NCBI GenBank assembly: GCA_047615545.1
Contig: JBLHID010000003.1
Location: forward strand, 1 to 53,374
Direction of reading: 5' to 3'
Length of the DNA stretch: 53,374 nt
DNA from: Polaribacter sp.
GTDB lineage: Bacteria > Pseudomonadota > Gammaproteobacteria > GCA-001735895
Shown: one piece after another, positions 1 through 53,374 of the stretch
Numbering within the stretch: position 1 is the stretch's first letter
Layout of the letters: each line of letters starts with the position of its first letter
Translations under genes and position numbers: made by a program
Notes under the pieces: generated by a model
The model's database searches: none
What the model was told of the DNA's origin: nothing
The model's input: the letters and a program-made list of their open reading frames with translations, nothing else

Positions 1-1
1 C

Positions 2-364
2 GCCGCCAACGTAGCCAAAGGGACGAAACTGACAGAGGATTCGGGCAGCGCTATGAATAGAATTGAGCGATTATCGATGAATCTCGCGCAGCGTATATTA
101 GTGACCTCAGAAGAGTCCAAATCTCTGGCATCCGAGAGCATAAAACTCACTCAGGCAATGGATATTATTCAGAAAATCACCTTGAAAATCGCCGAAGGTT
201 CGGTTGAGGCAAAGCGCTCTATCGGAGAACTATCGGGGATGGTTACCACCATACGCAAATCTGTCGCAGGATTTAAGCTGCCCAGGAGGGGGGCGCTGGA
301 CAATAGGGTGGTAGACAACGCAGAAGCGTTGGCCAATCAAAACCTAGATAACTCGAGTGGTTAA
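2..364 (+). CDS. pilJ: PilJ-like methyl-accepting chemotaxis protein, C-terminal part (5' end outside the window)
   Basis: Frame is open from base 2 (AANVAKGTKLTEDSGSAMNRIE...). MDIIQKIT...SIGELSGM...RKSVAGFKLP matches the PilJ C-terminus. Lies directly upstream of a chpA-like gene. Confidence 0.8.
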   Translation, partial: AANVAKGTKLTEDSGSAMNRIERLSMNLAQRILVTSEESKSLASESIKLTQAMDIIQKITLKIAEGSVEAKRSIGELSGMVTTIRKSVAGFKLPRRGALDNRVVDNAEALANQNLDNSSG

Positions 365-378
365 GGTAGGTCGAGCTA

Positions 379-2259
379 ATGAACTCTCAGCAAACCTCAA
401 TAAAACATAGCGCTGCGGGTCGGGATGAAGAGAAGATAGAGGTGAACGTCGACCCTAATCTAAAAAGAATCACAGATGACCTACAGCGCTGTATCGAAGG
501 ACGCGACAAACTCTTACTCGATAGCGTTAAACATCAACTTGATGTTGCTCAAGGCGTCTTCACGAAGGGTGAGCAATATGGCGTTGCCGTTCTGACCGAA
601 GAAATGGCGTCGCTCTGTGAGTCGATTGCCGAACAAGAGAGCGCAGGTAAAAAACAAGATGATCAGGCGCTTGACGTATTGTTGAGAGCCGTCTTGCAGT
701 TACCCGATTACCTGGCGCATGTTCAATCAGGTCATCGTGATATTCCATTTGCCATACTGCTTTTACTCAATGATATTCGGTCGATAAAAAAGCATGATCT
801 ATTTTCCGATAAACGCCTATTTTTACCTGATTTGTCTATGCATGGCGACGATGCTGAGATCGATGCGATTGATGGTCATGCCAATGATGCCTCGAAGCAA
901 CTAATTAAAAAACTCCGTCCCGCATTTCAACTGTCACTGTTGAATGTTATTAAAGATAACGAGGTTGACGAAAACTTTAAGTGCTTAGAAAAGATTTTTG
1001 ATGTACTGGAGGAAAGCTCTAGCTCTGAACAGGTAGCCCGAGTTTGGTGGATTATCGGTGCTTTAGTCGAATCTGTATCCCGCCATAAGCTTGAGTTAGG
1101 GGTTTCGATCAAAAATTTGTTGGGCAAGGTTGATACCTTGTTCCGAGTACTGTTAACGACTGGTGAAAGAGGCTTGTTAAAACGTCAACCTATTGAGTTA
1201 ATTAAAAACTTTCTGTACTACATCGCGCAACCTGAGTGTGATGGGCCAAAATGTCAGGCGATTAAAGCGGCCTACAGACTGGAAGAGTTTCTACCCAATG
1301 AAGCCGACCGGAATCAGTTACGCAATAATTTTTCTGGTCCTAATCAGGCGCTGTGCAAAATTGTTTTAGAAGTGGTCAGTAATAACATCAAAACAGTTAA
1401 AGCAGGCCTCGAGATATATGCCAATAGCGATCTAAACGACGTTCAAAAACTGCAAGACATCCCGTATGAGCTCCATGTGATATCAGATACATTGGCGATG
1501 ATCGGGCTTGGTGAGCAACGACAGATAATCGAAGCACAATTTATCACGATTAAAAAAATAATTAGTAATGAGTTAAAACCAAGCGAGGGGAAAATGTGCG
1601 CAATGGTGTTAGAGCTGATACAGGTAGAGCAAGTATTGGAGCAAAAGCGTCAACCTAAAGAGGAAGAGGCTGCCTCACTCTCAAAAGGTAAAGTTGCGAG
1701 AGATCTCGATGTTAGTTTTGATAAAACCGTTGAAATAAAGATAAAAGCGTTTGATGAAGTTGTTCTCGATGAGGCGCACGACTTGGATGTCAACTTCTTA
1801 AGCCAAGAGCCCAGCAGGATTGTGGAAGCTAGCCAATCGATTAATCAGGCTATTTTGGTGCGAGCCGGTGATGAAACGTATGCGCTGCCGTTAATTAATG
1901 TGGAGGGGATTGTCCAGTTTAAAACCCACAAACTAGCAGAGCAATACCGGCAAACCAAACCAGCGTTAGAGCACTCTGGACATACTTTTAGATTGCACTA
2001 TCTGTCGACCTTAGTCGAAAGCAGTGCAGAGTTTACTGCCAGTGCCGACAAGCAAATGCAATCCGTCATACTAAGTTGCTCTGGTGATATTCGAGTGGCC
2101 TTGCACGTAGACCGGGTTATTGGCAAACGAGACATCATAGCCAAGTCGTTGGGCAAACAATTGGACCAGGTTAAGGGTTTGTTGGGCGCGAGTATATTAG
2201 ACGATGGTAATGTCGTTTTGATTCTCGATATTAATCGGCTAGTGAAACATGGTTGGTGA
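379..2259 (+). CDS. chpA: ChpA-like chemosensory protein, internally deleted (N-terminal Hpt-like region fused to CheW domain; no kinase or receiver)
   Basis: N-terminal YGVAVLTEEM, LLRAVLQLPDYL, LLLLNDIR and LIKNFLYYIA are ChpA/FimL-type motifs. The C-terminal SINQAILVRAGDETYALPL...GASILDDGNVVLILD is the CheA P5 (CheW) domain. No HATPase N/G boxes or receiver seen. Confidence 0.75.
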   Translation: MNSQQTSIKHSAAGRDEEKIEVNVDPNLKRITDDLQRCIEGRDKLLLDSVKHQLDVAQGVFTKGEQYGVAVLTEEMASLCESIAEQESAGKKQDDQALDVLLRAVLQLPDYLAHVQSGHRDIPFAILLLLNDIRSIKKHDLFSDKRLFLPDLSMHGDDAEIDAIDGHANDASKQLIKKLRPAFQLSLLNVIKDNEVDENFKCLEKIFDVLEESSSSEQVARVWWIIGALVESVSRHKLELGVSIKNLLGKVDTLFRVLLTTGERGLLKRQPIELIKNFLYYIAQPECDGPKCQAIKAAYRLEEFLPNEADRNQLRNNFSGPNQALCKIVLEVVSNNIKTVKAGLEIYANSDLNDVQKLQDIPYELHVISDTLAMIGLGEQRQIIEAQFITIKKIISNELKPSEGKMCAMVLELIQVEQVLEQKRQPKEEEAASLSKGKVARDLDVSFDKTVEIKIKAFDEVVLDEAHDLDVNFLSQEPSRIVEASQSINQAILVRAGDETYALPLINVEGIVQFKTHKLAEQYRQTKPALEHSGHTFRLHYLSTLVESSAEFTASADKQMQSVILSCSGDIRVALHVDRVIGKRDIIAKSLGKQLDQVKGLLGASILDDGNVVLILDINRLVKHGW

Positions 2260-2492
2260 TAATGGTTCGATACGCCGCATGACTCTCCCGCTGGCCTCGA
2301 TAAATCTTGTTGTGCCAAACTCGTCTGCTGCTGAAATCATTGGCTATTGGGTACCGAAAAACTGGCTGATAGTAGTGACTGTTTTGGTGGAATGGTGTTG
2401 TGACGCGGCGAGCTCGTTGCCGTCATTGGAGTAGAAGAAATGGGCTTGATTGTTATAGCGTTAACTGAGTCTAAAGCTAAAAACCTCGGATG
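2249..2492 (+). pseudogene. chpC: chpC (CheW-like) pseudogene
   Basis: IRRMTLPLASINLVVPNSSAAEII resembles the ChpC N-terminus. After a frameshift near 2355 it reads EKLADSSDCFGGMVL*RGELVAVIGVEEM, with TGA (2401-2403) where the conserved W of 'WRG' is expected. Confidence 0.7.
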
Positions 2493-2520
2493 AAAAAATT
2501 GAACAGGCAACTCACTCAGT

Positions 2521-3258
2521 TTATATATCGCCCCAGTAAGACTGGGCGATAGCCAGTGCGGTCACCGCGGCAGTCTCGGTACGCAATACTCGGGTGCCGA
2601 TTTGGCTTGATATAAAACCAGCAGCATTCGCTAATTCTATTTCAGTTACAGACAATCCACCTTCCGGACCCAGCATAATAGATATTTGAGGTGTTTTGGT
2701 TTGAGGTTGCAATAGAGTGCCAAGGCGAGGCCCTTGAAAATCTAACAGGAATTTATTGTCTCGCTGATAGGGCACTTCGAGCAGTGATTGGAGGCTGTTA
2801 AAAAAATCGATTTTTGGTGGCACATGTCGCCCACTTTGCTCACAGGCGTTGATCGCAATAGCGCGCCAATGATGCATTTTCTTTTCAAGTTGATTTGCTT
2901 TAACAGGTATCTGACTGTGATTGGAGTTGAATATTGAAATTCGTTGCACGCCCAGTTCAGTCGTTTTCTGAATCATCCAGTCGAGATGATCGTTCCGACT
3001 TAAACCTTGAATGATTTCACTATCCAAGCTCGACTCAGTATTACCATCCGATGCCGAAGTTATCGAAGCAGCGGTCTTTTTCCCATCAAAACATAGCCTT
3101 GATTCGTAGTTGCAACAATCCAACCCATTGAACAAAACAATGTTCGTATCTGTTTTTAGCCGGAGCACATTGCGTACATAGTGGCTAGTTGCTGTATCTA
3201 ACTGAATGGTAGAACCGACGGTGAGCGGCTTTTCGGTAAAAATGCGAGACAGTCGCAT
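2521..3258 (-). CDS. rsmE: 16S rRNA m3U1498 methyltransferase
   Basis: HYVRNVLRL, QKTTELGV, ACEQSGR, GPEGGLS and RVLRTETA motifs. Confidence 0.97.
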   Translation of the reverse strand: MRLSRIFTEKPLTVGSTIQLDTATSHYVRNVLRLKTDTNIVLFNGLDCCNYESRLCFDGKKTAASITSASDGNTESSLDSEIIQGLSRNDHLDWMIQKTTELGVQRISIFNSNHSQIPVKANQLEKKMHHWRAIAINACEQSGRHVPPKIDFFNSLQSLLEVPYQRDNKFLLDFQGPRLGTLLQPQTKTPQISIMLGPEGGLSVTEIELANAAGFISSQIGTRVLRTETAAVTALAIAQSYWGDI

Positions 3259-3331
3259 CGCTTATGGGCTCCTAGGCAACATAGCAATTCATTATAAGAT
3301 GTTCATCGTACCAGTAAGCAAAAGTTCATCC

Positions 3332-3374
3332 TTAAAATAAATGCAGGGACAGTGATCTAACATTTGTCCCTGCA
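3332..3374 (-). terminator. Rho-independent terminator after metK
   Basis: 10-bp stem TGCAGGGACA/TGTCCCTGCA followed on the minus strand by TTTATTTTAA. Confidence 0.65.
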
Positions 3375-3421
3375 GCATCCACAGCCGTTAGTTGGCCATG
3401 CTGGTAATCATTTAGAGCGTA

Positions 3422-4588
3422 TTATAAACCGGCATCAGATTTCAACTCTGCTGCTTTGTCAGTTTTTTCCCAACTCAAATCGATATCGTCTCTGCCAAAA
3501 TGGCCATAAGCCGCTGTCTCTAGGTAAATTGGGCGAAGCAAGTCGAGCATCGCTATCAAGCCTTTGGGTCTGAGGTCGAAATGCGCTCTAACCAACTGAA
3601 TAATGCGAGCATCGTCAATTCGCCCAGTGCCAAATGTCTCGATACTGATCGAGGTAGGTTCGGCCACGCCAATTGCATAAGAAACCTGTATTTCACAACG
3701 ATCCGCAATGCCAGCAGCAACAATGTTTTTGGCGACATAACGAGCAGCATAGGCGGCCGATCGGTCGACTTTTGACGGGTCTTTGCCCGAAAAGGCTCCA
3801 CCACCATGTCGCGCCATACCACCATAGGTATCAACAATGATTTTACGGCCAGTTAAACCGGCATCTCCCACGGGGCCGCCGATAACAAAACGTCCTGTCG
3901 GATTGACGTGAATATTTTCAGTCTTACATTGTGAAAACCAGTCAGCGGGTAGAACCGGTTTCAAAATTGTTTCAATGACGGCTTCGCGCAACGTTGTGAG
4001 ACTGACATCTTCAGAGTGTTGAGTTGATAGAACGACCGCTTCGATGCCTACGGGCACGTGGTTTTCATAACGTAAAGTCACTTGGCTTTTAGCGTCTGGT
4101 TGCAACCAGCTTAGCTCACCTGACTTTCTGACTTCTGCCTGACGTTTCACCAATCGGTGTGCATAGGTAATGGGTGCTGGCATTAAAACATCGGTATCGT
4201 TACTCGCGTAACCAAACATAAGGCCCTGATCTCCAGCACCCTGTTCACGGTCGTCTGACTCATCGACACCCATTGCAATATCGGCAGACTGTTTGCCTAT
4301 GCCGGTGAGGACTGCGCAAGTATTGCCATCAAAACCGCATTCTGGATTGTCATAACCGATATCACTGACAGTTTTTCGAACCAGAGCTTCCATGTCGACC
4401 CAGGCTGACGTTGTGATTTCACCGGCAAGCATGACCATGCCAGTTTTAACTAAGGTTTCACAGGCCACACGCGAACTTGGGTCTTGCTCAAGCAATGCGT
4501 CTAGAATGGCATCAGAAACCTGATCAGCGACTTTATCTGGGTGGCCTTCTGATACTGACTCGGAAGTAAAAATGTATGCGTTTGACAT
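3422..4588 (-). CDS. metK: S-adenosylmethionine synthetase
   Basis: [19 protein letters not shown] and [16 protein letters not shown] signatures. Confidence 0.99.
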
Positions 4589-4672
4589 GTCTATGCCCTG
4601 TCGAAAAAAAACAGAGTATATAGGAGCCAGATAATAACAAAATAGAAAGTCATCAATTTAGATGAATAAATT

Positions 4673-4692
4673 CATAAATATATATGCATATA
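4673..4692. promoter_or_regulatory. Putative operator shared with ahcY (SahR-like SAM-cycle regulator site)
   Basis: CATAAATATATATGCATATA is 17/20 identical to the palindrome at 33590-33609 upstream of ahcY. Confidence 0.6.
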
Positions 4693-4907
4693 TCGTTTTT
4701 GCGACGATTGGGACGATATAAGGATATTTTGAGTTGCCCAAAATAGTCATTTGCGAGAGAATACCGCGCCTTATTCGGGGCTAGCGGAGATAAAGCGAAG
4801 CGGCTGTCCGAATAGGTAACCAGGTCGATGAAGTTTAGAGCGTCGCTACATTTAGACGATCTTCTCAAATTCAACCTTATTGAACACTACGTTCTTCGGA
4901 GCCAGTT

Positions 4908-6914
4908 ATGCCTTCACCCAAGACGCTTGCCAATGCTATCAGAGCGTTAAGTATGGACGCAGTTCAAAAAGCCAAATCAGGCCACCCCGGCGCTCCTATG
5001 GGCATGGCTGATATTGCTCAGGTTCTCTACAGTGAATTTTTGCAACATAACCCTAAAAATCCTAGCTGGCCAGACCGAGACAGATTTATCATGTCTAACG
5101 GACATGGCTCAATGCTGCCGTATTCATTATTACATTTGACCGGTTACGACCTTTCAATTGACGACTTAAAAAACTTCCGTCAACTGCATTCAAAAACACC
5201 TGGTCACCCAGAATATGGTTACGCGCCTGGTATCGAAACTACCACTGGCCCATTGGGGCAGGGCATTGCTAATGGCGTTGGCATGGCTATCGCCGAACGC
5301 GCGCTAGCGGCTGAATTTAATCGTGATGGACACAAGGTTGTCGATCACCATACCTATGTCTTTTTAGGTGATGGTTGCATGATGGAAGGTATTTCGCATG
5401 AGGCGGGTTCACTCGCAGGCACTCTAGGCTTGGGTAAGCTCATCGCCTTCTGGGATGACAACGGCATTTCTATCGATGGCCCTGTTGAAGGCTGGTTTGA
5501 AGATAATACGCCGCAGCGCTTCGATGCCTACGGCTGGCACGTGACAGAAGTGGATGGTCATGACGCCGATGCCATTAAAATAGCAATAGACGCTGCCCGC
5601 GCGGTAACCGCGAAACCATCGCTTATCTGTTGTAAAACGACCATTGGTTATGGCTCACCGAATAAAGCTGGTAGTCATAGTTGTCATGGCGCGCCATTGG
5701 GTGATGAGGAAATCGCATTGACCCGTGAAGCACTCGGTTGGGAGCATGAGCCTTTCGTCATACCTAAAGAAATTTATACGAAATGGAACCATTGCGAAGC
5801 AGGCCAAGCCGCAGAGCAAGCTTGGAACGAAACGCTAGTGGCCTATCGTGCCGAATACCCTGAGTTAGCGGTTCAACTTGAGCGCCGCTTCAGTGGTGAA
5901 TTGCCAGAAAACTGGGCAGAATTGTCCACCGCTTATGTCGCCGAAGTGAATGCCGAAGCGGCTACTAAAGCGAGTCGACAAGCATCGTTGGCGGCCATTG
6001 AAGCATTCTCTCCGTTACTACCAGAATTATTCGGTGGTTCCGCTGATTTAGGTTGTTCGAATTTAACGGAGTGGTCAGGTTATAAGCCGATGCGCGCTGA
6101 ATCGCCAGAATCTAATTACATCAATTATGGCGTTCGAGAGTTTGGCATGGCGGCGATGATGAACGGCATCGTATTGCATGGTGGGTTAATTCCCTTCGGT
6201 GCGACTTTCTTGATGTTTTCAGAATACGCTCGAAACGCCCTACGCATGGCCGCGTTAATGAAAATCCAATGTATTTTCGTTTTCACGCATGACTCAATAG
6301 GCCTCGGTGAAGATGGCCCAACGCATCAAGCTGTTGAGCAAATACCGACTCTTCGAATGATCCCAGGCATGAATGTTTGGCGTCCATGTGATGCAGTTGA
6401 ATCGGCGGTAAGCTGGAAAGCGGCGATTGAACATCGAGATGGCCCGAGCTGTTTAGTGTTTTCACGTCAGGCACTGGCGCATCAAGAGCGAACCGAGCAG
6501 CAGATCGACGCAATATCAAAAGGAGGCTACATTTTGAAGGACTGCGAAGGCACGCCCGATGCCATTATTATCGCGACCGGTTCCGAAATCGAATTAGCGA
6601 TGGATGCAGCAAAATCGGAAGGCTTGGCTGGCAAACAAATCCGCGTTGTTTCAATGCCATGCACTGCGCTATTTGATCGCCAAAGCAAAGAGTATCGGCA
6701 ATCAGTGTTGCCAAGCAATGTAACGGCTCGTGTTGCGGTTGAAGCTGCAGTGACTGAAGGTTGGTATAAGTACGTTGGGCTTGACGGCGCTGTTATCGGT
6801 ATCGACACCTTTGGTGAGTCAGCACCTGCTAAAGAGCTTTTCTCCTACTTTGGTTTTACGGTGAGTAAAGTGGTCGAGGCTGTTAATAACGTCACGGGTG
6901 TTACAGCCGAATAA
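4908..6914 (+). CDS. tkt: Transketolase
   Basis: [17 protein letters not shown] and [15 protein letters not shown] motifs. Confidence 0.99.
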
Positions 6915-6986
6915 ACGTCACATTAGCTTTTGCTAATTTGACGCCACCTAAGTAATGAAAGGGTGCCCTGAAGACGAACAACAAAG

Positions 6987-7015
6987 GCCTGTACAAATAG
7001 TGCAGGCTTTTTTTT
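6987..7015 (+). terminator. Rho-independent terminator between tkt and pgk
   Basis: GCCTGTAC-AAATA-GTGCAGGC stem followed by T8. Confidence 0.75.
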
Positions 7016-7053
7016 AATGCTAATCCAGTAGAGCACTACCCAAGGAACCATCG

Positions 7054-8244
7054 ATGCCAGTAACCAAGTTAGCCGATCTTGATCTACGTGGAAAGCGCGT
7101 ACTGATACGTCAGGATTTGAACGTACCGGTCAAAAACGGTGCTGTTAGCAGTGATCAGCGAATTAAAGCATCACTACCGACGATTCGCTATTGTATTGAA
7201 GCTGGTGCGCAGCTAATGATTATGTCTCACTTGGGTCGTCCAACAGAAGGCGCAGTAGAGGCGCAATATTCCCTACAGCCTGTGGCCAATTATCTGAGCG
7301 ATGCCATAGGTAAAACCGTCAATCTAAGCACTGATTATCTGGAACATTCTCCCACTCTGAGCGATGGTGACGTTCTACTGCTCGAAAACGTACGCTTTAA
7401 TCCAGGTGAAAAAGCCGACGACGAAACACTATCGAAACAATATGCTGCTTTATGTGATATTTACGCAATGGACGCTTTTGGCACGGCGCATAGAGCGCAG
7501 GCTTCTACGCATGGTGTAGGGCTGTTTGCACCCATTGCTTGTGCTGGCCCATTGCTTTCTGCCGAGTTAGAGGCACTGACACTGGCGCTCGATAAACCTA
7601 AGCGCCCCGTTGCTGCGATCGTCGGTGGATCGAAGGTATCGACTAAACTGACCGTACTCGATGCGCTGACCGAGGTTGTCGACCAATTGATACCAGGTGG
7701 CGGAATAGCAAATACATTCATCGCAGCTGCTGGGTATAATGTCGGCAAGTCATTGGTAGAAATAGACTTAATACCCGAAGCAAAGCGACTAATGGACGTA
7801 GCCCGAGCAAAAGGCAAAGAAATTCCAGTGCCGACAGATGTAGTGTGTGGAAAAGAGTTTTCAGAGCATGCAGAGGCTACTGTTAAACTGGTCAGCAAAG
7901 TTGAAGATGATGATATTATCCTCGATATCGGCCCAGAAACGGCATCAAACTTCGCTAAGTTAATGGCGCAAGCTGCAACAATCGTCTGGAATGGTCCTGT
8001 TGGGGTTTTCGAATTTGCTCAGTTCGGAGAAGGCACTAAAACGCTTGGGCAAGCAATAGCATCGTCCAGTGCGTTTTCGATAGCCGGTGGTGGAGACACG
8101 CTTGCAGCCGTTGACAAATATAATATCGAGTCCGGCATTTCGTATATTTCTACCGGAGGAGGCGCTTTCCTGGAATTTCTGGAAGGCAAACAATTACCCG
8201 CAGTTACTATGCTAGAGCAAAGATACGTTGCAGCTAAGGTATAA
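7054..8244 (+). CDS. pgk: Phosphoglycerate kinase
   Basis: [29 protein letters not shown] and [13 protein letters not shown] motifs. Confidence 0.99.
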
Positions 8245-8287
8245 CGGAAAGACATTACTAACAGGCATTATTAACAGGTAAGCATCA

Positions 8288-9742
8288 ATGGCAATTGAGA
8301 TTCGTAGAACGAAAATTGTAGCGACACTAGGGCCCGCTACCGAGTCAGACGAAGCACTAGACTCTTTGATAAAAGCTGGTGTTGACGTCGTTCGTCTAAA
8401 TTTTTCTCATGGTAGTGCCGAAGCGCACGTTGCGCGAGCTGAAAAGGTCCGAGCCATCAGTAAGGCGAATCATCGCCACCTCGCGATACTGGCTGATCTT
8501 CAAGGGCCAAAAATCCGTATAGACCGTTTTGCCAATGGCGCAATTCAGTTGAAAAATGGTGATAAATTTAGTCTAAACGCAGACTGTGGTGTGAATGATG
8601 GTGATCAAAACCAGGTCGGTATTACCTATAAAATTCTACCAACCGAAGTTAAGGCAACAGACATACTCATGCTCGACGATGGCCGAATCGTATTAGAGGT
8701 CGAATCAACGGATGCCGTTCGAGTGAATTGTAAGGTTCTGGTTGGTGGTGAATTATCCGACAGCAAAGGCATTAATTTAAAAGGCGGCGGGTTATCAGCC
8801 GATGCACTCACCGAAAAAGACAAGGAAGACATAAAAACCGCCGCCAAATTAGATGCGGATTATATCGCTGTGTCATTTCCACGAACCGCAGATGATATTC
8901 ATCTGGCACGCCGATTGCTGCGGGAAGCTGGTGGTCAAGGTGGTGTTATCGCTAAAATAGAGCGAGCCGAAGCACTGGTTAACCTAGAAGAAATTATCGA
9001 CGCGTCAGATGCCGTGATGGTGGCTCGGGGTGATTTAGGTGTCGAAATTGGTGACGCCAAATTACCCGCGATACAGAAAAAAATCATCAAAATGGCACGA
9101 GATAGAAACTGTGTTGTTATAACTGCCACGCAAATGATGGAGTCGATGCGTGACAACCCAATTCCCACGCGTGCCGAAGTGTTCGACGTCGCCAACGCAG
9201 TGCTAGACGGTACTGATGCCGTCATGCTCTCTGCCGAAACTGCGACGGGTGATTTCCCCAGTGAAACAGTGCGCGCCATGTCAGATATTTGCTACAACGC
9301 CGAACAGGAAAACCGTGCCAGCAAATCTCAACATCGACTTGATTCTACTTTTAATCGGGTGGATGAAGCCATTGCAATGGCGTCAATGTATACCGCTAAC
9401 CACCTAGGTGTTCGCGCTATAGCATCGTTAACGGAAACAGGGTCGACCGCATTGTGGATGTCACGCATTAGTTCTGGTATTCCCATTTACGCGTTGTCAC
9501 GTCATGAATCAACTAACCGCAAAGTGACTTTATATCGAGGTGTATTCCCCATCTTTTTTCCATCTATCCACACCAACCACGCCGAAGCCAACCAAGAAGC
9601 AGTTGACTTGATGCTAAAGGAAAAGTCGGTCGATGATGGGGATTTAGTGATCATCACCAAAGGTGACTTGATGGGCACCGATGGTGGAACCAATGCGATG
9701 AAAATCGTCGAAGTTGGAAACATGGCTAAGTTTGTGGGTTAG
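8288..9742 (+). CDS. pyk: Pyruvate kinase (PykA type)
   Basis: RRTKIVATLGP, RLNFSHG, MVARGDLGVE and DGTDAVMLSAET motifs. Confidence 0.98.
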   Translation: MAIEIRRTKIVATLGPATESDEALDSLIKAGVDVVRLNFSHGSAEAHVARAEKVRAISKANHRHLAILADLQGPKIRIDRFANGAIQLKNGDKFSLNADCGVNDGDQNQVGITYKILPTEVKATDILMLDDGRIVLEVESTDAVRVNCKVLVGGELSDSKGINLKGGGLSADALTEKDKEDIKTAAKLDADYIAVSFPRTADDIHLARRLLREAGGQGGVIAKIERAEALVNLEEIIDASDAVMVARGDLGVEIGDAKLPAIQKKIIKMARDRNCVVITATQMMESMRDNPIPTRAEVFDVANAVLDGTDAVMLSAETATGDFPSETVRAMSDICYNAEQENRASKSQHRLDSTFNRVDEAIAMASMYTANHLGVRAIASLTETGSTALWMSRISSGIPIYALSRHESTNRKVTLYRGVFPIFFPSIHTNHAEANQEAVDLMLKEKSVDDGDLVIITKGDLMGTDGGTNAMKIVEVGNMAKFVG

Positions 9743-9762
9743 CTGAGCTAGCCACTCTCTGT

Positions 9763-9799
9763 AGGGCGTCTTTACAATAGTGATGTTTAGAAATGTCCT
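9763..9799. repeat. Degenerate short relic of the MITE family at 46913 and 49298
   Basis: AGGGCGTCTTTACAATAG resembles the MITE left end AGGGCGTCTCTAAAAATAG and pairs imperfectly with TTTAGAAATGTCCT. Confidence 0.35.
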
Positions 9800-10681
9800 C
9801 TACCCTTTCTGGCGATTATGACTGCCAGACACTAAGCTAAATGTGAAAATAGCCAGCCCAATCCATATCCCCGCAAAGCCAATCAACTTGTCCTGATTAA
9901 ATGCCTCGCCAAGAATCATCACGCCTGACAAAAACTGTAATGTTGGTGTAATGTAAAACAAAATGCCAACCGATGTCATGGGTAACAGCCTGGTCCCGGC
10001 CGTAAAAAAGGCCAGCGGAATAACGGTAATAGGCCCTCCTAGAATCAGCCAGAGGTCGGTAGATGGATCTAGGTTCAGAAACATTGCCTGACCATTGAGG
10101 TGTAGCCAAATTAATGCGGCGAGCGTAAACGGCAAGAGAAATAATGTTTCGATTAACAGTCCAGGAACTGCATTTGTCGCCATTTTCTTCCTGAGCAGTC
10201 CGTAGCCTGCAAAGCCAAACCCTAGACTCAATCCTACCCATGGGAATTCGGTAATGCTCGATATGTAATAACCGACACCTAATGTAGCAAAGCCAATGGC
10301 AGTGAGCTTTAGTCTGTCGAGCTTTTCACCGAAGAAAATCACGCCGGCAACCACGTTGAGAAGAGGCGTCAAGAAATAGCCCATGCTCGCCTCAATCACG
10401 CGTTGATTTGCCACAGCCCAGATGTAAATGCCCCAGTTTGAAAAAATAAACAGACTGGAAATAACCAATAATCGAACCTCAGCCCAGGATCGAAACGCCA
10501 TCATAACTTGTTGTCTTCGGCGTAAACTCCATAAAACCAGTAGTAGTAATACCGGTGTTGCCCATAGCATTCGGTGCAGCAACACTTCAAGCGGTGCTAT
10601 ATGTGCGAGTAGCGACCAATAAAGTGGAAATAATCCCCAGGCAACATAGCTAGTGAGGATGATCAAATAGCCCTTATTCAT
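9800..10681 (-). CDS. rarD: EamA/DMT family transporter RarD
   Basis: WGLFPLYW, NWGIYIWAV...EASMGYFLTPL and YITPTLQF motifs. Confidence 0.93.
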   Translation of the reverse strand: MNKGYLIILTSYVAWGLFPLYWSLLAHIAPLEVLLHRMLWATPVLLLLVLWSLRRRQQVMMAFRSWAEVRLLVISSLFIFSNWGIYIWAVANQRVIEASMGYFLTPLLNVVAGVIFFGEKLDRLKLTAIGFATLGVGYYISSITEFPWVGLSLGFGFAGYGLLRKKMATNAVPGLLIETLFLLPFTLAALIWLHLNGQAMFLNLDPSTDLWLILGGPITVIPLAFFTAGTRLLPMTSVGILFYITPTLQFLSGVMILGEAFNQDKLIGFAGIWIGLAIFTFSLVSGSHNRQKG

Positions 10682-11346
10682 TGGGCAATAACTTCAAAAA
10701 TAGGCGGTAGTGCTTGTTGATAGCCGCAGCAAAAAATGGGGTATTCACAATACACCAGTAAATCTTCAAAATTATTCATATCGGGAGTTATATTCGGTTT
10801 AACCTGATTCAATATGACGGCGGCTATCGCCAAACCCTTATTTTCAATCGCCTGTATCGTCAGTAAAGCCTGGTTAACAGCACCAATTTTATTGTTGATG
10901 ACGATAATGGCTGGCAATTGCAACAAGCCTGCAAGATCGGCATTGAGACCATCGTCCGCCATGGGTGAGTAGAAACCGCCTGCGCCCTCGACTATCAGCG
11001 TGCTATTGCCATCATCTCGTGAACAAGCATTGAGTAAACTATTGAGCAGTAATTGCCGCCCTTCGATTCTGGCTGCACGATGGGGTGCCAAAGCCGCTCC
11101 AAACTTGAAAGGCGTAATCCTATCGATACTTTCATGCTGCGAATTCGCTGTTTGAAGCTTTAGGCCATCGGCTGGAACCATGTTTCCCGACGTATCTAGC
11201 TTGCAACCCGACTCAGCCGGTTTGCGCGTTTCCAATGACAGTCCAAATTCACCTAGCTGCCGGACTATTTCGCAAGTGATATAGGTCTTGCCGACATCGG
11301 TGTCAGAACCAGTAATAAAATAACCCGAGGTATGGATAGGAATCAT
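10678..11346 (-). CDS. bioD: Dethiobiotin synthetase (start placed at ATG 11346)
   Basis: YFITGSDTDVGKT P-loop, KPAESG, IVEGAGG and IGAVNQALLT. The upstream ORF extension overlaps rapA and is not coding. Confidence 0.93.
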   Translation of the reverse strand: MIPIHTSGYFITGSDTDVGKTYITCEIVRQLGEFGLSLETRKPAESGCKLDTSGNMVPADGLKLQTANSQHESIDRITPFKFGAALAPHRAARIEGRQLLLNSLLNACSRDDGNSTLIVEGAGGFYSPMADDGLNADLAGLLQLPAIIVINNKIGAVNQALLTIQAIENKGLAIAAVILNQVKPNITPDMNNFEDLLVYCEYPIFCCGYQQALPPIFEVIAQ

Positions 11347-11471
11347 CGCGACATTCTGTTCAACAAGTGCAGCAACTTCAAGCAATGATTGAATTGCCTT
11401 GCTATAATATGTCACCAAAATGCGCCACGAATTTTTCTTATCGGGTTTATCCCGAATCAGGTAACCAATCA

Positions 11472-14390
11472 GTGTCACGATCCGCAACAAATGCAGCACC
11501 AGAATTTTCGATAGGGCAACGCTGGATAAGCGTTGCCGAACTTCAACTAGGTCTTGGGATGGTGATCGAAATTGAGCATAGGACGGTGAGCATAATTTTC
11601 CCTGCAACGACCGAAACCCGAATATACGCTCGGCAGGACGCACCCTTGTCGCGTGTGCGTTTTTCACCTGACGACTTGGTTTTGAATCAACAGGACGAGG
11701 CTTTCACAATCGTTGAGCTTAAAGAATCGAACGGTCTGATTGTTTATCAATGTCTTAACGAAGCCGGCGAGACAGTTGCGCTTCCGGAAGGGAAGCTCAA
11801 TAATTTCCTTCAGTTAAATCGTCCGGGCGAGCGTTTAATGAATGGTCAAATTGACCGTAATAAATGGTTTGCACTGCGCTATCGCACCCGCGAAATTGCG
11901 AATGCCTTGTTGCAGTCACCGGTGTATGGCTTAGCCGGTTGTCGCACCAGTTTAATCGCACACCAGCTTTATATCGCACACGAAGTCTCACAACGTTACG
12001 CGCCACGTGTCTTGTTGGCAGATGAAGTAGGCCTAGGAAAAACCATTGAAGCCGGTCTTATCTTGCATCAACAATTACTCACAGAACGCGCTAATCGAGT
12101 GTTAATTGTGGTACCTGAAAGTCTGGTGCACCAGTGGTTGGTCGAAATGATGCGACGTTTCAATTTGATGTTCAGCGTGTTCGATGAAGCGCGTTGTGAC
12201 GATATGCTAGAGCAAGATGACGACAGGCAGAACGAGCTGGATAATCCATTTCACAGTGAACAGCTTATTCTTTGTAGCCTACAATTTCTGGTCGATAACC
12301 CGATACGAGCTCAGCAGGCAGTCGAGGGCGAATGGGATCTTCTGGTGGTCGATGAAGCGCATCACCTGAGTTGGTCTGCCGAATCGGTGAGTGACGAATA
12401 CAAAACGGTCGAATGCTTGGCAAAGCAAACACCTGGCGTGCTGTTGCTGACGGCGACACCCGAGCAACTAGGTAAGGAGAGTCACTTCGCTAGGCTAAGG
12501 TTACTAGACCCAAATCGGTTTAATGACTTAAATAGTTTTCTAAAAGAAGAGTCCAACTATGAGGCACTCGCTGATTTAGTCGACGCACTTCAACTAGATA
12601 CATTGTTAGATAGCGGTCAGCTAAAACTGATTGAACAAACTGTTGGTGAAGCTGAAAACCAAAAATGGATTAGCCTGTTAGAAAGTGAAGATAAAGAAGA
12701 TCGGTCTGCTGCGCAAATATCGCTGGTCGAAAACGTGCTTGATCGACATGGTACGGGTCGAGTGCTATTTCGTAATACGCGTCATACCATTAAAGGATTC
12801 CCCGAGCGTGAAGTCCATGCCTATCCTTTGCCGGTATCGGCTCATTGGCAAATGAAATATATGCTTTCAGAAGGTAAGCCAGATCACCCACCACAGTATT
12901 TATTATCACCCGAACTTGGCTTCCAAGAGGATGACGCCAATTTTAATTGGGCCAGTGGCGATGAGCGCATCAAATGGTTAGCAGAATTCCTGCAAAATAA
13001 CACCGACAATAAAGTACTAGTGATTACATCAAGTGCCAAAACAGCCCTTGGAATAGCAGAGCAGGTTCGGCTGAAAACAGGCATAAAAGCCGCTGTTTTT
13101 CACGAAGGTATGAGCTTGGTCGAACGTGATCGTGGTGCTGCATTTTTTGCCGATAATGAAACCGGAACTCAGGTTTTAATCTGTTCAGAAATCGGTAGTG
13201 AAGGTCGTAACTTTCAATTCGCCCATCACATGGTTTTGTTCGACCTACCAGTCAATCCAGATTTATTAGAACAACGCATCGGCCGTCTAGATCGTATCGG
13301 TCAGAATGCCACTATCAATATACACGTCCCTTATTTACAAGGTACTGCGCAAGAAGTGATGTTTCGGTGGTATCACGAAGGCTTAAATGCCTTTACTCAA
13401 ACCTGTGCTGCTGGCCATCAGGTGTTCATGCAGACACGGGTAGAATTATTCAAACATTTGGCCGAACCAGAGTTACCACTCGATAAATTTATCGAGCAGA
13501 GCAATCAGCTTTACCAGCAATTAAACGAAGCCTTACAAGTGGGGCGAGACCGCCTGTTGGAGGCTAACTCCTGTCGACCTCTGCTTGCCGAAGAGCTAGT
13601 CGAAGAAGCAATTGCGCGTGATTATGAGCATGATATTTTCAGCTACATGGAGCGGCTCTACGATTGTTATGGTGTCGACAGCGAAATCCGTGGTCCCGAT
13701 AGTTGGGTTATTTCGCCAGGTGATAACATGCTCACTAAAATGCCCGGCTTACCGGATGACGGCATGACTATCACCTATCGTCGCAATGTCGCACTCGCGA
13801 ATGAAGACCTACGTTTCCTCAGCTGGGAACACCCGTTCGTACGCAATGCAATGGACATGATCCTGAGTAGCGAGTTTGGTAATACCTCGCTAGTGGCCAT
13901 CAAATACAGCACTGTAAAACCGGGCACTATTTTACTCGATTGCCACTTCCTAATGGAATTCTCTGACGACTGTAAGCTCAATAGCCAACGCTACTTCCCA
14001 AACAGCAGTGTACACATGGTAGTCGATGAACAACGTCGAGATCATAGTGCTGTACTCAGCCACGAGACAATCCAAGAAATATCCCAACGGGTTGATATCG
14101 ATACCGCGGTAAAAGTCGTCAAGGCACGCCAGACTGAATTAAATGGTCTGCTTGAACTGGCAGAAAAAGCTGCGAATTTAAAGGTGGCTGCGTTAGTGGC
14201 AGCCGCCAAACAACGCAGTCAAGACGTACTCGAACGAGAAATTGATCGACTGATTGCACTACAAAAAGTAAATGCTAATGTCCGCAACGAAGAGATTCAG
14301 TTCTACCGAGATCAGCTAAGCCAGTTCGAAAGTTCCTTAGGACATGCTAGGTTAAGGTTGGATGCGATACGGGTGATGGTTTCTATTTAG
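11472..14390 (+). CDS. rapA: RNA polymerase-associated Swi2/Snf2 ATPase RapA (start uncertain: GTG 11472 or ATG 11409)
   Basis: FSIGQRWIS, LLADEVGLGKTIEAG, VVDEAHH, SEIGSEGRNFQFA and LEQRIGRLDRIGQ motifs. Confidence 0.97.
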   Translation: MSRSATNAAPEFSIGQRWISVAELQLGLGMVIEIEHRTVSIIFPATTETRIYARQDAPLSRVRFSPDDLVLNQQDEAFTIVELKESNGLIVYQCLNEAGETVALPEGKLNNFLQLNRPGERLMNGQIDRNKWFALRYRTREIANALLQSPVYGLAGCRTSLIAHQLYIAHEVSQRYAPRVLLADEVGLGKTIEAGLILHQQLLTERANRVLIVVPESLVHQWLVEMMRRFNLMFSVFDEARCDDMLEQDDDRQNELDNPFHSEQLILCSLQFLVDNPIRAQQAVEGEWDLLVVDEAHHLSWSAESVSDEYKTVECLAKQTPGVLLLTATPEQLGKESHFARLRLLDPNRFNDLNSFLKEESNYEALADLVDALQLDTLLDSGQLKLIEQTVGEAENQKWISLLESEDKEDRSAAQISLVENVLDRHGTGRVLFRNTRHTIKGFPEREVHAYPLPVSAHWQMKYMLSEGKPDHPPQYLLSPELGFQEDDANFNWASGDERIKWLAEFLQNNTDNKVLVITSSAKTALGIAEQVRLKTGIKAAVFHEGMSLVERDRGAAFFADNETGTQVLICSEIGSEGRNFQFAHHMVLFDLPVNPDLLEQRIGRLDRIGQNATINIHVPYLQGTAQEVMFRWYHEGLNAFTQTCAAGHQVFMQTRVELFKHLAEPELPLDKFIEQSNQLYQQLNEALQVGRDRLLEANSCRPLLAEELVEEAIARDYEHDIFSYMERLYDCYGVDSEIRGPDSWVISPGDNMLTKMPGLPDDGMTITYRRNVALANEDLRFLSWEHPFVRNAMDMILSSEFGNTSLVAIKYSTVKPGTILLDCHFLMEFSDDCKLNSQRYFPNSSVHMVVDEQRRDHSAVLSHETIQEISQRVDIDTAVKVVKARQTELNGLLELAEKAANLKVAALVAAAKQRSQDVLEREIDRLIALQKVNANVRNEEIQFYRDQLSQFESSLGHARLRLDAIRVMVSI

Positions 14391-14441
14391 GCGTAACCTT
14401 AATGAACTGGTAGGTGGAGTTCATTCAGGAAGTAGGTCCAA

Positions 14442-14476
14442 GTAGGGCGGATAAGCGTACTGAACCGCATCATGGC
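14442..14476 (+). repeat. Degenerate GTAG-type REP sequence
   Basis: GTAGGGCGGATAAGCG...CCGCATC resembles enterobacterial-type REP. Two more GTAGG motifs lie just upstream. Confidence 0.4.
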
Positions 14477-14698
14477 CATACACATCAACATATTGGGTGT
14501 CCTAATAGTGTCCCACTCCCACTGGTGTTGCATTAAGTGAAAATGTAGATATGATTTAATTCAGTGAATGTACGATTTTTCGGTTCGAACACTATAATTT
14601 TTAATGCGAATTTTATTACTTAGGACTCCTAGCAGATTAGGCGCTTGTGTCATGAAAGGATTACCGTTGATAGTAAATGTAATATCCCGTCAAATTGA

Positions 14699-14717
14699 CG
14701 TCTACTAAGCGTTAGTT
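14699..14717 (+). mobile_element. Integron core (recombination crossover) site at the cassette 1 left boundary (attI-like, or the right end of a decayed attC)
   Basis: GTTAGTT (14711-14717) is followed by an RBS (AAGGA) and ATG 14732. It is the exact reverse complement of AACTAAC at the cassette end. Confidence 0.7.
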
Positions 14718-14731
14718 GTAAGGAAATAATC

Positions 14732-15163
14732 ATGGAATATATTTCAGCTGATCAAGCTGATGGAAACGAATTAGCTGAATTAAGGGCTTCTACGATGAAG
14801 CCCAGTCTAGTAGCTCTAGATCGTTTTAATGAAATTCGAGTACGAAGCCGATTTTTAGAAAAATGGGAATCAAATGACACTGTTGAAGTTATCGAAAATG
14901 GCGAATTATTAGGGCTCTACGTAGTACGAGAGAGAGGATTACCTTTTTCTTGATCACCTGTATATCAAAATAGCGCATCTAAGCAAAAACCGAGGTAAGG
15001 CCATTATCGAGGTTATAGTCGAAGCAGAAAAATTCAAAAGCTTACCTGTGCACCTTCGAGCATTGAGAGGCAGTCGTGCAAATAATTTCTATATTAAAAA
15101 TGGTTTTAAAAAACTCATAATGGCGAATTTGATATTTACTATGAATATCCAACTCACAACTAA
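14732..15163 (+). pseudogene. GNAT acetyltransferase gene cassette with two frameshifts
   Basis: MEYISADQAD...GLYVVRE, then after a shift in the GA repeat near 14930 EDYLFLDHLYIK...RGKAII...LRALRGSRANNFYIKNGF, then after a shift in the A-run near 15110 KTHNGEFDIYYEYPTHN*. The stop overlaps attC R''. Confidence 0.8.
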
Positions 15164-15223
15164 CAAGGCACTGTTGCCGAAATCACTTGCTGCGCTCGCT
15201 CTCCGTAAAGTGCGGCGTTAATA
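15158..15223 (+). mobile_element. Integron attC site
   Basis: AACTAAC-AAG-GCACT-G-TTGC...GTAA-AGTGC-GGC-GTTAATA: R'' and R' boxes, paired L boxes with an extrahelical G, 66 bp. Confidence 0.8.
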
Positions 15224-15240
15224 GTACTTAGGCCAGGGTT

Positions 15241-15519
15241 ATGATTAGCAAACTAAAAATTGCCTATATAGCTATGATTTATTTTATAGCTTTTGTCTTT
15301 CCATTTTTAGCACTGATTAACTGTTCTAAATGGCCTTTTGTTCTTAATTTAACTGAGAATATCTGCCTGCTTAATTATGAATTTATAAGAAGTACTGAGG
15401 GCTTTCTTAAAGGATTCCATTACGTAAACGCTTTCAATTTATACATTCCTATCATGTGTTATATTGCCTTCGTCGTTATTTTCGCGCATTTTTCGTCGAA
15501 GCTATTCAATAAAAAGTGA
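15241..15519 (+). CDS. Small AT-rich membrane protein, probable second gene cassette
   Basis: 92 aa with two hydrophobic segments. Starts 18 nt after the attC R' box. No downstream attC seen. Confidence 0.55.
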   Translation: MISKLKIAYIAMIYFIAFVFPFLALINCSKWPFVLNLTENICLLNYEFIRSTEGFLKGFHYVNAFNLYIPIMCYIAFVVIFAHFSSKLFNKK

Positions 15520-15551
15520 GATCATAAAGAGATCATAAAAAGATCATAAAG
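15519..15551 (+). repeat. 11-bp tandem repeat x3 (AGATCATAAAR)
   Basis: AGATCATAAAG AGATCATAAAA AGATCATAAAG. The last unit overlaps the inverted-repeat end of the adjacent element. Confidence 0.9.
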
Positions 15552-16066
15552 GACAGGCAGTCTTTAAAATCACCCAATCTACAGTCAGAGAAAACTGTCG
15601 GTTTCAGAAGATAAGTTACAATCTGTGAATAAAAACGGAATTTAACCAAAAAATACGTTTTCCAGGTATAGCTGTCCGCTAACGCTCGAAGCGTTTTCAT
15701 TATTGGTTGGTTATTGCGAGTCAGGCAGTCTTTTACTGGGTTCGTCGCTTTTTAGCGAATTGTGAGGCGTAGAGTTTTTCAAACTGCTGGCTTTGTTGGC
15801 CCTATAAAACAACTAAGCATGGGCACTCTTAAAGTTCACCTTTACCGGAATGAGGATCAATACCACTCAGGTAACTACGACGTACAAAGCGGGAAATAAC
15901 AGGCTGATAGGGAGTATCTTCAATGGCGACGAGCTGTTTTCTGGTTAGGGTCATCGTGTTACTTTAACGATTGAGGTGTATCCTTTCTTCCTTGATATTT
16001 GATGCTGAGTGGGTAATGGTATATTGTGAAACCAAGAGTGCCAATTCGAGAGTGCCTGTCCTTTAT
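15546..16066 (-). mobile_element. Internally deleted RAYT-like/IS200-superfamily HUH (Y1) transposase element with 14-bp inverted repeats
   Basis: Perfect IR ATAAAGGACAGGCA (15546-15559) / TGCCTGTCCTTTAT (16053-16066) encloses transposase fragments on the minus strand. Confidence 0.7.
15829..15954 (-). pseudogene. N-terminal fragment of a RAYT-like transposase
   Basis: MTLTRKQLVAIEDTPYQPVISRFVRRSYLSGIDPHSGKGEL* resembles the recalled N-terminus 'R..LVS.EDTPYYH..SRCVRR.FLCG.D..SG' of marine gammaproteobacterial Y1 transposases. A possible C-terminal relic QQFEKLYASQFAKKRRT follows. Confidence 0.7.
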
Positions 16067-16146
16067 TCTCTGCTAGCGTCCTTGATATTGCTTTTTGGCC
16101 AGAGGGTGGGTCTAGATCGATCATGTATAAATCATCAAGATAGAAT

Positions 16147-17181
16147 ATGGGCGACCATCTAACAAAAGACCTCGATCAGGATCCTATTGCACAGCGCTTG
16201 GCGTTAGCTGATTCAGTTCCCATCATCGATTTTCAAAGGCTTGCTAACGGTCTAGTAACTGAGCAGGTGGTGCAAGAAATAGCCGAAGCCTGCAAAAACT
16301 GGGGTTTTTTCCAGATTGTGAACTACGGTTTTCCAGATAATTTAATCCAAAAAGTGCTGAGCTGCTCACGACATTTTTTTGATTTACCAGTTGCTGCCAA
16401 AGAGTCAATTCTACGTAGCAAAGATAACCCTTGGGGTTATTATAATAACGAGCTGACTAAAAATAAAAGGGACAAGAAAGAGGTGTTTGATTTCACCCGT
16501 CCAGGTATTGATACTATTTACAGTGCAGAAAATCGATGGTTAGCAGATGAAAAGACATTTAAGGCCGTCATGCAGGAGTACTATACAGAGTGTTCAGCGC
16601 TCTCTATGCAATTGCTAAAAGCATTCTGCCGTGGGCTGAATCTTCCTGCGAATTATCTACATAAAGATTTTGAAAATAGCCATACGGGCTTTGTTCGACT
16701 TAATTACTATCCGCTTGAGGATCCACTGGCGGAATCAACGCAAAAACCTCAATCCGAAGCTGGCTACGGTATCCATCACCACACCGATGCTGGAGCCCTC
16801 ACAGTATTGTTGCAAGGTAATATCGGCGGCCTGCAGGTTCATAGAGACGGACATTGGTATGACATTCAACCAATAGAAGGTGCGTTAGTAGTGAATATTG
16901 GCGATATGATGCAAGTATGGTCAAATGACACTTATACGGCAGCAGTACATCGTGTGCAGGCAATGACGCGGTCCAAGCGCTACAGTATCCCTTTCTTTTT
17001 GAATCCTGCGGCGCACGCCCACATAGGTCCATTGCCCACTGTAATTAGTGATCAGCGACCAGCGCTTTATAGTCCGATTAACTGGGCTGAGTATCGTGGA
17101 AAAAGATCAGAGGGTGACTATGCTGATTACGGTACGGAAATACAGATCTCTCAATATAGATTAGAAACCCAAGATTGCTAA
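16147..17181 (+). CDS. 2-oxoglutarate/Fe(II)-dependent oxygenase (isopenicillin N synthase-like)
   Basis: VPIIDF, EACKNWGFFQIVN, RLNYYP, HTD(AGALTVL), H-R and RYSIPFF give the HxD...H and RxS motifs. Confidence 0.92.
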   Translation: MGDHLTKDLDQDPIAQRLALADSVPIIDFQRLANGLVTEQVVQEIAEACKNWGFFQIVNYGFPDNLIQKVLSCSRHFFDLPVAAKESILRSKDNPWGYYNNELTKNKRDKKEVFDFTRPGIDTIYSAENRWLADEKTFKAVMQEYYTECSALSMQLLKAFCRGLNLPANYLHKDFENSHTGFVRLNYYPLEDPLAESTQKPQSEAGYGIHHHTDAGALTVLLQGNIGGLQVHRDGHWYDIQPIEGALVVNIGDMMQVWSNDTYTAAVHRVQAMTRSKRYSIPFFLNPAAHAHIGPLPTVISDQRPALYSPINWAEYRGKRSEGDYADYGTEIQISQYRLETQDC

Positions 17182-17195
17182 CGATTACGCAATAG

Positions 17196-17218
17196 AAGAC
17201 TGCCTGTCGTTTATTCTC
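17196..17218 (+). repeat. Third copy of the RAYT-element end sequence
   Basis: AAGACTGCCTGTCGTTTATTCTC is an 18/19 reverse-complement match to 15546-15564 and a direct repeat of the 16053 copy. Confidence 0.75.
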
Positions 17219-17271
17219 AGTTACGCTGTCAATGGTGGCGATGATAGCTGGTTAGCTAAGTGTTATACATT

Positions 17272-17829
17272 ATGAAAAACTTTGTAATTAGTTTGATAGT
17301 TTTGATCATAGGTTTAGTGGCCATTATTTTGTTTTTAAAAAGCAAAGTATTAACTCCTTTAGAAAGTGCCAGAAAAGCGCTGACGGAGGTTATGTTTCCA
17401 CTTGAAAAAATTACTGATCCAGTATTTAATCAATACAGGGTTGCACCTTATGCATTCAACAAGGCATCCAGTTTAATTTTAGAAAAAGGCACTGATAATT
17501 GGAATTTTAGAACACGTTACCGAGAAGCATTCGAAGCTACGGCGAATTTTGCTGGGAAGTATAAAGTTGTGCAGTGGGGTTGCGGGACGCAATGTCAGCA
17601 GAATTCATTGATAAATCTAGCAACAGGAGAAATTATTAATGGTTTCACATCCAGTTATGGGGTTGGTTATAAATTGAATAGTACGTTGTTTATTGTTAAC
17701 CCTTTTGTAGATGAAGATTTTAAACATGGACGATCGCCTATTTATGCTTCGCCCAAGCTATACAATTTCGATGGAAATAAGTTCTATTTTATAAAAAACC
17801 AAGCACACGAAATTAGAGAGTTTGAGTAA
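17272..17829 (+). CDS. Hypothetical membrane-anchored/exported protein
   Basis: N-terminal hydrophobic helix and a conserved-looking FRT...ANFAGKY..VQWGCGTQCQ motif. AT-rich. Start placed at ATG 17272. Confidence 0.7.
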   Translation: MKNFVISLIVLIIGLVAIILFLKSKVLTPLESARKALTEVMFPLEKITDPVFNQYRVAPYAFNKASSLILEKGTDNWNFRTRYREAFEATANFAGKYKVVQWGCGTQCQQNSLINLATGEIINGFTSSYGVGYKLNSTLFIVNPFVDEDFKHGRSPIYASPKLYNFDGNKFYFIKNQAHEIREFE

Positions 17830-17927
17830 ATGAAACAATCGATCGATATATTAAGATGATAGATCTACTGACTTTTTCGTACGGGTTGCCCGTGACGACC
17901 ATCAAACGTAACTTGAGAAGCTCTTCC

Positions 17928-18566
17928 ATGAATCGTATATTACCCTTAATCGTTATCCTGCTATCCACATCAACAGTCCCTTTACCATCTATCGCCCAGT
18001 CGGATTATCTGTCCGCTCTCGAAAAGGAAGTGCTGGCACAGATGAATCTGGCGCGAACCAATCCCAAAGAGTTCTCCAAGGCCATAATAAAATATCGGTC
18101 TTATTATGACAGCCAAGGGATGGTGCACATTCCTGGAGAGATCACCCTGGGAACCAACGAAGGTGTTGAAGCTGTTGACGAGGCAATCAGAGCGCTCGCT
18201 GAGCAGTCTCCGATTGCAGCGATTAAACCATCGAAAGGTATGAGTGCTGGCGCTCGCGATCATGTAAAAGACCAAGGCCCGAAGGGTGACACTGGTCATT
18301 CAGGTAGCGATGGTAGCGACCCTTTTACACGCGTCAATCGCTATGGTGAGTGGGATGTCACCGCAGGCGAAAACATCAGCTATGGCGCAGACACCGGTGT
18401 CGGTGTCATTCTTCAGCTAATTATCGATGACGGCGTGCCCAGCCGCGGGCACCGCGAGAACATCTTCAATGCCAACTTCCTGGTAAGTGGTGTCGCTTGT
18501 GGTAGTCACAAAGTTTATCGACACATGTGCGTCATCAACTATGCCGGCAGCTACAAAGAGAAGTAA
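17928..18566 (+). CDS. Secreted CAP (SCP/PR-1) domain protein
   Basis: Signal peptide MNRILPLIVILL..., then NLARTNP, GHSGSDGSDPFTR, GENISYG and LIIDDGVPSRGHRENIF. Confidence 0.88.
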   Translation: MNRILPLIVILLSTSTVPLPSIAQSDYLSALEKEVLAQMNLARTNPKEFSKAIIKYRSYYDSQGMVHIPGEITLGTNEGVEAVDEAIRALAEQSPIAAIKPSKGMSAGARDHVKDQGPKGDTGHSGSDGSDPFTRVNRYGEWDVTAGENISYGADTGVGVILQLIIDDGVPSRGHRENIFNANFLVSGVACGSHKVYRHMCVINYAGSYKEK

Positions 18567-18807
18567 AACTATTGCAGGTAGTGACACAAAATAAAGGGAA
18601 TAGAGTAAGAAAACACCTTTAATATTAAACCTGTTTTAGGGTTCTATGTCACCAACAACCTACACAAACCACGGTGTGTGATTGAAGCTTATTGGCAGTA
18701 ATTAATAAAAGGGGTCAAAGACCCACCATTACTTTTTGAAAAAACTTTTCTATAGACTTCTAACCAATTTTATTGGTTTGGGCTCACGCCCTGATATTGT
18801 GTTGCTA

Positions 18808-19866
18808 TTAATTCGTGTATAACGCCCCGGTGCTAGTGGCCAAAAAGTCGTCAAGTGCGATGTCTTCCTGTTTGATAAAGCCCTGCTGGGGTAATTTGCC
18901 ATCGCGTACCATTTCGATCACCGCGACGACCGAGGCAGACGTTGTCCACGAAATAGCTGTACGTTTTTTGTCTGCAATTTCTATAGGTCTATAAGCCCGC
19001 ACAAATTCTTTACGTGCTGGCCGCGAATCACTCATACCTTCAGCTGCGACATGGACATAAACCACATCATCATCGACTGCTGGTTTGGCGTTAACCAAAA
19101 TTTGTCCTGCTTCTTCGCGTCGATCGCGCATCAGTAGTTCGTGAAAAAAGAAGTTCATTAAATCCATGTGGCCGGGATAACGCATGGTTTTGTAATCGAT
19201 GTTGGCGACTTTCCCGAGGTAGGTGTCGCACATGGTTGCGAGCCCGCCCGATGTGGTAAATGCTTCTAGTTTCATGCCGTCGATGTAAATTGTCTCTAAC
19301 CATTCCATGGGTGAAACCCACTTTCGTTCACCATCTTCGATCACTTCACAGTCATTCAAATATTCATTGACGACACCTTCGGGTGACCAGTTAAACGAAT
19401 AGCCCAATAGCCCCGTCGGGTTTTGCGGCAGTGCGCCGACGCGCATTCGACAAGATCGACATTCGCTTAGTTTGGATATCAAGCTGGCACCGACGATACC
19501 GACAAAACCGGGGGCCAGACCGCATTGCGGTGCCATCACGCCACGTGATGTTTTGCCTAGCTCGATAATGGCTTTGGTGGTCGCGACATCTTCGGTCAAA
19601 TCAAAATAATGAATGCCAGTATCATGTGCCAGTTTGGATATTTCAATATTGAGATGAAACGGCAGGCAAGACAGAACCGCATCTACTTTTTCGAGCTCGG
19701 TGCGCATGTTATCGACTGAACTGAGATCGACTACTCTAGTAGCAAAATCAAATCTTTCATTTATTTCACGCAGGTCAAAGCCAACCACATCAAATTTGGC
19801 ATCGTGCAATAGCTGAGCCGCCAACGCGCCTATCTTACCTAGTCCAAGTACTGCAATTTTTTTCAT
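18808..19866 (-). CDS. Lysine 6-dehydrogenase / saccharopine dehydrogenase family protein
   Basis: Rossmann GLGKIG, HYFDLTEDV, PQCGLAPG, WSPEGVVNEY, LEAFTTSGG and YKTMRYPGH. Start at ATG 19866. Confidence 0.85.
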   Translation of the reverse strand: MKKIAVLGLGKIGALAAQLLHDAKFDVVGFDLREINERFDFATRVVDLSSVDNMRTELEKVDAVLSCLPFHLNIEISKLAHDTGIHYFDLTEDVATTKAIIELGKTSRGVMAPQCGLAPGFVGIVGASLISKLSECRSCRMRVGALPQNPTGLLGYSFNWSPEGVVNEYLNDCEVIEDGERKWVSPMEWLETIYIDGMKLEAFTTSGGLATMCDTYLGKVANIDYKTMRYPGHMDLMNFFFHELLMRDRREEAGQILVNAKPAVDDDVVYVHVAAEGMSDSRPARKEFVRAYRPIEIADKKRTAISWTTSASVVAVIEMVRDGKLPQQGFIKQEDIALDDFLATSTGALYTN

Positions 19867-19920
19867 GCTTCTATCTCTTTTCAAGTTAGATAATTTCAAA
19901 TAAGACGGTAGGGATACCCT

Positions 19921-20943
19921 TCAAATAACGACCGCACGTTGCTCGTTCATTCCCATCGACAGTAAAAATGGTTGTTCTGCTTGCCTGTTGATAAAACCCT
20001 GTTTACTGCGAATGCCCTGCCAGTTTTCTGCGATCAAACATTGTGCTATAGCGCCGCCTAGTGTTTGGCCTGGGCCGAGTAGGATAATGTTGTCGGGTGC
20101 AAGCTCACGCAGGCTTGATCTAACCGATGCCATAAAATCATAGGGTGCTACTACTTGATGTCCAAGGGTGTAATCCCACAAGTCTGTTTGATTAGATGCT
20201 TGTGGAAGCCAGACATGTCCGCGACCATCGATCAACGGTAACTCCGGCTGGCGAAATAAGTTGGGTGGCAATTGCTGTTTGGCGATGGCTGAAATAGGTT
20301 GCTGTAGTGGCGAGTGGAACGCGGCGTGATTATGCAGTCGCATTGGGAACCGATCTTGTATGGGTTCGAGCGCTTGCTCGCAAGTCTTGAGCGCTTCCTC
20401 AGTACCCGCAAACACAATCATGCCACCCAGATGTATCGATAAATACAAATCGGGTATGCAATGGGTTAATGCGATTAGCTCATCACGCTTGTGCGGTATC
20501 TCAACCCAGTTTTCATCGACATAGGGGTATAACAGTTGACCACCTATTAGTGCGTCCTGCATTAAAGTACCCATAGTATTCACCACATCAAAACCATGGT
20601 TAGTGTCGAGCACACCAGCGCAGGCGAGGGCGATATACCAGCCCATCGAATTGCCGGCCATGCCAACTATGTCAAATTTATCGCGATTGATTGCTTGGAA
20701 GTCTGCATAGGCACAGGCATAGATTAGCGAAGAGGCATTGTCGCCTCGGGTTAAACGGCTCGTCGAATAGGTTTCAGCGCTATCGAGCTCGGTTAGGGAT
20801 GGCTGACCTAGTGCCTCGCGACGGGCATCAAATTCGGACAGCATTGGCTGTTGGTTTTGATGGTGTTTTGCCAAATAGCCTAGCTCTTGACGGTTATAAG
20901 TGCCTCGTCCAGGACAGATAACCAGTGCTGTTTGTCGCGTCAT
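19921..20943 (-). CDS. FabD-like (SAT/malonyl-CoA:ACP transacylase fold) acyltransferase, atypical active site
   Basis: CPGRGTY (vs FPGQGSQ), GNSMGWY nucleophile elbow (vs GHSLGEY), AAFHS, and GPGQTL. NTMGTLMQ has no Arg where FabD has RGxxMQ. Confidence 0.8.
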   Translation of the reverse strand: MTRQTALVICPGRGTYNRQELGYLAKHHQNQQPMLSEFDARREALGQPSLTELDSAETYSTSRLTRGDNASSLIYACAYADFQAINRDKFDIVGMAGNSMGWYIALACAGVLDTNHGFDVVNTMGTLMQDALIGGQLLYPYVDENWVEIPHKRDELIALTHCIPDLYLSIHLGGMIVFAGTEEALKTCEQALEPIQDRFPMRLHNHAAFHSPLQQPISAIAKQQLPPNLFRQPELPLIDGRGHVWLPQASNQTDLWDYTLGHQVVAPYDFMASVRSSLRELAPDNIILLGPGQTLGGAIAQCLIAENWQGIRSKQGFINRQAEQPFLLSMGMNEQRAVVI

Positions 20944-20946
20944 CGG

Positions 20947-23178
20947 TTACGCCTCAGCCTGAGGTTTAACTAATGCAATAGCCGCATTAACAATACCATC
21001 CCGACTCGGCATGGTCGCACCATAAGCAGGGCCAGTTGCGATGAAGGAGTCTTTGGCGGCTAGGCGAGCAGGAGTGTGCTTCGTTTTTTCGGCAAATAAT
21101 GCCATGAGTGCTTCGCTTTGTGATCCGGTGCTACGGCATTCATCCACAATCAAAACCTGTTTGCAGTCTGCTGTGGCATTGATGATGGCGTTTTCTGGCA
21201 AGGGGGCGATCCAGCGAATATCGACTATTCGGCAAGCAATACCATGTGTTTCACGCAGTATTTTCGCAGCCTGAACTGACAGGTAAAAACCATTCGCATA
21301 ACTGACAATCGCTAATTCCGTATCATTACCCTTACTTTCGGTATAAACGCCGACTGTATCAAAAGTCATGTCTGGCTCACTGCCAACGGCAGGGTATTGG
21401 TAAGTCCACAAACCATCGTCGGGCTGATGCAGGTCACGTGTCATATACAAAGCAATCGGCTCTACAAAAACCACCACACGTTGTTCTTCGCGGGCGAGGC
21501 GTATGGATTCTCGTAGCATTAATACCGCGTCACGACCATTCGATGGGCAAGCAATGACTATGCCAGGGATGTCGCGCAATACAGCCAGAGAATTGTCATT
21601 GTGAAAATGACCACCAAAGCCCCGTTGATAGCCCAGTCCGGCGACGCGGATCACCATCGGATTGCTAAATTGGCCATTGGAAAAAAACGGCAGGGTCGCC
21701 GCCTCGCCACGTAACTGGTCTTCGGCATTGTGTAGATAAGCCAGAAACTGAATTTCTGCAATTGGTACAAATCCGTTATGCGCCATACCAATCGCTAATC
21801 CTAATATTGATTGCTCATCAAGCAATGTGTCGCTGACTCGGCTGACCCCAAAGCGTTTTTGTAAGTGCTGTGTAACTCCATAGACACCGCCTTTGCGGCC
21901 TACATCTTCACCGGCCAACACGACTTCTTTATGATCCATCATTAAGTCAGTCAACGCGAAGTTGATCATTTTTGCCATGTGTTGAGGTTTGTCGAGCGCC
22001 TGTGTGTCTGCTGACCCGAAAGTTAGATGACGTTGCGCTTTGGATGTGGGTTCGACTGGCTCGCAGGTTCGCTTAGGCGGCACAATACTTGCCATTACCT
22101 GTGCCGCCGTCTGCAGGCGAGGTAATTGGATGACCTGTTCGGCGGCCCGCTCAACGCGGTCACCGATGCTGTTATATATTGAGATAACTTCGATAGCGCT
22201 CAAACCGGCGGATTCGATTAAAGTCTTCGCGCTATAAAGTAAAGGGTCGTGTGCTTCGGTGTTTTCAATGTGTTCATTTGACAAATAACTGTTTTGCACG
22301 TCTGGCCCAGCGTGACCATATAGGCGCACGCAGGACATATGCAAAAAAGCAGGTTTACAAGTTCGCCTGACCCAATCGGCTACTTTTTTGGCGGTGGCGT
22401 AAGTGTCTACAATATCCAGCCCATTACATTTGAAATACTTAAGGCCGGGCCGATTTGACATAGTGGCCTCGACCCAACCGATGGGCGTTTTGACTGATAT
22501 GCCAATGCCATTGTCTTCACAGACGAAAACCAGTGGTAACGGGATACCCTGAAATGCATTCCAACAAGTGGTATTGAATGCTGCCTGTGACGAAGCATGA
22601 TTAAGCGAGGCATCACCAAAGCTGCAAAGCACGACTGCATCGTCAGGCAAAGCTTGATGTTCAGGTTTAAGCCGTTTAGCCATGCCTACCGAATAAGCGG
22701 TACCAACTGCCTTGGGTAAATGAGAGGCTATGGTGCTAGTTTGTGGTGGAATAGCGAGAGCCTTCGAACCGAGCACCTTGTGTCGCCCGCCAGAAATAGG
22801 GTCGGATACAGAAGTCGAAAAACTTAGCAGCATATCCCAAAGTGGGGTTTGTCCCGGCACTTGGGCTGCACGGGCAATCTGAAATGCCGCGTCGCGATAA
22901 TGCAGAAAAGCCATATCATCAGGCCGAAAGGCTGATGCAATTGCAGCATTGCCTTCATGACCAGAAGAGCCGATGGTATAGAACCCTTGGCCTTTTGCCT
23001 GCATTTTTCGCGACTTGCGATCAAGCTGACGACTCAATGCTTGCGAGTAAAAGATGCTAACCAAATGCTCTTTACTCAGCCCGGCTTCAGTCAGTGATAA
23101 ATCACTGGTTTTAAAGTCAAGATCCTGTTCGGCAACGCGGCGCAGGAAGTTGTCATGAACAATATCAGCTCTATCCAT
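20947..23178 (-). CDS. Fused alpha/beta ThDP-dependent 2-oxoacid dehydrogenase E1
   Basis: Alpha part: FYTIGSSGHE, GDAS...EDNGIGIS (ThDP motif), RLYGHAG. Beta part: GEDVGRKGGVYGVT, DTLLDEQSILG, EIQFLAY, GGHFHND. Confidence 0.92.
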   Translation of the reverse strand: MDRADIVHDNFLRRVAEQDLDFKTSDLSLTEAGLSKEHLVSIFYSQALSRQLDRKSRKMQAKGQGFYTIGSSGHEGNAAIASAFRPDDMAFLHYRDAAFQIARAAQVPGQTPLWDMLLSFSTSVSDPISGGRHKVLGSKALAIPPQTSTIASHLPKAVGTAYSVGMAKRLKPEHQALPDDAVVLCSFGDASLNHASSQAAFNTTCWNAFQGIPLPLVFVCEDNGIGISVKTPIGWVEATMSNRPGLKYFKCNGLDIVDTYATAKKVADWVRRTCKPAFLHMSCVRLYGHAGPDVQNSYLSNEHIENTEAHDPLLYSAKTLIESAGLSAIEVISIYNSIGDRVERAAEQVIQLPRLQTAAQVMASIVPPKRTCEPVEPTSKAQRHLTFGSADTQALDKPQHMAKMINFALTDLMMDHKEVVLAGEDVGRKGGVYGVTQHLQKRFGVSRVSDTLLDEQSILGLAIGMAHNGFVPIAEIQFLAYLHNAEDQLRGEAATLPFFSNGQFSNPMVIRVAGLGYQRGFGGHFHNDNSLAVLRDIPGIVIACPSNGRDAVLMLRESIRLAREEQRVVVFVEPIALYMTRDLHQPDDGLWTYQYPAVGSEPDMTFDTVGVYTESKGNDTELAIVSYANGFYLSVQAAKILRETHGIACRIVDIRWIAPLPENAIINATADCKQVLIVDECRSTGSQSEALMALFAEKTKHTPARLAAKDSFIATGPAYGATMPSRDGIVNAAIALVKPQAEA

Positions 23179-23229
23179 ATTTTAAATATCAGCGCTTAAA
23201 AATGGGCTCTTCAATATCAGCCCGTAAAA

Positions 23230-24444
23230 TCAGAAAAATGCCTGCAAGCCAGTTTGTGCTCGCCCAAGAATCAAGGCATGCACGTCGTGCGTTCCTTCGT
23301 AGGTATTGACTGTTTCTAGGTTTAGCATGTGGCGCATGACATGAAAGTCTTCATGGATACCGTTACCACCATGCATATCGCGTGCGATGCGGGCAATTTC
23401 CAACGCTTTTCCACAATTATTACGTTTCATCATCGATATCATCTCAGGTGCCATCTGGCCATCATCGAACAGCCGACCTAACCGGAGTGAACCCTGCATA
23501 CCCAACGTAATGTCGGTTTGCATATCAGCTAGTTTTTTCTGGAAAAGCTGCGTTTGTGCCAACGGTCGGCCGAATTGCTTGCGGTCGAGACCATACTGTC
23601 TAGCAGCGAACCAGCAACTTTCAGCCGCGCCCAGCACGCCCCACGAAATACCATAGCGCGCCCGATTAAGACAACTAAATGGCCCCTTAAGACCTTCGGC
23701 ATCAGGTAGCAAAGCGTCTTCACCAACTTCAACATTACTCATCACTATCTCGCCAGTGATGGATGCGCGCAAGCTCAGCTTGCCCTCGATCTTCGGTGTC
23801 GATAACCCTGTCATGCCTCTGTCGAGAATAAACCCGCGAATCTTATTGTCGTGTGCCTTGGACTTTGCCCAGACCACAAATACGTCGGCAATAGGGCTAT
23901 TCGAAATCCACATCTTAGAGCCATTCAAACGATAGCCATTGCTGGTTTTTTCCGCTCTGGTGCTCATGCTGGCCGGGTCTGAACCAGAGTCGGGTTCAGT
24001 TAAACCAAAGCAACCAATGAATTCACCACTGGCGAGTCTTGGTAGATACTTTTGTTTTTGCTGTTCCGAGCCAAACGCGTGGATGGGGTACATTACCAGG
24101 GACGATTGCACCGACATCATCGAGCGATACCCCGAATCTACGCGTTCAATTTCACGGGCAATCAAGCCGTAAGAAACATAATTGGCACCAATGCCGCCAT
24201 ACTCTTCTGGCACAGTGGCACCAAGCAAGCCCATGTCGCCCATTTCTTTGAAAATTCCAACATCGGTGGTTTCGTTTCGATAGGCTTCGACCACGCGCGG
24301 TAGTAATTTTTCCTGCGCGAATTCGCGAGTGGCGTCTCGCAGCATGCGTTCATCATCGCTAAGCTGCTGGTCAATCAGAAAAGGGTCATCCCAGACGAAG
24401 TTTGCCGTGTGCTTGTTTGATTTTTGATTCATGTCTTGACTCAT
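23230..24444 (-). CDS. gcdH: Glutaryl-CoA dehydrogenase
   Basis: [38 protein letters not shown] and [25 protein letters not shown] are GCDH-specific. Confidence 0.95.
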
Positions 24445-24481
24445 TTTGTGATTGCAGGCCTGATCATCATGCCGATAATCT

Positions 24482-24601
24482 ATTCCGAAACTTCATGTTA
24501 TGCGTAGCCATTATTCAGTATATAGCCATAACTCGCTAGTATATTGAGTCGAAAGTGGATTAATATTGACATTCTCACATATTAATATGCATAAACGGAA
24601 T
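24482..24601. promoter_or_regulatory. Divergent gcdH/gcdR promoter region with LysR T-N11-A boxes
   Basis: ATTCCGAAACTTCAT (24482-24496) and ATGCATAAACGGAAT (24587-24601) are related, oppositely oriented T-N11-A elements. Confidence 0.4.
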
Positions 24602-25499
24602 GATAGCTTCTAGAAGGTTTTTACCGTCGACCAGTCAACTGCTCGCTTTTGAGGCGGTAGCACGACATCAAAGTGTTACGGTGGCAGCGCAGGAACTCTC
24701 ATTAACGCAGAGTGCTGTCAGTCGGCAATTGCAAAAACTAGAAGCGCAGATCGATATAACGTTGTTTAATCGTAAAAGAAAGCGTGTGAAACTAACCGCC
24801 GCAGGCGAAATCTACTTCGAAGAAATTCAGGCCGCGTTAAAGCAAATTGCCAATGTCACCCTCCGGCTTAAGTCTAATCCGGAAGGTGGAAGTCTCAATC
24901 TCGCTATCTTACCAACCTTCGGCACACGTTGGCTTGCCCCTCGATTGAATGATTTTCTGACGAAAAATGCTGGAGTGACCATTAATCTCAGCACTCGACT
25001 GGTCCCTTTCAATTTTGATAGTGAGGCGATGGATGCCGCAATATATTTTGGCTCGCCCTCGTTATGGCCAGAGTGTGAATATCAAAAGATTATGGATGAA
25101 GCGATATTGCCAGCTTGTGCCCCTGCTTTATTGGCATCAGTGAAAGTGACAACCCCTGCTGATTTGCTCAAATTGCCGCTGTTGCATCTGCAGACACGGC
25201 CAGACGCCTGGCAACAATGGATGAGGGGTCATGAGGTAGATTCATCCAATCTGACAGGTATGTCATTTGATCAATTTGCGATGATGAGCAATGCCGCTAC
25301 GCAAGGTGTGGGTGTCGCACTTTTGCCTCAGTTTTTAATTGAATCAGAACTACTTGATGGCCAGTTAGTATCTGCCTATGGAAATGCAGCAAGTAGTCAG
25401 GGAAGTTACTATTTGGTATGGCCAAAACAAAAAAAACATTATAAGCCTTTGTTGCGGTTCAGAACTTGGTTGAGGAATCAGACTGATAATCTGGTTTGA
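24600..25499 (+). CDS. gcdR: LysR family regulator (GcvA-like), divergent from gcdH
   Basis: LPSTSQLLAFEAVARH...LTQSAVSRQ HTH and LAILPTFGTRWLAPRL. Position matches GcdR. Confidence 0.85.
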   Translation: MIASRRFLPSTSQLLAFEAVARHQSVTVAAQELSLTQSAVSRQLQKLEAQIDITLFNRKRKRVKLTAAGEIYFEEIQAALKQIANVTLRLKSNPEGGSLNLAILPTFGTRWLAPRLNDFLTKNAGVTINLSTRLVPFNFDSEAMDAAIYFGSPSLWPECEYQKIMDEAILPACAPALLASVKVTTPADLLKLPLLHLQTRPDAWQQWMRGHEVDSSNLTGMSFDQFAMMSNAATQGVGVALLPQFLIESELLDGQLVSAYGNAASSQGSYYLVWPKQKKHYKPLLRFRTWLRNQTDNLV

Positions 25500-26132
25500 A
25501 AAGATGGTTCGGCTTACCTGATTACGGGTCAATAATTTAATGGATCAGACATTGGGTAAGCTTTCTTCCACAAACGACATCGGATTCATGAGTATGAACT
25601 ACTCCGATGCACCGCCGTTTCATGCTTTGAGGAATAAAGTGCAATGGGTGTTTTGATTCCCTTCGTTTTAAACGTTACTTTTGTGCCAACGATCATGATG
25701 ATCTAGCCTGAGGTCCATAAAGTAGAGGAAACGACGTCCAGCAAAATAATGAGGCAGTTTGCCCATCGAGCCTCGCAAAGCTTGAGTGCTCTGTACCCCC
25801 AGACTATTCACTTGATTCAGTAGAATAACGCATAAATAGCTGCCGAGGATGCTAAAGCAGAGGTAGGAATCCCGTGATTTCAACGATGGACTAAAGTTAA
25901 AATCAGGCTTTTATAGTAATAGTGGAGTACAAGTCAGGCTAATGGGAATCTATCTTTTTAAACATCTATCACCGCCAAACTCCCTACCAATTATTGATAG
26001 CTTTTTCTCACTCAAAGAAGGAGGTTGACGGCTTATATATCAAGCTGTACGATTAACCCACTTAATCTGGATGGATACAAACTATTGTGCCCTGTTCAGA
26101 CCCTGTTAACGGACTAATTCATAGAGGAATCC

Positions 26133-26717
26133 ATGAAAAATTTTCTCAAAGTAGTGTCAATAATTGGATTGACGTCAATCACTCAACTCGCTTATTCGAC
26201 CGAAAACAACGGGGGCCACAACATTGGCGATACCGGACCCGCGGGCGGCATCGTTTTTTATGTTACCGATGATGGTTTACACGGCCTTGAAGCCGCACCG
26301 AATGACTCCGAAGCTTTGGCCTGGGGATGTGGTGGTGAACGAATAAATGGTGCATTCGGTGCAGCTATCGGAACGGGAGGACAGAATACTTTTGACATCG
26401 CATCTAAATGTGGCGAATCTTCTGCAGCAGCAGCGGTGGTAGCTAACACCAAGATTAATGGGCTTCTCGGGTGGTACCTACCGTCAAAAGAAGAACTTCA
26501 TGAAATGTGGGACAAACTCGCTGACTCAGACGGTGATGGTACTAATTCAGGCCCAACTGACCCCAATAATTTGGGTGGGTTTGCTGCAGGCTACTATTGG
26601 AGTTCCTCTCAGTCCTCGAGCAAATACGCGTGGTACCGACACTTCTTGAATGGCCGTCAAGCTGGCTGGGGCAATAAGAGCTTAACCCGTAAAGTGCGTG
26701 CTGTTCGGGCGTTTTGA
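26133..26717 (+). CDS. Secreted DUF1566 (Lcl C-terminal) domain protein
   Basis: Signal peptide, IGDTGPAGGIVFYV, WYLPSKEEL, YYWSSSQ...AW and the terminal VRAVRAF. Confidence 0.8.
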   Translation: MKNFLKVVSIIGLTSITQLAYSTENNGGHNIGDTGPAGGIVFYVTDDGLHGLEAAPNDSEALAWGCGGERINGAFGAAIGTGGQNTFDIASKCGESSAAAAVVANTKINGLLGWYLPSKEELHEMWDKLADSDGDGTNSGPTDPNNLGGFAAGYYWSSSQSSSKYAWYRHFLNGRQAGWGNKSLTRKVRAVRAF

Positions 26718-26775
26718 CCCTTTAACACTGCTTGAATTTGATTCAGAAGTACATAACTTGAATTGGTAGGAAAGG

Positions 26776-26804
26776 CAGGGTGAGCTGGTTGTAAGCTCAC
26801 CCTG
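26776..26804 (+). terminator. Hairpin downstream of the DUF1566 gene
   Basis: 11-bp stem CAGGGTGAGCT/AGCTCACCCTG with only a weak U-tract. Confidence 0.45.
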
Positions 26805-27138
26805 GTATCTCTTGCAAGATGGAGTCCTACACTCACTCACAGGTGACCAAGGCTTTCTTGACGTAACACAAGTTTACCCTAGGGCAGGACATCGAGTGCG
26901 ATGCAATGCAACTAGAACTAGTTAGAATTACCTACCTGACCAACAAGTCGGCGCAAAGTGAAGGCGCATCGGGAAAGCGAAAAGAGCGGGGTCATCGTAG
27001 TTTTACTGATACGATTTTGGAAAACTCGCTCCCAATCTATTGATTAAAGAATAAGACGTCATTGAACGTACCCCCACCTAGCAGTTGATAAAAGTATTTG
27101 TTCTGTATTCTCGTTCTTGAGGCTGGTACATTTAGCGA

Positions 27139-28422
27139 ATGACTACTTCAAACCTTAAGGACCACCCGCAACGATTTAGCCTCAATAACGAGGTGCACGC
27201 TCGACCTTATCAAATTATGAATGCCCCACTGAGGGTGACACATGTGGCATTGCTGTCGAGTGATCGTAGCAAAGACCTTGACGCTATCAGAGCGCTTTGT
27301 GAACGCTACGGGGTCGATACACCCAATCAGGACGCAAGCTTTTATATTGGTGATTTTCCCGTGTTTCAGTTGCGCTGGGAGCGCCACACCGAGTTCTCTA
27401 CCTATACTATTAGCCAACCGTGCTCAGATTTGACGCCATTCAAAGAAACCGTATTATCGAAGTTACCAGCTGATTGGATCGCCTCCTTGCCAGGTGAAGT
27501 GATTACGATGCTGAATCTTGAGCTACTTAGCGCCAATTCAGCACATCGAGATTTCGAGGCGCTATCAGAATTGTTCTCGTCGAATACAGTGGCTGGTAGC
27601 GAGGTGTCTGACGGTGCGGCTCGCGTGTGGTCGGACTTTCATATTCATGCTGATGGTTTCAATCGAATTTTGATCGAGAACTATCATTTGCGGCAACGAC
27701 AGGCGGGCCGTTTGGTGCAACGTATTCTCGAAATCGAAACCTATCGAATGTTTGCGCTATTAGGTCTGCCGCTCGCCAGACAATATTCGCTGGACTTAAC
27801 CGACTGTGATTCAAGGTTGGAAACTGTGACTCAAAAGTTGGCTTTGCGCAGTGAACCAGAGAAGGAACAACAGTTACTCAATGAGTTAAGTCAGATTGCG
27901 GCCAATGTAGAGCATATAGCCGCAACGGGCGGTTATCGGTTTTCGGCCACTAAAGCCTATTATGGTCTGGTTAAGCGCCGTATTAGTGAATTACGGGAGA
28001 AAAGAATCGATGGCGCACAGTCATTTAACGAGTTTATGGAGCGCCGCCTAGCGCCAGCAGTGCGGACCTGTGAATCAGTGTCGGATCGAGTGCAGGCATT
28101 GTCGAATCGTATCGCCAGAGTCAGCGCCTTATTGCGAACTCGCATTAACATCAATTTGGAGGCTCAAAATCGAGATTTGTTAGCCTCGATGGATCGACGT
28201 GCCGCGATGCAGCTTCGCCTGCAAGAGATGGTAGAAGGGCTGTCAGTTGTCGTATTAACTTACTACAGCGTAGGTTTGCTCAGTTATGCATTAAAGGGCT
28301 TGAAGCAATTCAGCGTCAACCTGAACATTGACTTAGTGGTTGGTATTTCGGTGCCAGTTATCGCCATTACAGTATTTGTAGGTTTGCGAATGACGCGGCG
28401 CAGATTGGATAAGAAACAATGA
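27139..28422 (+). CDS. DUF3422 family membrane-anchored protein
   Basis: HPQRFSLNNEVHARP, LRWERHTEFSTY, GRLVQRILEIETYR and QLRLQEMVEGLSV, with two C-terminal TM helices. Confidence 0.88.
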   Translation: MTTSNLKDHPQRFSLNNEVHARPYQIMNAPLRVTHVALLSSDRSKDLDAIRALCERYGVDTPNQDASFYIGDFPVFQLRWERHTEFSTYTISQPCSDLTPFKETVLSKLPADWIASLPGEVITMLNLELLSANSAHRDFEALSELFSSNTVAGSEVSDGAARVWSDFHIHADGFNRILIENYHLRQRQAGRLVQRILEIETYRMFALLGLPLARQYSLDLTDCDSRLETVTQKLALRSEPEKEQQLLNELSQIAANVEHIAATGGYRFSATKAYYGLVKRRISELREKRIDGAQSFNEFMERRLAPAVRTCESVSDRVQALSNRIARVSALLRTRININLEAQNRDLLASMDRRAAMQLRLQEMVEGLSVVVLTYYSVGLLSYALKGLKQFSVNLNIDLVVGISVPVIAITVFVGLRMTRRRLDKKQ

Positions 28423-28537
28423 ATGGGCAACTAGCGGAATATTGCAATGCTGTATCTTCTGACAGGCCATTTCATTAATATAATAAAATGCCTGCTCTCA
28501 TCCATTAAAATAACTAATTGAAAAAGTTGCAATCGCC

Positions 28538-29011
28538 ATGAGTTTGATCAAGTTAGATGCTACCGACCTTCGTATTCTGGCTGCTGTTCAGGCTTATGGG
28601 CGTTTGAGCAAAACGGCCTTGGCCGAGAAGGTTAATCTATCAGCAACGCCATGTTGGACTCGCCTAACACGACTCGAGAAAGCGGGCGTTATCAGCGGTT
28701 ATCATGCTGAGATAGCGTTTGGGAAAATTGCCAATGTGGCAACGGTCATGTTGGAGATTTCGCTTAAACAACATCGTTATCAGGACTTCGAACGATTTGA
28801 GAAAAGGATTTGTGAAATTGATGAAATTGTCGAGTGCATTGCTACTGGTGGCGGCATCGATTACATCATGAAACTCATTGTACCGAGTATTGCGGCATAT
28901 CAGACACTGATCGATAGTTTGCTAATCGAAGATATTGGTATAGATCGCTTTTTCACCTACATCGTGACACGTGAAATCAAGTCGATCAAACCCAGGTTAA
29001 TCGACTTATAA
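28538..29011 (+). CDS. Lrp/AsnC family transcriptional regulator
   Basis: LDATDLRIL, LAEKVNLSATPCWTRLTRLEKAGVI, GGGIDY and FTYIVT motifs. Confidence 0.93.
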   Translation: MSLIKLDATDLRILAAVQAYGRLSKTALAEKVNLSATPCWTRLTRLEKAGVISGYHAEIAFGKIANVATVMLEISLKQHRYQDFERFEKRICEIDEIVECIATGGGIDYIMKLIVPSIAAYQTLIDSLLIEDIGIDRFFTYIVTREIKSIKPRLIDL

Positions 29012-29177
29012 CCATCGTTTTTGTCTGTCTTTTCGCTAACAGTCTAAACAGACTGTATATCATTAAAGATCAACCCGATCATGCCGCACTGGCCCGCTAA
29101 TAGAGTCCAAACGAGTGACTCAATCCGAGTATGCTCACCACTTCGAATTCTACTTAACTAAAGGCTAGAGTATTCAT

Positions 29178-30332
29178 ATGAGCAATTCTATGGTCGGCGA
29201 TGTCGGTTTCGGCACACAAATTCGCAAGTCACCCTATTTTGATGCGACGGTACGATGGGGCGCGCAGGGGTTCTCTGTCTACAATCATATGTACATACCT
29301 CGTGATTTCGGTGATCCAGAGCAAAACTTCTGGAATTTGGTAAATGAAGCCATTTTGTGTGATGTTGCTGTCGAGCGACAGGTCGAAATCACAGGGCCCG
29401 ACGCTGCTCAATTTGTTCAGCTGCTAACGCCTCGTAATCTCTCCGAGTGTGCGGTTGGACAGTGCAAATATATTTTGATCACCAATGCTGAAGGCGGCAT
29501 TTTAAATGACCCAGTTCTATTACGTCTGGCAGACAATCACTTTTGGATATCACTTGCTGATAGTGATATTTTATTGTGGGCACAGGGTGTTGCGATCAAT
29601 TCAGGTTTAGATGTCACCATCGGCGAACCAGATGTATCGCCGCTGCAGTTACAAGGTCCTAAATCGGGTGAAGTGATGAAAGCAGTGTTTGGTGACGAGA
29701 TCGAAGACTTGCCATATTTCTGGCTCAGAGAGTTTGACTTGAATGGCATACCTTTGATTATTTCTCGAACAGGTTGGTCGAGCGAACTTGGATATGAAAT
29801 CTACTTACGTGATGGCCGCTATGGCGAAGAACTCTGGGAGCATTTGATGTCAGTGGGTGGGCCACTCGGGCTGAAGCCGGGGCATACCTCAACAATACGG
29901 CGTATTGAGGGCGGCATGTTGTCCTACCATGCTGATATGGATTGTCATACCAATCCCTACGAGCTAGGCCTAGGTCGGCTGGTTGATTTAAATATGGAAG
30001 CAGACTTCATTGGTAAAGTAGCGTTGAGCAAAATTGAACAGGAAGGTGTTACGCGTCAACAGGTGGGTATCGAAATTGATTGTCCAGCCCTGCAAAGCCC
30101 GAATACGCGTCATTGGCCAATTTCTATTGGTTCGAAAAAGGTGGGTTACGTCACCTCTGCAATATATTCTCCTCGCCTTAAACGAAATATTGCGCTGGCT
30201 ATGATCGATAGCGAATACAGCTCTGAAGGTACAACTGCGGTTGTTGATATGGCTTCTGGTCAGTCGCCAATCATCGTTGTACCGAAACCATTTTACGACC
30301 CCAAGAAAATCATAGCAGGAGTGGTACTTTGA
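29178..30332 (+). CDS. GcvT-family THF-dependent demethylase/aminomethyltransferase, DmdA-like paralogue
   Basis: YNHMYIP, DVAVERQVEITGPDA, NDPVLL, WISLADSD and QGPKS resemble DmdA. GWSSELGYE and PGHTSTIRRIEGGMLSYHAD differ from canonical DmdA (GWSKQGGxE, PGCPNLIERIE..LLSYGND). Confidence 0.8.
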   Translation: MSNSMVGDVGFGTQIRKSPYFDATVRWGAQGFSVYNHMYIPRDFGDPEQNFWNLVNEAILCDVAVERQVEITGPDAAQFVQLLTPRNLSECAVGQCKYILITNAEGGILNDPVLLRLADNHFWISLADSDILLWAQGVAINSGLDVTIGEPDVSPLQLQGPKSGEVMKAVFGDEIEDLPYFWLREFDLNGIPLIISRTGWSSELGYEIYLRDGRYGEELWEHLMSVGGPLGLKPGHTSTIRRIEGGMLSYHADMDCHTNPYELGLGRLVDLNMEADFIGKVALSKIEQEGVTRQQVGIEIDCPALQSPNTRHWPISIGSKKVGYVTSAIYSPRLKRNIALAMIDSEYSSEGTTAVVDMASGQSPIIVVPKPFYDPKKIIAGVVL

Positions 30333-30359
30333 TGACTATAGTAATTTTTGGAGATCGTG

Positions 30360-30809
30360 ATGTCTGATCTCTCGATTGATATAAACTGGAAAAGAACCTC
30401 GGCTGAATTACTGCCAGGCCAATTTTCTAATGCCCATGAAGTCATCTACAATCAACAGTTCCAATTGAAGGTTGATGCAGCACCCGATTGGGGTGGTAAT
30501 GCCGAGTATACAAACCCCGAGCAAGCACTGGCTGCGGCGCTCAGTAGCTGTCACTTAATGACCTTCTTGGCGTTAGCGGCCAAAACAAAGTGGCCAGTGG
30601 CCTCTTTCAGTGATCACGCGGTGGCACATCTGGGTAAAAACGCTAAGGGTCAAATGTCAGTGACCAAAATCGATCTGCACCCAGTGGTCGAGTTTGATTC
30701 AGGCTTTGAAGTGAGTGATGAAGAGTTGAAGAAAATGCACGATAGAGCGCATCGATATTGCTTTATAGCCAACACACTCGATAGTAACGTTGAAATTAAT
30801 ATTTACTGA
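30360..30809 (+). CDS. OsmC/Ohr family protein
   Basis: NPEQALAAALSSCHLMTFL and AHRYCFIAN (both conserved Cys). Start at ATG 30360. Confidence 0.9.
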   Translation: MSDLSIDINWKRTSAELLPGQFSNAHEVIYNQQFQLKVDAAPDWGGNAEYTNPEQALAAALSSCHLMTFLALAAKTKWPVASFSDHAVAHLGKNAKGQMSVTKIDLHPVVEFDSGFEVSDEELKKMHDRAHRYCFIANTLDSNVEINIY

Positions 30810-30862
30810 TTGCAAACCAGGATTCAATACCCTTAGCAAACCAATATAGCGAGGTAGAAGTC

Positions 30863-31693
30863 ATGAGTAACAACGAAGCTAATGCCAAACCTGTGAATGA
30901 AAATGATCTGGTGCTTCAAGAGGTCAACGAAGGTGGCATTTTACGTGTCACCATGAATGATATGAAACGCCGCAATGCGTTGTCAGAAGAAATGCTGGCA
31001 GCACTGGCAAATGCCTTGCAGTTGGCTGAAAAAGACCGTTCTGTACGCGTTATTATTCTCGCCGCAAAGGGTCCTGCATTTTGTGCAGGGCACGACTTAA
31101 AGCAAATGACTGCCGGTCGTGCCAATGCAGATAATGGCCGAGCCTATTTCGCTCAGGTACTCGCTACGTGTTCGGCATTAATGCAATCAATCGTAAACCA
31201 CACAAAGCCAATCATTGCAGAAGTCACCGGCGTGGCGACGGCGGCCGGTTGCCAACTGGTTGCCAGTTGCGATTTAGCGTTAGCGGCAGATTCAGCATTG
31301 TTCAGTACGCCCGGCGTCCATATTGGATTGTTTTGTTCAACGCCAATGGTAGCCTTGTCACGCAATGTCTCGAACAAAGCAGCAATGGAAATGCTGCTAA
31401 CGGGTGAGATGGTGAGTGCGACAAAAGCCGAGCACATTGGCCTCATCAATCGAGTCGTATCGGACGAAAATTTAACTGAGGCGACAATGGCGATGGCGGC
31501 AAAAATAGCATCCAAATCGACCATGACCCTAGCTACCGGCAAGCAAGCCTTTTACCAACAGCGAGAAATGGCACTGGCTGAAGCCTATGACTTTGCATCT
31601 CAGGTGATGGTTGACAACCTATTAAAACACGATGCAGAAGAGGGCATTAATGCCTTTATCGAAAAGCGTTCTGCACGATGGCAGGACAAATAA
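30863..31693 (+). CDS. Enoyl-CoA hydratase/isomerase family protein (ECHDC3-like)
   Basis: RNALS, FCAGHDLK, ATAAGCQLVASCDL and TPGVHIGLFCSTP motifs. Confidence 0.92.
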   Translation: MSNNEANAKPVNENDLVLQEVNEGGILRVTMNDMKRRNALSEEMLAALANALQLAEKDRSVRVIILAAKGPAFCAGHDLKQMTAGRANADNGRAYFAQVLATCSALMQSIVNHTKPIIAEVTGVATAAGCQLVASCDLALAADSALFSTPGVHIGLFCSTPMVALSRNVSNKAAMEMLLTGEMVSATKAEHIGLINRVVSDENLTEATMAMAAKIASKSTMTLATGKQAFYQQREMALAEAYDFASQVMVDNLLKHDAEEGINAFIEKRSARWQDK

Positions 31694-31694
31694 C

Positions 31695-33326
31695 GTGACT
31701 AACCCATACAATACAGACCTAGATCGAAATCCGGCTAACTTTCAACCTCTAACACCACTCACTTTTCTTGAGCGAGCTGCCAGTGTTTTCCCCAAGCAAG
31801 TTGCGATTATTCACGGACAGCAACGTCTCAACTATGAGGGTTTCTATAGACGGTCACGGCAGCTTGCATCGTCGTTAGCAAAGCAAGGTATTGGGCGTGG
31901 CGACACAGTGTCAGCCATGCTCGCGAACACCCCAGCCATGTTGGAGGCGCATTATGGAGTGCCCATGTGTGGTGGTGTTTTACACTCGATCAATAGCCGA
32001 CTCGACCCGAAAGTAATTGCGCTTCAACTGGAACATGCTGAGGCCAAGGTTCTCATTGTTGACCGTGAGTTTGTAGATACTATCGAAGCAGCATTGGCGC
32101 TTACCAGTGCGAACCCGTTAATAATAGAATATAACGATGTCGAGTATCCGCAGTTAAGTGGGATAACCAATGCAATTGATTACGAGCATTTCGTTTCTCA
32201 AGGTGACGCCGATTTTAAATGGCTAATGCCAGAAGATGAATGGGACGCAATATCAGTCAGCTATACCTCGGGCACAACCGGCGACCCGAAGGGTGTTGTC
32301 TATCATCACCGAGGCGCGTATCTGTTGGCGCAAGGCAATGCACTCACTGCGTCAATGCCAAAGCACTCGGTATATTTATGGACTCTACCCATGTTTCATT
32401 GCAATGGTTGGTGCTTTCCGTGGACCATGTCAGCGATTAGCGGCACACATGTTTGCCTGCGCTGGGTCAAGTCCAAGGCCATGTGGGACGCATTGGCTGA
32501 TCATCACGTTACTCATCTTTGCGGCGCGCCTGTCGTTATGTCAACTCTGCTATCAGCAGAGCTGGCTGACAAGCGGGAGCTAGATCATGTGGTAGATTTC
32601 TTTACCGCCGCTGCGCCACCTCCAGAGCGCATTTTAGCCGATATGAAATTAGCGGGATTCAATGTGACTCATCTTTATGGTTTAACAGAAACCTATGGTC
32701 CTGCAGTTGTTAATGATTGGCACGCCGAGTGGGATGGCTTGGATAGTGCGGCTCAAGCATCGCTCAAAGCGAGACAAGGCGTACGCTATCTTCCCCTGGA
32801 AGGGCTGGATATTTTTGACGCGAATGACATGACCCCTGTGCCAAATGATGGCGTTACGATTGGTGAGATTATGTTTCGCGGCAATGTTGTTATGAAAGGT
32901 TACCTTAAAAACAAAAAAGCCTCTGACGAGGCGTTTTCTGGTGGATGGTTTCACTCAGGCGACTTAGGCGTCATGTATCCTGACGGCTACATTCAAATCA
33001 AAGATCGCTCAAAAGATATTATCATCTCCGGCGGCGAGAATATCTCATCAATAGAAATTGAAAACGTCCTATACCAACACCCGGCAGTTTCAGTTGCTGC
33101 AGTGGTAGCCATGCCCAGCGAAAAATGGGGAGAAACGCCCTGTGCCTTCGTAGAATTCAGGCCAGATCAAATCGTGACCGAAGCCGAATTGAGGCAATGG
33201 TGCAAGAATGGTCTAGCGTCCTTCAAAGTACCAAGCAAATTTATATTCACTGATATCCCCAAAACATCGACAGGAAAAATTCAGAAATTTGCACTGCGTA
33301 ATAAACTAAAAAGTAGTGCTGAATAA
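31695..33326 (+). CDS. Acyl-CoA synthetase (DmdB-like / medium-chain CoA ligase)
   Basis: NPANFQPLTPLTFLERAA, YTSGTTGDPKG, YGLTETYGP, GWFHSGDLG and PKTSTGKIQK. Start is GTG 31695, just after the upstream stop. Confidence 0.92.
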   Translation: MTNPYNTDLDRNPANFQPLTPLTFLERAASVFPKQVAIIHGQQRLNYEGFYRRSRQLASSLAKQGIGRGDTVSAMLANTPAMLEAHYGVPMCGGVLHSINSRLDPKVIALQLEHAEAKVLIVDREFVDTIEAALALTSANPLIIEYNDVEYPQLSGITNAIDYEHFVSQGDADFKWLMPEDEWDAISVSYTSGTTGDPKGVVYHHRGAYLLAQGNALTASMPKHSVYLWTLPMFHCNGWCFPWTMSAISGTHVCLRWVKSKAMWDALADHHVTHLCGAPVVMSTLLSAELADKRELDHVVDFFTAAAPPPERILADMKLAGFNVTHLYGLTETYGPAVVNDWHAEWDGLDSAAQASLKARQGVRYLPLEGLDIFDANDMTPVPNDGVTIGEIMFRGNVVMKGYLKNKKASDEAFSGGWFHSGDLGVMYPDGYIQIKDRSKDIIISGGENISSIEIENVLYQHPAVSVAAVVAMPSEKWGETPCAFVEFRPDQIVTEAELRQWCKNGLASFKVPSKFIFTDIPKTSTGKIQKFALRNKLKSSAE

Positions 33327-33336
33327 AAATCTAATT

Positions 33337-33376
33337 GATGCCGCAATAGCGGAAAATGTATTTTTAGAGGCGGCCT
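33337..33376 (+). repeat. Solo MITE end (same family as 46913-47115)
   Basis: GATGCCGCAATAGCGGAAAATGTATTTTTAGAGGC closely matches GACGCCGCAATCGTGGAAAAAGTGTATTTTTAGAGGC at 47075-47111. Confidence 0.75.
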
Positions 33377-33589
33377 TTACGCCAAAGGGCAGCTACCAGC
33401 GTCCATTTCCCTCTTGCCATTCTGAAGGTTTCAAAGCTTTTACTTTTGTCTGGCTATCGATGCTAGTGCAATCGGCACCTAATTATTCAGCAACAGACTA
33501 GTCACTTTGCTCAGGAATTTCTTATAGCTGGGCTTATGTCTTGCTGATATTGATCAGATGAGGAGTTTCAAGAGAAAAAGATAAAAACA

Positions 33590-33621
33590 CATATACATAT
33601 ATGCATATGGGGCTTATAATC
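33590..33621 (+). promoter_or_regulatory. 20-bp palindromic operator plus -10 box of ahcY
   Basis: Near-perfect palindrome CATATACATATATGCATATG (33590-33609) with TATAAT at 33616-33621. Confidence 0.65.
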
Positions 33622-33785
33622 ACCGTCGTCAAATTTTAGTTTCATAACCCCTGCTAACATTAAAGCTTGACCATGTAACGATTGAATTTAGATGCCGCAG
33701 ATTGATAGCAGAAAACTTGTCTCCTATAATCTGTGTCAAACTTTAACTGAATCCACTTAATATTGAGAATTTACGGAGTAATAGA

Positions 33786-35195
33786 ATGAGTACAGCAGCA
33801 GCAACACCCATAAACGATGATGCAAAAAACGATTACAAAGTAGCCGATATATCTCTCGCCGATTTCGGTCGCCGCGAAGTAACGCTAGCCGAAGCTGAGA
33901 TGCCAGCACTAATGACGCTTCGTAAAAGATACTCAGGAGAGAAACCACTCGCAAGCGCGAAGATTATCGGTTGTATCCATATGACAGTGCAAACAGCCGT
34001 TCTTATAGAGACGCTAGTCGAATTAGGCGCCGAGGTACGTTGGTCGTCGTGTAACATCTTCTCTACACAAGATCATGCTGCTGCCTGTATCGCAGCATCG
34101 GGCATCGCGGTTTATGCGTGGAAAGGCCAATCTAACGAAGAAAGCGAATGGTGCATCGAACAGACGATCCTAAAAGACGGGCAGCCATGGGATTGCAACA
34201 TGATCTTGGACGATGGTGGTGATCTTACCGGCATGGTTCACAACAAGTACCCAGCGATGTTAGACAAAATTCACGGCATTACCGAAGAGACTACTACGGG
34301 TGTGCATCGTCTACTCGAGATGATGGAAGCGGGCGAATTGAAAGTACCTGCAATTAATGTCAACGACTCTGTTACTAAGTCAAAGAACGACAATAAATAC
34401 GGTTGTCGCCACAGCCTTAATGACGGCATCAAGCGCGGCACAGACATGTTGCTCTCAGGCAAGAAAGCACTTGTGATCGGTTATGGCGACGTTGGTAAAG
34501 GCTCTGCACAAAGCTTGAACCAAGAAGGCATGATCGTAAAGATCGCTGAGATCGATCCAATCTGCGCTATGCAGGCGTGCATGGATGGCTACGAGGTCGT
34601 ATCGCCTTACATCGACGGTGTTAATACTCGCAGTGCCGCCGGTATCGATACCGCGCTACTTGGCAAGACCGATCTTATTGTGACTACGACAGGAAACGTT
34701 GACGTATGTGACAAGTTTATGTTGGCAGCGGCTAAAGCCGGCTCAGTGATCTGTAACATTGGTCACTTTGACAACGAGATCGACACCCAGTTTATGCGTG
34801 ACAAGTGGACTTGGGAAGAAGTGAAACCACAGGTGCACAAGATCTTCCGTAACGGTCCGGACAACCAAGACGATTATTTGATCCTTCTTTCCGAAGGCCG
34901 CTTGATCAACTTGGGCAATGCAACCGGTCACCCATCACGGATCATGGATGGGTCGTTTGCGAATCAGGTGCTCGCACAGATGCATATGTTTGCCGACAAG
35001 TTCGCCGATCAGTCGGACGAGTTTAAAAAGGACAATATCACCGTAACCGTATTACCTAAAGAGCTCGACGAAGAAGTCGCTGCGCTGATGGTTAAGGGTT
35101 TTGGTGGTGTCATGACGAAGCTTACCGATGACCAGGCTAAATACATCAACGTGAAAGTGACAGGCCCTTATAAGTCAGAAACCTACAAGTATTAA
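33786..35195 (+). CDS. ahcY: Adenosylhomocysteinase
   Basis: [40 protein letters not shown] and [10 protein letters not shown] motifs. Confidence 0.99.
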
Positions 35196-35220
35196 TCTGG
35201 CTTCATAGCTCAGTATCATT

Positions 35221-35258
35221 TTTCCTCACCGCGCCAGCGAGCCGGTGAGGAGAATTTT
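35221..35258 (+). terminator. Terminator-like hairpin after ahcY
   Basis: TCCTCACCG...CGGTGAGGA stem followed by GAATTTT. Confidence 0.55.
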
Positions 35259-35300
35259 GATACGCATCGCTCTGACCAACCCACTGGTCATGAGATTAGT

Positions 35301-35366
35301 GTAGGCTGGAAAAATTCACAGAATCCTGTTCCTTACCGACACCCCTGTCGGCAAAGCCTCACCTAC
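35301..35366. repeat. Degenerate REPIN-like inverted REP pair
   Basis: Begins GTAGG and ends CCTAC, with a central CCGACA-CCCC-TGTCGG hairpin. The reverse strand reads GTAGGTGAGGCTTTGCCGAC. Confidence 0.45.
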
Positions 35367-35437
35367 GCATCAACACAATATTTAGCCAGAATAATAGGCT
35401 GCTGAACTTTCTTTCTAATCAGCAAAAATGAATAAGC

Positions 35438-36337
35438 TCAATCACGAGTCAATATATCGTGAACGTCTTGGTATTTTTGCTGGGTTTTGTCGATGATGTC
35501 CTGCGGAATACTCGGCGCTGGTGGTGTCTTGTCCCAATCGAGTGTTTCTAGATAATCACGAATAAATTGTTTGTCGTAGCTGGGTGGGCTCATGCCTTTT
35601 TGATATTGATCGGCGGGCCAGTATCGAGATGAGTCTGGCGTCAGTATCTCGTCAATCAAGACAAGCTGATTATTTTCATCAACGCCGAATTCAAATTTGG
35701 TGTCGGCAATAATAATACCTCGCTCACGGGCATAATCTGCAGCCATTTTATAGAGTGCAATACTAACGTCTTTAACCTGATTGGCCATATCTTCACCGAT
35801 AAGCTCAACTGCATCATCAAAGCTGATGTTGATATCGTGATCCCCTACGGCTGCTTTGCTAGACGGCGTGAAAATAGGCTCGGCTAGTTGTTCGGCTTGC
35901 TGTAAACCAACTGGCAATTTGATGCCGCATAATTCACCAGTGGCTTGGTAGTCTTTCCAGCCCGAACCAATGATGTAGCCTCGAACGATAGCCTCGACAG
36001 GCAATGTTTTGAGGCGTTTAACTATGGTCGACCTTGACTGAAGTTGCGGTAAGTCTTCTGCAGAAACATAATCTTCAAGGCGTAAGTTACTGAGATGGTT
36101 TCGAATGATATGGCCGGTGCGTGCAAACCAGAAATTAGAAACCTGGGTCAATAACGCACCTTTGTTCGGGATGGTTTGTGAAAATACGACATCGAATGCC
36201 GATAGCCGATCGGTTGATACGATAAGCATGTGTTCTTCGTCAATACGGTAGATATCACGCACTTTGCCTCGGGCTATTAATTCGAGGTTTTCGATATTAG
36301 TTTCAAATACTGCTGAGGTGGTGTTTTTCGCGTTCAT
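35438..36337 (-). CDS. purC: SAICAR synthetase
   Basis: RGKVRDIY, STDRLSAFD, IADTKFEFG and DEILTPDSSRYW motifs. Confidence 0.98.
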   Translation of the reverse strand: MNAKNTTSAVFETNIENLELIARGKVRDIYRIDEEHMLIVSTDRLSAFDVVFSQTIPNKGALLTQVSNFWFARTGHIIRNHLSNLRLEDYVSAEDLPQLQSRSTIVKRLKTLPVEAIVRGYIIGSGWKDYQATGELCGIKLPVGLQQAEQLAEPIFTPSSKAAVGDHDINISFDDAVELIGEDMANQVKDVSIALYKMAADYARERGIIIADTKFEFGVDENNQLVLIDEILTPDSSRYWPADQYQKGMSPPSYDKQFIRDYLETLDWDKTPPAPSIPQDIIDKTQQKYQDVHDILTRD

Positions 36338-36536
36338 TGTTGTCTATGCTTTCTATAGTTTTCGGGATAATCAATAAGATAAAGAAGAGGTGCTGGTTAG
36401 AGCTTACAGGGTAGGTCTAAAGAGGACGAATAGTAGCATAAGGAATGACGATATTCAGTCCATCTAAAGGGAGTGGTTATTTCTTTTGGAAAAGGGGTAT
36501 ACTCGTTCGCTTTTTCTAAACGACACGGAGATCACC

Positions 36537-37031
36537 ATGTCGAAATTGAAGGTAGCAGTAGTAATGGGTAGTGACAGCGATTGGCCTGTCATGCAGTTTG
36601 CCGTCGAATATCTGGAACGGTTTGGCATCGAATACGAAGCCAAGGTGGTATCAGCGCATCGCACGCCAGATTTACTCACTGATTTTGGGAAGGCCGCTCG
36701 TGAAAATGGCTTTAGTTGTATTATCGCTGGCGCTGGTGGCGCAGCACATTTGCCCGGTATGTTGGCGGCGAACACGACCATCCCTGTGTTGGGTGTGCCG
36801 GTGCCGAGTGAACATTTAAAAGGGCAAGATTCCTTATTGTCTATCGTACAAATGCCGAAAGGTATTCCTGTTGCCACGTTTGCTATCGGTAAAGCGGGTT
36901 CAATCAACGCCGCACTGTTTGCCGTGTCGATGTTGTCAGTATTTGATCCTGAGATCGCCGACAAGCTCGAAGCATTTCGTCAGCAGCAAAAGAATGCCGT
37001 ATTAGAAATGACCTTACCTCCGGTAAATTAA
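36537..37031 (+). CDS. purE: N5-CAIR mutase
   Basis: [23 protein letters not shown] and [20 protein letters not shown] lies before ATG 36537. Confidence 0.98.
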
Positions 37032-38170
37032 TGATGTCGACCGCAATACTGCCAAGCACAACACTGGGTATGCTGGGTGGTGGTCAACTGGGCCGCATGT
37101 TTGTTAGTGCCGCCAGAACGATGGGCTATGAAGTGATTGTGCTTGATCCTGCCGCGAACAGCCCCGCCGGTAGTATGGCAAGTGAGCATTTGCAGGCGAG
37201 CTACGATGATCGCGAAGCGCTTGACTATATGTCTAAGCATTGTGCGGCTATTAGTACAGAATTTGAAAACATCCCTGCTGATACACTCGAATATCTTGCG
37301 AACTCGGTGCCGGTCCATCCGTCTGCCAGCGCCTTAAGAATCGCCCAAAATCGCTATAGTGAAAAAACCTTTTTCCAATCTTTGGGCTTGAGTGTTGCCG
37401 GGTTTTTAGCGATAGAGTCTGAGCTTGATGTCGAGCACGCTAAGGGCTTTAGTTTCCCTGCTATCTTAAAAACGAATACCCTTGGTTACGACGGTAAAGG
37501 GCAGGTCGTTTGTCATAACCACGATGATTTGATAGCTGCATTTTCCCAGATTGGATCAATATCCTGTGTACTCGAAAAACGTATCGACCTAGCAAAGGAA
37601 GTCTCGGTCGTATTATGTCGCAGCCAGACTGGTGAAGTTGATTGTTTTCCATTGGCTGAAAATCAACATAGCAATGGCATTCTCGATACTTCAATTGTGC
37701 CCGCTAATTTGTCGCCGGAAATGGCAGTAGAGGTGACTGACGCAGCAACAAAAATAGCGCATGGTTTAGATTATTGTGGCGTTTTGGCGGTTGAGTTTTT
37801 TATCTCGTCAGATAACGAGATTTTAATCAACGAAATGGCGCCACGCCCACATAACTCCGGTCATTACACATTAGATGCCTGCTTTACCTCTCAGTTTGAG
37901 CAACAGGTGCGTATGATGTGTGGCCTTTCGGCTGGCAATAGTGCGCTACACACGCCCGTCGCTATGTGGAATGTGCTAGGTGATATTTGGCCTGACGCGG
38001 CTTCGCCGAATTGGGATGATTTGCTGCAACACGGTAAGGCAAAATTGCATCTATATGGAAAAGCCGAAGCTAGGCCCGGTCGAAAAATGGGGCACGTCAA
38101 TTTTCTAGGCGATAGCACGGTTCACGCACTTGAATTACTCGCTCTCACCAAACAAAAGCTAGTCAAGTAG
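37031..38170 (+). CDS. purK: N5-CAIR synthetase
   Basis: LGMLGGGQLGRM, GYDGKGQ, NEMAPRPHNSGH and HLYGK..RPGRKMGH motifs. Confidence 0.98.
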   Translation: MMSTAILPSTTLGMLGGGQLGRMFVSAARTMGYEVIVLDPAANSPAGSMASEHLQASYDDREALDYMSKHCAAISTEFENIPADTLEYLANSVPVHPSASALRIAQNRYSEKTFFQSLGLSVAGFLAIESELDVEHAKGFSFPAILKTNTLGYDGKGQVVCHNHDDLIAAFSQIGSISCVLEKRIDLAKEVSVVLCRSQTGEVDCFPLAENQHSNGILDTSIVPANLSPEMAVEVTDAATKIAHGLDYCGVLAVEFFISSDNEILINEMAPRPHNSGHYTLDACFTSQFEQQVRMMCGLSAGNSALHTPVAMWNVLGDIWPDAASPNWDDLLQHGKAKLHLYGKAEARPGRKMGHVNFLGDSTVHALELLALTKQKLVK

Positions 38171-38359
38171 TGACCCAGAATCTCCTGCGGTTTAACAATC
38201 AGGAGACTCGATGCTTTCAAGGACTTCTCTCAAAATAGCCATCACCCCTAAAATATATATAGGTGGTTAGCAAGATGGTTCAGTAGGTTGACATGAAAAA
38301 CCACTGCATGGTGTCAATTGCAGGGGCCTAAACTAACATCCTATCGACCATTAGACGGA

Positions 38360-38965
38360 TTATTTTCCCTGCTTGATGCCCCTCGCAACAGTATACGTCT
38401 TGCCCTGTTTTATCTTTTCATAATGCCCAAAAACTTCGTTAAAGCCCCGTTTGAAGAATTGGCGTAGGCCCGTGATGGTGACAATATAAAATGAACCACC
38501 AGGTTTTAGATATTCAAGCGCATCGAATAAATAGATATACAACATTTCTTTGCCGACTTTAGCTGGAATATTAGAGACGATAATATCAAAACTTTGTTTT
38601 GGAATGTGAGCGAAGCCATTGCTCAGCAAACAATTGGCGTTATCTAGTTTATTCAAAACGCGATTCTTTTCAGAGTATTCAACCGCAATGAAGTCCTTGT
38701 CGACTAACAGGGTATGGCCATTGGGTGCCAGTTTGGCCATGGTTAAACCCAGAACACCGTAACCACAACCCATATCGAGACAATCGTCGGCTGGATCTAT
38801 ATCCAGAAAGTCGAGCAGCATTTGAGAGCCGTTATCAATCGCTCGTGGCGAAAATAGTCCCCAAGTGGTTTTAAATTTCAAAGCGTGTTTATTGCTGTCG
38901 CTGGGGATATTTAAATCCTGTCGAATCGTTTTGTTGTAGTCTTTCAGATCTTTCAAGTCGGTCAT
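38360..38965 (-). CDS. Class I SAM-dependent methyltransferase (MTS/RsmC-like small family)
   Basis: TTWGLFSPRAIDNGS, LDMGCGYG and IVSNIP motifs. Confidence 0.85.
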   Translation of the reverse strand: MTDLKDLKDYNKTIRQDLNIPSDSNKHALKFKTTWGLFSPRAIDNGSQMLLDFLDIDPADDCLDMGCGYGVLGLTMAKLAPNGHTLLVDKDFIAVEYSEKNRVLNKLDNANCLLSNGFAHIPKQSFDIIVSNIPAKVGKEMLYIYLFDALEYLKPGGSFYIVTITGLRQFFKRGFNEVFGHYEKIKQGKTYTVARGIKQGK

Positions 38966-39154
38966 ATTAGGTACGGTTCAGTGTTGGTTCAGCAGCGTTT
39001 CGTATCCTTTACATCAGTGAATGGCTTTGCCACAATGTATTGGATTTTTCGTCGCCATTATATATCGCTTTATTTAGGCATTTTACTTTATCGTTTTACT
39101 TTATAGTTATTATCTAATGGCATACTAAAATTTACTACTCCGGAGTTTAGAAAA

Positions 39155-39457
39155 ATGAAGTTTATTGCAATAATTGTTTGTTCGTTGTCAGTTTTGCTTA
39201 GCGGTGCGGCTTACGCCGATGTTGCTGCTGGTCAGTCGGCTTATGCCGCAAAAGGTTGCATTGGTTGTCATGGTGCTGGTGGGAAAGGTGCAGGCGCTAA
39301 TCCTGTATTAAAAGGGCGCGATGCTGCCTATATTATGAAAAACCTGATTGATTTCCGTAGTGGAGCTCGCAAAAACGCGACTATGAATGCGATGTCCGCT
39401 GGCTTGAGCGATGCCGACATTAAAAATCTGTCTGACTACATCGGCAGTCTTAAATAA
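39155..39457 (+). CDS. Monoheme class I cytochrome c (c553/c4-like)
   Basis: Signal peptide, CIGCH heme motif and Met ligand in NATMNAM. Confidence 0.93.
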   Translation: MKFIAIIVCSLSVLLSGAAYADVAAGQSAYAAKGCIGCHGAGGKGAGANPVLKGRDAAYIMKNLIDFRSGARKNATMNAMSAGLSDADIKNLSDYIGSLK

Positions 39458-39677
39458 ATAATTGAACCAAAGAACGTAAAAGCCGGTAAAAACCAGCTCT
39501 ATGTTCAGGATGAACGGGTCGTGCTTTGTCATCAGCCAAAATCGATCAAGAAAAAATTGTCTTTGTAGAGCTGCCCTACGGTGTAAGAGAAACTAATCGT
39601 AGCGGTCAGCTTCACTGGGCTGAAATAGGTATTAAAATCGTGTACATTGCGAGTCACATTGACGCCTCGGAATACTC

Positions 39678-40391
39678 ATGCCAGATCCCCTAAAGACAGA
39701 CTTCCAAATTGCACCTTCGATATTAGCCGCCGACTTCGCTCGCCTAGGAGAGGAGGTCGATAATGTCCTTAGCGCTGGCGCTGATATTGTTCATTTCGAT
39801 GTAATGGATAATCACTATGTACCAAACCTCACTATTGGCCCGATGGTTTGCGATGCATTGCGCAATCACGGCGTTACCGCGCCGATTGATGTTCACTTGA
39901 TGGTAAAGCCCGTTGATCGAATCATTCCTGATTTTGCCAAGGCAGGTGCCAGTTATATTACCTTTCACCCCGAAGCATCAGATCATGTTGACCGTAGTTT
40001 AGGTTTGGTGCGTGACTGTGGCTGTAAAACGGGGTTAGTTTTTAACCCTGCAACACCGCTCTCTTATCTTGAATATGTGATGGATAAGGTTGACATGATT
40101 CTGTTGATGTCAGTTAACCCTGGCTTTGGTGGGCAGAGTTTTATTCCCGCCACGTTGGATAAATTAAAGCAGGTCCGAAAGTTGATCGATCAGTCGGGGC
40201 GCAATATTCGACTTGAAGTCGATGGCGGCGTTAAGACGGACAATATTCGATTGATTGCCGAAGCTGGTGCAGATACTTTCGTACTTGGTTCGGGGATTTT
40301 TGGCCATGCACAGCAAAGCGATGCCAATCGATACGATAGTATCATCGCCAAAGTGAGAGCAGAGCTTACTCTAGTCAATAGTCAGGTCTGA
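39678..40391 (+). CDS. rpe: Ribulose-phosphate 3-epimerase
   Basis: [30 protein letters not shown] and EVDGG motifs. Confidence 0.99.
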
Positions 40392-40393
40392 GT

Positions 40394-41089
40394 TTGTTTC
40401 AAAACACTAAAGCGGTATTAATTGACCTCGACGGCACGTTGGTTGATAGCGCGCCAGACCTAGCCTATGGCATTGATCAAATGATGCTGCAATTAGCAAT
40501 GCCGGCCCGAGGCGTTGATGCCGTCACCAACTGGGTTGGTAATGGGGTCGAACGCTTGGTCAAGCGAGCGTTAGTCAATTCGATGATTGACGAACCAAGT
40601 GATGCGTTATTCCAAAAAGCGATGCCACTGTTCGAGGCAGCCTATGCAGCCAGTAATGGAAAGCACAGCTATCTCTATGATGGGGTTGAGACGGGTTTAA
40701 ACTATCTACAGCAGCAGGGCTATCGGCTCGGTTGCGTAACAAATAAGCCCATTGCATTCACTCAACCTTTGTTGTCTATGATGGGCATCGCCGATTTCTT
40801 TGATGTCACCATTGGTGGCGATCAGGTCGAAAGAAGAAAGCCCGACCCACAACCACTTTTAATGGCTGCAGAAAAATTACGGGTCGATCCCAAGGAGGCT
40901 GTGATGGTTGGGGATTCTATCAGTGACGTTATGGCGGCTCGCGCTGCTGGAATGCCAATTATCTGTGTCAGTTATGGCTATAACCACGGGCAGGCCATTT
41001 ATGGACAGGAAGGACGTGGACAAGAAAGGCATAGCCACCATCCTGATGCTGTGATAGATTCTTTGGCCGAACTCAAAACACTGATCTAA
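40394..41089 (+). CDS. gph: Phosphoglycolate phosphatase
   Basis: HAD motifs DLDGTLVDS, VTNKP, KPDP and MVGDS, in the rpe-gph-trpE context. Confidence 0.93.
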   Translation: MFQNTKAVLIDLDGTLVDSAPDLAYGIDQMMLQLAMPARGVDAVTNWVGNGVERLVKRALVNSMIDEPSDALFQKAMPLFEAAYAASNGKHSYLYDGVETGLNYLQQQGYRLGCVTNKPIAFTQPLLSMMGIADFFDVTIGGDQVERRKPDPQPLLMAAEKLRVDPKEAVMVGDSISDVMAARAAGMPIICVSYGYNHGQAIYGQEGRGQERHSHHPDAVIDSLAELKTLI

Positions 41090-41091
41090 CT

Positions 41092-41145
41092 ATGATCCAG
41101 CAAGGTCAAAACAGCAAGGTATGTAACATCCCCTGGCGATGGTAA
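41092..41145 (+). CDS. trpL: trp attenuator leader peptide MIQQGQNSKVCNIPWRW*
   Basis: 17-codon ORF ending TGG CGA TGG TAA, 67 nt upstream of trpE. Not in the ORF track. Confidence 0.75.
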   Translation: MIQQGQNSKVCNIPWRW

Positions 41146-41212
41146 TTCGTCACAGTTGCACCACTGTACTCTCGACCGTTTGATCCTTGTTCCCGCATTT
41201 TGAGTTATTGCC

Positions 41213-42763
41213 ATGAATTCCACACAGTTCGACCAAATTAAGCACGATTACAATCGCATACCATTAATGAGGGAGGTCCTCGCCGACCTCGATACACCAC
41301 TAGGCACTTATCTTAAACTGGCTGACGAACCGTATTCTTACTTGTTCGAATCCGTTCAGGGTGGTGAAAAATGGGGGCGATATTCGATCATTGGGCTGGC
41401 TTGTCATACCCGGCTAAAAGTCTTTGGCCATCATGTGTCAGTCGAGATAGATGGCGAAATAGTGGATGAAGAAGAAACCAGCGATCCGCTGCAATATATA
41501 GAAGACTTCATCAATTCATTTAAGGTCGCAGAAACCGACAGCTTACCCAAGTTCCATGGTGGGCTAGTAGGATATTTTGGTTATGACACTGTGCGTTATG
41601 TCGAACCAAAACTAAAGCAATGTCCTAATCCAGATAAACACGATACGCCCGATATTTTGCTCATGTTGAGTGAAGATTTAGTCGTTTTCGATAATCTGTC
41701 TTCTCGAATGTTTGTCATAGTACATGTCGACCCAGCGTTAGAAAATGCTTGGAGTGGGGGTCAGCAACGGCTCGATGATCTCGAGTCTAAGTTAATCAAT
41801 GTGCGTCTTGATCGCTCTCCCAGTCCTGTAAATGATGCAGTGTCTGAAAATGACTTTCAGTCTGAATTCACCCAGCAGGGTTATCAGGACGCAGTAGAAA
41901 AGGCGCGTCAATATATTATTGACGGCGATGCGATGCAGATTGTTTTATCGCAACGAATGTCTATTCCATTTAAAGCTAAACCGATTGATCTTTACCGCGC
42001 ATTACGAAGCTTGAACCCGTCACCTTATATGTATTACCTAAATTTGGGTGATCATTTTGTGGTTGGTTCCTCACCCGAAATTTTGGTGAGGCTCGAAGAC
42101 GATGATGTCACCGTCAGGCCAATAGCAGGCACTCGTCCGCGAGGCAAAGATAGTAATCACGACTTGGCTTTAGAGAAAGAACTGCTAGCAGACCCAAAAG
42201 AGTTGGCCGAACACCTGATGTTAATCGACCTCGGTCGAAATGACGCCGGGCGTGTGAGCCAAACAGGTAGCGTAACACTGACAGAGAAAATGATTGTCGA
42301 ACGGTATTCGCATGTTATGCATATTGTTTCTAACGTCGAAGGTAAGTTAAAGCCTGATCTAACGGCGATGGATGTATTACGCGCCACCTTTCCGGCAGGT
42401 ACGGTGTCGGGCGCACCTAAAATCCGAGCGATGGAAATCATCGATGAACTCGAGCCAGTGAAACGTGGTATTTATTCTGGTGCTGTAGGTTACCTGTCTT
42501 GGAGCGGTAATATGGATACGGCAATTGCGATACGCACCGCAGTGATTAAAGACGAGACGCTTTACATTCAGGCTGGTGCAGGAATTGTCTACGACTCTGT
42601 CCCCGAAAATGAATGGGCTGAGACTATGAATAAAGGCCGGGCTATTTTTAGAGCGGTAGCGTTGGCTGAAGCTGGCTTGCCAACAAACTTACCTGCCAGC
42701 TTAGCTACTAGATTACCTACCAAGAATGATGGTGAAACTACAGATCAAGAGGCAGCATCATGA
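41213..42763 (+). CDS. trpE: Anthranilate synthase component I
   Basis: [40 protein letters not shown] and GTVSGAPK motifs. Confidence 0.98.
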
Positions 42764-43353
42764 AAGTACTAATGATCGACAACTACGATTCCTTTACCTA
42801 TAACCTAGTTCAGTATTTGGGAGAGCTAGGTGCCGAAGTCGAAGTCGTTCGAAATGATCAGATCAGCGTTGAGCAAGTCCTCAATAGTGATGCAACTCAT
42901 ATCATGATATCACCTGGTCCTTGCACACCGAATGAGGCTGGCATTTCGATGGATACGATTAAAGCTCTGGCTGGTGTTAAACCAATCCTCGGTGTATGCC
43001 TCGGACATCAAAGTATTGGCCAGGTTTATGGTGGTGATATTATTCATGCAAAACAAATTATGCATGGTAAAACATCAATGGTAAAACACACCGATGAAGG
43101 CGTTTTTAATGGTCTTTCTAATCCGTTTGAAGCAACGCGATACCACTCATTAGTGATCGATAAAGACAGCTTGCCTGATTGCCTGACGTTAACGGCCTGG
43201 ACTGAAAATGAAGATGGCAGTATTGATGAAATAATGGGGGTCAAACATAGTGGCCTTGCAATAGAGGGTGTGCAGTTTCACCCCGAATCGATATTGACCG
43301 AACATGGTCACGATCTGTTGCGTAACTTTTTAAATATGCAAAACGACCTGTGA
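42760..43353 (+). CDS. trpG: Anthranilate synthase component II (glutamine amidotransferase)
   Basis: [23 protein letters not shown] and QFHPES motifs. Confidence 0.97.
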
Positions 43354-43361
43354 GGTAAGTG

Positions 43362-44381
43362 ATGAAAATTCAAGCAGCTATTAAGTCGGTTATTGACGGT
43401 CAGGATCTTAGTCAGCAGGATATGACAACGGTCATGAATCAAATTATGACGGGTGAATGTACGCCGGCACAAATTGGTGGATTCCTGGTCGGCATGAGAA
43501 TGAAAGGCGAGACGGTTGACGAAATTACAGCCGCTGCCACGGTGATGCGCGAACTCTCAACACGAGTCAATGTCGATGTCGACCATTTGGTTGATACCTG
43601 TGGCACTGGAGGCGATGCCTCTGGTAGTTTTAATATATCGACAGCGAGTGCAATCGTCACTGCAGCTGCTGGTGCACATGTCGCTAAACATGGTAATCGC
43701 TCAGTATCGGGTGCGACCGGTAGCGCTGATGTGCTTGAAGCGGTGGGTGTGAATCTGGATATTACGCCAGAACAGGTGGGTCACTGTATTAGTCAGGTAG
43801 GCGTGGGTTTCATGTTCGCGCAAAAGCATCATAGTGCGATGCGCCATGCCATTGGGCCACGAAAAGAAATGGCCGTCAGAACTATTTTCAATGTATTAGG
43901 ACCGCTGACCAATCCAGCCAGTGCACCGAACCAAGTGATCGGTGTGTTTGACAAAGAGCTAGTTGAGCCAATTGCACATGTACTAGGACAGCTAGGAAGT
44001 CGCCATGTGATAGTGGCTCATTCTGAGGATGGCATGGATGAAGTGAGTGTCTCCGCTGTCACTCATATCGCTGAACTTAAAGATGGAACAGTTAAAACCT
44101 ATAGTGTTTCGCCAACTGACTTTGGACTCGAAATGTCGGACATAGCGTCGCTCAAAGTAGATACAGTGGCGCAAAGCCTGACGATAATAGAGTCGGTACT
44201 AGCCAATACTCCAGGTCCAGCGCGAGATATTGTTTGCGTCAATGCGGGTGCTGCGATTTATGTGGCGGGCATCGCGGATAGCTGGCAAGCAGGTGTGCAA
44301 ATGGCGCAAAGCGTTATTGCTGAAGGTAAAGCCGCTAGCATCCTCAACAAACTGGTGGAAAAGTCGAATAGTTATGAGTAA
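43362..44381 (+). CDS. trpD: Anthranilate phosphoribosyltransferase
   Basis: [20 protein letters not shown] and [13 protein letters not shown] motifs. Confidence 0.98.
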
Positions 44382-45192
44382 CGCAACCCCCGACATACTG
44401 TTAAAAATACTGGCGCGTAAGAAAGCTGAAATTGCAGACCGCAAGCGTTTGGTTCCCATCAGTCAATTACAAAAGAAGCTAGCATCTGCATCTGCACCTG
44501 AATCTGTACCCAGGGGTTTTATCCAATCACTGCGAAATAAAAATGCCCAGGGTTTATCGGCCGTCATTGCAGAGATTAAAAAAGCATCACCCAGTCAGGG
44601 TGTCATCCGAGAGAATTTTAACCCGGTCGAAATAGCCCGGTCTTACGCGAATGCCGGAGCCGCCTGTCTTTCTGTACTCACCGATGTTGATTTTTTTCAA
44701 GGGCATGATGATTATCTGACAGCCGCTCGAAATGCTTGTTTATTGCCTGTCATACGAAAAGATTTCTTCATTGACGAATATCAAATAGTTGAAGCCAGAA
44801 CACTGGGAGCAGATTGTATTTTGCTTATCGTCGCAGCTTTGGATGACAAGGCACTAAGTCACTTGCATCAAGTGGCCACGGACCTTGGAATGGATGTGCT
44901 AGTGGAGGTGCATGATCAGCAAGAGTTAGATCGCGCCATGAAGCTTGGCCTGTCCCTAGTCGGAATTAATAATCGAAATCTGAGAACATTTGAAACCAGC
45001 TTATCAACAACCATTGATCTGCTGGGCCAAATACCTGCCGATTGTCTGGTAGTAACCGAAAGCGGTATCCACACCAGCGCTGACGTAAAGCTCATGCGTG
45101 ATCATAATGTGAATTCATTCTTGGTTGGCGAAGCGTTTATGCGTGCGGAACAACCGGGTGACGCGCTGCGCTCGTTATTCTTTAGTTCTTAA
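44374..45192 (+). CDS. trpC: Indole-3-glycerol phosphate synthase (start ATG 44374)
   Basis: [28 protein letters not shown] and ESGI motifs. Confidence 0.97.
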
Positions 45193-45250
45193 TCAAAGGC
45201 TCTAATTCATCATAGCCAAATGATCATAGCCAAATGGTCAGGCTGAATCA

Positions 45251-45622
45251 TCAGCTCTGAATAATAATAGCCACCACATCGCGATCTTCCGCAACTAAAA
45301 TATTAAATGTTCGGCACAACGCGCCGGTATTCATCACTTCAAGACCAATACCTTTTTCACCGAGTAATCCAAAGATTCTAGGTTCTGGGAAAACCTGTTT
45401 ATCACCCGTGCCGAGTAATACCACATCGGGATTTAAGTCGAGAACGGTCTGTAAAGTGTGTTCGTTCAGATCATCAATGGAGTTGATTGGTGAAGGGCTG
45501 ATCAATACTTCAGGAGACAGGATCAAGCTGCCTTGATACGGCTTTTGGTTGATAGTAATATCGGTCGATGTGTAACCCGAAATACTGTAACGGCTGGTGA
45601 TTCTATCTTCGGCTAGAGGCAT
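45251..45622 (-). CDS. Mth938-like (DUF498/NDUFAF3) protein
   Basis: PDVVLLGTG and GIGLEVMNTGALCRTFNILVAEDR motifs. Confidence 0.88.
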   Translation of the reverse strand: MPLAEDRITSRYSISGYTSTDITINQKPYQGSLILSPEVLISPSPINSIDDLNEHTLQTVLDLNPDVVLLGTGDKQVFPEPRIFGLLGEKGIGLEVMNTGALCRTFNILVAEDRDVVAIIIQS

Positions 45623-45732
45623 CTGTGCATGATAATCGAATCTAGGTTGTCGATCAAACTGGGTATTGCTAGTTGAAGAAAAAACGGTAACCGGCCCGAT
45701 GAACGGGCGGTAAATGAGCTTGCTAATGAAGG

Positions 45733-46380
45733 CTAGCGAGTGCCCAATATCACAATAGTTTGACCATGGGCCGTAATCAGGCCGTCCTCTTCAAGTGTTT
45801 TCATAACGCGGCCTGCCATCTCGCGAGAGCAGCCTACTATTTTAGCAATTTCCTGACGTGTAATCTTAATTTGCATGCCATCAGGATGGGTCATTGCATT
45901 GGGTTCCTTGGAAAGATCTAATAGCGTTCCGGCAACTCGGCCTGTGACATCCATAAATGCAAGGTTGCTCACTTTACGGCTGGTGTTGCGTAAGCGACTG
46001 GCAAGCTGAGCCGATAGCTGGAAAAGAATTTCTGGTGTTTCTTTGGCGAGTGTAATGAACTGGCTGTAGTGAATTTCAGCGACTTCGCAAGCAGTTCGAG
46101 TGTTTACCCTGGCGCTACGTTTGGTGTCTTCTTCGAATAAGCCCATCTCACCAAAAAAGTCACCTGGGTTTAGATAAGCGAGGATAATCTCGTTGCAATC
46201 CTCGTCTTCGATGACTACGCTAACCGATCCCTCAATAATATAGTAGAGTGTTTCGGAATCTTCACCTGCACGGATGATCGTGTTTCGAGCGGTGTGTTTT
46301 TTGACATGACAATGGCCTAAAAATATTTCAAGTGCTTGGTTTTGGCGAGGTGGCACCTTAACTATGGGGTTAACAATCAT
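45733..46380 (-). CDS. crp: cAMP receptor protein (Crp/Vfr)
   Basis: [13 protein letters not shown] cNMP pocket, [25 protein letters not shown] and [12 protein letters not shown]. Confidence 0.96.
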
Positions 46381-46461
46381 TGATCCATCTGACTACTTTA
46401 GTGATTAGTTTATCTAAAATATCACAAATTGAGTAGTGCAACATTAATTGAGTAAAAAAAT

Positions 46462-46881
46462 ATGAAGTGCAAGGTTAAGTGGTTGGATAATATGACATTT
46501 GTTGGTGAGTCTGGCAGTGGTCATGCAGTAGTGATGGATGGTGCTCCCGAACATGGTGGGCGCGACATGGGTATTCGTCCAATGGAAATGTTATTGCTAG
46601 GGTTAGGCGGTTGTACATCCTTCGATGTCGTGACGATATTAAATAAATCGAGGCAAAAGTTTGTCGATTGTCATGTTGAAATCGAAGCCGAGCGCTCCGA
46701 AGAAATACCGAAAGTATTCACCAAAATCCACATTCATTTTGTCGTCAGTGGCAAAGGTCTTGATCCAGCTAAAGTCAAAAAGGCAGTTAATTTATCGGCA
46801 GAGAAATATTGCTCAGCCTCGAAAATGCTCGAAGCGGCGGCTCAAATGACACATGATTTTGAAATTGTCGAAGTTGACTAA
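46462..46881 (+). CDS. yhfA: OsmC family protein YhfA
   Basis: GIRPMEMLLLGLGGCTSFDV and LSAEKYCSAS, divergent from crp as usual. Confidence 0.9.
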   Translation: MKCKVKWLDNMTFVGESGSGHAVVMDGAPEHGGRDMGIRPMEMLLLGLGGCTSFDVVTILNKSRQKFVDCHVEIEAERSEEIPKVFTKIHIHFVVSGKGLDPAKVKKAVNLSAEKYCSASKMLEAAAQMTHDFEIVEVD

Positions 46882-46912
46882 AGCGTCCCGCCGTTAAAAT
46901 GAAGCCCCCCCA

Positions 46913-47115
46913 AGGGCGTCTCTAAAAATAGTATTTTTTTTTGTGACCTGTTGTTGCAGGAGCATAAAATCGGTTATGTACATGGATGTACGGTATGTCG
47001 ATTTTGCAGGAGCATAAAATTGGTTATGTACATGGATGTACGGTATGTCGATTTTGCAGGAGCATAAAATCGGTGACGCCGCAATCGTGGAAAAAGTGTA
47101 TTTTTAGAGGCACCT
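46913..47115 (+). mobile_element. MITE, copy 1 (about 200 bp)
   Basis: Terminal inverted repeats AGGGCGTCTCTAAAAATA...TATTTTTAGAGGCACCT. Both ends match the inverted copy at 49298-49529. Confidence 0.8.
46954..47074 (+). repeat. 50-bp tandem repeat, about 2.4 copies, inside the MITE
   Basis: TTGCAGGAGCATAAAATYGGTTATGTACATGGATGTACGGTATGTCGATT starts at 46954 and 47004, with a partial copy at 47054. Confidence 0.95.
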
Positions 47116-47755
47116 AAACTCGATAGGCTGCAAAGGTCATCACCTTGCTTGTCAGCGCCATGGCTCGTTTAACGACGCTGGGAAGTTGGGCTGCACCGGC
47201 CTTGCGGGCTTCAATAGCGTGTCGCATTTCGTCGGCTTTCATAGTTTCAAGAACAACCTTACTACGTAGATCTTGCTCGGGCAGCTTTTCGAGGTGACTA
47301 TCTAGGTGTTTGCAAACTTGTTTTTCGGTCTCTTCAACAAAGCCCAGGCTCCATTTGTCGCCAATAGCACCAGCCACCGATCCAATTGCAAACGAGCCTA
47401 GATACCAAAGCCCGTCGAGTTTACTGCGGTTTTCACCTAGTTCGGATAGGCGCTGCTGGCACCAATTGAGGTGCTCGTTTTCTTCTTCGGCAGCAGCTCG
47501 CATGGTCTCACTCGTTTTTAGGTCGTGGGCACTAAAAGCCTGGCCTCGGTACAGCCCCTGTGCCGCCACCTCTCCAGCATTATTAACCCGCATTAATCCG
47601 GCCGCGTGTTGTTGTTCGCTGTCTGATAGTGGCGTGTTTTCGACTGCCGAGCCAGGATAAGGCCTAGCATTGGTAAAAGGCCGCTGTTGGCAGGTCTTTA
47701 GACCATGCTGTAGTTCATCTATAAGAGAGTCGATCAAATTAAGCTTTTGTAGCAT
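47114..47755 (-). CDS. coq7: Demethoxyubiquinone hydroxylase (di-iron)
   Basis: AGLMRVNNAGEVAAQGLYRGQ, EEENEHL, SLGFVEETEKQV..HL and DEMRH motifs. Confidence 0.93.
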   Translation of the reverse strand: MLQKLNLIDSLIDELQHGLKTCQQRPFTNARPYPGSAVENTPLSDSEQQHAAGLMRVNNAGEVAAQGLYRGQAFSAHDLKTSETMRAAAEEENEHLNWCQQRLSELGENRSKLDGLWYLGSFAIGSVAGAIGDKWSLGFVEETEKQVCKHLDSHLEKLPEQDLRSKVVLETMKADEMRHAIEARKAGAAQLPSVVKRAMALTSKVMTFAAYRV

Positions 47756-47982
47756 CGGGTAATTTCCAGTTGGTAACAGCGTACAAGGCTCGATTATACA
47801 GAATTAATTAAGGTCCGATCATTTTCTATATTAGATTTGCCTAGCTCGGACTAGGCTAGTTAGGATTAGTATAAAGATAGATGTATTGAGACTTATTAGA
47901 TCCGGCTCTCAAATAGACATTAAATAGATCCGAAATTAGTGATCAAGCCGCAATAATTTGATAACGTATTTTAAATGATTGC

Positions 47983-47999
47983 TGCTATAATCCCGCGCC
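47983..47999 (+). promoter_or_regulatory. Extended -10 promoter with GC-rich discriminator (distal rplM promoter or sRNA promoter)
   Basis: TG-C-TATAAT-CCCGCGCC. Confidence 0.55.
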
Positions 48000-48111
48000 T
48001 GAATGGCCTTGGTTAATTGATCTCGTTAATCAGAAAAGCATCATTAAAGTCAGTTCAGGCAGCGGCATTAGAACTAACCAGAATATTTCAACTTTCAACG
48101 CCTGATTTGGC

Positions 48112-48148
48112 TTGTCAAGGTTGATTTTATCCGTTAGTATTCGCGCCC
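48112..48148 (+). promoter_or_regulatory. Sigma70 promoter of rplM-rpsI
   Basis: TTGTCA-17 nt-TAGTAT followed by the stringent-type discriminator TCGCGCCC. Confidence 0.65.
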
Positions 48149-48196
48149 TTTGTTGAAGAAGCCAAAGCGTAATAATGACGCTTAACAGGAACAAGT

Positions 48197-48625
48197 ATGA
48201 AAACCTTTAGTGCCAAGCAAGAAACTGTTAAACGAGAGTGGTTCGTTATCGACGCTACTGATAAGATCCTCGGTCGTTTGTCGACAGAGATTGCTCGTCG
48301 TTTACGTGGTAAGCATAAGCCAGAATATACGCCTCATGTCGATACAGGTGATTACATTGTAATCGTCAACGCTGACAAAGTGCGTGTTACCGGCAACAAA
48401 GAGCAAGACAAAATTTATTATCATCACACAGGTTTTATCGGAAGTTTGAAATCAATCAATCTTGCGAAGCTGCGTAAAGAGCATCCTGAGAGAATTATCG
48501 AAAAGTCAGTTAAGGGGATGTTGCCAAAAAATTCACTTGGTCGGACTATGTTTAAAAAGCTGAAAGTTTATGCTGGTGCAACACATGAGCACGCAGCACA
48601 ACAACCACAGCCACTAGAAATTTAA
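48197..48625 (+). CDS. rplM: 50S ribosomal protein L13
   Basis: [18 protein letters not shown] and KGMLPKN motifs. Confidence 0.99.
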
Positions 48626-48640
48626 AGGGTCGTTATTATT

Positions 48641-49033
48641 ATGTCAGCCGAACAATATTATGGTACTGGTCGTCGCAAGAGTTCAGCAGCACGAGTTTAT
48701 TTAACTGCTGGTAAAGGCGCGATTACAGTCAATAAAAAAAGCATTGAAGACTATTTTGGACGTGAAACTTCACGCATGGTTGTTCGTCAGCCATTACAAA
48801 CTGTTGATATGTTAGAAAATTTCGACATCAATGTCAGTGTTGCTGGCGGCGGCCCAAGTGGTCAAGCTGGTGCCATTCGTTTGGGTATCACCCGTGCATT
48901 AATGCAGTACGACGAAACATTTCGTCCAGCATTGCGTAAAGAAGGTTTTGTGACACGTGATGCGAGAGAAGTAGAACGTAAGAAAGTCGGTTTGCGTAAA
49001 GCACGTCGTGGCGTTCAGTTCTCTAAGCGTTAA
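48641..49033 (+). CDS. rpsI: 30S ribosomal protein S9
   Basis: [22 protein letters not shown] and QFSKR C-terminus. Confidence 0.99.
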
Positions 49034-49054
49034 GACGACTGTTACAAGTTTTGG

Positions 49055-49084
49055 AAAAAGCCTGCTTTATGCAGGCTTTTTTTT
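49055..49084 (+). terminator. Rho-independent terminator of rplM-rpsI
   Basis: AAAAAGCCTGC-TTTAT-GCAGGCTTTTTTTT. Confidence 0.9.
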
Positions 49085-49297
49085 GCCTGCTCAAAAATAA
49101 GTGGATTCTCAATAATATGTGGTGAGTGCTGACCGAGCGGTAATGATCTTGGGTGGAGAAAGCAATTTTTGTGTTTTCTCAGGTGTTATTTTAATCCTGA
49201 TGTCGCTGTTTTTTTCGAAATACCGATTAGTTTTTACAGTTACCGTTGTATTATTTTTCTTTAGATGTACTGATCAGGGTGTTGAGCAGTAAATTTC

Positions 49298-49529
49298 AGG
49301 ATAACTCTAAAAATGCACTTTTTCCGCGATTGCGGCGTGGCCTCGTGGTCCCTACTTGGCAGCTCCGTGCCGGTACGCCAGCCCGGTCGATCCTCATGTA
49401 CTTCATGTACACTCCGGTTCTCCGCTACGCTCCGGCTCCTTGCACTTATTGCCATGGATGGCATGTATGCCTGTTTTGCAGGAGCGCAAAAACAGTTCAC
49501 AAAAAAAGTACTATTTTTAGGGGTGCCCT
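49298..49529 (-). mobile_element. MITE, copy 2 (inverted relative to copy 1, about 230 bp)
   Basis: CTCTAAAAATGCACTTTTTCCGCGATTGCGGCGT is the reverse complement of the copy 1 right end. CACAAAAAAAGTACTATTTTTAGGGGTGCCCT is the reverse complement of the copy 1 left end. GC-rich interior. Confidence 0.8.
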
Positions 49530-49596
49530 TTAGATTATCATCGCACCGACATTAAACTTATCGACACGTGGCAAGCCACGAGGAATTTCACCCGCA

Positions 49597-50448
49597 GTGA
49601 TTAAAAAAATATTAGTAACAGGTGGTGCAGGTTTCATTGGCAGTAATCTATGTGAAAAGCTGGCAAGCAGTCCCAATCATATAGTGTATTCGCTTGATAA
49701 CTATTCAACCGGGAGTAAGAAAAACCACGTAGATAATGTGATATATATAGAAGGCGAAACTGCGAATATAGACCAACTAATTGATTTTAATCCGGACCAC
49801 ATTTACCACCTTGGTGAGTATTCGAGAGTAGAACAAAGCTTCGACGATATTGAACAAGTTTGGAGATACAATAAGGATGGTATTTTTGCAGTATTACAGT
49901 TTTGCAGAAAAACGGCAGCAAAGCTTATCTATGCAGGCAGTAGTACCAAATTTGGCGACGGTGGCCTTGGGCGAAATCAAAGTCCTTACGCTTGGACAAA
50001 AGCAAGTAATACCGAACTGGTGCAAAATTATGGGGTTTGGTTTAACGTGCCTTATGCCATCGTGTATTTTTATAATGTCTACGGAAATCGAGAAATATCG
50101 ACAGGTAAATACGCCACACTGATCGCACTATTTGGAGATAGAATAGCTAAAAACTTACCGTTAACAGTAGTCAGCCCCGGCTCACAAAAAAGAAATTTCA
50201 CGCACATTGATGACATCATCAAGGGACTGGTGCTTGTTGGTGAGAAAGGTTACGGAGACGAATTTGGAATTGGAAGCTCAGAAGCATTCACGGTACTAGA
50301 AATTGCGGAAATGTTTGGGGGAAATATTGAAATGTTGCCCGAAAGAAAAGGTAACAGAATGACAGCTGATGTGGTTACAGCTAAAACAGAGGCATTAGGA
50401 TGGAAAGCCACAAAATCTATATTGGATTATATTAAAAGCAATGGTTAA
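49597..50448 (+). CDS. NAD-dependent nucleotide-sugar epimerase/dehydratase
   Basis: ILVTGGAGFIGSNL, AGSS, SPYAWTK (YxxxK), FYNVYG and RNFTHIDD motifs. Confidence 0.9.
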   Translation: MIKKILVTGGAGFIGSNLCEKLASSPNHIVYSLDNYSTGSKKNHVDNVIYIEGETANIDQLIDFNPDHIYHLGEYSRVEQSFDDIEQVWRYNKDGIFAVLQFCRKTAAKLIYAGSSTKFGDGGLGRNQSPYAWTKASNTELVQNYGVWFNVPYAIVYFYNVYGNREISTGKYATLIALFGDRIAKNLPLTVVSPGSQKRNFTHIDDIIKGLVLVGEKGYGDEFGIGSSEAFTVLEIAEMFGGNIEMLPERKGNRMTADVVTAKTEALGWKATKSILDYIKSNG

Positions 50449-50731
50449 TACCGACATTATTTTGCACAACCTTGGTTATGCAGACTCAATAAAGTGTGGA
50501 GGAATCATATTGGCATCAGATATTGATGCTCATAAGGAAGGTTATAAAGATGGATCAATGTACTTTAATCCTTATTCTGCAGTAGATTGACATTCAAAAA
50601 TTGAGAGTATGCTTGATCTCTCCGATAGCGAGAAAGAGACCATGGAATCAAAGGGATATGATGTATAAAATTGATATTCAGAAAAGGTAATAGAGCGACA
50701 ATGGGCTGATTACTTTACGGCTATGGAATAA
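50441..50731 (+). pseudogene. C-terminal fragment of a GT-B (GT4-like) glycosyltransferase with 3 internal stops
   Basis: One frame reads ...KCGGIILASDIDAHKEGYKDGSMYFNPYSAVD*HSKIE...KGYDV*N*YSEKVIERQWADYF, resembling the GT4 'V.ASDI..HREV.GDA..YFDP' tail. Confidence 0.6.
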
Positions 50732-50770
50732 AAGCTGTGTTTTAGTCGCCAGTCGCGCAGAATATCTTAC

Positions 50771-51433
50771 TTAGGCAAAAACCGTCTGAGCACCATGCTC
50801 TTCCCCAAGGATCAAAACATCCGCTGGACGATGAGCAAACAGACCAACGCAGACAACCCCAGTCATTTGATTGATCTGGTTTTCTAACGCAAGGGCGTCT
50901 TCAATTTGAAGGCCGTGCAAGTCTAGGATGATATTGCCATTGTCAGTTACAAAGCCTTCCCTCAGTTTTGCTTCACAGCCAAATTGTTCTAACTGTCTAG
51001 CGACTAGATTTTGAGCCATAGGAATGACTTCGACCGGTAGCGGGAAGTCGCCGAGTACGTTAACCAGCTTACTGGCATCTGCAATACAAACGAATTGATC
51101 ACTGGCGGCTGCAATAATTTTTTCGCGAGTAAGTGCACCACCACCGCCTTTGATCAAATGTAATTGACGATTAGATTCATCGGCACCATCAACATAGACA
51201 GACAGGCGCCCAGCTTCATTAAGATCGATGACGGGTATGCCGTATTTTCGCAACTGCTCGGTTGAAGCAATCGAGCTGGAGACAGCCGCTTTTATTTGGC
51301 CCTTAAAATGCTCGGCGAGTAAATCGATGAAATGATTAACCGTCGAACCAGTTCCGACGCCGATGATAGTGTTTGGTTTGACATAGTCGAGTGCAGCGCG
51401 TGCTGCTACTATTTTTTTCTCATCTGGGGTCAT
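50771..51433 (-). CDS. rpiA: Ribose-5-phosphate isomerase A
   Basis: [28 protein letters not shown] and TDNGNIILD motifs. Confidence 0.98.
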
Positions 51434-51482
51434 TCAAATCTTCCAATGGTAAAGGTTGTTGAATTTTATCGACTGTATATGC

Positions 51483-51504
51483 AATTGTCATGTAAATCAC
51501 ACAT
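51483..51504. promoter_or_regulatory. Putative CRP/Vfr site in the rpiA-ilvA divergent region
   Basis: AAT-TGTCA-TGTAAA-TCACA-CAT has one mismatch to TGTGA-N6-TCACA. Confidence 0.45.
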
Positions 51505-51594
51505 CGCTTCATAATAAACGATCTGCATAATAAATAACCCACTAGAGTTGACTTTGTTAGTCCCTCAAGCACAATCGATCTATCTTTTAAATTT

Positions 51595-53139
51595 ATGGCT
51601 AAAGCGACCCAGGTTATGGCACGACAACAGTTTTTGGAAAGAGTACTCACGGCAAGAGTGTACGATGTTGCACGCGAAACATCCTTAGACTACATGGGAC
51701 GAATTTCGAACCGGAATGGTAATAAAATATGGCTTAAGCGAGAAGATTTACAACCAGTATTCTCTTTTAAGATTCGGGGCGCATTTAATAAAATATACTT
51801 AATGCTAAAAGCTAACCCAGAGTTATCTGGTGTTATTACAGCTTCCGCAGGGAACCATGCACAGGGAGTTGCGCTGTCAGCCAAGAAACTGGGCCTTAAA
51901 GCCATAATTGTGATGCCAGTAACAACGCCAGACATAAAAGTATCAGCAGTTAAAAGCTACGGTGCTAAAGCGATACTGTATGGCGAGAACTTTGATGCTG
52001 CAAAAAAATATGCATTAGAAATGTCTTCAAAAGAAGGATTAGCTTTTATTCATCCATTTGATGATGTGGATGTGATAGCAGGGCAGGCAACCATAGCCCA
52101 CGAAATCATTCGACAGCATCCTGATCATATCGATGCCATTTTTGTACCCGTGGGTGGTGGTGGATTAGCCGCCGGCATTGCTGGCTTTGTAAAGGCCGTT
52201 AGACCTGAAATTAAGATCATTACAGTAGAACCAGCGGACTCGGCCTGTTTTTATGAAGCGCGAAAGGCTGGCCGTCGAGTGATTTTAAAAGAAGTGGGTA
52301 CATTTGCCGATGGTGTTGCTGTAAAGCAGGTTGGTAAACATACATTTGCGATGCTCAAAAATTTTGCAGATGACGCTATAACGGTCACTACTGATCAAAT
52401 CTGTGCCGCTATTAAAGATACTTTTGAAGATACTCGTGCGATATGTGAACCAGCTGGTGCCGTGTCGCTGGCTGGGCTTAAAAAGTATGCCGACCTGCAT
52501 GGTTTGAATGGACAAACTCTTATTGCCATTAACTGTGGCGCTAACATGAATTTTGATCGTTTGCGCCACGTTGCTGAACGTGCAGAAATAGGTGAGGATC
52601 GAGAAGCGTTGCTCGCGGTGGAAATTCCTGAGCGTCCTGGGAGCTTTAAAGAGTTTTGCCAGTTAATCGGTAAACGTTCTATTACTGAGTTTAACTATCG
52701 TTATTCTGATGCCAGTCGAGCGCGTGTTTTTGCAGGTATTCAACTCAGTAAGGGCACTGATGAAAAAAACCAATTTATCGAAAAATTAATAACTCATGGC
52801 TACTCCGTGGTAGATATGACACAAAATGAAGTGGCCAAGTTACATACTCGTTATATGGTAGGCGGGCATCCGGGTGGTGGTGTGAATAACGAAGTGCTAT
52901 ATCGCTTTCAGTTCCCAGAAAAGCCAGGCGCCCTATTAGATTTTTTAATGAAGATGGGCAAAAAGTGGAATATCAGTTTGTTTCATTATCGTAATCACGG
53001 CTCGAATTTTGGCCGCATACTGATGGGTTTTCAGGTTGATAAGAAAGACTATAAAGCGTTTAACAAATTTTTAGCGGGCTTGAATATTCCACATTGGAAT
53101 GAAACTGAAAACGATGCCTATCAATTGTTTTTAAAGTAA
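51595..53139 (+). CDS. ilvA: Biosynthetic threonine deaminase (start may be ATG 51616)
   Basis: KREDLQPVFSFKIRGA, ASAGNHAQG, VGGGGL, and two ACT-like domains (IPERPGSF, FPEKPGAL, WNISLFHYRNHG). Confidence 0.98.
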   Translation: MAKATQVMARQQFLERVLTARVYDVARETSLDYMGRISNRNGNKIWLKREDLQPVFSFKIRGAFNKIYLMLKANPELSGVITASAGNHAQGVALSAKKLGLKAIIVMPVTTPDIKVSAVKSYGAKAILYGENFDAAKKYALEMSSKEGLAFIHPFDDVDVIAGQATIAHEIIRQHPDHIDAIFVPVGGGGLAAGIAGFVKAVRPEIKIITVEPADSACFYEARKAGRRVILKEVGTFADGVAVKQVGKHTFAMLKNFADDAITVTTDQICAAIKDTFEDTRAICEPAGAVSLAGLKKYADLHGLNGQTLIAINCGANMNFDRLRHVAERAEIGEDREALLAVEIPERPGSFKEFCQLIGKRSITEFNYRYSDASRARVFAGIQLSKGTDEKNQFIEKLITHGYSVVDMTQNEVAKLHTRYMVGGHPGGGVNNEVLYRFQFPEKPGALLDFLMKMGKKWNISLFHYRNHGSNFGRILMGFQVDKKDYKAFNKFLAGLNIPHWNETENDAYQLFLK

Positions 53140-53253
53140 ATCAATGTCGACTTGAAGTTACTTCTGAGAGGGATTAGCTTAAGTGACTGAAATTTATGAT
53201 GAAATTGAACCAGAAGATGTTAATCGACTAGAGAGAGTCGTTTAAACAGAATA

Positions 53254-53374
53254 CCAACCACGATGCCGTCGCAAATCTATCAACCTTGAACCAAAGGTTC
53301 AGGTGGGGTTATTGACAACCTCATCAGGCTTCCCGACGAATCGGGCATGCACACCGGCGTTGTACGAAAGACCC
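53254..53374 (-). ncRNA. ssrS: 6S RNA, 3' portion (5' end outside the window)
   Basis: Minus strand GGTGTGCATGCCCGATTCGTCGGGAAGCC...CACCTGAACCTTTGGTTCAAGG...TGCGACGGCATC aligns with recalled E. coli 6S (GGTGAGCATGCTCGGTCCGTCCGAGAAGCC...CACCTTGAACCAAGGGTTCAAGG...TGCGGCGGCATC). The neighbourhood next to ilvA/rpiA fits. Confidence 0.88.

Follow-up and report, generated by a model that had tools for sequence, protein, structure and literature searches.

The window, by which we mean the whole 53,374-nucleotide stretch of DNA analyzed, carries a run of four co-directional genes encoding glutaryl-CoA dehydrogenase (GcdH), a fused alpha/beta E1, a FabD-like acyltransferase (AT) and a saccharopine/L-lysine-dehydrogenase-family oxidoreductase, which lies divergent from a LysR-family regulator (Table 1). 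Re-derivation of the coordinates reproduced the ORFs, gene order and strands given in an earlier note on this DNA, including the 3 nt between the E1 stop codon and the AT start codon. No promoter-like site rose above shuffle expectation in a scan of positions 18400-24700. The terminator-like sites of the scanned region (10, versus 6.7 +/- 2.8 in shuffles) were no commoner than in shuffled sequence, and hence the hairpin past the last gene is a candidate only.

Table 1 Features of the E1-AT locus in the window
Feature	Position	Strand	Basis or remark
LysR-family regulator	24600..25499	+	PF00126+PF03466; divergent from operon
Divergent intergenic region, 155 bp, presumed promoter/operator	24445..24599	.	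Function inferred from arrangement only
Glutaryl-CoA dehydrogenase (GcdH), 404 aa	23230..24444	-	PF02771/PF02770/PF00441
Fused E1 alpha/beta, ThDP-dependent, 743 aa	20947..23178	-	PF00676+PF02779+PF02780
FabD-fold Ser-His acyltransferase (AT), 340 aa	19921..20943	-	Model, Foldseek, conserved motifs
Saccharopine/L-lysine-dehydrogenase-family oxidoreductase, candidate lysine 6-dehydrogenase, 363 aa	18808..19899	-	PF03435+PF16653
Terminator-like hairpin, weak candidate, 84 nt past last gene	18712..18724	-	Terminator scan

The window GcdH matched the solved glutaryl-CoA dehydrogenases 3gnc (6.3e-191) and human GCDH 1sir (4e-166), and named solved GcdH proteins scored at least 343 bits versus at most 242 bits for solved acyl-CoA dehydrogenases of other types. 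The regulator had been called GcdR-type; a divergent LysR protein is indeed present, but it is GcdR-like by position only, its top NCBIfam match being the GcvA subfamily at 264 bits, under the cut-off of 288. LysR homologs flank the E1-AT module in loci L003-L005, L008, L020 and L040. The nearest solved relative of the saccharopine-family protein was 3abi (PH1688, 1.3e-19), and automatic annotation labels its atlas neighbors variously as L-lysine dehydrogenase, lysine 6-dehydrogenase or saccharopine dehydrogenase. Translation of this ORF probably begins at the ATG at 19866, just ahead of the GxGxxG motif. Among the other loci, the gene follows AT in L003-L005 alone, the three closest relatives.

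The domains of the fused E1 span residues 46-352 (PF00676), 400-575 (PF02779) and 618-717 (PF02780), and the solved structures that match it best (1ik6, 1um9, 2bp7 and 1w85) are E1 subunits of the alpha/beta type. All 23 aligned members of the E1 family retain the GDAS...CEDNG ThDP/Mg motif with D189 and N223, as well as H289 (GHAG), E475 (EIQF) and H524/H526 (GGHFHNDN). Residues E475, H526 and H289 align with E59beta, H128beta and H271alpha of the G. stearothermophilus E1p, respectively. In the available text of PMC2663715, H128beta is proposed as the proton donor in reductive acetylation of lipoate and a histidine at this position is said to be conserved across all known E1s. As the window E1 retains the glutamate and both histidines of canonical E1s, a lipoyl carrier should still be needed. 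The 26 fetched loci yielded no E2, lipoyl-domain or BCCP homolog, and thus the lipoyl arm must come in trans. The window contig likewise lacked E2 (PF00198), lipoyl (PF00364), E3 dimerization (PF02852) and ACP (PF00550) domains, as had been claimed, and all matches to these profiles in its own assembly sit on other contigs. GcvH and FabD were both not found in that assembly, which is 78% complete. We propose that this protein is a 2-oxoadipate-specific E1 without an E2 of its own.

AT gave no Pfam match at E<=0.001, Acyl_transf_1 included, and its match to the fabD model TIGR00128 (5e-15, 55.7 bits) fell below the cut-off of 260.9; the mdcH match was also weak. An AlphaFold model (mean pLDDT 96.1) had FabD/MCAT structures as its top Foldseek matches (3k89, E 4e-18, TMq 0.76), and PksD (8aw0), a trans-acting acyl hydrolase, was among the structural matches. 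The protein carries a GNSMG serine motif and an AFHS histidine. Family members are 36-82% identical and span two classes, and the positions invariant in 30 of 30 members are P11-G12-R13-G14, G97-N98-S99, F209-H210 and D239-G240. The agreement of AlphaFold and Foldseek and the invariance of Ser99 and His210 thus bear out the assignment of a FabD fold with a Ser-His dyad. The RG-LMQ stretch of FabD, the arginine of which we take to correspond to Arg117, the malonyl-binding residue in E. coli FabD, aligns with TMG-LMQ of AT such that the aligned arginine is absent, and the glutamine of FabD PGQG aligns with the invariant Arg13 of AT PGRG. We infer that Arg13 may bind a longer dicarboxyl acyl group. 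A housekeeping FabD role for AT was ruled out by the sub-cut-off score, the arginine loss and the presence of a separate true FabD, scoring above the cut-off and encoded elsewhere, in all five complete AT-positive genomes.

The neighborhood survey that the earlier note had suggested found AT nowhere but next to E1. In all 17 AT-holding loci, which come from gamma- and alphaproteobacteria, E1 is the gene immediately preceding AT, a recurrence that argues against a chance arrangement. In 8 of 16 loci the E1 stop and AT start share 4 nt; in four a 3-nt gap separates them, and in only one does the gap exceed 12 nt. The pair is therefore a conserved, tightly coupled module, for which we found no description in the literature. 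GcdH adjoins the pair in 7 of the 16 AT-positive loci and an ALDH7/Pcd-type aminoadipate-semialdehyde/P6C dehydrogenase in two (L020 and L027), the latter proteins matching 6rtr (5.9e-191) and human ALDH7A1 (about 1e-148). L020 holds an aminotransferase and an FAD oxidase, and one alphaproteobacterial locus has the order FAD oxidase, ALDH7, AT, E1, aminotransferase plus LysR. These neighbors fit conversion of 2-oxoadipate to glutaryl-CoA and support the view that the operon serves this step, as well as the earlier assignment to lysine catabolism, the E1 substrate being deduced from gene neighborhood. By similarity to the query proteins within the fetched sequence, GcdH, ALDH7 and lysine-dehydrogenase-like genes were absent from 7 of the 16 AT-positive loci (L006, L007, L021, L022, L023, L025 and L026), where only a few flanking ORFs were also Pfam-scanned and where, for L006, there was no sequence upstream of E1.

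The canonical chemistry of the fold would have AT run in the usual FabD direction, with CoA as donor of a glutaryl or other dicarboxyl acyl group and ACP or a different pantetheine carrier as acceptor, so as to supply, for instance, pimeloyl-ACP and biotin synthesis. The available portion of PMC7645780 reports that Alphaproteobacteria use lysine-derived glutaryl-CoA for biotin synthesis and that some BioZ enzymes accept glutaryl-ACP, but also states that glutaryl-ACP has never been observed in nature. Moreover, no ACP, ketosynthase or bio gene lies by the pair in the window or among the annotated ORFs, AT is tied to E1 rather than to GcdH or a synthase, and a biosynthetic branch within a catabolic operon would be unusual. 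Hence, we consider this direction quite improbable.

The E1 subfamily was present in 20 of 400 sampled genomes, of which only 10 had AT as well. The remaining 10 are each recorded as 100% complete; in them the AT profile search gave only FabD/PKS matches of 34-55 bits, and a GcdH-range homolog (385-709 bits) lies within 7 kb in 5 of the 10 AT-negative loci. The E1 tree, which requires no fewer than three switches in AT presence, places four of the AT-less E1s within the AT-bearing clade, and two of them still adjoin GcdH; E1 would thus evidently work without AT. At conserved positions the two sets of E1s are nearly indistinguishable, with 157 of the 203 columns invariant in the 17 AT-positive rows also invariant in all 10 AT-negative rows. 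The solitary E1 of half the carriers and the lack of an AT-specific signature would suit an ordinary orphan E1 that makes full use of a shared E2/E3, with AT having a role unrelated to acyl flux (regulation or another substrate). However, a partner never found away from E1, with start and stop codons mostly overlapping and a dyad kept invariant over such sequence divergence and two classes, argues for an E1-bound function, and we regard an unrelated role as very doubtful.

The earlier note had AT replace the E2 catalytic domain, as the sole obligatory acyl-transfer catalyst taking glutaryl from E1 directly or from a GcvH-like carrier. The E2-free loci, the tight E1-AT coupling and the invariant Ser-His pair speak for such a scheme, as do two AT-positive genomes (G216 and G176) having only two E2 matches each, which is compatible with AT being the only glutaryl-transferring catalyst there. 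Against it, the median number of E2 matches is 3 in AT-positive and AT-negative genomes alike, a direct transfer from ThDP would call for an oxidant, which neither E1 nor AT visibly has (Pfam sees only the three E1 domains in E1 and nothing in AT), and the 78% complete window assembly yielded no GcvH. Given also that half of the E1 genomes do without AT, some E1s of this kind sitting among AT-positive relatives and beside GcdH, and that E1 keeps its lipoate-acylation residues, the proposal is not supported in this form, and we judge an obligatory E2 replacement distinctly unlikely. That AT-less genomes cope does not prove that a borrowed E2 core operates in those with AT.

As E1 also occurs without AT, AT looks like a helper, useful but dispensable, rather than a wholesale E2 replacement. 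We tentatively favor a scheme in which another complex or carrier lends E1 its lipoyl arm in trans and AT, as an accessory enzyme, shifts the glutaryl group from the dihydrolipoyl arm onto CoA or strips it off. The operon would then cover the closing steps of lysine catabolism, from 2-oxoadipate to crotonyl-CoA. The fused E1 would decarboxylate 2-oxoadipate and, like canonical E1s, reductively glutarylate a lipoyl-lysine arm, with E2o/SucB, E2p, a lipoyl-E3 fusion or GcvH as possible donors in trans. AT, made in step with E1, would be a covalent Ser99-His210 acyl-enzyme transferase that unloads S-glutaryl-dihydrolipoyl and hands the glutaryl group to CoA or, as a fallback, to water, giving glutaryl-CoA for GcdH and freeing the borrowed arm. 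A foreign E2 core may handle the glutaryl-loaded arm poorly; AT would relieve that arm and so be an accessory bypass or clearing enzyme for the orphan E1. The idea that AT moves glutaryl to CoA is thus dropped for an E2 stand-in and kept for transfer from a lipoyl carrier. Known FabD-fold enzymes draw acyl groups from CoA or carrier-protein phosphopantetheine thioesters, and to our knowledge none acts on a dihydrolipoyl thioester.

Were water the normal acceptor, AT would act as a bacterial equivalent of ABHD11, hydrolyzing glutaryl-lipoyl thioesters to clear a borrowed E2o arm, protecting the TCA cycle and releasing glutarate instead of glutaryl-CoA. The accessory, dispensable pattern matches, ABHD11 is a precedent and FabD-fold hydrolases such as PksD exist. 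Nevertheless, hydrolysis would waste the thioester although GcdH, the next enzyme of the operon, depends on glutaryl-CoA, the annotated ORFs beside the pair include no glutarate-CoA transferase or ligase, and one-to-one translational coupling suits a main-line rather than a repair enzyme. We therefore think a dedicated thioesterase unlikely.

The borrowed-arm scheme that we favor has partial parallels in known systems. Human DHTKD1, with E2o (DLST) and E3, is described in the source text available as catalyzing the reaction proposed here, 2-oxoadipate to glutaryl-CoA feeding GCDH, and like the window E1 it is an E1 without its own E2 that has to rely on the lipoyl arm of another complex. DHTKD1 is a homodimeric E1o-type enzyme, whereas the window E1 is fused alpha/beta of the heterotetramer type, and none of the 34 solved matches listed for it is named a 2-oxoglutarate or 2-oxoadipate E1. 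We know of no FabD-like partner of DHTKD1. Actinobacterial OdhA/KGD, in the accessible text of PMC10415282, resembles E1-AT in joining an E1 to its own acyl-transfer catalyst, without a lipoyl domain and with lipoyl-lysine supplied in trans from E2p. In OdhA/KGD a catalytic domain of the classical E2 type, joined to E1, performs the transfer, whereas here the task would fall to AT, a stand-alone protein with a FabD fold and a Ser-His dyad that half of the E1 carriers lack. In humans, according to the sections available of PMC12643935, the E2o shared by OGDH and OADH gathers glutaryl-lipoyl adducts that the Ser-His hydrolase ABHD11 removes, an accessory deglutarylation like that proposed for AT, although ABHD11 hydrolyzes rather than transfers and CoA fits its pocket poorly. 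ABHD11 is mitochondrial, has an alpha/beta-hydrolase fold and is not genetically coupled to E1; as the folds differ, the analogy is functional only. The fold of AT (TMq 0.66-0.76) and its Ser-His acyl-enzyme machinery are shared by FabD/MCAT, DisD, PksC, PksD and VinK-like proteins, and some members of this FabD-fold family shift acyl groups between carrier thiols or hydrolyze stalled ones. AT is only 15-23% identical to FabD and the trans-acting PKS acyltransferases, has distinct family motifs of its own (PGRGTY, GNSMGWY and DGRG) and sits with E1 rather than among fab or PKS genes.

The gene set that the earlier note had read from the DNA, together with its coordinates, proved correct in every particular, with all five genes in place (table below). 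Its report that E2, E3, lipoyl-domain, and ACP genes are absent from the contig also held, as all matches to these families were on contigs other than the window's own (C3) in the 2.69-Mb assembly (rated 78% complete). By close full-length likeness the first gene of the operon is assigned as encoding glutaryl-CoA dehydrogenase (GcdH), clearly above other acyl-CoA dehydrogenases: the protein scored 637 bits against Burkholderia GcdH and 556 bits against human GCDH, with other acyl-CoA dehydrogenase subfamilies at 242 bits or less. The nearest solved relative of the saccharopine/lysine-dehydrogenase-family protein was 3abi/PH1688 (1.3e-19), which we take to be an L-lysine dehydrogenase, and its Atlas neighbours bear mixed automatic names. 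The regulator, divergent from gcdH, resembles the GcvA subfamily. A promoter and terminator scan of 18400-24700 gave counts inside the shuffle expectation.

Genes of the E1-acyltransferase operon and its divergent regulator
Product	Position	Strand	Remarks
Glutaryl-CoA dehydrogenase, GcdH (assigned by sequence)	23230-24444	-	First in transcription order; 3gnc 6e-191, human 1sir 4e-166
Fused E1 alpha (PF00676) and E1 beta (PF02779, PF02780), 743 aa	20947-23178	-	Pfam
FabD-fold acyltransferase (AT), 340 aa	19921-20943	-	Start 3 nt past the E1 stop; weak fabD and mdcH matches
Saccharopine/lysine-dehydrogenase-family protein	18808-19899	-	PF03435 and PF16653
LysR regulator	24600-25499	+ (divergent)	PF00126/PF03466

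Two neighbouring regions were also recorded. Just upstream of the operon the G+C content dips to 0.395-0.41 versus about 0.46 (14001-18000), and this stretch contains a 2OG-Fe(II) oxygenase (16147-17181), a 189-aa ORF without a Pfam family, and a CAP-domain protein. On the forward strand, 28538-33326 holds a run of an Lrp/AsnC regulator, a GcvT-family aminomethyltransferase, OsmC, an enoyl-CoA hydratase, and an AMP-binding acyl-CoA ligase, which we take to resemble the DMSP-demethylation (DmdA/DmdD/DmdB-type) cluster of marine bacteria.

AT loci were collected from three sources: a scan of species-representative genomes (6 loci), 400 genomes sampled evenly across the phylum (10 loci, 10/400 at E<=1e-40), and 399 genomes of the class (1 locus). 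These sets are samples in which related genomes are not independent, and 'not found' applies to the genomes searched. In this neighbourhood survey the pairing put forward in the earlier note was borne out: a fused E1 lay immediately upstream of AT and on the same strand in all 17 AT loci. The E1 stop and AT start overlapped by 4 nt in 8 of the 16 measured loci and were separated by 3 nt in another 4; the other measured loci had spacings of -1, -16, -19, and +12 nt, and there was one case of +110 nt. That AT plays a role unrelated to the E1 reaction is hard to square with this 17/17 coupling and seems to us highly improbable. A complex prediction was run with E1 47-372 and E1 398-737 as two chains and AT 4-336 as partner, and a control with a replaced beta chain scored as high as the complex, so that the prediction counts neither for nor against an E1-AT complex. 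The AT carriers are gamma- and alphaproteobacteria; among isolates, close AT homologues occur for instance in a Bradyrhizobium sp. and a member of the Rhodospirillaceae. As the E1 clade of the window nests inside an alphaproteobacterial clade on the E1 tree, and as one of two same-genus genomes (G543 and G703) lacks both E1 and AT, the other having an E1 cut by a contig end, the operon looks like a horizontally mobile, accessory trait. One locus titled as from an uncultured Acidimicrobiia MAG (L004) has a LysR-GcdH-E1-AT-dehydrogenase operon 87-90% identical to gammaproteobacterial MAG operons and groups with those MAGs on the E1 tree; its contig is probably mis-binned.

The structure of AT (ACYLTRANSFERASE) was modelled with AlphaFold from 30 aligned family members, which share 36-82% identity with the window protein, giving a mean pLDDT of 96.1. 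The top Foldseek matches were 3k89, 3hjv, 3ezo, 1mla, and 6u0j (E ~1e-17, TMq 0.67-0.76), and the best structural matches were FabD/MCAT enzymes and trans-acting polyketide acyltransferases (TMq 0.66-0.76, 15-23% identity). The model places AT in the two-subdomain FabD fold. The stretches G97-N98-S99-M-G101 and F209-H210 were invariant in 30/30 members and lined up with GHSLG and SH, the corresponding motifs in solved FabDs. Given the invariance of Ser99 (GNSMG) and His210 (FHS), AT is predicted to be a working Ser-His acyl-enzyme catalyst.

We considered and rejected the notion that AT is the housekeeping FabD. AT scored only 55.7 bits against the FabD model TIGR00128, for which the curated equivalog cut-off is 260.9 bits, and it had no Pfam match at E<=0.001, PF00698 included. 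In both FabD alignments the FabD 'RG-LMQ' stretch lies opposite 'TMG-LMQ' of AT, in which T123, M124, and G125 vary hardly at all among family members. The Arg thereby lost is presumably the malonyl-binding Arg117 (E. coli numbering). Moreover, the Gln of FabD PGQG is replaced in the AT family by an invariant Arg (PGRG), and these two active-site changes would suit another dicarboxyl acyl group, perhaps a longer one. AT is always found after an E1 and not in a fab setting, and in all five complete AT-bearing genomes another gene, located elsewhere, encodes a FabD that passes the curated cut-off. Searches of the own assembly (78% complete) found neither another FabD nor GcvH; these are probably assembly gaps rather than absences. 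The only ACP match of that genome (acpP, C156:127-327) sits right where its contig begins. In nearly all named matches the AT homologues are called 'ACP S-malonyltransferase' or 'acyl transferase domain-containing protein', names that are very probably wrong. A search for a fused E1-AT protein gave a single longer match (P0121, 711 aa, 39% identity) and no evidence of fusion, a null result that is weak here. P0121 has an AT-like middle with long Arg-rich flanks lacking a Pfam domain and most likely reflects a gene call on a high-GC contig that was frame-shifted or mistranslated, rather than a fusion protein.

The upstream partner is assigned to the alpha/beta E1 family by its sequence, in which E1_dh, Transket_pyr, and Transketolase_C all score above their cut-offs in one chain. 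The ThDP/Mg motif (GDAS...EDNG), the activating Glu E475 (EIQF), and the active-site histidines H526 (GGHFHNDN) and H289 (GHAG) are invariant in 23/23 family members, and all align with the matching residues of solved alpha/beta E1s, the last three being equivalent by motif to E59beta, H128beta, and H271alpha, respectively, of G. stearothermophilus E1p. In the G. stearothermophilus study, H128beta is the proposed proton donor when lipoate is reductively acetylated, and a mutant with H128Q retained decarboxylation and lost complex activity (PMC2663715). Neither E1 nor AT has a flavin, iron-sulfur, or other redox domain detectable by Pfam, hence there is no visible means of forming a glutaryl thioester oxidatively unless a dithiolane acceptor takes part. 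The economical assumption is that E1 receives a lipoylated carrier in trans.

The distribution of E1 bears directly on what AT is needed for. A search of the same 400-genome sample (E<=1e-60, 45-66% identity) found E1 in 20 genomes, about 5% of the sampled Pseudomonadota and twice the number of AT carriers. In the 10 extra E1 genomes, all listed as 100% complete, the AT-family profile gave only matches of 34-55 bits, scores typical of FabD and PKS domains (for true AT members a single-sequence search gives at least 249 bits and the profile 532-596 bits), and none of the 10 E1 loci contains AT. A maximum-likelihood tree built from 27 E1s put six AT-less sequences in a deep sister clade and the other four inside the AT-bearing clade, a nesting that requires at least three changes of AT presence. 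Two of the nested AT-less E1s (L037, and L040, where the genes run LysR-GcdH-E1-ABC transporter) are still directly beside GcdH, and three deep-clade AT-less loci have a GcdH-range homologue within 7 kb of E1. Of 203 E1 columns invariant in the 17 AT-bearing rows, 157 were invariant in all 10 AT-less rows. An AT-specific docking signature in E1 was sought and rejected, since only 2 of the 203 columns change in at least two of the four nested AT-less rows. Given the AT-less carriers and the conservation of E1 regardless of AT, we conclude that AT depends on E1 and E1 does not depend on AT. The claim of the earlier note that AT replaces E2 in an 'E2-less' system is thereby weakened: with AT-less carriers in existence and a lipoyl-type active site intact in E1, a strictly E2-less system is quite improbable.

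If E1 does use a lipoyl arm, that arm is encoded elsewhere. The window contig has no cognate E2, the adjacent E2 usual for the family being missing beside E1, and no E2 or lipoyl-domain homologue was found in 26 loci of 11-20 kb. AT lacks a CAT-like E2 catalytic domain, having the FabD fold instead, and the PF00198 matches of the own genome are on contigs C11 and C127 only. Hence, AT is not an E2 by homology yet may do the chemical step of E2, in which case it would be a non-homologous analogue of the E2 catalytic domain. The own genome provides E2 proteins of 457 aa and 395 aa plus a 595-aa lipoyl-E3 fusion. The fusion (C11 ~5097-6797, locus L032) has an N-terminal lipoyl domain and a C-terminal E3 dimerisation domain and lies directly after the 457-aa E2; the orphan E1 might also draw its lipoyl arm from this fusion. 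That AT-less genomes compensate with additional E2 genes was considered and rejected: PF00198 matches, which are not copy numbers, were 2, 2, 3, 3, 3, 3, 3, 3, 3, and 5 in 10 AT-bearing genomes (median 3) versus 3, 3, 3, 3, 3, 3, 3, 3, 4, and 5 in 10 AT-less genomes (median 3), giving no usable difference. In two AT-less loci, L042 (G151:C144) and L046 (G361:C1), E1 is ~10 kb from a 408-413-aa E2 that is the best PF00198 match of each genome, and an E3-like fragment is at the edge of L042; E1 may lie near a sucB-lpd cluster in these two genomes.

The neighbouring genes agree in indicating the 2-aminoadipate branch of lysine breakdown. GcdH adjoins E1-AT in 7 of 16 AT-bearing loci. The alphaproteobacterial locus L020 has the order FAD oxidase-aldehyde dehydrogenase-AT-E1-class I aminotransferase, plus a LysR regulator, and its aldehyde dehydrogenase is of the ALDH7/Pcd type (5.9e-191 versus piperideine-6-carboxylate dehydrogenase 6rtr, ~1e-148 versus human aminoadipate-semialdehyde dehydrogenase). 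The same ALDH7 type directly follows AT in L027. With ALDH7, aminotransferase, and GcdH as neighbours, the steps forming 2-aminoadipate and 2-oxoadipate would thus flank E1-AT on one side, with the enzyme that consumes glutaryl-CoA on the opposite side. Another 7 of the 16 loci had no GcdH, ALDH7, or lysine-dehydrogenase-like gene by similarity to our queries, with few flanking ORFs also scanned against Pfam. In L021 and L022 (genomes G176 and G196) the genes ahead of E1-AT encode not GcdH but a BCCT-family transporter and an ABC transporter of the branched-chain-amino-acid type; these transporters may be an uptake system for the pathway substrate or may hint at a different substrate there. 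Judged only by gene neighbourhood, E1 is quite likely a 2-oxoadipate E1. 2-Oxoadipate feeds glutaryl-CoA-dependent biotin synthesis, and the available sections of the BioZ paper name no enzyme for the conversion of 2-oxoadipate to glutaryl-CoA (PMC7645780). A bacterial enzyme for this step was likewise not identified in the literature found, and the fused E1 is a well-supported candidate.

What AT would contribute is suggested by human mitochondria. According to a recent report, glutaryl-lipoyl adducts persist on the shared human E2o and inactivate the 2-oxoglutarate complex unless cleared by the Ser-His hydrolase ABHD11, the causes discussed being greater stability of the glutaryl adduct and E2 sharing (PMC12643935). 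We propose that the orphan E1 borrows a lipoyl arm in trans and that AT would take glutaryl from dihydrolipoyl onto Ser99 and then onto CoA, yielding the GcdH substrate and releasing the lipoyl arm for E3. AT would thereby meet in bacteria the same need as ABHD11 in humans, by transfer instead of loss. This accessory role would account for the constant linkage of AT to E1, the ability of some lineages to do without AT, the likeness of E1s whether or not AT accompanies them, and the lack of any E2 beside E1. We regard it as the likeliest reading, a serious possibility that falls somewhat short of probable, all function here being deduced by comparison; inference extends to the donor and acceptor of the AT reaction and even to the way in which it runs. 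If AT were purely a thioesterase, the accessory pattern would be accommodated, but the thioester would be wasted just ahead of GcdH, and we consider this unlikely. Transfer downstream, from glutaryl-CoA to ACP, is the canonical direction for the FabD fold; no ACP or synthase gene is nearby, however, and glutaryl-ACP is said in PMC7645780 to be unobserved in nature, which together make this reading very unlikely.

The accessory role of AT can be taken a step further. AT would be a dihydrolipoyl-glutaryl:CoA transferase, and E1, AT, any lipoylated carrier, and E3 would make up a minimal 2-oxoadipate dehydrogenase that by-passes classical E2 cores and serves as the main route from 2-oxoadipate to glutaryl-CoA in AT-bearing bacteria, a proposal that we offer tentatively and with more doubt than belief. 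If true, no earlier E2-type catalyst would have had the FabD Ser-His fold in place of a CAT-like E2 core. Confirmation of lipoyl-to-CoA transfer would make AT a catalyst new for its fold. Action on glutaryl-dihydrolipoyl would give a long-familiar fold a new activity, would solve the E2 step with a protein not homologous to E2, and would provide a bacterial counterpart to the recently discovered problem of glutaryl-lipoyl adducts on the shared E2o of human mitochondria. Since related genomes naturally differ in whether AT accompanies E1, the AT question is open to direct test. Our literature search, in which subscription journals and supplementary tables lay outside coverage, found no description of a fused alpha/beta E1 for 2-oxoadipate, of a FabD-like E1 partner, or of their pairing.

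Among known systems, this one is of the kind of a 2-oxoacid dehydrogenase with an orphan E1, the window E1 lacking the adjacent E2 that is usual for the alpha/beta E1 family. AT shares the fold and the catalytic dyad of FabD but differs from it in score, in the aligned malonyl-binding Arg, and in context. ABHD11 hydrolyses glutaryl adducts, whereas AT is proposed to transfer them to CoA. Two precedents are on record for an E1 that borrows a lipoyl arm: human DHTKD1, described as using E2o of the 2-oxoglutarate complex, and actinobacterial OdhA, which relies on lipoyl-lysine of E2p (PMC10415282). The window E1 is not in the E1o/DHTKD1 class but would work like DHTKD1.
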